A DNA stretch of 64,000 nucleotides from Entomortierella parvispora E1425 (GCA_020891255.1 BQFW01000009.1:682001-746000); one strand, 5' to 3'; positions 1 to 64,000 are shown, counted from the stretch's first letter. The notes: generated by a model not told the origin, from the sequence alone. A program made the numbers and translations.

Positions 1-720
1 TATGAACTACACGGCCACAAAATCGATGGTCCATTCATTCACTTACCTCTTCCCCCCGTCTCTTTTTGTCTATGACATTATGATATCTAGCTCTACAAGA
101 TCAACCTGGCCCTTTTGCTCCCCTATTCCGGCATCCTGGCTCTCATGATTATCTACCGAACCTCAGAAGTGGATGACCTTACCCAACGTTGCTACATCGG
201 AATTCTTAAGCCCGCGTCCTTGCCCTTGATTCTCTATGACATCTTTTTGTCCTGCTGGTTGACAGGACTCTTTATCCACTCTCTCATGTCCTCGACTTCT
301 TTGCTGCAGGGCCCTTCGAAGGGTAAACTTCGTGATGTCGCTCGTCGGACGTTGTTGGGTTGTCTGATTGCATTGATTCTCAGTTCTGCCAACGTCTTCA
401 CCTTGGTCTACTTCAAGGGCCATGAGCGCGGGTTGATCTGCCTGGCTTCTTGCACAGCCGATGTGACCTTGAACGCCATTACCATCCATTGGGTCACGAA
501 CCGAGGGGGTGGGCAAGGCAACCTTGGAAGTGTGGAGCGTCGATCAGGTGCTCCTCGCCGAGGCAACATGGCTGCGGGAGCTGTCAACAGTGGCTACTTT
601 GGTGTCCACTCGGATAAGCAGGTCGGGCCTGTGGATACCCACTTGTCCGTGACGATCGAATCCTATGTAGAAGAATACCACCAGTTGCACCTGGGTGGCT
701 CTAGTTCTCAAAAGTTTTAG
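1..720 (+). CDS. 3' part of a multi-pass membrane protein (fungal 7TM/GPCR-like hypothetical); gene continues left of the window
   Basis: A GT-AG intron at 29-90 joins ...MNYTATKSM to LYKINLALLLPYSGILALMIIYR in frame. Several hydrophobic segments follow (LILYDIFLSCWLTGLFI; LLGCLIALILSSANVFTLVY; CLASCTADVTLNAITIHWVT). Stop at 718-720. Confidence 0.6.
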
Positions 721-1651
721 GAAACTAAAAAGAACAAGAAAAAAATACCACTCTGTTTCAAAATAGTCATTTTCATCTGCAGCATCCATTTCTACGAACA
801 ATATTAATATTTACTTTTCACAGACACCCTTTATCTCAGCCTCTTCTCTCCCTCACTTTTTTTTTCAGATTCCTGACCTTTGTTTTTTGTTTAGTAGAGC
901 AGAGCAACGTGGGCCAAATGACATGTGCAAGAGCGCTCTCAAAAAATGAGAGAGATTCCAAAAAAGACGGGGGCAGAGCTTAGTTAGTGTAGGTTCCCTG
1001 TCCGTAGTTGATCATAGGGCTCCTGTGATCTCAAGCTCCGCTTGACGGCCAAGGAAATGCGCTGGGGTTCGTGGCCTTAGTTGCTCAGACAAAAAAAAAA
1101 AAAAAAAGAGTACCTGGACATACCTTGACGTCCTCAAGAGTTCCCGCACAGATGCAAGGCAGAGTGACGATACTTTGCCAACCACCCTGGTGGCAAAGGG
1201 GAGAAAAAAAATCACATCAATGCTCTATTTAAAGACGCGTTCTGCAGATTGAGGAACCAGAACTATGGTTTTTTTTGGGGTCAGAGGACCTGATGACGGC
1301 GACCACATGGACCCGGTGACGGATATACTTGTAGACGAACAGGCAGGATTTGGGGCAACAAAACAAGGGGAAGGGGGATGCAGGAGAGAACAACAGAGAA
1401 CAACTTTTTTTTGTTGTTATTTGACCCTTTTGCAGGATGACCGCAAAGTAACCTGCCGCTACTGCAGCCCAAACTCATCGTGGCTTTTTGAATGTGAGGA
1501 CGTTTGGGGGGGGGGGGTTCCGTGCATCTTCGGGCCATTTCACTTGGCACGCGTTTTACTCTTTCTTTTCTTACCATCTTCACCCTCCGCCAATTACACC
1601 ATTCTTGCTCGCTAAATATCTCCTGTTTTCTCTATCGCCCACTCAGAGACC

Positions 1652-3454
1652 ATGCATCAACTTCTCGCCACTGCTCCCGATACCACCCCTACAAAACCGT
1701 GCACCGCCCGCGGTCACCCTAGTTGCATGCGCGGTTTTGTCAGAGATCGCTGTCGAAAGTGTACCTTGGGTTCAAACGCTTGTACCATGTGCCACAACCT
1801 CAACTATGACCGCACCTCCTCCTCATCACCGAGTCCGAATATCAAAAACGGCATCAGCAAGAGGCTAGAACTTCAACAGCGACTTCAAAAGCTTTCCTAC
1901 GATGCTCCTTCTCTCCCCATCTCACACTTTCCTCAACCGCGGCTGAGCTTTGACGTTGAATCATCATCTTCAGATTCTGAACTGGAAACTTTTTCATCTT
2001 CCAAAGACTCGTCTCCTCGAAATAGTCTTCTGGTCGAAGAAGAAGAAGAAGAAGTAAAGGGAAAAGAGAATAGGATCAAGGACACCACAAAAGGAAGCGT
2101 GGCACTAGCCATTCCCAGTCCAACAACCTCGTCCACCCCTGATTCACACAGTCCAACAGCAACAACACCAACTTCACCCACAACCCTCGGATCCACCTCC
2201 CCATTATTATCTTCCTGCACGGGACCCCCCTGGACTTCGCCTCCCTCTTTTTCCAAGGCGTCAGCTGGCCCTGCTTCGTGCATCTTTTGTTTCAATGGTC
2301 GACAGGTCTGTGAGGATTGCTTTGGGCTCGGGTACGTTCAAAGAATTTGCCAGGATTGTTTCAAGGACCACAAAAATCAGCTGCAACAACAACAACCCTC
2401 CTTCCTCTCACCGCAACCCCGTCGTCGCCATGTCCTTTCACTTTCATTGCCATCTACACCTCGAACTTTGTCTTCGCCTTCCTCTGTCTCCCCTACCGCC
2501 TCCGCCTCCGCCACCCCCTCATCCTCAGTCTCCAATGCCCTGTCTTTGCCTTGGTCTGGACTGGGCACAAGATTAAAGGAGCAACGGTGGCTGTCGGGTT
2601 TAAGTTTGAGCGTGGGCGGATCAACTTTGCCTTCGACCAACTCCGAGGCTTCTTCACCAACGTGGACTGAGGTGCTGACTCCCGTGGCGATGGAGGGCGA
2701 ATCAACCTATATACCCCTTCCCCCATCTCCAGCTTCCTTTGAAGAGGACACAACTCTGAAGCGTCTAGAACGCGAGGGAGCAGGCATCGTTTGGGCAGAG
2801 GATGTAAACGATTTTATTCAAACTCCTCGTTCTCCAGACTGGTCTGTTTCCTCGTTCTCTAAAAACCAAGACAAAAGTGATGGCGAGGACAATGACAACG
2901 ATGACGACAGTACCGCTTTCGGAAGAAAGAAGCGACTGCCTCGATCCATCATCACTAGAGCGACCCGACCCTCATCCTGGTCGTCCTCTTCCCCTCCGTC
3001 TGCCATTTCCCCTTCCTCTTTCAAGACTGTGGTCTTGAAGCACCTTAAAGTTCCCGCAACATTGTTCAAGGCAGGTCAGGATACCGAGATAGAGAACAGC
3101 GATGGTGTTAGCAGAGACAACACTGCATTCCTGTCTCCACCACCTCATCAACGAGACTCTCAACGCCGATCCGACCGAGACAAGAGAAAACGGTGGAGCG
3201 TAGGGTTTGCCAACATTAGTCCGTCATGGATCCCATCCTCCAGTCTTGGTGCCTCTACTGCGGGAGAACAAGAAAGGCGGGAGGGGCTTAGCCTCTCCAG
3301 TTCAGGATCATCCTCCACCCAAGAAGACAGCAACACCAACACTGTCAACAAAAGCAGCAGCGAAGATCCAAACAATCCAGCCAAGCGTGGCCACAAGCGC
3401 TACTGGTCTCTATCAGTCATCTCTCCCAATCTCTTTCGTATTTCAAATGATTAA
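1652..3454 (+). CDS. 600-aa Ser/Pro-rich hypothetical protein with two Cys clusters (DnaJ-type CxxCxGxG-like zinc finger)
   Basis: Long uninterrupted ORF. Motifs CTARGHPSCMRGFVRDRCRKC...CTMCH and CIFCFNGRQVCEDCFGLGYVQRICQDC; the rest is low complexity. Confidence 0.7.
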   Translation: MHQLLATAPDTTPTKPCTARGHPSCMRGFVRDRCRKCTLGSNACTMCHNLNYDRTSSSSPSPNIKNGISKRLELQQRLQKLSYDAPSLPISHFPQPRLSFDVESSSSDSELETFSSSKDSSPRNSLLVEEEEEEVKGKENRIKDTTKGSVALAIPSPTTSSTPDSHSPTATTPTSPTTLGSTSPLLSSCTGPPWTSPPSFSKASAGPASCIFCFNGRQVCEDCFGLGYVQRICQDCFKDHKNQLQQQQPSFLSPQPRRRHVLSLSLPSTPRTLSSPSSVSPTASASATPSSSVSNALSLPWSGLGTRLKEQRWLSGLSLSVGGSTLPSTNSEASSPTWTEVLTPVAMEGESTYIPLPPSPASFEEDTTLKRLEREGAGIVWAEDVNDFIQTPRSPDWSVSSFSKNQDKSDGEDNDNDDDSTAFGRKKRLPRSIITRATRPSSWSSSSPPSAISPSSFKTVVLKHLKVPATLFKAGQDTEIENSDGVSRDNTAFLSPPPHQRDSQRRSDRDKRKRWSVGFANISPSWIPSSSLGASTAGEQERREGLSLSSSGSSSTQEDSNTNTVNKSSSEDPNNPAKRGHKRYWSLSVISPNLFRISND

Positions 3455-3721
3455 AATGGGATCTGGGAGTGTTTTCTGTGGTCGTTCGTCGCCCAGTTGG
3501 AATGATCCATCCTCAAACGATCTCTTCACCCATGCGTTGTTTGTTACATTGCCGCAGTGCAAAAAAAAAATCCGATTTTCAGTTTTTTGTCTGACGCGAA
3601 ATGATATGTCAGGCCGCAGTCGAGACTTACAGACACAGCCACATCAACGCGCATCTCTCTCTTTTTTCTCATTTCAGTCGTTGCACTCATCGACTCATTC
3701 TCTTTTCCACCAACAACCAAG

Positions 3722-4765
3722 ATGGCCACTCTTACTTTTCGTCGCATCGAACCTCAAAAGACATCGCCGCGGCCGCTTCCTCGGCAAGGACATGCCTCCG
3801 CCTTTCACAAAGGGACCCTCTACGTTTTCGGCGGCCGAGTGCAAGGCTCTGGACGGATCTACGCCAATGATTTGTGGAAATATGATCCAGTTCAAAACAC
3901 ATGGGAGGAGGTCCTTCCCCAGGATGCATCCCCAAAGCCATGCAAACGACACAATCACTCGTGCGTGGTGAGCGCGGATGCTCTCTATGTGTTTGGCGGT
4001 CAAACGGTATCAAACGCCTACCTGGGCGACCTGTGGCGGTTTGATCTCCTCACTCTTCAGTGGACTGAGATGACCCCATCCCAACCAAGACACTCCCATG
4101 CGGCTCTCATGCATGGGCAATCGATGGTCGTATTTGGTGGGCGGACGGGTCTCGATCCAGCCGTCTACTCGAACGAGATCCTCACTTACAATTTCGACAG
4201 CAACGGATGGACGACGCTCTATCCTAGGCAGGACCAGAGCCCAGCAGCAGAAGTGGCTCCTCATCCCCGCAGCTACACCTCCGTGGTGCAGTGTGGTCAA
4301 CTCTTGGTGGTGTTTGGAGGCTATTATTGGGACGGCAAGGAGCACTATTTTGATGACGCCTACACCTTTTCGTTGAAGAGCCATACGTGGGTCAAAGTGT
4401 CTCCTTTGGGGAATGAGCGTGTTCCTCACCCCCGCAATCGACATGGGGTCCTGTCGTTGCCCACCACGGATGGAAAATCAGAGTCGGGAATGATGATCTT
4501 TGGCGGAAATTTCTACAACAATCGAAGACGGACCGACAAGTTCTTTGAGGACGCCTGGTGGTTCGGCAACACGGCGGATGGATCACTGTCGTCCGGCAAA
4601 TGGAGCAAGGTGCTATTGATCGGAGATGTACCTTGTGCGCGAGGCCATCCTACATGGGTAGCTGATGATCAAGTACCTGGACGTTCATGGATGTTTGGAG
4701 GCGAGGCTAACAGAGAACGGTTCAATGACTTGTTTGAAGTAAAAGCTGTAGCACCAAGGACGTAA
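3722..4765 (+). CDS. Kelch-repeat beta-propeller protein (347 aa, intronless)
   Basis: Repeated kelch motifs: LYVFGG...NDLWKYD...W, LYVFGG...DLWRFDL...W, MVVFGG, LVVFGG, MIFGG, WMFGG. Confidence 0.9.
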   Translation: MATLTFRRIEPQKTSPRPLPRQGHASAFHKGTLYVFGGRVQGSGRIYANDLWKYDPVQNTWEEVLPQDASPKPCKRHNHSCVVSADALYVFGGQTVSNAYLGDLWRFDLLTLQWTEMTPSQPRHSHAALMHGQSMVVFGGRTGLDPAVYSNEILTYNFDSNGWTTLYPRQDQSPAAEVAPHPRSYTSVVQCGQLLVVFGGYYWDGKEHYFDDAYTFSLKSHTWVKVSPLGNERVPHPRNRHGVLSLPTTDGKSESGMMIFGGNFYNNRRRTDKFFEDAWWFGNTADGSLSSGKWSKVLLIGDVPCARGHPTWVADDQVPGRSWMFGGEANRERFNDLFEVKAVAPRT

Positions 4766-4988
4766 AGGACGTAACATCATTTTAGAAAGAAAAAAAGAAG
4801 ACTGAGCCTTTCTCAGAGGTGCTCCTCCAAAAATAAGCTCTTGGTCCAATCTGTGGGCAGCCGATTGACACAGGTAGAAGGGATGTATTACAAGGTGGGG
4901 TCGTATCAACAACAATGCAGCAACTTGCTTCCTCTCAAGAAATCTGAAGATCATGAGGCACGATTTATTCTATCCGACAAAAAAAAAA

Positions 4989-6821
4989 TTACTTGACCCA
5001 GCCCATCAAGTTGGACTGTCGATCCTGAGCATGAACTTCTTCTTGCAGACGGCGTTCCATTTCAAACAGGGCCCTGAACATGTCGACTTCTGATGGGATG
5101 TTCATGTTCACAGAATCAATGACGGTCCGAACTGCGGCCAAGGACTCGGTCGTAGATGGGATTGGTCTGCCCGTCACCTGGTTCATCGCTCCCGCAGCAC
5201 CAGAGGTGGACGAAGTGGAGGGAGTCGAAGAAGTGCCATTGACTGGAGCAGCGGCAGAGGGAGTTCCTGCTACAGGTGAGGATCCGCTTCCAGTGGAAGG
5301 ATGTCCTGACTGAAGCAGCGCATGCTGCAAGAGATCTGTCTCCTGTCGAGTGACCGAAAGAGAAGATAATGCCCTCTCAGTTGACGATATATCCGCTGTC
5401 CGGGAAAGCGAGTCTGCCGAGAGTCCTGATGCAGCTGATGCTGGGGCTGCCGGATGAATTCGATGTGGGTTCAGCACAGTATCCATGGCGCCCTGCACAG
5501 AAGTGGGAGTGGACGGATCGCTGTCTGCTGATGCCGTCAAGGAGACTGCAGCTACTGCTGCTGCTGCTGCCGCGGTTGTAGCAGATGTTGATGATGACGA
5601 TGATGATGGTGTTGATGCAGTCTTGGCGGTCATTCTCTTTCCTCGAGTCTTGCGAGGCACACCCTTGCTCGTCAGCGTGAACGGGGCCAGTCCGACCGAG
5701 GACGAAGATGATTCACCAGCAGTATGTGCTATTGAGCGACCATGTTCTGCATCTGTGCTCCTCTCTCCAGCGGTATTCTCGTCTTGATCGTCCATCTCGT
5801 GGTCTACCAACATATCATGGTTGTCGCGCAACATCCTGTTAGCCAGTCCTTGTTCTAGCAGCGAGGCATTGCTCGAGAACGGTGCTATCCCGGGCGGCAA
5901 GACCCTTGAGCCGATATTGTTGCTGTTGCTGCTACTGGCGTTCCCATTGGTGCTGCTTCCTGCAACAGTATCCACGTCCATGTCCATCTTTGAATCTGCG
6001 CCAGCATTCTCGCTGCCTTCCCCCTCGTTTTCTCCTTCGCCACTATTTTGACCCAAGATGTCCATGAGTCGAGCACTCTCCTCCATGAGCGAGGCCATGG
6101 AGACCGTCCCAGGGGCGTTCAAAGCCGTGCCGATAAACATGTGTCGCTTTGTAAAGCCAGAGACCCAGCCGTTCGAGAAGCTCGGGGTCTCGGTCTCCTC
6201 TCTCCCAGGGATACTCCGGATATATTCCGCCATCTCTCTGGCCTTCTCGATAATCATCTTGTAAGAGACATGGAGGTTCCTGGCCTGACACTCATGGACC
6301 CAGACCACCAAGGCGTCCTCCAGCTCTAGACAGAGGACTGCTCGCTTACGTTGGGCTTGCAGCTCGGGCTCCGTCATGGCGTTGTACCAGTCTTGTTTGG
6401 CTAAGATCCGAGAAAGGGTTCCCATGGCTGGTTTCCGAGCCAGATTAAACTCTTCTTGAGCCCAGATCCCGAGGTCCTCCAGTGTGAGCTCAGGGTTGGA
6501 GTGCCGCTTTCGACAGATCTCTTTTCGGTAGGCGTTCGTGAGGATGACGTTCCGCCCTGTAGACCGAGGTCCTGGCATTATGGTGGCCCGAGCGGACCGA
6601 TGGTGCCTTGGAGAAGCAGGCGGACGAGGTGGCTGCACTGGTAACTCCTGAGCAGGAGCAGTAACCGCTCCAGAAGTGGCCAGGGGTGGATCTTCATGCT
6701 GAATGACCAGGTGCTGTGAACGCAATGGGTCCATCGGGGTCATGGAGGCATAGCCAGTAGCAAGGTCTTCCTGCGGTGCTTGGCTCTGACCTTTGGTCTG
6801 GGAAAGTCGTCTTGGTGGCAT
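4989..6821 (-). CDS. CENP-B/Tc5 (pogo-derived) double-HTH DNA-binding protein without a recognisable DDE domain
   Basis: HTH1 is LTNAYRKEIC...LTLEDLGIWAQEEFNL...TLSRIL. HTH2 is RKRAV..LELEDALVVWV...VSYKMIIEKAREMA...FSNGWVSGFTKRH. Low-complexity sequence and a short C-terminal helical segment follow. Likely ATG at 6821 (MPPRRLSQ). Confidence 0.8.
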   Translation of the reverse strand: MPPRRLSQTKGQSQAPQEDLATGYASMTPMDPLRSQHLVIQHEDPPLATSGAVTAPAQELPVQPPRPPASPRHHRSARATIMPGPRSTGRNVILTNAYRKEICRKRHSNPELTLEDLGIWAQEEFNLARKPAMGTLSRILAKQDWYNAMTEPELQAQRKRAVLCLELEDALVVWVHECQARNLHVSYKMIIEKAREMAEYIRSIPGREETETPSFSNGWVSGFTKRHMFIGTALNAPGTVSMASLMEESARLMDILGQNSGEGENEGEGSENAGADSKMDMDVDTVAGSSTNGNASSSNSNNIGSRVLPPGIAPFSSNASLLEQGLANRMLRDNHDMLVDHEMDDQDENTAGERSTDAEHGRSIAHTAGESSSSSVGLAPFTLTSKGVPRKTRGKRMTAKTASTPSSSSSSTSATTAAAAAAVAAVSLTASADSDPSTPTSVQGAMDTVLNPHRIHPAAPASAASGLSADSLSRTADISSTERALSSLSVTRQETDLLQHALLQSGHPSTGSGSSPVAGTPSAAAPVNGTSSTPSTSSTSGAAGAMNQVTGRPIPSTTESLAAVRTVIDSVNMNIPSEVDMFRALFEMERRLQEEVHAQDRQSNLMGWVK

Positions 6822-7149
6822 GGGTGTCTTGGGTTTCGTCGCGCCCTGGCTAAATGAGTGATGGGTGGCAGATGAGTGGGGAGACAGGAGACGAATGGAG
6901 GGATGTTCCGAATCTGGAGGGTGGTCCTGCCGACTGGTGGACTGATCACGTGATTTTTCCTTTTTTTTTTGGGTGGTCGTGCCGTGCTTCGTCGCTTTTG
7001 GCAGGGCTGAATGACCATGCTCGCCAGTTCGCAGTTTTGACAAAAAAAATCGACGGCCAGTAGAATGAGGATTAAAGAATATCCTCTAAAGAAATGTGGC
7101 AACCAAGACGATAAAGGTCGCGTCTTCACTTTCAGGCTGACAAAGGGTC

Positions 7150-9248
7150 GCCTTTTCACTCTACTGAATGAATTCCACGGCGCGCTCCTCATCTCCATAA
7201 AACCGGCTTGGGTACCAATCGAACACTATAAAGTGTTTTTCAAAGCGACGAGCGACATTGGCAAGCACAACCGTGATGAATCTAACCACGAGGAAATCCA
7301 GTGTAAGGAGGGGGAGGTTGGTTGTGAAGAACGACCACGCAAGGAACATGTCAGAAAAATGTAATAGATAGAGTAATGGAGGGATGAGGTGAGGATGGAC
7401 AACGAAAAAAGAGGAGACGGGTGTGCGGAAGATTGGGTGTTGTTATGATCTTGTGGATGGTAAAGGGCTGCCAGTGAGGAGTGAGATTATTACACCCTAA
7501 AATTATGGAAAAGGCACCGTATGTTGTGCGGGGAGGTGCATGACATACACGTATGGTCATCTCATTGATTGAGTCTTTCTTTCCTTTTGGTTCCCCAAAT
7601 GTGGGACCAGGTAGACGGTACAGTGAATGCGGTGAAGAGGAAAATCAACCCAATTGTTATGATACCCAAGGGCGAAAAGGTGAAGGGTGAATGGGCAAGA
7701 GTATGAACGGTGAGTGAGTACAGGTGCAAAGTTGGGGATCATATGGCAGAGTTTTAAACGTCCACAATTTGATGGAACATCTTCCTTATTGCTCAATGAC
7801 ACGACGCAAGATGTCTTTTTAATAGTTCAGAGGGTGTGCATGCTCTTGTTTTTTGTTGATATCATTGAAGAAAAGCTCTCCGCCAGGGATGCCAACAACT
7901 GTTCGGCCTCTTGGTCGTGCAACAGGTCCAGCGTTCCCTCTGGGGAAAACCTTGACCTTATGTTCTCTAGGATCTTCCCTGATGGAGACACAAGGTCCTG
8001 GGGCCCCAGATCCTCCATCCTGAGGATGATCCCACCCCCTGTCTCCCTCGACCGTAACCACATCGTGTAGAATATCGATGCGTTTGGCACACCCCGGAGC
8101 GAGAGCGTAAAAATGGTGACGGGCATTTGGGAGAGGGCGCTGCACCCCAGCAGGCCTGCTCTTCGGGTGGTATAGGTTGCCTTGTGCCCAAAGTGGGACC
8201 GAACTTGTGCGAGTCCCAAGACATCCTCGGTCAAAAGGCCCTCCTCCTGCCGAGCCTTCGATATGAGCAACTCTGACCGCTCAAGGATCGGGAATCTACC
8301 ACATCTCGAAGGCCCGATCTTGATGCGACCATCGTGTTCACCGGCGGTAATGAGGTAGTTACGGGATCGCACGCCGATGATGAGGCGAGGGTTGCCATGA
8401 CCGTCGGAAAGGTGACGCATCTTCAGCCTTCCTGGATATTGGGTGGTTTTCGCGTTGGTGGGTACACTTGATGGATTCGCCGTCAGAGGTTCTGCATGTG
8501 GGTCTTTTCTAGGGTCACGGCAGTACCCCTCGATACACCGAATAAGGAGACATGAGGCGTCGGTTTTGATCATTGCTCCTACCAAGCGTTCAAGCGCATA
8601 AATACCGCCTCCTTCTAAGCACTTGATGTCGTCCTCACTTGGCCGAGCGTGATTCTCCGAGATGGCCATGCTTGACTGACTAGCAGGGTCGTTGTCACTT
8701 AGGCTGATCTTTTGTACCAAGTATCCAAGCTGTATGACTTCACGCAGCTGTGATTCTGACAGGTCCGGAGTAGTGACCCCGAATGTCCCAAAGTCCTTCC
8801 GGTGCTTTGCGACAATCTGATAAGAACTTGACCGCATAGCTTTGACAGTAGATCGAACAACGTCCAGAGGCCGATCTCCACGTATTTCTTGTAATAGTTC
8901 CTGTGTCGGTCTTCTTGGAGTAATGGGTGTTTCATCGGCATCGGATGAATCCTCTCCACTCTCCTCTTCAGATTCTGGATCGGGCGAATCGTGCTTTCGT
9001 CTTTTGCCCTTGGCTGCAGCACTCATGATTCCTGACTCTGCGGCCTCCTCGTCGTGAAGAGCATAGTGACGACGGGCAGAGCGTCTCGCCATGCCCCGGC
9101 TACATTCAGGGCATCTGACTTGCCATATCTTTGGATCAACTCCGTCCTCAGGGATTCCCAAAAAGACCACAGAGTTCCCTGCCCCATATCTTATGCGACA
9201 ATCCCCTGCCTGGATCGGGAAGGACACGAAGGAAACAAATGCATTCAA
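7150..9248 (-). pseudogene. Degenerate hypothetical gene with an N-terminal C2H2-like finger, possibly mobile-element-associated
   Basis: 473-codon ORF containing CPECSRGMARRSARRHYALH and an acidic tract. The same frame resumes after a single in-frame stop near 7827 (ORF 7557-7802) and then fragments further. Confidence 0.4.
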
Positions 9249-9448
9249 TGAGTAACAATGCTTTGCTCATTTCCGCTTGTCTTATGGGACATCAACTACA
9301 TCAACTCACCTGAATTTCACCCATGCTTACGATCCAATAGAGTGGATAGCACGAATGCAGGAAGTACGAGGGCACAGAGAGAAAGCAGCGCGGATCAGTG
9401 AAATATTGAAATCGCGTATATTTATCACGTGATTAATATTCTCGCGTG

Positions 9449-9620
9449 CGGTCCGCATGCACAACTGTGATCTGCGCTCTTGCATGTGACGCCACCAATC
9501 TTTTCACTGTAATCTGTTTTCCAGCGGTCCACATGCACAACTGTGATCTGCGTTCTTGCATGTGACGCCACCAATCTTTTCACAGGCACCCACTGTGATC
9601 TGTTTTCCTGCTGTCCACAT
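9449..9620. repeat. Direct repeat, ~76-bp unit, about 2.2 copies
   Basis: CGGTCC(G/A)CATGCACAACTGTGATCTGCG(C/T)TCTTGCATGTGACGCCACCAATCTTTTCAC occurs at 9449 and 9525. Copy 2 carries a ~10-bp insertion, and a partial third copy starts near 9611. Confidence 0.9.
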
Positions 9621-10499
9621 TCTCACATGCAAAAAGAAATTCTGACCCACCTCTTCGTCAGTAAAAGTCTCGCGGAGGGGTGTCTATTCTAGTGCCAAGC
9701 TTTTGTGGATCGCTGTATCACCGTGTTAATGTCATTCCGTTGCACATACTGGACCCGATGCGCAACATTCCATGGCGAACGGTGGAGATAGTGGCGCCGC
9801 TGACCCACTCCATGGTTAGGACCCTCCAGACTAAATGACAACCAGCAAACTGTCGTGGATTTGCCTCATAAAAAATGCAATGGGGAGATTGGGGGAAGTT
9901 GTCTTTGCCCCGTACTTCTTTCCTACTATATCGTCGCCTCTGCTTTTGCTATACGGACATTGGTTCCATACGAGCAGGCGAGAACCCTTTTAGGAGGCCC
10001 GGAAAAGAACACAGATACAACCCACAGAGCCTTTATTTCACGAAGATGAGCTCTTTTGGCTCAGGCGACGAGCAAGAGAAACTTGATCTCGAAGAGAATG
10101 CGCCCGCAGGGACCAGCTCAAACTTTCAATACCTAGGGCGTGGGACAGCACAGACGGGGGCTGCTGGTACCACCAGAGCGTCTTTCGAACACGATCAGCC
10201 CAGGCCCTTCTACACCCGAAACGCAGCATTTCCTCCACAAAGTGCACGTCACGTGCCATTTGAGTCCATCGCTGCGCTTGTGAGGCAAGTCTGCCCTGAA
10301 CCCTCTGGAGCAATTGGGGCTGGCTCAATGGAAAAAATAAAATATAAAAACAATGATATTTGTTTTCTCCTCTTTTTTTGTTTTTTCCTTTCCTTCCTTA
10401 TCCTTTCCCACCCCTTCAGCCCGTCCCTCATCCACTAGCCCGCCGCAAGTGTCAGTCAGTCTTCTCAAGCACCATCAAGTAAAGGCAGATCATACAAGC

Positions 10500-12236
10500 A
10501 TGGCCACTACATCAACCTCAGAAACATCGGACTCGACAGATCCGCAGCCACCACAACGCACGTCCGTGATTCGCTGTCTGGAAGTAACGGAGCTCCGTCA
10601 ATGGATATGCCGATCCCTACACGCCCAGGACATTATCGCGTGCATGTCCGTGAGCAAAAACTGGTCTGCCCTCTTTGCCCCGATCTTGTTTGAATCGATT
10701 AGCTTTGAAGAGTGGGGCAAGCCTAGAAAAGCGGACGCCTTTATGGCCAGGAGTGTCGCCACGGACCGTCGAAATCTGCCCTTGATCCTTCACCTCCGAA
10801 CCTGTCACCCCCAAGTCTTGACTCACCTCTTGCGCGAATGCGAAGAAGTTGGACCCAACAAAGAACCAAAGACTCTTCCCCTTAGAAGCTTGAGCTTAGA
10901 GTTGGACAGGACCTACCACAGTTGGATTCAACCTCACCTTACCAACATTCTCTTGTCTATGGTCAAAACCTTTCGATCCTTGCGTCAACTGGAGCTCCAA
11001 CTCACGGGATCTTTGACGATTCATCGACAGACTGCTCAACTGCCCTCATACCTGCCCAGTACAACCCTGTCAGATCTCTCGGTCGATTTTGAACTTTGTA
11101 AAGCCGATTGCGTGTCCTGCAGTCAAAAGCCCGTCCAGGATCTCGTCCGATCTCTGGAAAACAGGACAGAAGCCTTCCCGTTCTTGAACATGATATCTCT
11201 GACCATCGCTCGGTGTACTGTGGACGGGACGGGGGGTCAACTTTGGAGACCGCTAATCCAGAGCTGCCGAAACTTGGTGCGCTTCGTCTTTCCTTTACAG
11301 AACCGAAGTCAGGATTTAGAAGCCACCCGCATGTTGTTTGAGACTGTCCGCAAATGCTGCCCAAAATTGAGGGAACTCGACCTCAGTGCCAAAAACAGTG
11401 ATTACCTCACTCAGGAAGACAGAAAAGACGAACGCGACCTTGCCACTCAATTCGGCACCACACCTGCCATCACAGATGAGTTGCTGGCGATCTGTCTGGA
11501 TGGTTCGGAAATGGGCTGGACTAGCTTAGATATCTCATCCTTGCCCTGTGTGGGCCCTCGATCCATTGAGGTGTTGTTCCGACACGTCCGGACCCTACGT
11601 TCTCTTTTGTTCCCCAATACCGCGGCCTTTTCGAGCGCACAGTGGCAGCTGTTCATGTCCCGTTGCCCCGCTCTGCAGATCTTTCAGGTCCAATCTGTTC
11701 CAGTCCGTCGAAATGAACGGCCACAATACCCTCAAATTCATTTCATCCCCAAGGATTTCAACCCAGAGACATGGCCTTGCCAGGGTGTCCTTCAGGAAAT
11801 GAACTTCAAGATTTGTGGAGTGCAGCATGTTACGGACAAGGAGGTGGAAGTGCACCGAGAGGTTTTCCGAAGACTGAGCTGTTTGTTTGCTTTGAAAAAG
11901 CTTTCGCATCAGTATCTAACCGACGACGCTGGCAAGACCCTGCCAACGTCTCAGAGTCCTTATTACCACGTCGAAGAGATGGATGAGCCAGGTTTAGCCT
12001 ATTGGCGAAGGACGGGTCTGGAAGAGTTGGCCAAGTTGACACAGCTGGAGGACTTGGATATCAGAGACACAGCCGGCTACCCTTCCGAGGACGATCTTCA
12101 GTGGATGCAGAAAACCTGGCCGCAGCTCAAGACCATGCGACAGTATACAGCGTCGTACGCTCATGCAGATTCATTGAAAATGTGGATGTCAACGAAATGG
12201 AACAACGTCGATGTTATCGAATACATGGCACGATAG
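10500..12236 (+). CDS. F-box-like/RNI-like LRR protein
   Basis: N-terminal CLEVTELRQWICRSL...IIACMSVSKNWSALFAPILF. C-terminal WPCQGVLQEM, VFRRLSCLFALKKL, GLEELAKLTQLEDLDI and DLQWMQKTWPQL motifs are shared with the other F-box/LRR-like loci here. The start may lie upstream at 10046. Confidence 0.75.
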   Translation: MATTSTSETSDSTDPQPPQRTSVIRCLEVTELRQWICRSLHAQDIIACMSVSKNWSALFAPILFESISFEEWGKPRKADAFMARSVATDRRNLPLILHLRTCHPQVLTHLLRECEEVGPNKEPKTLPLRSLSLELDRTYHSWIQPHLTNILLSMVKTFRSLRQLELQLTGSLTIHRQTAQLPSYLPSTTLSDLSVDFELCKADCVSCSQKPVQDLVRSLENRTEAFPFLNMISLTIARCTVDGTGGQLWRPLIQSCRNLVRFVFPLQNRSQDLEATRMLFETVRKCCPKLRELDLSAKNSDYLTQEDRKDERDLATQFGTTPAITDELLAICLDGSEMGWTSLDISSLPCVGPRSIEVLFRHVRTLRSLLFPNTAAFSSAQWQLFMSRCPALQIFQVQSVPVRRNERPQYPQIHFIPKDFNPETWPCQGVLQEMNFKICGVQHVTDKEVEVHREVFRRLSCLFALKKLSHQYLTDDAGKTLPTSQSPYYHVEEMDEPGLAYWRRTGLEELAKLTQLEDLDIRDTAGYPSEDDLQWMQKTWPQLKTMRQYTASYAHADSLKMWMSTKWNNVDVIEYMAR

Positions 12237-12468
12237 ATACTTTTTGCAACAAAAATCAAGCAAACACGCCACGTCCCGTCATATGCTTTGAGGGAGCATG
12301 AAATAAAAAAATAAAAAAAATGATTGGAAAAGTACAAGTAAATGTGTTTTAATGTTGGGTGCGGTGTGGGTGATAAATGCCTGGGTGGTTTCTATGCAAA
12401 ATAAAAAAAGGGTAGATGATTCCAATGGACGGAATAGCGATACAGTGAAGCAAAGGGTTTCAAGAGCT

Positions 12469-14752
12469 TTAAAGCTTGAGCTTTGCACTCTTGGATGCTT
12501 CTGCCGTACCACCCTTGATGCTCGACCGCTTGTTGCCTTCCCGATCGATGAAGCTGATGTTCTTTTGTCCAGACAAGGTCTTGACAGCATCCATCTTGTC
12601 GCGGACAATCGTCTTGGCATTGCCCTTGTCGCCGACCTGGCGACCCAACCTCCGGTCCTTGGCCTCTCTCTCGGCCTGTCTCTCTGCATCCTTGCGGGCA
12701 CGCTCTCTGTTCTCGGCCTTCTTGGCACGCTTGGCGCCAGCGCGCTTGCGCTTTCTCTCTGCCTGCTCCATTTCGGTATCGCCCTTGATAGGTGCCTTGC
12801 CTGCAGAGTAAATTTCCTCGGGAGCCAACAGAGACGAATCAGCCACACTGACCGGGATAGCCTCCTCCATGCTAATGGCAGGTGCGTTGGTGACGACGGT
12901 GAGCTCGGCCTTGGGGGCCTTGGGGGTGTAGTGCCAATTGCTCATAGAGTCGAGCTTTTGGCAAAGATCCTGCCAAAGCATTGTGATCTCCTCGTGCTTC
13001 TTCTCCAAAGCTGCCTCGCGTTCGCTCATGACGGGTCCTGTCGTGGAAGTCTCACGGACATAGTCGTCCTCGTACAACTCTGCAAGAGACTTTTTGGACT
13101 TCTCATCCGAAATCTCCACTCTGGACGAAGGGTTGAAGGCCTTCATGTTGGGTGCAGCCTTGCGAATGACATCATCCCAGTTGGCGGCCAAGATACGCTC
13201 CTTGATGATGTCCTCCAATGATTGAGTCATCTCGGCAGTGATCACGGGAATGGGCTTGGATACTGTCTCAAAGTCCAAATCCTCCTCCAACAAACTGTTG
13301 ACGGGACGATCCGATGATGATGCCTCTCCCTTCTTGGTCCAGTCCTTGGCAGCGACGTTCTCCTGCTCCAAAGCATCGATTTGTTCCTTCAGTTTCCGTT
13401 GCATCCTCTCGTGCTTGGAGAGTTTTTCTAATTGTCAGCCAAAAAAAAAAGAGGGAAATAGTGTGAGTGCTGTGCCTCATGTTCCGCTGCCAGAAAAAAT
13501 CTCATAAACGCGACGGTAGATCTTTTTACCTGTTTCTTGCTCTTCCTCATCAAGTCCAAAGAGGTTAGAGACTCTGTCGCCAAGAGCATTCACGTCCTCG
13601 CTCTCCTCGTTGTCTTCCTCAGCATCCTCCATCTCGGAGACCTGCTCCTCCTCAACTGGCTCCTCACGTTCGAAATGAGCCTCCTCTCGTTGCTTTGGCT
13701 TGGGTCGGTTGGTGCGACCCTTTTCTGGCGGAGCGAAGAAGTTGGCATAGTTGACATCTAAAAGCAGGACGATTTAGGTTAGCGGCGTGCAATACAAATA
13801 CTCTCCAACAAATCCATAATATTGACCTCGAACACTTGAGCACGTACCATGAGCATCGACCTCGTTCTCGTTCTCCTCCATGTCGCCAAAGTCATCATCC
13901 TCATCTTCCTCGCCACTCTCAATCAAATCTGGGTCAGCAAAGTAGTCAATCTCTTCGTCGTCTGAAGGAACCTTGCCCTCCATCTCGTCCTGCTCCTGCT
14001 TCTCCGTCATGGCGTTGAACTCGTCCAAGTTGAAGAAATCATCATCAACCTCAGACCTCCGGGTCTTCTTCTTGACGGGAAGATCAAGGTCATCAAGCTC
14101 CTCCTCCTCTTCCTCTTCTTCCTCTTCGTCCTCGTCAAGACCCTCCTCCTCATCTTCCTCCTCCTCATCAAGATCGGCGTCGAGATCCTCATCTTCGTCT
14201 TCGTCGCCCTCCATGTCTTCATCGTCTTCTCCTGAAAAGACGTTATCGGTATCTTCCATCTCGAGTCCCATCTCCTCCTCATCGAGGCTCATCTCGTTCT
14301 CCTCGTCCTCGTCCTCCTCTTCCTCTTCGTCCTCAGCCTTGGTCTCGACTTCGGGAGCTGACTTCAAGGTCTTCAATTCTGTCTTGAGGTATGTGAGGAA
14401 AGGCGTGTTCTGCATATGAATCTCCTCCCAGATCTGATCATTGTCGAATCCGTCCACGAAGAGCTCCTCCAGCATGGATCCTTGTCCCTTTAATGATCCC
14501 GACTCGGTTGATTTTCCTGTGGACACCGAGAAGAAGGGGTTAGCTTTTCATAAAGTGCTTTTTCTCTCTTTCCAGGAAGATATCTAAAAAAAGTGGGAAG
14601 TTGTTCCTACCGAGATCGTAAAGGTATTTGGTGATGGATTTGGCTTGCTCAGCTGTGGCCTCGGTCTTGGTCAAGAAGACTTCAGGCTTGTCGAGGACCT
14701 GAGTGTTGAACTCTTCCAGCAGCTGCTGGTTGGGCATGGTCTCTGCGGCCAT
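12469..14752 (-). CDS. MPP10: U3 snoRNP protein Mpp10 (4 exons)
   Basis: LDKPEVFL, GFDNDQIWEEI, acidic tract, SEVDDDFFNLDEF, IDYFADP, RPVNSLLEEDLDFE, KKSLAELYEDDY, KLDSMSNWHYTPK, ISMEEAIP..LLAPEEIY. Confidence 0.93.
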
Positions 14753-15108
14753 GGGTGTGAATGTGGGTAGTTGTGTTGTTGGGAATATGAAGCGACGAAA
14801 ATGGACAGAGAATAGGATGAATTGCTACAGAGTGAATGCAGCGATGCAGGGAAATGGATGTGAAGCGAGAGTGGATGAGCTGGATGGACTCTGTGGGTGC
14901 ATGCAGGGTCAGGCGTAGTAAAGTTCAAAAAAAAGAAAAAGAGGCAGTAAACATGTGGCTTAGGGGAGGGACTGCCGATGAGATCAATAGCCATTGCGAT
15001 GGTTTCGTCTACTTTCACGTGACCTTTTTTTGCCTTCCTGAACGCGTTGGCGGCGTTCAAGTATTGCCACCACTTCCTCTGCCCTCGTCATCACATTCTC
15101 CAGGCACC

Positions 15109-16863
15109 ATGGCACTACCGCAGCAACATACAATCTCTGAAGGTAAAAAAAACATTCAACTCATTCCTGCCCTTCCTCAACATTGAAAATGGTGACTCTC
15201 AAGGCTAACATGACTTTTCATTTGTTTCACCATGCAATTCAGACGAAGCCGCATTGTATGACAGACAGATTCGTCTGTGGGGTGCCGAGGCCCAGTTAAG
15301 GTAACGTCTCCTAGAGGCTGAGATAAAGCCAACTTCCTGATGCAAATGAAAAGACTAAGGCAGAGGGGTATGGATTCTTTCACCGTTGGCTGATCCTCTC
15401 TATCTTGCGAAATTAGGATGAGAAACGCGTCTATTCTTATCGCAGGCATGCGTGGATTGAGCAACGAGGTTTGCAAGAACATTATCCTTGCGGGCGTCGG
15501 ATCTATCACTATTCTGGATCATGAAAATATCACGGAGCAGGACTTTGGATCTCAGTTTTTGATCCGCGGGGCTGCTCTTGGAACCAATGTAATACATCCA
15601 GCCAAGTTCTTGAAAGAGCTGATCTGCACCGGTTTTATGCGGCATCCATCATAACCTCTCTTTTTCATTCATCCACCTCCTACTAGCGTGCTGCTGCAGC
15701 AGCCGAAAAGGCCAGACTCTTGAACCCAAGAGTTAATGTCATCGTGGATCAGGAGGACATTGTCAAGAAGGACGATGCATTTTTCCAACAATTTAACATT
15801 GTGTGTCTAGTTGGATGCACCATCGATCAAATGGTAGGGAGGCTAAGTGATCTAAGGCATTCAAGGCACTAAAATGTGCAGAAAGGCTGTAACTAACAAC
15901 TGTATTGCGTTTGTAGATTCGTGTGGACGATGCCTGCCGAGCATCAGAAAAGAGAACTGGATTCTATGCCGCCAATGTCTACGGATTTAATGGATATATT
16001 TTCTGCGATTTGAAGGACCACCACTACAGAGTGTAGGTCTCACCCAAAGAGAAGCGTTCAATCATTTTCGAAGTACAGGAAAGAGATATTCTAACCTTGA
16101 CAACTTGACTTCCTTTATCTATCCAGAGAGAGACAAGAGGAAAATGCAGCGACAGTCATTATTCAGAAGCACCACACGTACGACAGCCTGAGTGATGTCC
16201 TTTTGGCTCGATTTGGATTCCCCACACCAAGAAAGCTTCGACGGAAGGTGTCCCCACTTTTGCTTGCTATCCAAGGTGAGTTTTTTTTATTTCTTTCGTG
16301 GTCATGTTTCGAGTTCTGTTCTTGAAGACAAAGTGTAATTAACAAAGAGTGATGTCTTGTAAAATCATAGTTCTCTGGCAGTTCCAACAGCAGCATGGAG
16401 GAAGGCTGCCTCAAAGCAGTTCACAAGAAGACCTGGCAACTATGCTTCAACTCAGAGATACCAAATTGAAGGATGCACAAGTAGATCCGGCATTTGTGGA
16501 TGACAGCCTGATTCAGTAAGAACCCTGATTGCACAGGAACTATGTCTTCGTTGCGCCATATGCTAATATATCACACAATGTTATCAATAGGGTTCTCGTT
16601 TCTACAGGCTCAGCGGAAATCATGCCTGTTTGTGCAGTTGTAGGAGGCTACCTTGCCCAGGATATTCTGAAGACGCTGTCGGCCAAGGATGCGCCGATCC
16701 TCAACCATTATATCTACAGCGGAATGGAAGGTAAGAGATCGTGGCCCATGAAATGTGCAACAACGTGGACAGAGGATGGATGGCTGTGAGATTCTGACGT
16801 TTTATATTTATTTCTTGGCACATTGTAGCCACAGGGGTTGTCCACCACATCAAGAAGGAGTAG
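15109..16863 (+). CDS. AOS1: SUMO-activating enzyme E1 subunit Aos1/SAE1 (ThiF family, multi-exon)
   Basis: Spliced product reads MALPQQHTISEDEAALYDRQIRLWGAEAQLRMRNASILIAGMRGLSNEVCKNIILAGVGSITILD...LNPRVNV...EIMPVCAVVGGYLAQDILK. Confidence 0.88.
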
Positions 16864-17034
16864 GCGTCGTTCATCGAAAAAATAATAAAATGTACATCCA
16901 GGAGAAAGCGCCCCGTAATATGGTGACACCGCCCCACACGCCAAGGACTCGCCCAAACCTACCTCCTTCCATCAATTCCTTTCCTCTCCTCACAATCTCC
17001 TTTCATCGCCCACTAAACACATTGCCCTCCAAGA

Positions 17035-18767
17035 ATGTCAGGACTAGCTGCCAATGTCCCTGAGGGACTTAAGAACATCACACCATTTCTGCAGCGCGCA
17101 GCCCAGCTTCAGGAACGCGACCCAATCGTTTCATACTATGGTACAGCCTATCCTTTTTTTTTAAAGAGAGCCGCCATGGCGCATCAGGAACAACGCTGAC
17201 AGTCCATTAACTGTGTCTTTTCTCTTGTGCTCGGCATCTTCAGCCAACTACTATGCTGCAAAGCTTGCTATCGGCAAGGCATCCAAGGACAACCGTGACT
17301 TTGTCGAGGCTCTGTTAAACACGTTGGAGAAGGTGCGGAGACTTTTTTACGACGTATTGAGAGGAGTCGAGATCTTCCCACGAGTTATGGATACTAATCG
17401 CCTTCTGACTTATGGACTGAAACCAACAGCAAAGAAAGGACATTGGCGAGAACGAGGCAATCTCGAGCGACTTGGTAGGATATGCCCATATTGAAAACTT
17501 TGCCATCAAGATCTTTAGCAGGGCGGATGACGAGGACCGCGCGGGACAGGGCTCACAGTATGTATCGTTTCTTTTTTTTTTTTGTTCCCATCTTTCTTTT
17601 TCAATGACAACATTTGCGATCTATCAAACACGCATCTGACCACCCCTTACTCCCTTCTGTTTCTTTTCACTTTTATTAGGAAAACTGCAAAAAACTTTGT
17701 AGCTGCGGCCAACTTTTTGGAGTTATTGAAGGTCTTTGGCGACATTGATTCAGAGGTTGAGGAAAAGATCAAGTACGCAAAGTGGAGAGCGGCAGATATC
17801 GTCAAGGCAATCAGGGATGGACGCCAGCCTGCACCCCCACCAGGCGCTCAAAAGTCCTCAGCTTCTGAGCTGGGGTTGGATACCACCATGGAGAGTTTGG
17901 ATACCGCCGCAGAGGCGACCAATGCAGCAGCGGCAGGTGCGCCGGCGACATTCCCTTCTGAAGCAATGGATACCACAGGAGGATATGTCAACGCCACGAC
18001 ATACTCGCCTGCAGTCGTTGCTCCCTCTTTCCCAACATCAGACATGTCGGGAGTATCTGGCGGAGCTGCTCCATCGTTCCCTACCATTGCCAACTTCCCC
18101 TCACCTCCATTGGGACATTCAAGTCCCGCCAACAGCTCGAATGGCGCTCAGGGAGCTAATAACTGGAACCAAACTCCCTCGCCTCATGTCGCCCCTTCAT
18201 CAACATTTATCCCCCCTGCTTCTAATATTCCCAGCATCCAGAGTCCACCGGCGCCGGCAGCACAGCAGCCTTTTATTAACAACGCCGTGGGAGGATATGC
18301 GGCCTCAGGACCTGTTAATCCAGCACCCCAGACCCACTTTGGTCAACAGCCACCTACACACTTTGGCTCGCCCTCGGCACCTTATGGCCAGCAGCCTCCA
18401 CCTCCTCAGCAGCCTCCTCAGCAACCTTACTATCAACCTCAAGTGCCACCTACACCACCAGCGCCGACTCCTGTACAACAGTATCAAGCGCCTTACAACC
18501 CTATGCCGGTTCAGGTTTTGGACCCTGCTGTGTCAGCCCAGGTTCAAAAGCATTGCAAATGGACAATTTCGTCGCTTACCTATGATGACATCCCGGCTGC
18601 GGTTGACAACTTGGAAAAAGCCCTTGCTCTCCTTCGCGTAAGTTCTCATTCCTTGAATTCAAAGAAAAGATGCGCGTCTTCCAGAAGAGCGTGAGAATCA
18701 ATCCACTAACTATATCACTCTTATATATTTTCCCTCATCTTGATAGCCATACCACAGTAAAAATTAG
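17035..18767 (+). CDS. VTA1: ESCRT/Vps4 cofactor Vta1 (MIT domains, Pro/Gln-rich linker, VSL domain)
   Basis: PFLQRAAQLQERDPIVSYY; AHIENFAIKIFSRADDEDR; KNFVAAANFLELLKVFG...EEKIKYAKWRAADI; VQKHCKWTISSLTYDDIPAAVDNLEKALALL. Confidence 0.93.
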
Positions 18768-18925
18768 AAGCGTACCGGGATGAATAGAGAGAGGAGAGAG
18801 AGATTCGAAATAAAAAGAGAACGAATGGCCACCTGCCAAAAAAAAAAAAAAAAAAAAAAAAATCGATTACGGCTTCTATTTCAAAAGGGGGGGGGGTAAC
18901 ATTTTTATTTTCGTTTCTATCTATT

Positions 18926-20732
18926 TTACACCTCCGAGATACCATCCTCATCGTCCTCAGTCTCCTTGATTTCTGTGATCTCGGGGATCTCATCCTCATC
19001 GTCCTCAGTCTCCTTGATTTCTGTGATCTCGGGGATCTCATCGCGCATGAGCATGTTAACAATCTTCTCGGCGACCTCACGGACGTGATCCTCAGGCTCG
19101 GCCAAATGCATCTTTTGGACGACAGGGTAGGTCTTCTTCTCGCGAAGGTAGTCGCGTCCCTGGCGCGTGGATGTGAGGAGAATCAAGCCTTCCAAGAGCG
19201 TTTCCCGAAGGTGAGCATCGGACTCACGGGTCTTGGTAGGGGGCAACAACTGAATATCTTCGGGCATACCCTCCATATCCTATTTGGAAAGGCGGAAAAA
19301 ATCATTAGAGGGGGGTTCTTCTAGCCAGAAATCGCTTTTTTGGGGTCCATCTTGTCAGTTCCTGTCACATACGTCAAGGTCAAACTCTTCCGGTCCGCAA
19401 AGAGGAAGAAGGATATAAGGCAAGACATTAATATCGTCCTCGTCCAAAAGGGCGGGGTGGTGCTCAACAGCAAATCCAGCGTTTCTATGGAAAATAAAGA
19501 GTTAACGTCTGGAAACAGTCTTGAGCATGTTCTTCCTACGTAAAGACGACAAGCAAGGCACCTACTTAATAGTGGTGATGACACCGCCGCGACGGATCAA
19601 GCTGGGGTGCTCTGTGAAGCAAACAATCTTAGAAAGGGGTGAGAGCTCGTTATCATCCTTGGCGAACAGGGCGTTGCGTCCCTCTGATGTCTGTTGTAAA
19701 GGCCGATTTGCAAAGAGAAAACCTTGTCAGTATCTATTCTTTTAGTGTCCTCATATTTAGCACAAGTCGAACAAGTCGATCCTGTCTTCCATACCGTAGC
19801 GACCATGGCGAAAACACTAGCCAAAAAGTCAAAGTTGCACTGGGGGTTGTATCCCTTGTCCGTGCCCTTCAAAAAGACATCTGCGAGTTGAGCGACGGCG
19901 GCGGTGGCGGTTGTCAAACCCTCGACGGGCTTTCCCTGAAGGCTAACCAATTTGTTGAGGGTGTTCTCGTTCTTGCACATGTTGGACAAGAGCATGCATC
20001 CGAGATCAGCAAGAATGTTCTTCTTGGAGATGATGATCGTAAAGACCAAGTACTTCAAAAAGTCCTCATCATCCAGCTCTGCACAGATAAGCGCCTCTCC
20101 TGACAAGTTGATAAGCGAGCGAAGGGCATCGTGGGCAATAACCTAAAGAGAAGGGAAAAAAAAGATTAGCTCGGTGGTCGTCCGTGTGATGTGGCTCAAT
20201 TATTTTCTTTGTGTCATGGTTTCCGGCGGGAACTGCGCCCTGTGCGTGGGGAGATGTGGTGAAGACAAAAAAAAAGGTGTTGTGTCAACCCAGCAGGCAG
20301 TCCTTCCGTTCCATGTTACGTTACCTCATCATCCTTGACAAGGGCCTTCAAATCCTTGGTGAGGGACTTGGCATTCTTGACAAAGACCTGGAAGAACTCT
20401 GAGTTGGGTGCGGTGAAGGAGACAATGTTGTGGATAGCAATTTGGCGGACCTATCGGTACCCAAACGAAAAGTGAGAATTGTCGATACAGCCAGGGTTAG
20501 AGGGCGGGTTCTGCTTCCAAAGTGGAATGCCTATCATTGTCTTCAGCCACCATAAATCCTGCGTTTACCTCCATGCGTCCGTCGTGCAAAAAGGGCAAAA
20601 GCTAGGAAGGCCCAAGAATATCCAGGAGGAGAGAGCGTGAGAAACAAAGAAGCGGAACAACAAACAAGAATGCGCGCATCGTCCTTTGTGAGTCCATTCC
20701 AGCAGCGGTACCTCGATAATCTGTGCCTCCAT
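18926..20732 (-). CDS. HGH1: Hgh1 (FAM203), eEF2 chaperone, multi-exon
   Basis: Spliced N-terminus MEAQIIELLPFLHDGRMEVRQIAI; LADLGCMLLSN; NFDFLASVFA; FTEHPSLIRRGGV..TIKNCLF; PEDIQLLPPTKTRESD; LILLTSTRQGRDYLR...YPVV. Confidence 0.92.
18943..19038. repeat. Exact 48-bp tandem duplication in the HGH1 3' coding end
   Basis: CATCCTCATCGTCCTCAGTCTCCTTGATTTCTGTGATCTCGGGGATCT twice, encoding EIPEITEIKETEDDED twice. Confidence 0.95.
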
Positions 20733-21163
20733 GGTCAGTTGAGTCGTTGTTGAATGAGCGGAATGAAGGAGAGGCTGACAAAGGAAGAACAGAGTAGAAT
20801 ACAGGCAGACCTTTTGACACCAGCAAGGCACAGATACAGAAGGCAAGAGTGCTAAGCCACCGTTCGTGCACACAAAACAGACGTGACTGCTTCCCCTGCT
20901 TTTCATTTCCCTGCGCTTTTCTGTGTGCAAAAAATGTGAACAGAGACGCACGGCCGACGCGCGTGTGCATGCATCGCCTTCTTTGCTTTCCTTCTTTCTC
21001 TTCTTTCCTTCTCTCCCTTCCCCATCTCATTTCCTTCATCCCCTAGCGCTAACTCAGGAAGTCAAGCACCCTACTCCATTGCCCACACCCATTCCAAATC
21101 GAACCATCCCTCGAGAAAACGAAACACGCGCGCTCTTTACTTTCATTCACCTTACTCTTCTGC

Positions 21164-23821
21164 ATGGCCCCCACAAAGAGGAAGCAGGCCGTGGTCGAAT
21201 CCTCCGACTATACAAAGAAGGCCAAACTGATGCTTATAGGTGGACTCGAGGGCATTGCCGGATGGTTTCTTAAGGCACCAGAAATTGACCAACAACGTAA
21301 AAACCGGCCACCCATTCATTTGTTTGTGTTGTCCTTGATGCCATCCATTGATGCCTAACCCAATCCTTCTTGATTCCACCATCTTGTAGGGACACTAAAA
21401 CAACAACGACGAGGAGACTGGATCGGCGCTTACCCATCAGCTAGAGACAGGAGGGAAGAATACTATATCGGTGGCGTTGCATACAGCGAGGAGGATCTGG
21501 ATCATGTTGACCCTTACCGGCCTGTCAAGCGACCAGCGATCACCTCCAGTACGTCCCCTCTGTCGTTGTCCTCGTCCGCCTCCTCATCATCAGCAAAGTC
21601 ATCGGAAACATCAGCTACTTCCACGGATTCACCTTCATTAGATCGGCAACATAGACCTTCTTTATCTCCCCTGGACTCTGAGTCAAGGCCGTACCAACTC
21701 CAACCTTACACTAAACCTCCTCCTGTGATCGCACCGGATTTTGGGGAGTCAAGAGCATGGGATCTCTCCTCTTCAGCATCATCGAAGAACTCGACTTTAG
21801 ATGACATCCTTAGCCGCCCTTTTGAAAACCGAGGAGGAAATACCTTAAGAGGCAACGGTTTCAGTAGTCGATTTGACCAGGACGCACTATTGCGAGCCCG
21901 ACCCCGAGTCTATGCCAGCAAGGTCCAAAAGTCAGGCTCTTTGCTCCAAAGCAAGGTATTGCATTTAATATGCATCCCGCACACACTCGACGCAAATCAT
22001 TCCGAACAGATACCGTGGCCTCTTTTTTTTTTGAGAGATTGCTACTGATCACTATTCTTTATTTTGTGTTTATAGTACTACAACGACGACTCGATCACCC
22101 GACAGCGCACGTTTGAACGGCATTCATCAGAGAACCAAAAGGCCGTTCAGAGTATGTTACAGCTCAACGTTTGTCTAAAGTATCGCATGGATGCCTATGA
22201 ATAGCCATGTTAACCTGGATCGTTCAACTTTCGTTAGGCAGACTCAGGGCAGCACTACATGGAACGATCGGGGCATTACGGTCAGAAAGTACAAAGGCAG
22301 ATCGGGACGCTGCTGATGATGTGACTAATATGCATCGTGTTATCCGTGCATATAACCGAGGCGCTTTGGATGAGGATGACTCTGCACAGCAACGGAAACC
22401 ATCCCTGAGATTGCCTGCATGGACTCGGACAATGGTATTGAATGTATACCATACCAAATACTTGCACTTGCTATGCGGCTGCTATCCATCTAATCATCTT
22501 CCTCTTTAATTCAATTGGCAATTGCGTCGTATAGTATTTAGGAAACAGAGAGCCGACCTGGCTCAAAAACATCCGGGATGTGGTCAACAGAAGCCTCCCA
22601 CCTAGGTAAGCATTCCCAGGAGGAAGTCTCTACGATAACAGTCGACGTTAGTGATCTGGCTACTAATAGAGGATGTGCGAATCCAATTATTAGTATCGAA
22701 AACCAAAACAAACTACCAGGATACCAGGCTATTTCGGACGAACATGACCGTATTGAGCAAGAGGTAAAACAAAAAGCCGTTCCATATATATGTCCCTGAA
22801 TTGCTAGCTAAAGAACCAGTTGCTGACTGTCTTTATCTTTTTCTATAGCTGGCTGCCGAGAGACGAGGCCCAGTATTTACGGTTGAAGACGAAAAAAGGG
22901 TAAGAAATCACAGTTGAGGAGGTCTACCAACCTTTTGACCGTTGCCTGATTCTTTTTTTTTTGGAATATCATTAATGAAATAGATCAAGGCCGTGTTGGC
23001 CCCTGGCCATGGACCAGTAGTGGATGGTTTCAACATGACGCTCAACAAGCACGACTTGCATACGCTCCGACCTGGCGAGTGGTTGAACGACTCTGTGATC
23101 GATTTTTACAGTCAGCTGATCATGGATCGAAGCAAGAAGACACCATCACTGCCCCGCGTTCACGTATTCACGACTCATTTCTTCTCAACCTTGGCTGAAC
23201 ATGGATACGAGAAGATCAGACGCTGGACAAAAAAGGTATATCAAGGAGCCGATTCTTGGACGTGCTCCCAATTTGGACACTCGACTATCATTTGTAGGAC
23301 AAAGCCTCTAATGCCAGTCTACATCTCTGCTCTAGGTCGACCTTTTCGCTCTGGACTATGTCCTCGTCCCAGTCCATTGCTCAGGGAACCATTGGACGAC
23401 AGCCGTCATTGACATGAAGAAGAAAAAGATTGAATATCTGGATTCCCTCATGGGCAACAATCCAAAGTGTTTTGTGGTATGTGTGAATCTCCGCCTTTTT
23501 TTTTTTTTTTTTTTTTTTGGAAAAAAAGAGCACCAATGTCTAACCTGCTATTTCACCTTCATACCATAGCTTCTTCGTGGATACTTGGAGAGTGAGCACA
23601 AGGACAAGAAAAAGACACCGTTTGACTTTGCTGGGTGGACAGACAACTCGCCCAAGAACATCCCCAAGCAACGGAATGGCTTTGACTGTGGCGTCTTTAC
23701 ATGTACATTTATCGAATGCAAGAGTCGCGGAATGGACAAGTTTGTATTTTCTCAAAAGGATATGGAGGCCCTGAGGAAACATATGGTCCTGAGCATCTTG
23801 AACCAAAGCTTGTCTGTCTGA
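21164..23821 (+). CDS. ULP1: Ulp1/SENP-family SUMO protease (peptidase C48), multi-exon
   Basis: DLHTLRPGEWLNDSVIDFY; FTTHFFSTL...YEKIRRWTKK; VPVHCSGNHWTTAVID (catalytic His/Asp); IPKQRNGFDCGVFTC (catalytic Cys). Confidence 0.92.
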
Positions 23822-24089
23822 ATCATTGGATATAACCTTTCTCCCTTCTGACCGCCTCCCTTCCTCCCTCCCTCCCTTCTACTCTCTTGCATGAAACCCA
23901 TAAAAAGAATACAAAAATAATAAACTGAATGCACCATCGGAAGGAGAAAAGAGGCTTTGGACATCTAGCGAGAGGGTGGGGAAAGTGGTACATCGTATGT
24001 GGAAAACGGGCTATTATTTGTGCATCAGAAGAGGTCAAACGTTGAACACCGCGCGCGGTCACAACGGGTTATCATATGTTGGTGGACAT

Positions 24090-24560
24090 CTAAGGGGTGC
24101 ACAACCATCATAGTGAATGTGAAGTCAAAGTCTACCCTTTCAAATGTGCCTTGAAAGCTGACAGCAGCGCCTTCTTGGATGGTTACGCTAAATCCAAAAG
24201 GAAGAACATTGTCCATACCCACATCAAGCGCGGGGGAGGTTTGAAAAAATACGAGGAGGTGGGGATCACTGAAAAGATTTGTATGGGAGTCTATGTCTGT
24301 CCAAATCAGGGCTGCGATTTTAGAGAACATCCAAAACTTCCTGTCAGAAAGTCCAAGAACGATCTTCCTCGCCCACCAACCACCTGGCCTTGGACTCAAG
24401 AATCCTGTACAGGTCTTCGATCTAGTCAGCTACAGGGGGGGGGGGGGGGATGTGGTCCTGTGTCTCGAGCCTGAAAAGGAGGTTGGATGTAATCATGAAG
24501 CGAGCGAAAAAAGAGGTCAGACTCACAAATATAAAAATGAAAAGCGCGCCTTTCTTGTCG
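24090..24560 (+). mobile_element. Possible transposon relic with a GCM-like Cys/His motif
   Basis: KICMGVYVCPNQGCDFREHPKLP followed, across a frameshift at a poly-G run, by C...CNH...H. This resembles the KxCxGV.xC signature of GCM-like domains. Surrounding 2 kb has only fragmented ORFs. Confidence 0.3.
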
Positions 24561-27378
24561 CGCCTAGTCCATAATTCTTGATTCCATAACGGAAATGGCA
24601 GATACAAGAAACGCTTCAGAGAAGAACGGTACTGATGGCGAGGTATTCCTCCTACCTCTTCCTGAAAAAAAATGAAGATCTCGTTTATGCCACGGGTGCG
24701 GACGACTGTCCAGTGTTTAGGATCGTCTCAATTTCAACGGCGAAATGACTCCCTGGCCAGACTCGATCAGATGAATCGTGGGCAAACCACGCCGTTCCTG
24801 AACCTAGTACCAAGGACCATGTTCAGATATTCGATTTGCCCTATTACAGGGGAGAATCCCTGTGCCTCAAGCCTGGAGAAGAAATTGGATACAATGAAGC
24901 GGCTCGCATTCGTGGTGAGTTCCACAAGTGGGCCACGAGCTGTGTACGAGACTCCAGTTAATCCTCATAGGAAATCCAACCCCCTTCCCCCCATTAAAAT
25001 TGTAGTCCACAACATTGCCTGTCAACATGGTGGATCTTGAAACTGACTATCTCGATTGGATCACCTTTACTATGTGCAAGCACGCATTCACACTGGACGA
25101 GCAGGTTCTTTTATTGGGCATGTCTTCTCTTTTGTAGGCAACGTTATTTTCAATACACTCTTCAGTCCTGGTATTTCTTGAAATTGGCTCTGCATCAACT
25201 GGCGCAGATGTTTGTCCCCACGGAGTGCAGTCACCATGATGACCCCCGGCAGATATTATTATAAACCTGTCATCTGAACCGCGTCAACAAAAGGCCTCCC
25301 AGAGTAAGTGCTTCCAGCTTCTGACCACACCGTCTGGTACCAAAGATGAGCAATGATTGTCCATAGATGAAATCCCGTCGCCTCTTGAACCGCAGTCCCC
25401 TTATATAAACTAGGCTCACGGTTGTCAGCAGTTTGGGTTAGCCACTCTGCGCTTCTGCTAGAACCATCGCCAACACCGAGATAGGCCAGACTAAGGACCT
25501 GAGTTGCTCCTTCACTTGATGAGAACGACTCGAATAGGACACGCAACAGGGCCTCCATGTCTATATCGCTTTCTTGATCCAGGTCGAATAGAGCCAACGA
25601 GTATTCGAAACTCAAATCGATACCGCGGTAGCGCGTTGTTGCTGCGTTTCAATGAAGGACTCCTGAGTCATGGACTACAGTTACAAGTGCAGACCTAGAG
25701 GATGCTTCCATCAGTCTTGTAACATAGCCATCACTTACATCCTCAGTGGTGATAACGATTCATTCTAAATGGAGGCAAAGCTAATGAATTTATTGAAATG
25801 TCCATCATGCAAGGAAGCTATTCGATCTATGAAATGGCCTGCTCTCAGTCAACTCGCTTTTCAAAGAGAACAAGCAGAGCTGTGCAGGGTGCGCCAACGA
25901 GCAGGCGGCAGGCCATCGCACCCCACTTACCTTGTTCGATACTCTACCTGGCTTATACCCTCGAGCAGCGGTATACACCCTACAGTACTCCAAGCCGGGC
26001 TGGTCGTGAGTCCCCTCAGCCTCCCGGCCAAGCTTTGTTCCTGGTTGTAGACAAGTTTCGACCCTTTCAGGCCTACGCTTCGACACGGTCCACGGATGAC
26101 AAATCCAGGGGACAGAGCAGTTGACCTCCTCACGTCGTACTGGGGAAGGGGGATAAGAGGATGCAGTGTCTGACAAGAGGGGTGCAAAAGACTTGGGAAA
26201 GTGGAGCAAAAAAAACGCAGCAAACGAATACATTCAACAGCAAAGGAAGGCCCCAAGTCTTTGCGAGAGACGGGTGTGCAAGCTACAGCATGCGATGCGC
26301 GAGCTGTGGAGATAGTGCCGCAATCTGAGGCGAGGTAAGGTGGACAGGGCGACAAGTGCAAGGGTGAAGAGAAAAGAGAAAAGAGAAAAGAGAAAAGAAA
26401 AGGTCGCTTTATATTGTGGCCATCCACCTTCCCGCCTCACGACAGCATGTGATGCTTTTGTGTCCAAAGAAATGGCGAAGCAGATATTTTTTTCCAACAA
26501 ACAAAAGGGCCCGTGCGTTTTTTTTGTCTGGCGCAGTTCTGGGAGATGGGGGATTGCCTCACAGCCAGCTTCGTTTTTTTAGATTGTGCGGGAAGTGCTT
26601 GCGAGATGTACAGCATGAATAGCCACATGGCATCCAGGATGTTGTTGCGGTCGTGGTTGAGGGACAACAACGGTATCTGTGGTAAAAAGGTCAAGGAAGG
26701 GAAGAGTCAAAGGAGAGGATGCGGAAGATGGTCAGTCGATGAACGACCCCTTGACAGGAATGAGGGGAGGGGAGGGGAGCAAGTTGGCCGTCCAAATAGC
26801 GTACCCGACCTGGATGAACAGCAATGTTCAACGGGCAGCCTGGTCCAACAGACCAGAGAAGGAAACCAGAGTTGGCCCAAGCACATGAGGATGAGGGACA
26901 TTTTTTTGTCGTTGTTGTTGTTTACCCTTCGCGCTAATATCTTTCTCTTCCCCCTCTCAGCATTTCGTCCTCGTTCCTTCTTCCTTCTATCGTCTTTTCC
27001 CTGCCCTCCACTTCTGACGAACGATCACACTCCACAACCCACACCCTCTGTTACAGGTATGATACTTGCAATCCTTCTTCCTTCTCTGACCATCTTCTTC
27101 CGGGCACCAGCACTTAGTTCTCACACAAGAACACATTTCGTTGACTGTTGTCACTTCCCTTCCATATTTCTCGTCCTCCCCTTCTCCTGCATTGCCTTTT
27201 GGATTCAATATCTGTAGCGTCGGCAATATGGCGCAACATGAGCATGTCTTGCGATAATCTGGCCCCTTTGTCTGTCCAGAGTTTTAACATCACGCCTTTT
27301 TTTTTTTTTTTTTTTTTTTGTATTATGACCCTCATTTTACACCTGCCTTGTCGCCCCCATAGCCCTTATTCGGATTCA

Positions 27379-29130
27379 ATGTCCTGTCCCATAGCGCCGT
27401 CAAGCTCTGCTCAAAGCAATGATCAAAATCTCCAGTGCACGACAATTGAAGAAACTATGGTTGCCCCGGCTCTGACCTCGATAGCAGCTATTCCGCGAGA
27501 TCACCAGACAATCCTGGAGACCTTCCCGCCAAACGTTATCGGAATCATCTCAGACTTTCTCTCTACTATTAATATTCTCGTATGCGTAAGGGTCAGTCGC
27601 GGCTTTAAGGAGATTTGGTCGCCTTCCTTGTTCCGTGAACTGGATCTTACTGAAGAGAGCCTACTTGAAGGATTCGAATTCACTGAACTACAAGACCGCC
27701 TAAAGATGTATTGTGGGATAACGCGTTCCTTCAGGAGCACGCACGCAATAAAACATTGTCAGCTGCTAAAGGGTGTGAACTGTTGGAACTTGAAACGCCT
27801 CGACCTGCGGTTCAATCGCGAACCCAAGTTTACGTACGATTCAAAGATTGAGTTGGATCTGATCAAGGGAATCATTCATGCCAACACCCGTTTATATCAT
27901 ATCGTCCTTCACGGTCGGATGGATTGGTCCACGTCAAACCTGTTCTCTACGTGCAGCTTCCTCTCTTGCTTGGAGCTCGATTTCAAAGGATCAAAGCTAT
28001 CGCCACAGCCCAAATCGTCATATGGATCGCTAAAGAGTGAAGGAAACCTTCCAGGATTGAAATCGCTGACTATTGTTGGTTTTAAGGGATCCAGTAGCAG
28101 TCTTCTCTCTCTTTTTTTTGAGTCTCCTAACTTGAAAGTTGTCACTGTCCGCCGACAGGATGCGTGGGTTCCATTTGGAGTACCTGTGAAAGAGTTGGAG
28201 GGAATTCTTTCTAATCTCGAGAGCCTTGTCTTGGAGGCCACTGAGATTTGCGGTCTGGGGTTGAGTGAGATGTTGGCCATCGGACCAGGTGTGAAGGCGG
28301 TGGCTATCTCGGCCATAAAAATCCACACTCTGAAGCCCCTCGTGAAAAGAGCGGAAGGCATCGAGAGCCTTGTTTTCGACGGTGTCCTTGGGAAGCATGG
28401 CAGTGACCTGCAATCGATCTTGGAAAAGGCGGTCTCTTTAAGAGAACTCTGCACCTTACCTTCCGCACCTCTGCAAGATGCTCATGTGCGCTTGACGTCG
28501 GACGACCTTTACGACGACCAAGAAACGATGCAAGTGCTCACAATGAGTGAATGTAGCGCAATGATGTATTGGGCTTGCGAGGAGACAATCACACGTCTCG
28601 AAATTGTGGTTGAGTGTGCTTTTACAGCATCGAACGAGGGCCAGATGTCACTGGAGAGTCGGTCAGAGCATGCTGTGGTTTACGAGCAACTCGGCCGTCT
28701 TGTTCACCTCCAGCATCTGCAACTGGGTCGAAGAGGCGTTCACGGAGGATTCCTGGCGGACTGTCTATTATTTTCACTGGAGTCAGGACTCGACTTCTTG
28801 AGTAGGATGAAGGAAATGCGAATCCTTGATGTCAGATGGATCGCCCATGAAATTGGCAAGCGAGAGCTTGAATGGATGCATCACCATTGGCCAAAGATGG
28901 TAGAGGTTACGGGGCTTCAGCGCCTTCCACCAGGAGCAAGCGAACAAGCCAGGAATCGAGTCTCGGAGGCCTATTTCGGGTGGCTGCAACATCATAAGTC
29001 AGGCATCGGCAGAGACTTCTATGAGAGACTGTCGACAACACCGACTGGAACTGTGGGAATGGCCACCCTCTCTTTCGACGATATGACTGACTCTGATGCA
29101 GCTATCACAATGCGACGCCAGCTTCACTGA
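27379..29130 (+). CDS. F-box-like/RNI-like LRR protein
   Basis: LETFPPNVIGIISDFL...ILVCVRVSRGFKEIWSP; WACEETITRL; VYEQLGRLVHLQHLQLG; CLLFSLESGLDFLSRMKEMRIL; ELEWMHHHWP. Confidence 0.8.
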   Translation: MSCPIAPSSSAQSNDQNLQCTTIEETMVAPALTSIAAIPRDHQTILETFPPNVIGIISDFLSTINILVCVRVSRGFKEIWSPSLFRELDLTEESLLEGFEFTELQDRLKMYCGITRSFRSTHAIKHCQLLKGVNCWNLKRLDLRFNREPKFTYDSKIELDLIKGIIHANTRLYHIVLHGRMDWSTSNLFSTCSFLSCLELDFKGSKLSPQPKSSYGSLKSEGNLPGLKSLTIVGFKGSSSSLLSLFFESPNLKVVTVRRQDAWVPFGVPVKELEGILSNLESLVLEATEICGLGLSEMLAIGPGVKAVAISAIKIHTLKPLVKRAEGIESLVFDGVLGKHGSDLQSILEKAVSLRELCTLPSAPLQDAHVRLTSDDLYDDQETMQVLTMSECSAMMYWACEETITRLEIVVECAFTASNEGQMSLESRSEHAVVYEQLGRLVHLQHLQLGRRGVHGGFLADCLLFSLESGLDFLSRMKEMRILDVRWIAHEIGKRELEWMHHHWPKMVEVTGLQRLPPGASEQARNRVSEAYFGWLQHHKSGIGRDFYERLSTTPTGTVGMATLSFDDMTDSDAAITMRRQLH

Positions 29131-29569
29131 GGAAAACATTCTGGAGTTGCCATCATATCACCCTTAATCTCTCCTGTATCGTATCTTTGCTATGGTAGTG
29201 TATTTGTATCTGTATCAAATGTTTTTTTTTTTTTTTTTTTTTTTTTTTTTGTTCTATGTATTGCCATTTGTTCATTCTGTCGTTTGGTCTTTCTCTTCGT
29301 TGTTCGTTTTATTATCTGTAATATATTCTTCAGTTGATCTTCATCTTAAACCCCAATCCAAAGATCTTGCCAGATCCCTGTGAACCTCCATGAGTGATGC
29401 GAAACTGCGATACTCGTCGTGTTGGAAAAATGGAATTACGCGGTCACCCTGAAAGATTCGAGTTTCACATAGCTATTTCAGGAAGCACCTTGAATGAGCT
29501 GTAGATCCAGAATTTATTGTACTGTACAATGAACGAGGGGAAAGGAAGGCAAAGGGATGGAAGAGAGAA

Positions 29570-30976
29570 TTAATGATCTCTTTTCACAAACGAGAAGCCG
29601 TTCATGGTGACGCTCTTTAGTATTGGGAGTTCTTGAAGTCGCCTTTGTATGTCTTTGTTCAGGTTGCGGTCAATATCGCACGACTCTTTGCTTGGTATCC
29701 ACCGGGTTGTACTAGAACAACCAGCGGGCCACGTCTCCGACTTTTCACTTAATCTCCTCATGAATGAAAGGCCGCTCAGTAAAAGATTCTCCAACATATG
29801 GACTTTCCACTTGGATGAGAATATCATCACCGAGTGTTCATAGCTGAACGCTGACAACCTTTTGAAGCGCAAATCCTTTAATGAAACAAGGCTCGACGTA
29901 GACAGCAGCTGGACCAACCACTCTGCGCTTTCGCTGGTACTGTCCCATGTTCCCATGTATTCCAGATTGAGAACTTGGATGGCTCTTCCTTCCAGGACAG
30001 TCCATTCCATGAATGCATCCGACAGCTCGTAAAAAGAAGCTTCTAGGTGTTGGACCTTTCCTTGTTCTGGACCGGCCAGAGCAACGAGTGCATTGAAGCT
30101 CATACAGATTGTTCGAACACCTCTGTTTCTTGCTTGAATCGAAAAAGTCCTGAACCTTAGACAGAACTTTCTTGCCCAGGACACAACTTCTTTCGATTGA
30201 GGATGGTTCATCAGTCTGGGAACATCATCATCCCATATGCCCTCAACGGCGACTGCGATCCTTTCAAGGTCAGGGCAACAAAGAATGAGTTGTTCAAGAA
30301 ATCCATCGCAGAGAACAGCTTGCGGAGGACCGCTGACCACTAGGATCCTTATGGCAAGCGGTGTGTTCATGACTGCAGGTGGAGTGCTCTGATTGCTGGC
30401 CTCTGAAATTGTCAGATGCAGAAATGACAGGTGCAAAAACAGAGACAAAATCCCGTGCAGTTGTTGGAAAGTATCATAGTGCATTCCATGGAGTGAAATG
30501 CGTGTAACGGTAAAGACGAACGGGCGCGCCATCTCAACTGCTCTTCTCAGATGCGTACTTCTATCTTGATTATAGAAATACAGATCCAAGCAAGTTACAG
30601 TTCTTACCCTCGAAAGCAGCATCTCCAGGGGTTGGTGGCAGTCGTACATCACAATCTTCTCGAGACGAGGATAAGAGACTTCGTTCAACGTGAACCGAGG
30701 GATCGTGCTGAAGGAACAGAGCTGTCTGACATACATTGTGTTCCTCGCCAGGACATGAGCGGGAACGTTTTGCATCGCGTCCAAAGAATAAACACTCCAA
30801 ATGATCGGGAGAAAAGCATGGTACCATGTCTTGGAAACTCGACTCAGCCGAAGGAGGGTGTGAGCAGAAAAAAAGAAGTTACCGTTATCCACGGTCCACA
30901 GAGGGAGGCATTTACCGACAAGTGAGACAATCTCGGGAGTCGTAAGAGCGAGCGTGGATCGAAATGCAATGGACAT
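29570..30976 (-). CDS. F-box-like/LRR protein (468 aa), intact member of a four-copy local paralog family
   Basis: LALTTPEIVSLVGKCLPLW...LLRLSRVSKTWYHAFLPIIW; C-terminal IQRRLQELPILKSVTMNGFSF. Same architecture as the loci at 44034, 50314 and 52114. Confidence 0.8.
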   Translation of the reverse strand: MSIAFRSTLALTTPEIVSLVGKCLPLWTVDNGNFFFSAHTLLRLSRVSKTWYHAFLPIIWSVYSLDAMQNVPAHVLARNTMYVRQLCSFSTIPRFTLNEVSYPRLEKIVMYDCHQPLEMLLSRVRTVTCLDLYFYNQDRSTHLRRAVEMARPFVFTVTRISLHGMHYDTFQQLHGILSLFLHLSFLHLTISEASNQSTPPAVMNTPLAIRILVVSGPPQAVLCDGFLEQLILCCPDLERIAVAVEGIWDDDVPRLMNHPQSKEVVSWARKFCLRFRTFSIQARNRGVRTICMSFNALVALAGPEQGKVQHLEASFYELSDAFMEWTVLEGRAIQVLNLEYMGTWDSTSESAEWLVQLLSTSSLVSLKDLRFKRLSAFSYEHSVMIFSSKWKVHMLENLLLSGLSFMRRLSEKSETWPAGCSSTTRWIPSKESCDIDRNLNKDIQRRLQELPILKSVTMNGFSFVKRDH

Positions 30977-31392
30977 GTTGGGCTGAGAAGCTGGGGCAGG
31001 AAAGTGAAGAAAAAAAAGATTTTTTTTGTTTTTTAGTTTTTTTTGGTGGCAATCGCTGGCGACATGGAAGTCGACATCAACGCTATTGCTGCTCTTTTCA
31101 GGTGCTGAACATCATTTAATCTCTTCGAGGAGAAATAAGGCGAGATGAAGGACTTGCAGCTATGATCCTCACAAGCAGATCAGACGGTCGGATCTTTCAC
31201 TCTGCTCCTTGCTCCCTTAAACGGAGCTCATCTTCCAGGTCTTCGTAAATGAGAGGGAACCGGGAAAGGTTAAGTACGATAAATGTCAAGACAATTAAAC
31301 ACGAAAAAATTGGCGCGTACAGACACCATGGTCAATTTCAGCAAGAGGGGACCAGCACTGTCAACAGGAGAATATCTTTGTTGCTTCCACTT

Positions 31393-33507
31393 CTAACGAC
31401 GGTAGTGACACCATGGGATCAAAAGATCCTGCTTCACTCGCACATCCAGGCCTGGCCGCAGCTCCCTCACAAGAGCCATCCAGTATTGATAATTCTCATT
31501 CTTGGCTGAAGTGTTGTATCGGATCTGGAACGATTCAAGCTTTGGCCAGCAAGCTACCTTGGAAGCACCAGATGGGGATCCTTCTTCGGCCACCGTCTCC
31601 ATCATCCACTCAAAGTCCTCAAACTCGATATGACCTTCGATCGTATGCAAACGTAATGTCAGAGTTTCCAGGTCCTTTAGCCGTGTCAACTGTTTTAACG
31701 GATGGCTCTGATCTTCCTCATCCAACTTAGAAACATCGCCGCCGTGCGCAATGACCCATTCCCCCCCAAACTGCATGGTCGTATGATAAAACTCCACCGT
31801 GCGAAGATTTGGACAGACAGTTGCAATGTATGCATAGGCACGCGCTAATTGCTCATTCTCCGTCATAACATGCGGCCTTGAGGCGGCAGCTGCAAACTCG
31901 GCCGCACTTTTAGGAGTCACCCTTGGGTCGGTGACCAACCCTAATTTGAGGGTCAAAAGTCCTTCACAAACCCAGATATAATCGCAATTCAAACGGATGG
32001 GCTCAAGTGTGATCGGTAGCGGGTCCAATTTCTTGCTCCGATGTCGACTCTTGTTGCATTTATCGTCCTCAGCTGTACCAGACGTCAATCGAATGGCCTC
32101 CAACTCTGCTGCTGCCGCTTTGGCAGCTTTCTCCACGACTCGCAACGCCAACGCGCTGTCACGATCTTTGACAGCCTTCTTGAAGGGATCACTCATATAC
32201 ATATCGACTATTCCTCGGGTACGTATGACAGACTCAGGGGCCTTTAAGTGCTTCAGGTGCTGGTTCCGACGCAAATAACCTTCAATACTAGGACTACCCA
32301 CCACGCTATTTTCAATGAAATGTCGTCCTTGCCCAATAATCTCAACGGTCTCTATCGTTTGACTGGTAGAATGCCATCCAAAGCGGAACCAGTAGTCCTC
32401 AAGCGGAGCTGTGACAAAGTAAAGAACGCGAAGATTCGGTAACCAGCGGTAGTTGTACTCCGCCGAGCAGAGATATTGCCCGAATGCAGCGTCTTCATGG
32501 TAGGTCTCCAATAAAAATGCTTCGATCTTCCCGCTTTTCTCGGGAGGGAACATGTGCAGTTGGATGAGCTTTTCAATGGTATAAAACTCTACACTCTCGC
32601 AATGGAAGTCGGCCGGCTCGATTCTCCAGGGCCGATTAAATTCCACGATGCGGAAGGCGATCAGTTCAGTCAAGACGGGTATGATTCGCTCAATGGATCT
32701 CTGGCGGATAGTCACCCGCCTCAGATACAAGCGCTTGAGAGGATGGTGTGAGAGAGGGGTTCTGGCCGGGGATCGTTCCTCCTCGTCATCTTCCAGGACC
32801 CAGATCCGTAGGCCCTCTTCTTGGCGACCAAAGATCTCGAGGTCCTCCAGCACCGGACATGCACGAAGAAGTCGCATTAAAAAAATATCCTGACGATCCC
32901 ATATTTCGAGCTTGAGTCGCTGAAGATGAGTCATGGCTGGGAGAAGTGGTCCCAGATGCAGATCATGCTGGATTCCATACCCGTGAAAGGAGAGCTCCTT
33001 CAAATTTCCGAACGGATGTCGTCTCAAGACTCTGCGCCGGTCTGTCAAACTAGCAAAATGAGTGCCATCACCACGTCCTCCTGAATGCTGAAGTTGAAAC
33101 TGGTCGAGTTGCTCGAGGATGCCTTTGCGAAAAGTTTCAAATGCGATGATATGCTCTTGTTCCTGTTCCTCTGTGGTGAAGGTCAGTAGTTTGTGATCTG
33201 TCAAGGTAGGATCACACTGAATCCAAATCGCCAACGAGTCCAGTCTCCGAAGTTGCTTCAAGAGGCGATCGGCCCGTTCCTTGCTCAGGTCGGCACTCCA
33301 GACAGCCGCGCGCCAGAGGGCGTACTTTAGGCAAATAAGATTCCACTCCTTGCAGACAAGTCGAGCACAGCATCGAAGGGTCGATTGACTCAAGTATGAG
33401 AAGATGATCTCGATGATTTCCTGAGGGAGGGGTCGCGACTGGAATGAATGAGACATGAGCCGATGGAGGAATGGAGAGAAGAGGTCATGAGCACTGCGGG
33501 GATCCAT
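31393..33507 (-). CDS. F-box/LRR protein (~700 aa)
   Basis: Canonical F-box LPQEIIEIIFSYLSQSTLRCCARLVCKEWNLIC; WVCEGLLTLKL; LKQLTRLKDLETLTL; WPKLESFQI. Confidence 0.85.
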   Translation of the reverse strand: MDPRSAHDLFSPFLHRLMSHSFQSRPLPQEIIEIIFSYLSQSTLRCCARLVCKEWNLICLKYALWRAAVWSADLSKERADRLLKQLRRLDSLAIWIQCDPTLTDHKLLTFTTEEQEQEHIIAFETFRKGILEQLDQFQLQHSGGRGDGTHFASLTDRRRVLRRHPFGNLKELSFHGYGIQHDLHLGPLLPAMTHLQRLKLEIWDRQDIFLMRLLRACPVLEDLEIFGRQEEGLRIWVLEDDEEERSPARTPLSHHPLKRLYLRRVTIRQRSIERIIPVLTELIAFRIVEFNRPWRIEPADFHCESVEFYTIEKLIQLHMFPPEKSGKIEAFLLETYHEDAAFGQYLCSAEYNYRWLPNLRVLYFVTAPLEDYWFRFGWHSTSQTIETVEIIGQGRHFIENSVVGSPSIEGYLRRNQHLKHLKAPESVIRTRGIVDMYMSDPFKKAVKDRDSALALRVVEKAAKAAAAELEAIRLTSGTAEDDKCNKSRHRSKKLDPLPITLEPIRLNCDYIWVCEGLLTLKLGLVTDPRVTPKSAAEFAAAASRPHVMTENEQLARAYAYIATVCPNLRTVEFYHTTMQFGGEWVIAHGGDVSKLDEEDQSHPLKQLTRLKDLETLTLRLHTIEGHIEFEDFEWMMETVAEEGSPSGASKVACWPKLESFQIRYNTSAKNENYQYWMALVRELRPGLDVRVKQDLLIPWCHYRR

Positions 33508-33719
33508 TTTGACCCCGCTCAACCGCAGCACGCCCGAGCGTGACTTGGTGGCGCGGTGCCACCAAAGAAGAAAAAAAAAACGCGGCGTGCGGGTGGTGGG
33601 TTCTTTGCGTGTTCATCAAGTTCTGCATCTCCATCTCCATCCCCATCTCCATCCTTCATTCGTAGACTAGTCCTCCTCCTCTGTTACATATGTTATTCCT
33701 TGAGGGACAGCCCAAGAAT

Positions 33720-35330
33720 AGCAGTGCATCGCGGACTCGACATTCCAGAGATACTCGACGAGATTTCTCTGTACCTGAGTAGGCCAGTTTTTCTCGCCTG
33801 TACCCTTGTTTCCTCTACACCTTCTTCCCTGCACTCTTGAGTGAGGTCCATCTCGATAACAATTCTTCGCAGTCGATGGTCCGGTATCTATCTAAACACA
33901 CAGCCTTGGTGCAGACGCTGAGCTTGTACAGAATCAACTTTATGCACGTAATTTTCGAATCGTTCTACTCCTAGACTAAAGTCGTGCTCAGTAGAGTTCC
34001 GCTTCTGCCAAGGTGCCGACGTTCGCTCGTGCAAAAGGAAGGCTATCGCTTCGAGAACAAAATATGAAAGGGAGGAGGATGAAGGGAAAGACGGAAGCCT
34101 GTGTCACTTACAGGACATTATGGACCAAGAAATCATGGATATCACCGAGGACGATTTTGGACCTTTCTTTGAGCGTCACAGCGCCACCCTGAAAACTCTC
34201 AGCATTACGTTGATAGGAGAGACCCAGCCTCTCTCTCTTGAATGGATGACTCAATGCCGCTTCTTCAGAGCCTCAGCCTCTCCGTTTGGGCCGAGGTTCC
34301 ATGGTTGGACTATATTCAGATCTGAAGATCTTGTCGGTTGGTCAAGTTGCGACTGACAGTACATATCCCTCATTCATCATACACTTATGGAGATTACCAG
34401 AAGCTGGAGGACGACGGAGACATAGTTGGATGTTTGCCGATCAAGGAACTAGACTTGGACCTGTCGACAACCTCTCTGGCCCGTAAGACATATTTTTAAT
34501 GATTTCTGGTCCCACGCTCGAGGATCTAAGATGGAACGCTCCTCCAAACAGTGATCAGGCTGCTTCAGTTTTGGCCCAAGCCATGAAGAACGGCCTCTTG
34601 CCCAGATGACAAAACTGACACTGAAGCATCCACTGCCGAGTGACCATTCAGTCGCTGAAATAATTGCTGTTCGGCACCCGATCGGATTCCAAAAACTTCT
34701 TTGCCGTTCAGGGGGGGTCGGACCCCAGACCTGGAAAGCGCTACAAAAATTCCCGGTGCATCTAAACACCCTCCAGAATCTACAATTTAAACAAGCCACC
34801 AATATCAACGGTCCCATACTCTTGGAGATGCTTCAATCGCTTCCTAACCTTCGAGAAATCTCGGGCCATGTCCTCACAGATACCGATATAAACAAGAGTG
34901 AGAATTCTTCTCGCCCTTGGGTCTGTCTTGGTCTTGAATCCTAGGATATTAGCATCCGCATCCAGGTAGGAACAACTGATCATGCCCCGGTTTTTAACAG
35001 GATATCTCAGTTGAATCGCTTACGTGTCCTTAAAGTCGGCTTTCAATATAGTCGGCCTCGTGAATGCGCAATGCCCTGTTTATTTTTCAGCCTCAGGAAT
35101 GGATTGGATGTCCTCAACAGCCTTGGTAGAAATCTTGTCGAGATTTTTGTGAGTAACGCGACATCTTTATCCCAGGAGGATCTTGATTGGATGGTCGTCC
35201 ATTGGCCATACATTGAGGCAGGGCCTGCACCTTTTCTCAGTGCTTATCGTAAAGCCAAAAGTACAATATACTTTAACGCTCAAGAGCAACAACAGCGTCC
35301 TCACGGTATAAGAGTAATTTGTTTATTACT
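33720..35330 (+). pseudogene. Disrupted F-box/LRR gene
   Basis: GLDIPEILDEISLYLSRPVFLACTLVS is followed by stops and frame changes. WVCLGLES*DISI has an in-frame TAG at 34942-34944, and the same frame continues as ...RISQLNRLRVL...CLFFSLRNGLDVL...DLDWMVVHWP. Confidence 0.7.
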
Positions 35331-35733
35331 GAAAACCAGTGCCCTTGCTACTGCTGTTACGAATTGGTCCATGATGAAGTTCCTGACGCCAACTGAACCG
35401 GTCTTTGGCTCCTTCCAGCTGAATTCCGGTCATCCATTTCCAGACCAGCCATTGCAAAGAACACCAGCCCACAATCCCAAACCCAATGATTATCCTCCGA
35501 AGACGCGATCGCCCTATATGCAGCACAACAATCCTGTGCCAACGTGACTTTTGAATGGCCCTTGATCGAGTCCTAGATCGTTTTTCTGCCTCCTGCCTTC
35601 CACCCACAATATGCTCATCATCATCCTCTTCCCATTCCGTCCTTGCTGTCTCCAGCTCTCCCCAAGAGGTCCAGACTGCTCTTCCTCGCCGCAGCACTTC
35701 ATCCATCCTTGATCGACCGCTGGACCACCCATC

Positions 35734-36561
35734 TCAATCGAGCTTCTTGACACGCTTCTTGGTATCCGAGGATCCAGTTGAGCCCTTCTCGCCAACCTTG
35801 ACAGGCGACGCGCTCGAGTTGTTCCAGTAAAGAGCCATCTGAAGAGCCAAAATACAGTTGAAGAGCGTGCTGAGCAAGAATCCAGACAAGATAATGACAT
35901 CATCGACCTCAGTCAAAGTAGTGTAGACACGAGCCAACGATCCTGCAAAGTAGTTGAAGATGGTGAAAGCCGAGAGTTGTCCAGTGCTCTTGTTCCTGTG
36001 GTTCTCAACAATCTGGGGGATCTTGGAGAACAGGTTGATGGGGATGGTGGCACCTTGCAAGACGGTCAACGCCTCCTTGGAGACCCAAGCGGTGGTGACG
36101 ACGGATCCATCGTATTGGGTGACGCTGGTGCTGCGACCAAGGATATTGCCAAAGAACAAGAAGGAGGAGAGAACCATGAAAGCGGTGGTGTTCTTGCCAG
36201 AGTAATGGAGCATGAGGCCAAGAATGATCAGGTTCTGGATGGTGACAAAGAAGGTCTCGCCATAGGTCGAGATGGGGTTGTTTTGACGAATGTTGTAGGC
36301 AAGCGAGACGACGCAGGCAAAAGTCTCGAGCATGTACGAGGGCAAGGAAATACCCTTGGCGGTGCGGGCCTGGACAATCTTGATGATCTGGGGCACCTTG
36401 ACGATGGCACCGCCAGCGACGATGCCGAGACCGAGGCCCTTGGAGATGCCGTATTTGATGCATTCGACATCGCGGTAGTTGAAGTCCTCGATGAGGGAGC
36501 TGTAGCAGGTATCACCAATGATGGCGACGGCAGGCGTCTTGAGGAAGAAGGGAAGCTGCAT
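35734..36561 (-). CDS. MPDU1: Mannose-P-dolichol utilization defect 1 (MPDU1/Lec35) PQ-loop protein
   Basis: CIKYGISKGLGLGIVAGGAIVKVPQIIKI...GISL..YMLE...STYGE; second PQ loop SKIPQIVENHRNKSTGQLSAFTIFNYFAGSLARVYTT. Confidence 0.92.
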   Translation of the reverse strand: MQLPFFLKTPAVAIIGDTCYSSLIEDFNYRDVECIKYGISKGLGLGIVAGGAIVKVPQIIKIVQARTAKGISLPSYMLETFACVVSLAYNIRQNNPISTYGETFFVTIQNLIILGLMLHYSGKNTTAFMVLSSFLFFGNILGRSTSVTQYDGSVVTTAWVSKEALTVLQGATIPINLFSKIPQIVENHRNKSTGQLSAFTIFNYFAGSLARVYTTLTEVDDVIILSGFLLSTLFNCILALQMALYWNNSSASPVKVGEKGSTGSSDTKKRVKKLD

Positions 36562-36851
36562 TGTGGATGGGATGGGGAATGAAAAGAAGTGAAGAAGAGA
36601 AGAGAAGAGAAGAGAAGAGAAGAAGGGATTGATTCACGCGCGCTGTCTGCCCTGGCCTTGGACCGGCACAAGGTCGGGTCTGCAACGCCCGTTGTCGTGG
36701 CAGGGCATGGCAGTCACGGAGCATGAGCACGAGCATGCACCAGGCAGGAAACAGTGGGATGCCATTGCTAACCGCTTCTTTCCTTGCTCCTCCCTTTCAT
36801 TATTACTCTTTCTTACTCTTTCTGTCATCATCACTCCCTTCTTCTTGTCCA

Positions 36852-38561
36852 ATGTCATCACCTCAGCACATGGGCGCGCCCACGAGCTTTGGCCAGGGCT
36901 ACACCCCGCATTCATCCACCAGTGGACCCAACACCCCGCCAGCACGCCCACCACGGAAAGAGATTCTCAACTACTCTGCACCATGGCCCGTCTATGGTCT
37001 CGACTGGTCGAATCAGCCAACTGAACGTGAAGCATTGCGGCTAGCCGTGGGAAGCTTCATTGAAGATGGCAGTAATAAGGTCCGTTTGCATCTCACAATG
37101 GTGCTCTGGTTTGACCATGCTGTAGGAATGTGTCGCGCGTCCATCTCTTCCTGCTCTCATCGCGTCTCCATTTTCACACTTGTCGCGCAACTCTAGATTC
37201 AAATCATCACATTGCCCGAGTTTGCAGGTGTTGACGGCAAGGAATACAACCCAAACTCCATGTCTGACTGGATTCCTATCGCAGAAACGAACCACCAACA
37301 GTACCCCGTGACGAAAATCAAGTGGGAGCCCTACAGAGTAACGCGCGTTGCCTCTTGTGATCTTTCATCCCTTTGCTGCACAGAGTATGTGAGCTGACAG
37401 CCTAGAGCAAACGTTTTTCCTATAGAGCGGACATCATGCAACAGACTTGCTTGCAACGACAGGCGATTATCTGCGTCTCTGGGAGCTCAGGGACGACCCA
37501 GAACTAAACAACAACGCCAGCAGCACGATAGGCAGGAGACCGTCGGCCATTCAACAGCAGCTGTTGCAGCGGGCTGTTCTTGCCAATGTAAGATCGACTG
37601 CGCTGATTCACGTCCCAATGAAACATGCTGAAGGACCCACTGGCGTCAGCGCTAAGCAGAATAGCACCGTACTTTTTCTCTTCTTAGACCAAGGCAAATT
37701 TTTGTGCACCGCTCACCTCATTCGACTGGAACACTTTTAATCCAGCATTGGTCGTAACAAGTTCCATCGATACAACCTGCACTGTCTGGGACGTGGAAAC
37801 ACAACAGGCAAAGACTCAGCTGATTGCTCATGATAAGGAGGTGTACGATGTGACGTTCGCAGGCAACAATGCAGACATATTTGCCAGTGTGGGCGCAGAC
37901 GGGAGCGTACGGATGTTTGATCTGCGAGCATTGGAGCACTCGACCATCATTTATGAAACGACACCTGTTCTTTCCAATGCCAGCCCTCAAGCTGGAGCAT
38001 CCCCAGCCGTGCCTCTGCTCCGACTTTCATTCAACAAATTGGATGCGAATTACTTGTCCACCTTCAGAGTTGACTCTTCGACGGTGCAAATTCTGGATAT
38101 TCGTGTACCGGGAATCCCCGTGTCCGAACTTCAGGGCCATAAAGGCGCAGTGAACTGCATGGCGTGGTCACCGATCGGAAGTTCCGAGATTGCAACAGGC
38201 AGTATGTGAAGAAACTCATCTTCTTAGCCAGTTTTTTTACTGTGAATGCAATTACCTAACAATTGATCTTATTTCTGTTGGATTTCTAGGCGACGACCAC
38301 CAAGTATTTATCTGGGAGGTGAATCAAATGCGGCAAGATAGAGGTGACGATGTGGATCAAGTACATCGTCACCAACATAGCAAATCGAGGAGCGGAGGCA
38401 GCAGCAGTAGTCATCCACCAGCGGCGTCGACCAATATCCTGCATGAACCTTTCCGGGCGGCAAATGTGGGAGGGGAGGTCAACCAACTGTCGTGGTCTAG
38501 TGCCAGCCCAGACTGGATCGCTGTTGGATTTGGACGAACTGTGCAAGCACTTCGACTGTGA
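36852..38561 (+). CDS. DCAF7: DCAF7/WDR68/AN11-type WD40 protein, multi-exon
   Basis: [13 protein letters not shown]...[12 protein letters not shown]; [10 protein letters not shown]; [12 protein letters not shown]; [10 protein letters not shown]; [12 protein letters not shown]...[14 protein letters not shown]; [26 protein letters not shown]. Confidence 0.93.
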
Positions 38562-38814
38562 GAAACAATAAACCCGTGCTAAATAATAAAAAAAAATGTG
38601 GCTGACTGACTTTTTTAAAACCGGGTTTTGTGCCTGTGTTTGCCACCAACGACAGAAACATTGTTTTCACGCGTTGCATGCGCTCCCTCCTCCCTCCTTC
38701 ATTCTAACATTCGCTCCCCTTTCTTCTCGTTGTCAATTATACACTTCTTTGAAGTGTCCTCAGAGTTGGAATCTTAGCTTAAGGATCCTCTGTCCTCCAT
38801 TGACGAGCACTGAC

Positions 38815-41335
38815 ATGGACGACACTGGTCGTTCCATTTCAACCCTGCGACGGGATTCAAGCTTTGACGAGTCCAACCCATTCTTGGTTCCTCCATCTGC
38901 ACCTCAGCTCGAAAAGGTTGATGACGGCGTCTTCTCATTCCGTAAAAAGAAGCCCATTGCCAAAAGAATTATCCCCCAGAGCCCTATTCGTCCACCCCGC
39001 AAGAGTCCTGCAAATCCAAAGCGCACGGAGCTTGTGGAGCGTCCAACAGCCGCAGACTCTGTGGCGACACCTCGGCCCTCTGCTGCAACTGCCACAACCC
39101 CCACTCGATCGAATAAACCTGCCACTGACCGCAAAAAGGACTCTCGACACAGGCATTCGAAACCAAAGGCACCAGCTGTTGGGACAGACAACTGCGATCT
39201 AGTATGGAAGGGCAAATTCCTGACTTGTACTCTTCCTCGGGTCGAAGTTCAGCCTGTAAAAAAGAAGAACAGGTCAAGGACCTTGGGGCTTCGAAAGGCA
39301 GGAGAAGGCAAGGATGAAGAGGATGCCTCTATCAAACCGATTGTGACCCGAATACCGGGCGTTGTTTTTGCGCTGCCTCGTGAATACAACAGACTCGCGC
39401 CAGGATCGGGACTCTTGACGCCGTCTTCCTCACAGCACAAAACTGAACAGACATCCAGGAAAAGTCAAATCATGAGCGAGGGGACAAGCATGCAGGTCGT
39501 GTCTAGAATCCAATTAGCAACATTCCCAAGCTTCTTGCTTCGATCAGATGTCAAACCATGTCTAGTGTAAGTGTATTGAGGGCCAATATTGTCCTTTTTT
39601 TCAGACTACTAACGCGATCCACAGTTGCCCAGTTACCAAAAAGTCTAGGGCATACTTCAGAGGACTATTAGACGAGGACACTGTGGTATGTCCTGTTGGA
39701 ATTTGATACGCTTCACTATCCTTCGGACCAAATTCATGTAGAACTTACGTCCTGCTTTCTGTCGCCTCAGTTTGATGCTTTAGCTCGATCAGTTTCAAGT
39801 GACAATGGAAGCGCTCTAGCTGACGTTGGTCTAATCGTGAGAGTTTTGGCCGAAAAGACAAAAAAGCCGAAAAAAAAGCTGACTCTTATGGAAGCTATCC
39901 TCCAACAGCGTGCCACTCTCCGAAATAATCAAAAGGAAAACCCGTCCTTTGAACCAAGTACAGTGATACAGTGATGCCATTGTGTTTAAGTGGCAGACTC
40001 GAGACTGTAGATCAAGGCTGACCCAGAATTCTTCATTATTTCACGACTATAGTTTCAGACGACGATTTGAAGCAAAAGATCATCTATCAAAAGACAACAA
40101 CTTTTTTGATATGTGGATCAGTTCGACAAGGCACGGGCGGGGTTCCGACACTCTCATACAAAGCCCACCCATTGGTAGACTATGGATCTATTACCAAAAC
40201 GATCCTTCTCAGCTCGCAATCAAATGCCAGACCAACCAACAACACATCTGGATCGGAAGCAACCTTGGAACGAAAGCCGATCATCGACGTTAATGATCTC
40301 GCAGAGCATGTCACCAAGGAAAATCCCACAGATTTGGACCAAGGATTAGGTCTCCTTCCTGAACAGGATTCTTTGACGTCAGAATTGACTCCTGTCAAAA
40401 AGGATGAGGATGAACAGGGGATGAAAATCAATGATCCCTTCGTCGCCAATCTTATCTATGGAATTGACGACGTATCAGACGATGAGGACATGGAGGAATT
40501 TGAGGGCTTGGCTCTCAATTTACGGGACTCTTTAACTGTCGATCAGGAGATGTTGGTCACTGAACCAGTAGAGGCTGTCAGAGCAGAGGCGAATACGCCA
40601 AAGAGAAAGTCTTTGTTGGTGGAAAAGAGACCTGCAGCTGACAAATCGCCGATAGGTGCGGCGACACTTGAAGGCAGTAAGAAACGACGCGCGCCTGCAC
40701 CAGCATTGGCAAGTGACTCCTTGAAATCATCTTCTACTTCAGATCCTGCCACCATGAAAAAGAGAAAGACTCCACTCCCAACGATCACAGTCGAATCGCC
40801 TCTGTCTCCAACGACCGTTGTTCGAGTAACAGCGCCTTCACTCGCAGTTGTACCACCTTCAGCAATGTCAACCGTTCTATCTACGCCCAAGGTAACGCCT
40901 CTGCCAGCAGAGGTGTCTGCTACGCCTAGCGTTGCTCCAAAAGCATTGACGACCACCGAGCATCGCAATAAGGAGGTAGGAAACAGGGGACATGGGAGTC
41001 GCCACTGGCTGGTTTATCGTTCGCAAACTAAGCTCGCTTGAATTTTTCAATTGTTTCGATTGTAGACTATCAAGGCACTCATGAACACGGTCCTAGCCAA
41101 GATTAATATCGGTCCTAGTCATGAGGATTTTGATGAATACAGTGACGAGGTCCAAAAGCGGGTCTTGTTTTCTATGGTAATTTAGGAAATTAAGGATCGA
41201 TTCACAGTATGCTTCGACCGATACTGATACATAAACATTCTGACTTCTTGTTAACAGAGAAAGGATGTCACCACGAAGCTGTACCATCTAGAAGAACTTG
41301 AGCGGCTGATGGATAGACACGCGGAAATGCTTTGA
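38815..41335 (+). CDS. Multi-exon hypothetical protein, probable Sld7/MTBP-like replication factor
   Basis: Exons join in frame through GT-AG introns. The C-terminus NKETIKALMNTVLAKINIGPSHEDFDEY...KRVLFSMRKD...LEELERLMDRHAEML resembles, from memory, the Sld7/MTBP C-terminal helical domain. Confidence 0.5.
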
Positions 41336-41573
41336 ACGCGAAAAAAAAAAGCAAAGATCGGCCCATAAATCACGTGATTACAATGTAAATCTAAGCCACC
41401 ACATACATTGTTTATGGGGACTTTGTCCCGCCCTTGCTCGAGGACCAACTTGCCCTGAAGAGACGACCTGTCGACCAGTGACCTCCGAATCAATTAGACG
41501 AGCCTCGCATTCAACCTTGCATCTTCTCCTCCGTCCACACCCCACTCTCTTTACACTCGACGTACACGCACAC

Positions 41574-42832
41574 ATGTCCAGCATCCTCATCTCTAGGGCG
41601 ATTCCCCGGAAAGCCGTTGCCTCGGCAGTCGTTGCTGGCGGCTCTGCTTACATTGCCCAGACCTCCTACAGACAATACGCCACTGCTAAGAAGGCCCCCC
41701 ACTCCCTTCCCGGTGCCATGACCTTTACCGATGCCCTCAACGTCCTCAAGGTAAATCTAGAAGATACCTTGCCGTAATTGCCATCAAAGACGAATGGATA
41801 CAGGAACATGGGATCAGCTCAATCGGAATCTCAGGAGCCTGATCAGGAGGACAACCATGACCTTTCGTCGGGAATTGTTATTGCGGCATGTGATGTCTGA
41901 GCCAACAAGGCATCCATTTCGGCACGTTGTACAATATTTAGGAGACATGGCCTCGTTCCAGGACTTTCAGTGAATTCAGCCAGTCATTTCCATTCATGAA
42001 GTACTCCGTTACTCACTTGCTTTATTGCTTTCGCCCGGACCTGCTTTTAGGCCAAGGAGGTCAGCAAACCCAACCATTTGATTGAGGTCCACATCCAGAC
42101 CAACACCAAGGCTGAGAAGCACTCTCAGCCCATCCGTACCTCTGTTCTCTTGCAAAAAGCCATCAAACAGGATTCAGTCATCTTGGTATTTGCAGAAGGT
42201 GCTTTCGCGGAGCAGGCCAGAGCTGCCGGAGCCACGATCGTTGGAGGTCCCGAGCTGGTGAAGGAGGTGGAGGATGGCAAGCACAAGTTTGACAAGTGTA
42301 TCTCGACACCAGGAATGTACCCTTCCGTGACCAAGTTGGCTCGTATTTTGGGACCCAAGGGTTTGATGCCCACAACCAAGAAGGGAACCGTGACAGAGGA
42401 CATTGCGGGCGTGATCAAGGCTCAAACAGCAGCTTTCGATGTTCGTGGCGATAAGACAGGAGTTGTTCACACCAGTATGTTGATCAGACCTTTGCATTGT
42501 CGGCGCTAATTGATTCTTCTCAATCTCATCATGGTCCTAACCAATTTTGTATTGTTACAAAAATAGTCATTGGAAAGGTCGACTGGGATCAGAACGACAT
42601 TGAGGCCAACTACCAGATTATCATGGATCAGATGAAGGTCCTCGCTCAGGAGCGTTTCGTCAAGAAGGGTAAGAACTACCATATGAGAAATGAGATCTAC
42701 CACAAAGGAATTAGCAAATTGGAGTAGGATCTAACCCGTGTCTTTTTTTTTCAAATGAATATAGATTGGATCAAGAACGTTTACATCTCATCCACGCAAG
42801 GACCTGGAATCCCCTTGATCAACAACATTTAG
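41574..42832 (+). CDS. MRPL1: Mitochondrial ribosomal protein L1 (uL1m), multi-exon
   Basis: Mitochondrial-type leader; AEQARAAGATIVGGPELV; FDKCISTP; LARILGPKGLMPTTKKGTV; IKNVYISSTQGPG. Confidence 0.92.
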
Positions 42833-44033
42833 ATATCGCCCATCCCCACATAGATCTGTTTTTTTATTGTCGTTTCCCACATATCCCTCAACAATGCATT
42901 GCTTCACAAAATCTTGCTTTACGCCACCAATTCGCACTGTCACGTGTTGTGACCGTGCCTTTTTCACTTTCTCCGCATTTGGACCATGGATGACCTCCAG
43001 TCAAGAGTCCCTCATCCTCGGCTCCTTAATCTCTTTGACAAAGCGCTTGTCAAAGGACCCTCACTCCTTCCCGCATTACCCTCGATACCTTCGTGCCTCT
43101 GTATTTCTACTTTTCACTCTAAATTTCTATCAATTACCGCCGCATTTCTACAAAGGCAGACTGAACAAGAAACAGCGCCATGCTACCCCATCTTCAGGGA
43201 GGCCATGCCCGAGCTTTTCATGAGCACTTTTCTCCCTCTTGTCCGTCAAGCTGTCCAGGCCGGCGCGGGCCCCCCGTCAACTCATTTTCTAATTACCCGC
43301 ATCCTCCTCCGACCATGATACCTTCGGGCCGACACCCTCACCTTGGTAAGTAAAGTTTTTTTTTTTTTTTTTTTCTTGCACTCGGATTCTTTGCGTGCCT
43401 TGCCGTGGCAGTGGGTTGAACGATATTGATCAATTGTTGGATCATGACAGCTTACAATGCTCAATTCTCTGTTTTATAGACGCCTCCAAACTGCATCCAG
43501 CATTTTCCGGATTGTTCTACCAGCAACGAAGGAATATACATCATCATTCGTCTCGACCACAGCCACCACCCCCACCACCGCCTCCCTCGGCAGTTCAGAC
43601 CTCAATACATGGAACGCCGCCACCACCTCCCCTTACTCTGTCCATGATGGATGACCCTGCAAGGACGTCACCAATCTTTTACGGGTATTCTGCGAACCAG
43701 CAGGACAAGGCCAAGATGTGAACAAATCGATCTTTCCCGAGGCGAAAAAGGAAATATCGCCACCAAAAAAAATGAGAAATCTATTGGAAAGCTCCGCTCC
43801 CGGACCACCTTCTCCTCGATTAGACTTCTTTGGCTTCAGGACTCCGACTCCTCTCAACCCTCCAGTCTTTCCTTCTCTCTCGTCTCTTCTTTTTCCCTGT
43901 ACAATAGACACTAATAAAATGTGGTCAACAATCTGTGGTCTCTTTGAACGGGGGCGGTTTGGTCAGGTCCAGTGGCACAAAAACTTGGGGAGTTCTTTTT
44001 CTTTCATTCATTTACCGTTCATTGTCAAAGTCC

Positions 44034-45430
44034 ATGTCCAGGCCAAAATCATCTCCATACACAGTCGTCCTTGAGACTCCCGAGATTGTCGCACTCATCG
44101 GCGAATATCTTTTTCTCTTGGGCTCGAGACATATGGCCAATTCGTTTTATCCAGGAAGCAATCTTGCGACCCAGTCGAGAGCCTTCTACGTGGTATCACG
44201 CGTTCACTCCAATCATTTGGCGCGTCTACTCGTTGGGCAACATGGAAAACGTTCCTCGCCATGTTCTTCAAAAGAATACAGTGCACACTCGACATCTCGA
44301 CTCCGTTTATTTCGTCCCACTGTTCGCCATAGAAGAGGCTTCGTTTCCTCGACTCGAACATGTCTCCATGGTTGAATCTTATCGTCCGCTTGGACCGCTC
44401 CTGCAGAAGGTCACAACGGCGACCCACCTGGATTTGCTTTTTTTTCAGCGACGATAACCGACTCGGGCGGTAGAAAAGATACCTACTTGAGCTTCAGTCT
44501 CACGCACTTGTTTATCTCTGGACTCCATTGCGACAGCTTTTAAAAGTTATAAGGGACCTTGTCCAACCATCCCCACTTATCTTCCGTGTACTTGAGCATG
44601 TAACCGTTTTACGGCGAAAAGGTCCCTCCACTGTCGTTTACCCATCTGCCTCTTCCGATCAAGGACTTGGAGATCACCTATCCCAAAACTCTTATTCCCA
44701 CTTCTCTCAGATTCGATCAATTTAGCCAGCGTTGTCCTGAACTAGAGAAACTCGTTTTCACTTCCCAAGAGGTATTCGACGATGGGTTGGCTCAAGAGAT
44801 GAACAATCCTGGTGTGCAAAAGATTGTGGCCTGGGTTCGAGAGTCTTACCCTCGGATCGACGCTCTGTCGATGAGAGGAATGACCTCAAAGCTGCGTTCA
44901 GGACATTTGTGATACGATACCTCATTGGCCGTGCGCGGTCCTGATCAAGGAAAGGCCGTCCAGCTGAAGGCCTCTATGATATTGCTACCAGATGCCTTCA
45001 TGTCTTGGCTAAACCTGGACAGAAAGACTCTTCCAGGTCATCGATCTAGAATTTCGCTACCAAGGAAAACTTTTCCCGCACAGGGCTGAATGGGACGGTT
45101 TGCTATCGACTCCGGATCTCATGTCGTTGAGGGATCTGCGAATTAAGTGGACAGGGAGATTCAAGGCCACAGAGGTAGCCCTCGTCTTTGCATCGACATG
45201 GAGCTGGCCTCAACTAGAAAGTTTGGCATTGAGTGGCCGTTCAGGGGCAATACAACGAATCTATCGCCTTTCCTGCCATTAGCGAAAGCGAGATCCACTG
45301 GAGACCTAATGAGAAACTACATGCAGGCCACTGTTTGAACGGACAGCTCCAACAGCGACTTCAAGAACTGCCAAAACTGAAACCCCTACTATGAACACCA
45401 TTCCCTTCAAAAAAAAAAATGAACGAATTC
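44034..45430 (+). pseudogene. Disrupted paralog of the 29570-30976 F-box-like gene
   Basis: VVLETPEIVALIGEY, then a frame change to WYHAFTPIIWRVYSLGNMENVPRHVLQKNT...ASFPRLEHVSM. Several later frameshifts and stops; ends in QQRLQELPKL/NTIPF fragments. Confidence 0.8.
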
Positions 45431-46686
45431 CCTTCCTTGGTTCCCCTCTTTTCGTTGCTCTAAAATTGATAAAAGCTGGCCTGCATGTAGCAGATTCAAC
45501 TTGTTTTGTCTTCCAATCTAGTGGAGAGGCGATACTATCAACCTGGGGTCATATGAGAGATTCCAAAAGATTGTTTATCTTTCTCGCTTCTTGAACGCCA
45601 TTATTTTCAGCCTCTGTTTACTGGCGGTGCCTACAGAGAAGATGACTCCTTTTGCTATGCTAGTCTCATTGACCTTCTTTTGCGTGTTGCAGGTCGTAGT
45701 GGATCGGGCCATGATCTATTTTGGTGCTTATGGATTCGTGAATCATTCGGAAGCCTGGGCCACATGTGCACGGTTTAGTATTGATCTGGATAGCCTTTTA
45801 CCCTCTCCACTCGGCCTCTGATCCAGAGGCACATCCCGATCGATCTCATTAGCAGAATCAGTTGTGGATTTAAATTCCACTCTAGATGGTCAGGCTGCTA
45901 CTAGAGGAGGAGGACCTGGCAGGAGACATGGCAATACAAGTGCAGTCAGTCTTGTGTGTCCTTCCAACTCGGTCCATGCTCGTGCAGATGCACCCCGAGC
46001 AAAGCAACCTCGTGCTTCCCTCCACAGGCAATGTCGCATTTATTGCAGCCTGGTTTCCTGAGCTCCATGACAGAGAGGAATGAGTGTGTGCGGAGGTGAA
46101 AGCCAGAGGGGCCGGTGGAGAACTAGACAATGGGTTACGATGCTAGGAAGATTACCCGCTTTTGGAATTCAGGAAACCGCGCATTGCTCTCAGCCCATTG
46201 GGCGCAATTTTCAGAGTAAGGTTGCGGTGGCACCAAAACATGTGGCCCGTGTGTTGTTTTTGTGCACGAAGCTCTTTGTCGCGATCATACCAGCAGACGT
46301 GCGGACGAAACCATATTAGTGTGATGCCTTGTTGAACGCTGGATGTCATGATCCTTGAACAACCTGCCTGGATGGTGATGAGGTCGAACTGCACCTTTTG
46401 AAAGTGGATTGTCGGCTTTTTTGCTGATTTTTTTTTTTTTTTTTGTATGACAAGTCCTTTGGACCATGCAACAAGAGAACGACTTTTTTTTTTATTTCAT
46501 TTGATCCATTAATAAGTGATGCAAAGGGCTATTGAAGCTATCGTTGCCTTGTGTTGTTGGTTCGTCGATCGAGGCTGTTCTTGAGTACCTATTCTTACCT
46601 GCACTCTTGCCAAGGAGAAAGTTGAAAAGAGGAGGAAGAACGGGAAGGCAAACTCACCATGATCATTGCATTCAAAAGCTCGAGTT

Positions 46687-46898
46687 CTTGATCTAGTCCT
46701 TGATCTAGTCCTTGATCTAGTCTGTGAGAAAGGCACCTCCAACAACAACGCCAGTTTATTTCATATTTGCATCCTGAAAATCCTGATCGTCCTGGAGTCC
46801 CGCGTGAAAAGGATGAAAACATTAGTAAGTTAGTATGTTAGTAAGTTAGTAAAACACCCCCAACGACAACGCCAGTTTATTTCATATATGCATCCTGA
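46687..46898. repeat. Cluster of short repeats: CTTGATCTAGTC x3, a 39-bp direct repeat, and an 8-bp TTAGTA(A/T)G array
   Basis: 12-mer x3 at 46687-46722. 39-bp copies at 46739-46777 and 46860-46898 (2 mismatches). ATTAGTAAGTTAGTATGTTAGTAAGTTAGTA at 46821-46851. Confidence 0.9.
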
Positions 46899-47241
46899 TC
46901 TTGACCTAGACCTATCAAGAAAAAAGAAAAAAAAAAAGAAACTGGGACGGAGGAGAGAGTGAGTGCCAAGCAGCTTGTTCTTTTTGATCAGAGAGCGAGA
47001 GACTGTGAGACAGAGGTAGGAGACAAGGAGGCAAGAGTGCGAGTAAGTGAGAAAAGGAGCGAGAAAGGAGCGAGAAGGCGAGATCAGTGAGAGCAGACGT
47101 CCAGCAACAGCAAAGGGAACAAACTTGCCGTGGAAAGGCGGCGTGGTGAAAGGTGGTGGTGATGGTGGTGAAGATGAGAGCGAAGGGTTGAGGAGAGTGA
47201 AAAGTGGAAAGTGAAGAGGGGAGTGAAGGGTTGGAAGAGAA

Positions 47242-48331
47242 GAGAAAAGCGAAAAGCGAAAAAAAGGCCAGAACCTTTTGTGCCGCGCAACTTTTGCCAA
47301 GAGGACGAAAGGAGGGTGACGACAACGCATTGTCGCGTATTCAGTCGATGCGGACTGAATGGAGGAGAGTGGCCCGGGTCCTCGTTGTCGGGAGGAGGAA
47401 AGACACATGGTGAAAGAAAGGGAAAGGGAAGGAAACGATCAGTGTGTGCGCTGATTGGTTGCTTTTGTATGAAGGGCTGGAAAGACATTGAAAAGACATG
47501 CAGAAAATGCGGTTGATAGACATTCAAAGCAGGGAAAGATGTCAAGGGATAGAGGGGGAGAGCTGTCGTCTTTGCCCTCACCATCATCGTTACCATCGCT
47601 ATCACTATTGCTATGAAGGATGGAAGGAGGAACAGAAAAAGTGCGTCAGAAAAAGAGAGAGAAATGAAAAAAAAATGGACATGGCCTTTGTGCAAATGCA
47701 TTCTTTCTCTTTTCCACCCAGCTTTCGTTCCTTCATCACGATGAGAATGGCCATGATGATGGCAACAGCGCAGTTACAGTGGTCCTTCTCCATACTATCT
47801 CAGTCCTTTATTGCTGTGAGGCTTTCCAAGAGCGAAGGAACTATGGGGCCGGAGAGGGAAAGGGAAGAGGGACATGGCCACCATGTAAATGTCTCCACTC
47901 TCCACCTGTCTTTCTCTCTTTTTCTGTCCCTCTTTTTCTGTTCCTCCTTCCATCCTTCATGACAATAGTGATAGCGATGGTAACGATGATGGTGAGGGCA
48001 AAGACGACAGCTCTCCCCCTCTATCCCTTGACATCTTTCCCTGCTTTGAATGTCTATCAACCGCATTTTCTGCATGTCTTTTCAATGTCTTTCCAGCCCT
48101 TCATACAAAAGCAACCAATCAGCGCACACACTGATCGTTTCCTTCCCTTTCCCTTTCTTTCACCATGTGTCTTTCCTCCTCCCGACAACGAGGACCCGGG
48201 CCACTCTTCTCCATTCAGTCCGCGTCGACTGAATACGCGAGCAATGCGTTGTCGTCACCCTCCTTTCGTCCTCTTGCAAAAGTTGCGCGGCACAAAAGGT
48301 TCTCGCCTTTTTTTCGCATTTCGCTTTTCTC
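47242..48331. repeat. Near-perfect inverted repeat: arms 47242-47660 and 47913-48331 (419 bp each), 252-bp spacer
   Basis: Manual alignment of arm 1 to the reverse complement of arm 2 gives about 11 differences, including two compensating 1-bp indels (~97% identity). Confidence 0.97.
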
Positions 48332-48740
48332 CTTTCTCCTTTCTCCTTCTCTTTCTCTCCCCGACCCTTCACCTACCTCTCCCTCTCCATCTGGCACCAC
48401 CACAAGCAACAGGACCACCATCACCAACACCTTTCACCTTCACCGTCACCTTCACCTTAACATTTTCATCCTCACAATGTTGCTTCACGATAAGTTTGTT
48501 CTGTTTGATGATGTTGAAGCCATCTGTTCTTACTAATCTCGACTTCTCGTTTTTTTTTCCTTCTCCTTCTATCACTTACTCGCACTCTGGCTTTTTCCTC
48601 TTTACTCTCATTCTTTCCTCTCATTCTTTCCGGCCCTCGCTCTCTGTCTCTATGATTAAGATCACCAAGTCGGCTCGTACTGACCTTCACTTATGTCCTC
48701 TGCTTAGCCTTTTGCTCCTTTTTTGATAGGTTTTAGGTGA

Positions 48741-49547
48741 GGACATGGAAGACCTGGACATGGACAGGGAGTTGGAGGACATGGAAGAGTTGGACATGGA
48801 CAGGGAGTCGGAGGACAAGGAAGAGTTGGACATGGACAGGGAGTTGGGGGACATGGAAGAGTTGGACATGGACAGGGAGCTGGGGGACAAGGAAGAGTTG
48901 GACATGGACAGGGAGTTGGTGGACAAGGAAGAGCGGGACATGGACAGGGAGCTGGGGGACAAGGAAGAGTTGGACATGGACAGGGAGTCGGAGGACAAGG
49001 AAGAGTTGGACATGGACAGGGAGCTGGAGGACATGGAAGAGTTGGACATGGACAGGGAGTTGGGGGACATGGACAGGGAGTTGGGGGACATGGACGAGTT
49101 GGACATGGACAGGGAGCTGGAGGACATGGAAGAGTTGGACATGGACAGGGAGTCGGAGGACAAGGAAGAGTTGGACATGGACAGGGAGCTGGTGGACAAG
49201 GAAGAGCGGGACATGGACAGGGAGTTGGAGGACATGGACAGGGAGTTGGAGGACATGGAAGAGTTGGGCATGGACAGGGAGTTGGAGGACATGGAAGAGT
49301 TGGACATGGACAGGGAGTTGGGGGACATGGACGAGTTGGACATGGACAGGGAGCTGGGGGACAAGGAAGAGTTGGACATGGACAGGGAGTCGGAGGACAT
49401 GGAAGAGTTGGACATGGACAGGGAGCTGGAGGACATGGAAGAGTTGGACATGGACAGGGAGCTGAAGGACATGGAAGAGTTGGACATGGACAGGGAGTTG
49501 GGGGACATGGAAGAGCGGGACATGGACGGGGACATGGACAAGTTGGA
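48741..49547. repeat. Minisatellite: 36-bp unit GGACA(T/A)GGAAGAGTTGGACATGGACAGGGAG(T/C)(T/C)GG(A/G/T) with 21-bp truncated variants, more than 20 units
   Basis: Read directly from the sequence. Translations are DMEELDMDRELE (+), SMSNSSMSSNSL (-) and PCPCPTLPCPPT (-). Confidence 0.97.
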
Positions 49548-50313
49548 CGACTTGGGACGACTTGGGACGTACTGATCATGGTGAGTTGCATTTCCTCTCT
49601 CTTCATCCTTCTCTTCTCCCTCCTTAGCAAGAGTGCAAGTAGAAATAGGTTCCAAGAACAGTATCCAATCGACGAGCCGACAAGACATCGCAGCCATAGT
49701 CCGATATCCCTCCAATTAAATGAATGATCAAACAAAGAATACTCTTTATGATGGTTCAGTTGACTTAATAATTTTTAAAAAAACAAGAAACAAAAAAAGA
49801 AAAGGAGGAAGAGGCACGTATTGCTACACAACGTACCCATGCCCTTGACTGGCAGTAGCAGTCCACTCAAGCATATACATAACTTGCATTGTACTCTCGC
49901 CCCAATGTGGTGGACTATCCATTCATAATAACTCCTGCACAACGAAGAACTGGCCTTCGAACGAAACGTATAGATTTGGTTGTTCGTAAACGTCTAAGTG
50001 GCGCATGCCGGGAATTATGGAACCTTACAATAAATTGGTTCAACACATTGGCTGATATCCCCATTGTGAACTTGGAAACTTGTTTCTCCTCCCTCTACTC
50101 TATGCCGGTCACTTTCATGTTGTTCCCACCATGTCAAAGATAGAATTCATCCATCCAAAAAAGCAAGCGCAAATAAATTTAGTGGCGCACAATGCCAAGG
50201 GGCAAAGAGACGTGGTTGCCACCATCAAAATAAAGGCAGAGGGATGGGGAGGAGAGGTGGACACAAGGTTGATTTTCTTTTTTCCTTCCACCAAACTCCT
50301 TGACTCAACTTCC

Positions 50314-51721
50314 ATGTCCAACCCATCGCCCTCCACACTCGTTCTCGAAACTCCCGAACTTGTCGCCCTCATTGGCGAGTTCCTTCCTCTCTGGTCTGCT
50401 AACCAGTACGGGGGGTTCAACATTTCGCCGACATCCCCCCTCTTGAGGCTCAGCATCGTGTCTAAAACATGGCACCGTGCATTCGTCCCAATCGTTTGGC
50501 GCGACTACTCTTTGGACAACATGAGATGCGTACCCAGCCACATTCTCCAGAGAAATACTGTTTACGCTCGGTCTATATGTTCCTACAATTGCATTCCAAA
50601 GTTCTCGCTAACAGATGCATCATTCCCTCGACTCAACCCATGTCACCATGGGGGACAATCGTTGTCCATTGGATCAGTTACTCTTGAAGGCGACCTCTGT
50701 TATCAAACTGGATGTGGCCTTTACTAGCTTCAACAACATCAGACCACTTGAGAGGGCAATGGAAATTGTAAGCTCGTTCAGGTCCGTCTCACGTCTTTCA
50801 CTCCAATATTTGGACTTGGAAACCTTTCAGCAACTACACATGATCCTGTCCTGTGTCCCTCACCTGCATTCCTTGAGGCTGAAGTTAATGAGGGACAAAG
50901 TCATCTCTCAACCACTTGATACTCATTTGCCACTTCCTATCAAGAATCTGGAGATCGAACTAGGAAATTACAATACACCTCTTGCAGGAGATTTATTCTA
51001 TCACTTCATGCAATGCTGTCCTGAACTGGAAACAATGGTGATCGTTTCTAGTTCGTCACTCTTCGACAACATCCCTAAATTGATACGCCATTCTTGTAGA
51101 AAGGAGCTTCTTCCATGGGCCCGGCAATTTTGTCCAGGATTCAAGGCACTTTCAATGCAAGGAGAAGGCAGCCTGGACAGCTGTACCAAATATGTCGCCC
51201 AAAACGCCTCCGTTGCTGTGTCTGGCCCAGATCGAGGTGAGATCGTGCACTTGAAGATTTCGTGGATCTGTTATCCGTTCATGTCATGGTTAGCACTTGA
51301 CGGAAAATCGATCCAGGTTCTTGATATACAATACCGCTTTGCTGATTACCAAGACGGCGAGTGCTCTCGATACCTGTACCAGCTATTATCTTCTCAACAT
51401 CTCGTATCGTTGAAGGAACTGCGATTCAAGTGGCTTCTTTGCTTCGATGCTGAAAGATGCAGGATCGTCTTTGGGTCCCAGTGGGGCTGTGTCCACCTTG
51501 AAAAGCTTTCACTGGGTGATTTTTGGTGGGGCTGGAAATTAGAAGAAGAGTCGACGATTATCCCCGAAGGTCGCCCTAGGACAACCCAGTGGAAGCCCAA
51601 GAATGAAAGACCTATTATTGAGGAGAACTTGCATGAGTTGATTCAGCAGCGTCTTCAAGAGTTACCGAAGTTGAAGAATCTTACGTTGAATGGCATTCCT
51701 TTCTTAAAATATCATGTTTGA
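50314..51721 (+). pseudogene. F-box-like/LRR paralog with a single frameshift (pseudogene or sequence error)
   Basis: LVLETPELVALIGEFLPLW...LLRLSIVSKTWHRAFVPIVW...ASFPRL, then a +1 shift near 50635 into HVTMGD...IQQRLQELPKLKNLTLNGIPF. Confidence 0.75.
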
Positions 51722-51762
51722 GCCTTCCCCGCAAGCCCCTCTGTACTTCCCAAGCGGACAGG

Positions 51763-51824
51763 ACACACAGACAGACAGACACACACACAGACACGCACAC
51801 AGACACACAGACACACACACACAC
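51763..51824. repeat. Compound (CA)n/(CAGA)n microsatellite
   Basis: ACACACAGACAGACAGACACACACACAG... read directly. Confidence 0.9.
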
Positions 51825-52113
51825 AAAAAAAAAGGTCGTTTGTCTGTCGCTTGGCTTGATCTGAGCAACCATGAATAAATGAACTTGCTCCAGTTGCTCG
51901 TCTACATGCTGTTCAAGTGGAATATGCCTAACCTAGACGATAAAGACAGAATGCATCAGCTGGATCATGAGATAGATCTCTTTTTGCTTCTTTTTTTTTC
52001 TGAGATTCTGACCCATCACGGTGCTGCGACCTCAGACAGGGCAGAGCAAACTTTTTTCCTTGCCCCTTCTTCCCTTTACCTCTTTGCTCAGCTCAATTTC
52101 TCATCTCAGCACT

Positions 52114-53474
52114 ATGTCTGCCACATCCTCGTCCACACTTGCCCTTGAAATTCCTGAGATTATCGCACTCATCGACACATGCCTGCCCATCTGGGACAAC
52201 AAGAATAGTTTTCTCCAGGAGCGATTTTGCGACTCTGTCAAGTGTCCACTACTTGGTCTATTCTTTGGACAAAGTGAGAAACATTCCTGGCTATATCCCT
52301 CAAAAGAATATGGTTTACACTCGGTATCTCCAGTTATAAACTGCCAACCCGCCGTTCTCCATTGAGGAAGCTTCATTTCATCGACATGTCATCACATATG
52401 GCTAGCATCCCACACAGGAGCTGTTTCTTCGAAAGCTGACGACCGCGACGATCGTGAAGAGCCTGGAACTGGTTTTCTCCTATGGAAGACACGAAGAGCA
52501 CATCAATTGGGCGACGGATATGGCAACTTCACTTAGCGCAAACCTCGCCCGCCCTTCAATCCGTGGGTTTTATGGCAAGGCCTCATAGAGTTTATACAGA
52601 TTTTATCTTGTCTACCTCGCTTGTCTCTTTTGCGCTTGGACATATCACGGACCGATTTCCAAAACTTGCAGTCAGGCACCAGTTGCAAAGGTGCGCCTTC
52701 CCATCAAAGATCTGCAGATTGTTTACAATAATTATTGGAAGTATTGGAAGTTCACCCACAGCAATGCCTTTCTAGAGCACCTTATCCAGTGCTGACCTCA
52801 TCTGGAAAGAATCCTCTTGATCACCGAGGGGTTATCCGGAGACGATATTGTCAAGAGGATGAATGAGTCTCTAATGCAAACGAGAGTAGCCTGGGTTCGA
52901 AAGTACTGCCCCTGGATCAATACTCTCTCACTGCAAGGATCGAACTATGATACCTTAATTGCCGTATCTGGTCCGTACCAAGGAAAAGTGATTGATTTTG
53001 GAACCTTCATGACCTCTTTGTCCAACGAGTTCATGCCATGGCTAAAGCAGGATGGAGTGGCCATTCAGGCACTCGATCTGGTGTTTTATCACAACAGCGA
53101 TTATCCCTATCAGACCCAAAATGGCGCGACTTGCTGTCGACTCCGGATCTTGCGTCACTGAGGGACTTACGAATTGCTAGGCGAGGTATGCTCCAATCTG
53201 AACGCTTAAAACGCATCTTTGAATCGAAGTGGAGCTATCTTCAGCCGGAAGGACTTTCGATCAACGGCCTGTCAAGGATACTTCGAGAGTACAAGAGAAA
53301 CAGAAAACCAGCGGCTGCTCTTGCTGGCAGTCAAGGGGCCGCATACTAGAGACCCAGTGAGACAGCGCTTTCGAGAATCGTTTGAACAAGCTGGTTCAAC
53401 AGCGGCTCCAAGAGCTGAGGAGGTCGAGGGCCGTTACCTTGAATACTATTCCTTTCGAAAAAGTGGACACTTGA
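52114..53474 (+). pseudogene. Disrupted paralog of the same F-box-like family
   Basis: LALEIPEIIALIDTCLPIW, then multiple frameshifts. Fragments RVAWVRKYCP, VSGPYQGKV, LLSTPDLASLRDLRI, and terminal VQQRLQELRRSRAVTLNTIPF. Confidence 0.8.
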
Positions 53475-53857
53475 CTCTCCTCCCTCTCCCCTCTTTGTTT
53501 TGCAAATTAAACGCTCAAGGGCACATTTGCCCAAAGCAATTCTCGACCACAGGCTATAGGAATAAATGTGGGTGTTTACAGCGCGCAGTACCCAGTTGCG
53601 GATTGTCAAGCATTCCCTTCAACCTTTTCTTGCGCTAAAATCTTTGGAAAGGCGGTGTTTTTTTTATGTATTTTACAAGAATGCCAAGGATTAAAAAGAG
53701 ATATTAGAAGAAACAAGGGATCTAAAACGTGAGGTGTGGGGTGAAGAAGGGAGAGTGTGCATGTGCAAAGGGAGAATTTCAAAGAAAATGCGAAATGGTT
53801 GTTTTGTTTCTGTGGTGATGACAAGGTATTTGAGGGTTTCCGGGTCCAAAAAGAGGT

Positions 53858-56661
53858 TTAAGAGTTTCGGTTCTTGAGAGGGACCATCCTGTTCCGAGGC
53901 CCATCTGTCTTCTCACGCCTTCCAGTTCCAGTTGAAGCCACAACTCGGCGGCGCGTCCGATCATTGGGGTTGACAAGTCCATTGTCGGGTGTCTGAAGAG
54001 TGCTAGAGGCCGTGCCCGAGCCTTGATCTTGACCGCCAAGTCTGGACTTTGAAGAGAACGAGGAGGATGAACCATTCTGGCTATGAACTTCGACATCCTT
54101 CAGACTCGCTCGAAGAGCTGCCTCCAAATCTTCATCGTCAAACTCGGATACAGTTTCATGACTCTGGCCCCAGCTGGAACCCGCAAAAGTGCGCTGAGAC
54201 GAGGAACTACTAGGACCTTGTCCGCCATTGGAGTGCTGACTGTTGTTGTTACTGCTGCTCGAACCGTTTAGTGTCAAGCTAGTTGGGTTTCCAAGCCCAG
54301 TGTTGAACGCGTTGACAGACGCCGACATGACTGTAGGGGACGAAAACAGCGATCCTGAGGCAGAGGAATGTTGACTCGAGTGTTTGTGATGTGTCTTGAT
54401 GTACAGACCCGATCCATTCGACTGTCCGAATGCAAAAGACCCTCCACTACCGCCACCGTTCTGACCGCCAGCAGCCGGAGAGGATGGTCCGGGATGAATA
54501 AACTGAGACAGTGCACCGGGGGACGAGAAGCCATTCATAGAGTTGTGTTTGTTGAGAGATGTCTTGATATGACTAATCGATCCAGAATTCGCCAGCCACG
54601 AGGCTCTCTGAGAAGATTCGGTCGTTGGTGTGGAAGGCACTGACGCCGACTGCCCTGGAAATCCTGTCCTAACTGTTGGTGGAGGCATCGGTGGCGTATG
54701 GTGGCTAGGAGATTGGGCATCCATCTTTCGTTGGTACTCTACCAAGGTTTGAAATAGTGCGGCCACTTCCTTGACTCGCGAAAACTGGATACAAAAGTTC
54801 TGGAGAGCGTGAAAGTATCCTGGGATGGTGATGACATTGTTCCGCAGGAGCGATTGCAAAAATACACAGAGCTACCAAAAGAAAAAAAGGCGAAAAAGTT
54901 AATGCGATGTCCAACATTGATTCAAACACACTGATTGTCCTTTGGTTACATACCATACGCACAACGCGTGCCTGACCGACTTTGTCCTCCACTAATTCGC
55001 AGCACCTCACAGCGTTCTCAATGTACCCATGCAAAAATCGTGGGGATACGGTTGTCGCCGTTGTCAACCGATTCACGACCTCCAGAGAATGAAGAGTGAG
55101 ACGCTTGGTATGGATCATTGTGTCCAAGTACACATCCACCATAGATGGTTCTGGATAGCTTGTAGCGCCTTTACTTCCTGCTTTTCCTGCGCCACCATTG
55201 GCGGGCACGTCAGCGAGTCCCATTTCCTTTGATAGTTGAATGAGGTACAAAAGTAGGTTGAAAGCGATTGTCGGATTGTTATCTACGATTCCAGAGATGG
55301 CATCCGTTGGGGGGAGTGGGATGTGCACCTTGTCGGCATCCACTGCGAACTGAGACAGCATGAACTACGATGGAAAGGAGAGCTACGGGTTAGATGCTAT
55401 AAGTATACGATAGTATCGTCGAATAGTAGTCTACCAGTAACTGTACCTGCTCCTCTTCGAAGGAGAGTGGTTGAATAACGGCCTGCTCCATGATCAAATT
55501 AATATTGTGTCGACTCATGACAGGTTCGATCGTGTTCTTGGGCTTTGATGCTGGTTTTGGTGGCGCAGGGATAGCATCCTCTGACTCTTGAAAGTGTTTC
55601 TCCGCTTCGATTTCCCATTCCTCCAATTCTCCTTCTTCTGAATCCTCGGGTTTATCATCGGAAATCAACTCTTGCTCATTTAAAGTCTGTTCGCCATTGG
55701 TTCCGTCTTCTCCAGCTCCAGAATGTGCCAGCCAATCTGATAAATCCAGAGATTTCCACCTAGGGCACTGAGCGTCCCGGCTATCGAGTTTGTAATCGCT
55801 CCAGCTCATCCCAAGAAGTACTTGCTCCCCTGCCGGCACTTTGGGCAAAATATCATGCAGCAGCGTCAAATCCACATGTCTGGGATCAACCTCTTGGGCG
55901 ATTGCCATCAACTCTGAAGGTGAACTGGGAGCCAGCTAGGAAGGAGGGAGACGACAACAGGTAAGCAACTTAGATCATGGCGTCGATATTAACCTGGTCC
56001 TGTTCTGAGTAACGGTTTTCTTCAATACTAACCTCCTCGCCATCGCCAGTCAGGATCACACTGACTACAAACCGCTCCGATGGCTGCAAATTGTCCTGGA
56101 GGGCAGACGTATAGATATCGACAAAAAAGCACAAAAATGGATTCTGGTGTATTGGCAAATGGCTGTAGAGACTGTACAGCAGGTATAATGAAACCACTCG
56201 GACTTTGACAACCTACAAGGCAAAGGAAACCCGTTAAAGGTGTGTATGGTCAGTGGATTGATCTCATGTGAAACCAGGCTAAATCGAGGTAGTTCTGCAG
56301 TGCGTCATCTCCTCACTGCCGGTAATTCTCAAGCTAAAACTAGACTCTGCACCGTCGAAACTTGTGCCTTCTGGAAAGGACGTGGTGGTTGCTTTTCAAT
56401 GCAAAGTGGGAAAACAGAGCATGCTTTTACCTCAGTTCCGATATCATTCTTGTTTTGAGTCTTTCTATTCTTCTCCTCAAGTTGCGTTCGTATCCGGTCC
56501 TGAGCCAACTCGACTCTATTCAAAACATCCATCAGGGCACACCCTGCCCCGAAGGGTTGGACAGCTGCCACTGTTTTTAGAAACACCTGGCTCGATTGTT
56601 GGAGGACCTGATCGAGATGATTCCCGAGGAAGGTGGCCATCTCTTGCGAAGGCACCATCAT
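53858..56661 (-). CDS. CNOT11: CCR4-NOT complex subunit 11, multi-exon, with a long low-complexity C-terminal tail
   Basis: N-terminal RLVSLYLLYSLY...NPFLCFF. C-terminal domain GIVDNNPTIAFNLL...LTLHSLEVVNRLT...FLHGYIENAVRCCE..EDK..QARVVRMLCVFLQSLLRN...FCIQFSRVKEVAALF. Confidence 0.88.
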
Positions 56662-58473
56662 GATGGCGAGGGGAGGCGATCACGAATTAATGTATTTTCC
56701 GAGATATAGAAGCACCGTTTTTAGGGATGTGGTGATGAGGTGTTGTTTTAGTGATTGGTTGTGATGTGCCTGGTGTGATGGCAGGCAGGGGACTCGAGGG
56801 AAGGATTGAATGTCCAAAAGAGCAGAGTCGAGATCTCAATCGGATAAATACACTTGTAGGAGATAGAGGAAGAGGAAAGCCAGTGGCTAAAAATGACACG
56901 GGCTGATTGGATTGGAACAGGAACTCGAGGTAAATTCGGTTGGGATGTGAAGACAATGGAGCAGTTCGAGATGATGATTGAGAGCGCGTGGCCAAAGTCA
57001 AGGGATGGGGGGTACAATCGTGCGCGTGGCAGAACGTGCGAATAGGGAGAAGAGAATGATTGACAAAAACAGCAGGGAACGAAGAAGAAACAGAGATGAA
57101 TAAGAGTAAAAGAAGAAAGCAAAGTGGATGAAGGAAAGTTGTTGAATGGAGTTGGATTAGAGATGGACGGATTGAATGATGGAGGGATGTTGGCATAGGG
57201 AAAAAAAAAGATTGTGACTGCTGGGCAGGATCCCGTTCTTTCTTCTTTTTTTTTGTCCGAACGCGTTCGGAGGACGTGGAGCTGCGCAGTTGTGCCTAGC
57301 GACGAGGCCCCAGTGATCACTGCAGGGGACTTCAAGTTCAAAGAACCCAACCTTTTTGGACTGTTGCACGAAGCCCTGCCGATCATAGCTCTCTGCGCAA
57401 CAAAGATCCTACAATGAGGCATTTGCAAGGCATCCATGTTCCTGTGATCTATCCTGTTTTCTCACAGAAAGGCAGAGGGAGCAGCGGCAATGAATTGCCA
57501 ACATCCAGCCCTGGATGATCCAGGTATGTCGTGCGTAATGATGTTTGATTGTGCACTGTCCACATCCTGATGCTCATTCAAGCTCTGTCGCAATAAATTG
57601 GTCCATGATCCGACGACGGGCAATAAGATGGCGCACTCCTTCCTATCTTTCTTCCTTGAGAATGAGAATACGATATGACAGAGACAATCGAGCTCACGGT
57701 TCAGGACATAGCGACTCTTTATTCTTTGTGAAACGCCAGTTGAGAAAACTTGGGCAAAAGAGATCATACATCCGTGCTGTAACGAAACGTAACACAGCAC
57801 CAGGAGCGTTGCAGGGTTGGGGCCAACGATGAACCATCCCCTTGAGCAACCAACCACTGAAAAGGTCGCCAGGTGGTCCTCCTAACAGAGAGAGCATCGG
57901 TGAATGAGAATGGCGGACCATTGACATTACATGAGCTTGACGGTTGCGCTGAGCCATTCACCTCTGCCGGGGTTCTTTTGCGCAGGCAGGCGCCACGCAG
58001 AGTTCCCCAACAGGCAGGCCAAGAAGAAAGAAGAAAAAAAGAAAAAGACCCGCGAGAAACAAGAGAGGCAAGGCAGTGAAGCCCCTGAGAGCATTGCGAG
58101 TATTGTGAGTGTTGCAAGTGTGTCGTCGCACAGTGCCTGTGTGTCTGTGCATGTAACTCTGGCCGACCAGAATCAATCGCCAGAACGACAACGCACCCGT
58201 CTCTGCCTCTCAGCCTGACTGACTGACTGACCCACCGTCCGAGACCGACCGGACACGACAGACAGAAAGGAGAAGGTCAGAGCCGAGCGGACCTTCAATT
58301 CAGTTCAGTCGGCCACTCACCAGCCTCATTCGCACTTCGCTCGGCCATCTCGGTCTCCATTGCGCGGTCCTCATCTCGGTCTTTTTCTTTTTCTTCTTCT
58401 TTTCTTTTTCTTTTCTCTTCTCTTCTTTTCTCTTCTTCTTTATCCTTTTCCTCTCCACTCAATTTTATCCATC

Positions 58474-60579
58474 ATGTCCTTCGCTGCCCTTCGCTCTCCT
58501 TTGGCCGCCGTCGCCCGTCGCGCCGCCGCCACCTCCACCGTCCGCTTCGGAGCCCGCGCCTACTCTTCCCAGGCTGCTGCCCCCTCCGGTGGCGCCGGCA
58601 AGTCCTTGGTCATTGCTGCGCTCGCCGCCGGTGCCGGTGCTGCCGGTTACCACTTCTACCTCGAGAACGAGAGTAAGTCATCTCATCAACATGATGTCGT
58701 GTGTGTGTGTGCGTCCGGGAGCCTGGCTTTATACCCAGATAGGCAACTGCAACTGCGCAGACCCTAGCTAAAAACCTAGGACGATCGAGTCCCATAGAGA
58801 AGACAAGTGTGTCCTTTTCTGCGTTCTCTATTGTTGGCCGTGCAGTCCTTGGGTCCCTGATCTGCTCTGCTGGTGTTGTTGTTGTTTTCATCGCTGCTGT
58901 TTTTTTGTTGTGGTGGTTTGTCTTTCCCTTTTTTTTCAAGGCGGTCCCTTGCCGCTTTTTTTTTGCATGTGCCACTTTGGCGGGCACCAGCGAATTACAT
59001 TCTTCGTCTTTCGGGCAACGGAGAAAGTTTATTTTCTTTTGTTCCGTGTGTCTTTTATTCTCTTGACTTCTCTGTGTGCGTTACCCTTGGTGTGGCCCTC
59101 CTTCTCTTATTGTCTTTACACCCTGGGGTTTGGGGTCTTTGCTGCGCGGCCACTTTTGGGGGAGGGAGAGGAGAGTGGCGACCAACGTCTCCCTGTCTGA
59201 CTGACTGACTTGCGAGGGCCAGGTGCCTTGGAGAAGGGAGCACTGTGCACAGAGATGGCACCTGTGTGCGAATCTAGCGCGATAAAATGCATTGAGCAAG
59301 AACAAAAAAGACTTGTGTTCTCTTCTTGGTTCCGTCTCGGAAAACCTTATTCCCACCGATCGGAATCCCTCATCTCTTCCTCTCGAGTGCTCTCTGCTGC
59401 AGTCCGCGACTGGGACTGGGACTGGGAGACTGAGGAACCAGGGATCGTTCCTTCGGATCGTAGATCGAGCTGCTTGGTCATACTATGGAGGGTCGCGGGC
59501 GGATCACGCTTGGGGGGTCAAATAAGAAACACCAAGAATCCCTTTTCCATCTTCAACTAACCTGACCGACCTCCATTTTTATTATGTTCCTTTAGAGTCA
59601 TCTCTTCCTAAGGTCGTTGCCGCTGTCGCCACCGAGAAGCCCAAAGAGCCCCTCGACTACCAGAAGGTCTACAACGCCATTGCTGCCATCATTGAGGATG
59701 AGAACTACGACGATGGCTCCTACGGCCCCGTCTTCCTCCGTCTCGCTTGGCACGCCTCGGGCACCTATGACAAGGCTACCAAGGACGGTGGCTCCAACTT
59801 TGCCACCATGCGCTTCAAGCCCGAGGCTGGCCATGGTGCCAACGCTGGTTTGGGAATTGCCCGCGAGCGTTTGAACCGTGTCAAGGATCAGTTCCCCGAG
59901 ATCTCTTACGGTGATCTCTGGACCTTGGCTGGTGTTTGCGCCATTCAGGAGTTGGTACGTGAATATTGAGAAACCGACTTGGATGGTTATGAAGGATTCA
60001 AAGTCTTGACGCACAGAAGCACAATGTCTAATCTTTTCCCAATGTTTTATTTTATAGGGTGGTCCCATTGTCAACTGGAGAGCTGGACGTGTTGATGGTG
60101 AGGAGGACCAGTCTCCCCCAGATGGTCGTCTTCCCGATGCTGCCAGACCCGATCCCCAGCACTCTCGCGATATCTTCTACAAGATGGGCTTCAACGACCA
60201 GGAGATCGTCGCTCTTCTCGGTGCTCACGCTTTGGGACGCTGCCACACCGACCGTTCCGGATTCGATGGTCCCTGGACCGCCTCCCCCACTGTCTTCACC
60301 AACGCTTTCTACACTGAGCTCTTGGGTCGCAAGTGGGTTGAGCGCAAGTGGGCTGGTCCCAAGCAGTTTGAGGACAAGGAGTCCAAGTCCCTTATGATGT
60401 TGCCTGCCGATATGGCCATGGTCAAGGACAAGGAGTTCCGCAAGTGGGTCGAGATCTACGCCAAGGATGAGCAGAAGTTCTTCGGCGACTTTGCCAAGGC
60501 TGCCCAGAAGCTCTTCGAGCTCGGTGTCAAGTTTGATGACAACGCCAAGGTCTACCAGTTCAAGCCCACCAACGCTTAA
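58474..60579 (+). CDS. CCP1: Mitochondrial cytochrome c peroxidase (class I heme peroxidase), 3 exons
   Basis: Mitochondrial leader; [23 protein letters not shown]; HGANAGL; GRLPDA; [29 protein letters not shown]; LMMLPADMA. Introns at 58673-59595 and about 59955-60057. Confidence 0.96.
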
Positions 60580-61390
60580 GCGAGGATCTCGCACCACTAC
60601 CTCACATCAAGACCAAAACAAATCCCGAATACCCTTTCCTCTTTTGCGCAAGCTTTCTTTTTTTCATGAACTCCCAAAAAAAATGCATCTCGCAGGCAAC
60701 TCGCATTCTAGACAGCCTGGAGACTGTCTGCCTTTTATCAAATAAAAAACCCCCCGAACTGATATTTATTCAATCCTCAATAAGCAGGATGCTGGATCGG
60801 CTTTCGAGCCACAGCACTGGCAATAGAACAAAGACCCTCCTGTAAGCGAGATCTCGTCCACCACAACTTTTAGACCCAAGTCTTAAGATCGTACCCGCTT
60901 CCGTTTTTGTTGCAGGAACTAAATCATAATAATCAAGTCAAATTGTTCATCCCAGATCCTGTCTTGCTGCGCAGCATTGAAGGCTAGGAGTTCTTTGTGC
61001 TGAGTTGTGAGAACGAGCATTGGCAGGTTCAGATTCCTGTTCCGCCTGCGTGGTTTCATGAGGTCACCCATCAAATGAATCATGAGGTGGGTCCTGCGCG
61101 ATCCAGAGCCTGGCCCGTGGTCGCATCCAACTTTTTCCCACGACTGTTGATATCCTGGAGTAGAAAGATCTGCGCTTACTTCTTTTTTTCGTGAACAAAA
61201 CGGCCTCTCTTGTCAACTGAAGAGTCCATTCCCATGCGTCCAATACCGACCAACTCCCAAAACAGTACGTTCAGCCTTTGGGCGCCTTGATATTGGTGGC
61301 GTTTTTTTTTTTTTTTTTTTTTTTTTTTGGCAACACGCGCGGCGCCTGAATTTATTCATAGCTAGGATGGCTTCCTTTTCTCTTTTTTCC

Positions 61391-63211
61391 CTACCACCAG
61401 TCGAATGACTCCCAGTGACGAACATCATCGAAACTGTGATATTGTAAATCGCCGATATGGACCCAGTGTCCTCGATCTGCCCAAAAGGATTCTCTCTGCT
61501 CTTTCCCGTAGACTGGCCAATTCTCTTTCATCCATTCCAGCTCTTCGACCTCTTGTCCATGCTGCATCCTGTGCAAGTTCATCCGCCTCATCGACTTGAG
61601 GTTTTTCAGTTGATCCAATCCATCCTCTAGGGTCATGGTTAAGCACTCGTATTGTACCCCCCGCTGAATAGCGCATGTAATGTCATCCCCGTCGTCGTCA
61701 CTGTCGTAGTACTCTTCATCATCCCAGTCTTCTGAATAAATACTGTCTTGCCCAAGCGTAATCTCTCGCAACTGGGTCAACTGAGCCAATTGGGCCAAAA
61801 CCTTGCGTTGGATCTCTTGACTCTGTGCCTTTGAATAAACATCTGGGTCATGAAGATCGCCGTAGAGACGCCTGTTGTTGGTCCTTTTTTGAAGATCGGG
61901 CCGAGGAATCCCTTCAATCATACACTTGAACGACTCTAGCTTAGAACAAACCCAGCCTTGACTCGACCCGATAATGTCCCCAGCCGAGAGCATGGCCGGA
62001 TTCGATTCACGTCCTCGACTAGGGATGGTGTCGAATCGCTTGAGGTTGGGGGCTGAGCAGAGTAGCTTTTGGATCGCGACGCTGGAAAGAGTGGGGTTTA
62101 GAGCAACGACCCGTACATTTTCCAATGTCGCAGCGTGTTGTAGAAGCGCGTCCACCACTTGGGATCCGATCGTCCCGTAAATGCAGCCACTTAATCCCAC
62201 TGTCTTCCAGCCTTTGGGACTGCCTTGAGAGATCAGTCGGAGCAAACAGGTGTTCTCCAGGTCATCTCGAAACACAGAGTCCACAAGACTTAAATCTTCT
62301 AAAGACAAAGGACGACGGTTCATCAAGATTTCGCAGAGAATTCTTAAATCCGCCCCATCACCGGCCACCGTCAGGCTACGCAAGTTCTCGAGGGATGTCG
62401 CAGGCTTAGGCCAGCGTGAGACCCGGTCTAACAAGGCATCTCTCTCCTCTCCTGTCATCCAAGGAATACGTGAATCGATCGCGAACATGTAGCTGTTACC
62501 CACGTTGTCAATGACTCTTAATTGCTCGAGACTTGCTGGAAGTGCTGTCCAAAGTCGAGCCTCATCCTCGAATTGCCCTTTTTGCCTCAGAGGCAACACT
62601 GCTGTGGTAAACTTCACGAGTTGTGTAGATCGTGCGAGAACGTCGAGCAGTGGATCCAGGTGGATAGACGATTGTATAGGAAGACTGTGCGTTGAATAGA
62701 GTGACAACGGCATTGAGTACCGTGAACGCGGGACCATTCGACCAAAACTATCTGTCACTTGATCTGGAGGGGGTGGTCGAGGCGGGTCATCCCCAAAGTG
62801 AACAAAGAGCTCCTCGATGAGCAAGGCATTCTCTTTTGGGACGATTTGTGCCTGACCATCATCGTTGACCTCTTTGTCCTCTTGTCCTGCTTCTTTGGTA
62901 GTTTCGGCAAGGAGAAATGCATCCAGTGTTCTTGTGTAGAGGACCTTCAAGACTCGAATCCGATGGACGTTCCGGGCTAGAGACACGGGACCGTCGGTAG
63001 AACCAGGACCGTAGGCATCATTGAAGTAGTGAAAGGAGAACAGGTTCTGGATCTCGACTGTGTGCCAGATTCGGTCAATGAGCTGCTCATACCATGCCCT
63101 GTTGACGCGGACGCAGACTGTGAGATCGTGCTTGCAAAGGGAACCGAGCACCATTTCCAGACTTTCAGGCGTGAGATCAAATAGACCTCGGGGTCCATCA
63201 TGGCACGCCAT
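61391..63211 (-). CDS. F-box-like/RNI-like LRR protein (606 aa)
   Basis: LFDLTPESLEMVLGSLCKHDLTVCVRVNRAWYEQLIDRIWHTVEI; WVCSKLESFKC; VLAQLAQLTQLREITLG; CLTMTLEDGLDQLKNLKSM; ELEWMKENWP. Confidence 0.85.
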   Translation of the reverse strand: MACHDGPRGLFDLTPESLEMVLGSLCKHDLTVCVRVNRAWYEQLIDRIWHTVEIQNLFSFHYFNDAYGPGSTDGPVSLARNVHRIRVLKVLYTRTLDAFLLAETTKEAGQEDKEVNDDGQAQIVPKENALLIEELFVHFGDDPPRPPPPDQVTDSFGRMVPRSRYSMPLSLYSTHSLPIQSSIHLDPLLDVLARSTQLVKFTTAVLPLRQKGQFEDEARLWTALPASLEQLRVIDNVGNSYMFAIDSRIPWMTGEERDALLDRVSRWPKPATSLENLRSLTVAGDGADLRILCEILMNRRPLSLEDLSLVDSVFRDDLENTCLLRLISQGSPKGWKTVGLSGCIYGTIGSQVVDALLQHAATLENVRVVALNPTLSSVAIQKLLCSAPNLKRFDTIPSRGRESNPAMLSAGDIIGSSQGWVCSKLESFKCMIEGIPRPDLQKRTNNRRLYGDLHDPDVYSKAQSQEIQRKVLAQLAQLTQLREITLGQDSIYSEDWDDEEYYDSDDDGDDITCAIQRGVQYECLTMTLEDGLDQLKNLKSMRRMNLHRMQHGQEVEELEWMKENWPVYGKEQRESFWADRGHWVHIGDLQYHSFDDVRHWESFDWW

Positions 63212-63545
63212 TATTTCCAGGGCAAAAAGTTTTGAATGAGGAGGCTAAAAAGAAGAAGAAGGAGAGAATGAGATGAAGAGGCAAGGAATGGCCAATGAGG
63301 AATGGAGATGAGGTCGACTGACAGCGCCTTTTGTTCTGTTCATTGACAAGAAAGAGCCCCACTGCAAGGCAAGGTTTAAGTTTGGTGGCAAAATCAACAA
63401 AGTCCTTCAACCAGTCAAAAGACGCTTCACAGAGAGCATCGTGCGTGAAGTGAACCACGAATTCCTGCCTTTTGCGCGTGTTCTGCCATTTGCCCACAGA
63501 TTGAACATGAGGGAAGATTCAGCCAAGATTTTACTGTGTGTGGGT

Positions 63546-64000
63546 TCATTCAATGGTACTTTTGTGGAGCGTGGGCTTTTTCTCATCCTGCTTGACTTTT
63601 TCAAGATCGTAGCTGGGTGGCAAAGCCTCCTCGTCCTCATCGGAAGAACCTGTCCGTTGGAGGACCCAAGTCTCTATATTCGCGCTTGTTCGATAAATAC
63701 CAACGTCAAAGGACGCCGCTAGTTTGAACCCAATCAAATGGAGGTTGGCCAGGATCTTTCCCTGCATCACCCGCGAATCAATGACATTTTGTGCTCCTTT
63801 TTCATACAAACTGCCCACCAGTTGAAAAAGTACCGATCCATCGTTGCCAACCCTTTCATTCAGGATTCTGATCAAGCAGCAAAAAGTTGCGAAAGAAATG
63901 AGGGTAAATGAAAAGTTTGTCTCGTTAATACAAGAAAAAGGCACCGATCGCTGATCATTGGGATTAATGGAGGCGAGAAAAACATACCCATTGCCGTCTT
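63546..64000 (-). CDS. 3' end of a hypothetical gene running in from the right edge
   Basis: Putative GT-AG intron at 63868-63987. Exon ILNERVGNDGSVLFQLVGS...SRVMQGKILANLHLIGFKLAASFDVG...ETWVLQR reads as globular protein. Confidence 0.35.
   Translation of the reverse strand, partial: DGNGYVFLASINPNDQRSVPFSCINETNFSFTLISFATFCCLIRILNERVGNDGSVLFQLVGSLYEKGAQNVIDSRVMQGKILANLHLIGFKLAASFDVGIYRTSANIETWVLQRTGSSDEDEEALPPSYDLEKVKQDEKKPTLHKSTIE

Follow-up and report, generated by a model that had tools for sequence, protein, structure and literature searches.

Foldback-type mobile elements occur in several copies per genome and are characterised by long inverted arms, unequal in length and with internal tandem repeats, that enclose a variable central loop. 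The foldback (FB) transposons of Drosophila and similar elements follow this plan and are likewise present in more than one copy. hpRNA endo-siRNA loci and young plant miRNA genes are born from inverted duplications and consist of a long, near-perfect inverted repeat whose loop measures a few hundred bases. Both conversion between the arms of palindromes and fold-back inverted duplications with a spacer are established (PMC8600007, PMC8327919, PMC3907307). Here, a palindromic locus of the soil fungus Entomortierella parvispora E1425 was analyzed. In our reading, to which we assign a probability of roughly 0.55, it is an old inverted duplication of a non-coding unit whose inner arms have been converted, and a structural by-product without a function of its own.

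The window, i.e. the whole 64-kb stretch of DNA that was analyzed, derives from contig BQFW01000009.1 of assembly GCA_020891255.1. Within it, positions 46428-49798 form a single collinear inverted duplication of about 3.4 kb (3.37 kb) around a 252-bp spacer (47661-47912), and the locus is situated between two paralogues of a gene family specific to the lineage of E. parvispora E1425; the wider interval is bounded by the MRPL1 and CNOT11 genes. A repeat search detected the arms at 47333-47660 and 47913-48240 with 98% identity, and weaker collinear pairs reach out to 46587-46629 and 49608-49650. When the reverse-complemented left half was compared with the right half by BLASTN, an inner block (47660..46899 vs 47913..48743; 837 columns, 79% identity, E = 0) and an outer block (46714..46428 vs 49521..49798; 293 columns, 66% identity, E = 3e-24) were obtained. 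Global alignment scored 176 and 35 standard deviations above shuffled sequences. The collinear blocks and the shuffle scores bear out the initial annotation, which had proposed one inverted duplication reaching beyond the obvious inner repeat; exact anchors of 15, 17 and 11 nt that it had listed are present in both arms. Its limits of 46452 and 49766 were slightly too narrow, as the similarity extends to about 46428 and 49798, where, read outward, it terminates in A-rich tails. The parts of the locus are listed in Table 1.

Table 1. Parts of the palindromic locus, with positions counted from the first nucleotide of the window.
Feature	Position	Strand	Remarks
Left outer arm segment	46428..46714	-	collinear with 49521-49798; A-rich tail at outward end
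Motifs of the left outer segment, outward reading	within 46428..46714	-	TGATCATGGTGAGTT and GCAAGAGTGCA
Left variable segment	46715..46898	-	position matches the minisatellite of the right arm
Left diverged "leader"	46899..47235	-	+ strand 74.5% purine
Left inner arm, homogenised stratum	47236..47660	-	CTGATTGGTT at 47451-47460
Perfect 245-bp tract	47366..47610	.	mirror 47963-48207; zero differences between the arms
Spacer (loop), 252 bp, unique	47661..47912	.	between the arms
Right inner arm	47913..48337	+	AACCAATCAG at 48113-48122, mirrored at 47451-47460
Right diverged "leader"	48338..48743	+	+ strand pyrimidine-rich; TTGATAG at end
Minisatellite	48739..49532	+	36 bp, 21.9 copies; Tandem Repeats Finder score 926
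Annotated 276-aa acidic ORF (MEDLDMDRE... repeats)	48745..49575	+	called gene L001 8098-8928
Right outer arm segment	49521..49798	+	A-rich tail at end

The arms are of unequal length (1233 bp left, 1886 bp right). The right arm is longer by 650 bp because the 36-bp minisatellite (x22) stands where the left arm has 184 bp. This minisatellite, which has a higher-order period of 165 bp, is present in the right arm only. The variable segment of the left arm contains a 12-bp repeat (x3.3), an 8-bp repeat (x3.9) and a direct duplication of roughly 45 bp; the Tandem Repeats Finder entries of this arm are located at 46683-46722 and 46822-46852. The two halves of the spacer show weak similarity to each other, and the spacer is essentially unique. 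An inverted 14-nt motif within each arm was also considered and is, by estimate, at chance level.

The number of copies in the genome was approximated by the word depth of short-read contigs from the same strain, which is a proxy only. Single-copy contigs have a word depth of 74-79. A contig that matches the spacer exactly at 47633-47775 and crosses the junction of left arm and spacer has a depth of 216, and a variant of the spacer with 4 changes has a depth of 152 as compared to about 80 for the version of the window. Depths of 283, 150 and 138 were recorded for a contig of the inner arm, for a right-leader variant of 469 nt with 10 mismatches and 14 gap letters, and for a near-exact contig of the left leader, respectively. 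According to this proxy, the spacer, the inner arms and both types of arm may each be present in about two additional copies outside this locus, with 94-100% identity to the window in the spacer and the inner arms. For one of these copies, the similarity extends to the left beyond the end of the palindrome to at least 46220, and a loose-end consensus of this copy still resembles the window on that side. Two pattern scans of metagenome DNA, with the inner arm and with an outer motif of two anchors as queries, gave no hits.

The multi-copy nature of the inner region also bears on the reliability of the assembly, which was built with SMARTdenovo, Nanopolish and Pilon (PMC8759367). It appears very improbable to us that Nanopore assembly and short-read polishing created the palindrome or made its inner arms nearly identical. 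Polishing reads from a multi-copy region map to several places, and the only short-read contig at 47514 differs from the window. However, a chimeric fold-back read cannot give diverged outer arms, the locus lies deep inside a 1.88-Mb contig, and Illumina contigs from this strain match exactly over the spacer, its junction with the left arm and both flanks. In addition, a second sample carrying the same species label contains pieces of both arms and of the spacer at 90-95% identity. Judged by these sequence comparisons, the palindrome is real and not an assembly fold-back, although the identity of its inner part could be inflated by Pilon with multi-mapping short reads, given about six copies of this region per genome.

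The inner arms are identical at 413 of 426 positions (96.9%; 47236-47660 vs 47913-48337) and include the perfect 245-bp tract (47366-47610/47963-48207). Outward from the spacer, 90% identity over the first 50 bp is followed by the perfect tract, by sequence with 96-98% identity and then by a sharp fall. Near 47236/48337, identity drops from 97% to 73% over about 50 bp. In ungapped columns, each of the two diverged segments has 73% identity; transitions and transversions are about equally frequent, and there are 101 and 35 gap columns, the 101 belonging to the alignment of the left leader to 48338-48743. The profile along the arms is therefore stepped and not graded, with three strata of 100%, about 95% and 73% identity within 1.6 kb. 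The best-matching tract is located 50-300 bp away from the spacer and does not adjoin it. Of the earlier statement that identity is highest at the centre and lower outward, the higher identity of the inner as compared to the outer parts thus holds; neither a peak at the very centre nor a gradient was found. When the 13 differences were placed at random, a clean tract as long as 245 bp arose in 29 of 200,000 placements (p about 1.5e-4; 4e-3 when clustered differences are counted as single events). The stepped identity and the perfect tract lend support to the earlier proposal that the inner ends were homogenised.

On sequence grounds, the identity pattern of the inner arms needs a later homogenising event. 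Of the features of a conversion palindrome, inverted arms around a unique spacer are present, and a tract-like arm identity above the age of the duplication is found for the inner 425 bp only. The 245-bp tract would represent a third, youngest stratum, which fits repeated conversion tracts. A simple conversion gradient initiated at the centre does not fit exactly, with the perfect tract lying at a distance from the spacer. The GC content of the homogenised part (0.48 vs 0.45-0.50 in its surroundings) shows no enrichment, and the lack of a signature of GC-biased conversion counts weakly against conversion. Alternatively, the inner stratum could stem from a second event, a younger duplication by fold-back or a repair, in the middle of the old palindrome: a break near its centre would be followed by fold-back priming, and about 425 bp of one arm would be re-created as a copy of the other. 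This would account for the abrupt 97%/73% boundary, and the unique spacer is as expected of a fold-back loop (PMC3907307). However, a single event should result in uniform divergence of the inner arms, yet the 13 differences avoid the 245-bp tract, so that at least one further event would be needed. Moreover, the other copies share the spacer and the inner arms at 94-100% identity, and the inner stratum therefore predates or spans the copying of the locus, which argues against a younger fold-back. We thus regard such an event as improbable. Two further routes to the palindrome were discarded, since retroposed copies joined head to head would not yield stepped identity and an inversion by twin priming does not duplicate the same segment. 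Conversion remains our preferred explanation for the inner stratum, and it is suggested by the identity pattern of one genome.

The sole annotated gene in the palindrome is the 276-aa ORF of the right arm, which had been overlooked in the initial annotation. This orphan ORF is simply the minisatellite read in its open frame. The variation between its repeat units is mostly non-synonymous. A codon-usage score favours the annotated frame by 0.67 bits per codon, but was discounted because common codons for Asp, Glu and Met make up nearly all of this frame. The ORF had no relatives in a word-indexed search, an exhaustive search returned unrelated low-complexity repeat proteins only, and its exact sequence is absent from the cluster table. 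At the matching place of the left arm, a stop follows after 3 codons. A long ORF in the annotated frame exists in the right arm only, and the comparison of ORFs confirmed the earlier view that none is conserved between the arms. A Pfam search with 11 ORFs from across the palindrome (E up to 0.01-0.1) identified no family, neither a transposase nor any other domain, with one RepSA match far below the cut-off. Likewise, no homologue was found for a 315-aa ORF that spans the spacer and the right arm, and the adjacent gene P0001 has no relative but itself at E <= 1e-10. A divergent pair of protein-coding genes with a shared promoter was rejected, as there are no homologous ORFs in both arms, no Pfam matches and no homologues.

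Furthermore, the locus was assessed for signals of non-coding transcription. The arms could represent divergent spliced non-coding RNA units, or read-through of the inner repeat could give rise to hairpin dsRNA and siRNAs. Both arms carry outward-facing motifs containing CCAAT, followed by pyrimidine-rich tracts and A-rich ends, and the genome annotation, for which RNA-seq hints had been used, includes a gene on the right arm (PMC8759367). The capacity of the inverted repeat to form long dsRNA is also in line with such a role: a hypothetical read-through RNA from 47300-48275 is predicted to form a ~360-bp stem (-807 kcal/mol, z = -52.7). The shared promoter- and splice-like features noted earlier, i.e. 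AACCAATCAG, a pyrimidine tract ending in TTGATAG and ATCATG|GTGAGT, are each present in both arms, but column shuffles argue against taking them as evidence of constraint. In the inner arms, motifs are identical only because the entire tract is identical. In the diverged parts, the exact matches of 17, 15, 13 and 11 nt do not exceed in length those obtained by column shuffles, in which the longest run was reached in 1614 and 2250 of 5000 cases for the two segments. Exact islands are thus at chance level for 73% identity, and nothing points to constraint. The gene called on the right arm is an orphan minisatellite frame with mostly non-synonymous unit variation and without a counterpart in the left arm. 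The search of Rfam (E up to 1) gave sub-threshold noise from miRNA models on the hairpin only and no family above noise, arguing against a transcribed RNA unit, and no tRNA was found in the arms. On balance, we consider a transcription-based role quite unlikely.

We also considered that the locus could be the decayed copy of a mobile element of the foldback type that is non-autonomous. The arms are unequal and contain tandem repeats (1233/1886 bp; 36-bp x21.9 on the right, 12-bp x3.3 and 8-bp x3.9 on the left), and, to judge from the short-read contigs of E1425, the loop and both arms may occur about twice more in the genome. The termini argue otherwise: conservation is lowest at the outer ends, which pass gradually into A/T-rich sequence and have 66% identity (73% ungapped) over their 290 bp, and it is highest in the interior. 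In 150-bp zones at both ends, no target-site duplication was detected, the longest shared direct word being 7 nt and lying inside the arms, in agreement with the initial annotation. No transposase or other domain speaks for mobility. Within the 64-kb window no second copy of the palindrome was found, only low-complexity matches, and the homology of another copy past the left end of the palindrome is better explained by segmental duplication than by an element that ends at its tips. The initial annotation had named many dispersed copies with target-site duplications as the mark of an ordinary foldback transposon; about two extra copies are suggested by the contigs, and no such duplication was found at the ends of the locus. 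An element of this type thus seems rather unlikely. A MITE (under about 800 bp, short TIRs, high copy number) was rejected on account of the 3.37-kb length, the lack of a target-site duplication and the low copy number, and the earlier opinion that a simple MITE fits poorly was accurate.

We therefore favour an inner-arm-converted inverted duplication, in which the succession of events, the role of conversion in homogenising the arms and the absence of a function are inferred. An intergenic unit of roughly 1.2-1.9 kb that does not code for protein would have been duplicated in inverted orientation, and the arms would then have diverged to about 73% identity with many indels, while in one arm a 12-bp seed repeat may have expanded into the 36-bp minisatellite. 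Later, and probably repeatedly, recombinational copying would have overwritten the inner roughly 425 bp, with the opposite arm or one of the roughly two paralogous palindrome copies as the donor, resulting in the 97% stratum that contains the perfect 245-bp tract. The 252-bp spacer would prevent the formation of a perfect, unstable palindrome. The locus would thus be a by-product of a fold-back-type duplication and gene conversion. It is probably functionless and a member of a small repeat family; the argument for the lack of function is one from absence, in that signals of conserved coding and of known RNAs were not found.

More speculatively, and in our estimate with little likelihood, the locus may belong to a family of palindromic units of ~3-3.6 kb with spacers of ~240-250 bp that are scattered in E. 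parvispora and that constitute either a new foldback-like mobile element of the Mortierellomycota or hairpin-RNA loci feeding RNAi. If so, the kb-sized palindromes of this genome would reflect an active, lineage-specific process that forms or spreads palindromes. Neither palindromes nor foldback elements of Mortierellomycota were the subject of any paper found in our literature search, and the locus would be a case of small-scale concerted evolution inside a palindrome in a fungus for which no such case has been described before. If transcribed, the inner repeat would naturally give rise to dsRNA.

Overall, the locus resembles hpRNA loci in its long, near-perfect inverted repeat with a loop, which would yield dsRNA if transcribed through. 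In contrast to these loci, no evidence of a target gene was found for it, and its arms match nothing else in the 64-kb window. With FB transposons it shares unequal tandem-repeat arms and the presence of more than one copy. It differs from them in the lack of a target-site duplication and a transposase, in termini that are least conserved, in its approximately three copies and in the homology past the end of the palindrome. Like fold-back inverted duplications (PMC3907307) and rearrangements driven by inverted repeats in yeast (PMC10164571), it is arranged head to head around a short unique spacer and carries no transposon hallmarks. Those cases are recent and their junctions have been described, whereas the locus appears ancient and its junction has decayed, so that its mechanism of origin can only be inferred. 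Sex-chromosome palindromes (human Y P1-P8, primate and mouse X; PMC8600007, PMC8327919) range from 10 kb to Mb, are more than 99% identical over the whole arm and carry expressed gene families, whereas the arms described here measure 1.2-1.9 kb, are homogenised in their inner 425 bp only and contain no conserved gene, in a fungus without a sex-chromosome context. Nevertheless, both have inverted arms around a unique spacer and an arm identity far above the age of the duplication, which in the sex-chromosome palindromes is explained by intrachromosomal conversion.

The sequence between window positions 46428 and 49798 is a single inverted duplication, its arms measuring 1233 and 1886 bp. A repeat search returned inverted arms at 47333-47660 and 47913-48240 that are 98% identical and separated by a gap of 252 nt, together with further inverted pairs, weaker but collinear, that reach 46587-46629 and 49608-49650. 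When the left half was reverse-complemented and compared with the right half by BLASTN, two collinear blocks were obtained, the first pairing 47660..46899 with 47913..48743 (837 columns, 79%) and the second 46714..46428 with 49521..49798 (293 columns, 66%, E = 3e-24). The scores of the global arm-versus-arm alignments lie 176 and 35 standard deviations above those of mononucleotide shuffles. Thus, the initial annotation was right in extending the inverted duplication beyond the inner repeat, and every motif it named was located in the sequence. Between the two BLASTN blocks, the left arm carries a short segment with micro-arrays and the right arm a minisatellite; the 12-bp periodicity and the arm alignment suggest that these are the same segment, enlarged in one arm. 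Read outward, the left arm also contains at 46822-46852 (minus strand) 3.9 copies of an 8-bp repeat whose units resemble TTACTAAC; the array corresponds to the fungal intron branch-point consensus in tandem and has no counterpart in the right arm.

The 38.7-Mb genome of Entomortierella parvispora E1425 (GCA_020891255.1) was obtained from Nanopore and Illumina reads using SMARTdenovo, Nanopolish and Pilon (PMC8759367), and the palindrome is placed inside the 1.88-Mb contig BQFW01000009.1, of which the window covers about 682001-746000, not at a contig end. That it was produced by an artefact of assembly is hardly credible, since a chimeric fold-back read cannot yield diverged arms and short-read contigs likewise contradict it. 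In X1, a set of Logan contigs (41.7 Mb in total) apparently from E1425's own run, the flanks are matched exactly at 45200-45953, 45927-46224, 46240-46556 and 49567-51000, and the junction between left arm and spacer is bridged by an exactly matching contig of 143 nt (47633-47775). X3, a run from another sample carrying the same species label, likewise contains fragments of the two arms and the spacer at 90-95% identity. The structure is real and was correctly observed.

Features of the palindrome and of its neighbourhood (window coordinates)
Feature	Position	Strand	Remarks
Left-arm segment between BLASTN blocks			184 bp; 12-bp and 8-bp micro-arrays
Minisatellite	48739-49532		right arm, between BLASTN blocks; 36-bp x 21.9 units, 165-bp higher-order period
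Annotated gene, 276 aa	48745-49575		8098-8928 of the annotated record L001; sole annotated gene of the palindrome; open frame of the minisatellite
Paralogue 1	29582-30979	-	
Paralogue 2	44025-45388	+	unannotated; matches in pieces across changing frames
Paralogue 3 (P0001)	50296-51718	+	
Paralogue 4	52138-53462	+	unannotated; matches in pieces across changing frames

Counted outward from the spacer in steps of 50 columns, the arms agree at 45, 50, 50, 50, 50, 49, 48, 48, 36, 26, 32, 19, 36, 29, 30 and 27 positions. In the inner arms (47236-47660 and 47913-48337) 413 of 426 columns match, an identity that could be overstated through Pilon polishing, the sequence being present about six times per genome. 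All 13 differences lie toward the two inner-arm ends and leave a perfect tract of 245 bp between them; a clean tract this long arose in 29 of 200,000 random placements of 13 differences, and in 798 of 200,000 when the clustered differences were taken as 9 events. Farther out, the leader and outer segments are both 73% identical in ungapped columns, with about as many transitions as transversions and many indels. The profile is therefore stepped and not a smooth gradient, identity being 73% in the old stratum, about 95-97% in the young stratum and 100% in the youngest. The putatively converted inner part shows no GC enrichment. The initial annotation had described an identity that peaks at the centre and declines outward; the inner arms are indeed far above the outer ones, but the very centre is not the best conserved part: it is formed by the unique spacer, and identity over the first 50 bp of the arms is 90%. 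Its interpretation as an old duplication with later homogenised inner ends is supported by the strata and the non-random 245-bp tract. One younger re-duplication at the palindrome centre could in principle have made the inner stratum; we regard this as quite unlikely, because it leaves the perfect tract unexplained.

A further proposal was that the arms form a pair of spliced non-coding genes or an siRNA locus. For a read-through transcript, a stem of about 360 bp is indeed predicted (-807 kcal/mol, z = -52.7), but the sequence provides no evidence of constraint on the arms and leaves this functional reading unsupported and, in our estimation, unlikely. After exclusion of gap columns, the longest stretches of exact identity in the two diverged segments measure 17, 13, 13 and 11 nt and 15, 12 and 11 nt, and column shuffles equalled or beat the longest ones in 1614 and 2250 of 5000 cases, respectively. 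The blocks GTGAGT, GCAAGAGTGCA and TCACTTACTCGCACTCT common to both arms are what would be expected by chance at 73% identity, and the CCAAT motif lies inside the homogenised tract, where all positions agree between the arms; the shared splice-like and promoter-like motifs thus do not stand as a signal. None of the 11 ORFs across the palindrome matched a Pfam family, and an ORF of 315 aa that covers spacer and right-arm sequence had no homologue among 5.8 billion proteins. Rfam returned nothing on the palindrome beyond sub-threshold matches of miRNA models to the hairpin, and a tRNA search of the palindrome found none. We infer that the locus lacks a function.

The gene annotation of E1425 was made with AUGUSTUS guided by RNA-seq hints (PMC8759367). 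Within the 276-aa frame, the differences between minisatellite units are mostly non-synonymous (E/G/V/K, M/K, L/S, L/R). The ORF has no Pfam family, and an exhaustive HMMER search returned only unrelated low-complexity repeat proteins. At the matching position the left arm reaches a stop after three codons, in agreement with the earlier statement that no ORF is conserved between the arms. The codon score of the frame is high and carries little weight, as nearly all codons of the frame are common ones for Asp, Glu or Met. The GenBank protein is probably a spurious gene model.

Near-copies of the locus in the genome are indicated by the isolate's short-read contigs, from which their number was estimated, although summed word depth does not equal copy number. 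Against a baseline of 74-79 for long single-copy contigs, the spacer contig has a depth of 216 and the inner-arm contig one of 283; a spacer variant with four changes reaches 152 as compared to about 80 for the window's version. A right-leader-like contig of 469 nt (48302-48781; 10 mismatches, 14 gap letters; depth 150) does not represent the left arm, whose identity is just 73%, and a near-exact left-leader contig (46949-47107) has a depth of 138. In the simplest reading, the genome would contain the window locus and a sister locus in about two near-identical copies. The sister locus would share the spacer and inner arms and would possess arms of both the left and the right type, so that the arm asymmetry would be older than the copying of the locus. 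No second palindrome copy was found within the 64-kb window, and protein-based and pattern-based searches for further copies returned none. Multiple copies, as well as repeat-bearing arms of unequal length, would also suit a copy of a foldback-type transposon; this is the less probable explanation, as the termini are not conserved and, as already reported in the initial annotation, no target-site duplication flanks the palindrome. Furthermore, another copy matches the window to the right of 46220, and the 30 nt at its loose end are still similar to 46190-46219. The similarity thus passes the left end of the palindrome, which is more in keeping with a segmental duplication than with a tip-bounded element.

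In X3, contigs matching the 36-bp minisatellite have summed depths of 1,300-10,800 as compared to about 100 for neighbouring sequence, which may reflect strong amplification of the unit, or its wide distribution, in that isolate. A 162-nt contig from a further run, X2, joins position 49579, where the minisatellite block ends (…TGATCAT), straight to the pyrimidine tract preceding the block, at 48707. This hints either that the 873-bp module is tandemly duplicated in another copy or that repeat assembly has left a graph artefact.

An unnamed gene family with an N-terminal 'LETPELVALIGEFL' motif and no Pfam assignment has four paralogues in the window, and the palindrome lies in the 4.9 kb that separate two of them. 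For the member P0001, a search of 5.8 billion proteins gave no relative at E <= 1e-10. Paralogues 2 and 4 look decayed, judging from their piecemeal matches and missing annotation. The genes for mitochondrial ribosomal protein L1 and CNOT11 lie farther from the palindrome.

Fold-back inverted duplications with a spacer are a documented class of events (PMC3907307), and an old event of this type would have made the palindrome. Its arms would afterwards have decayed neutrally, a seed repeat would have been enlarged in one of them, and recombinational copying between the arms, possibly also with the sister loci, would have overwritten the inner ~425 bp more than once. We infer this order of events, and conversion instead of re-duplication. 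Inverted repeats that are closer together and less diverged interact more readily (PMC10164571), which would explain why the spacer-adjacent part alone was kept alike. Sex-chromosome palindromes are held alike by arm-to-arm recombinational copying (PMC8600007, PMC8327919), the same process as proposed here for the homogenisation of the inner arms.
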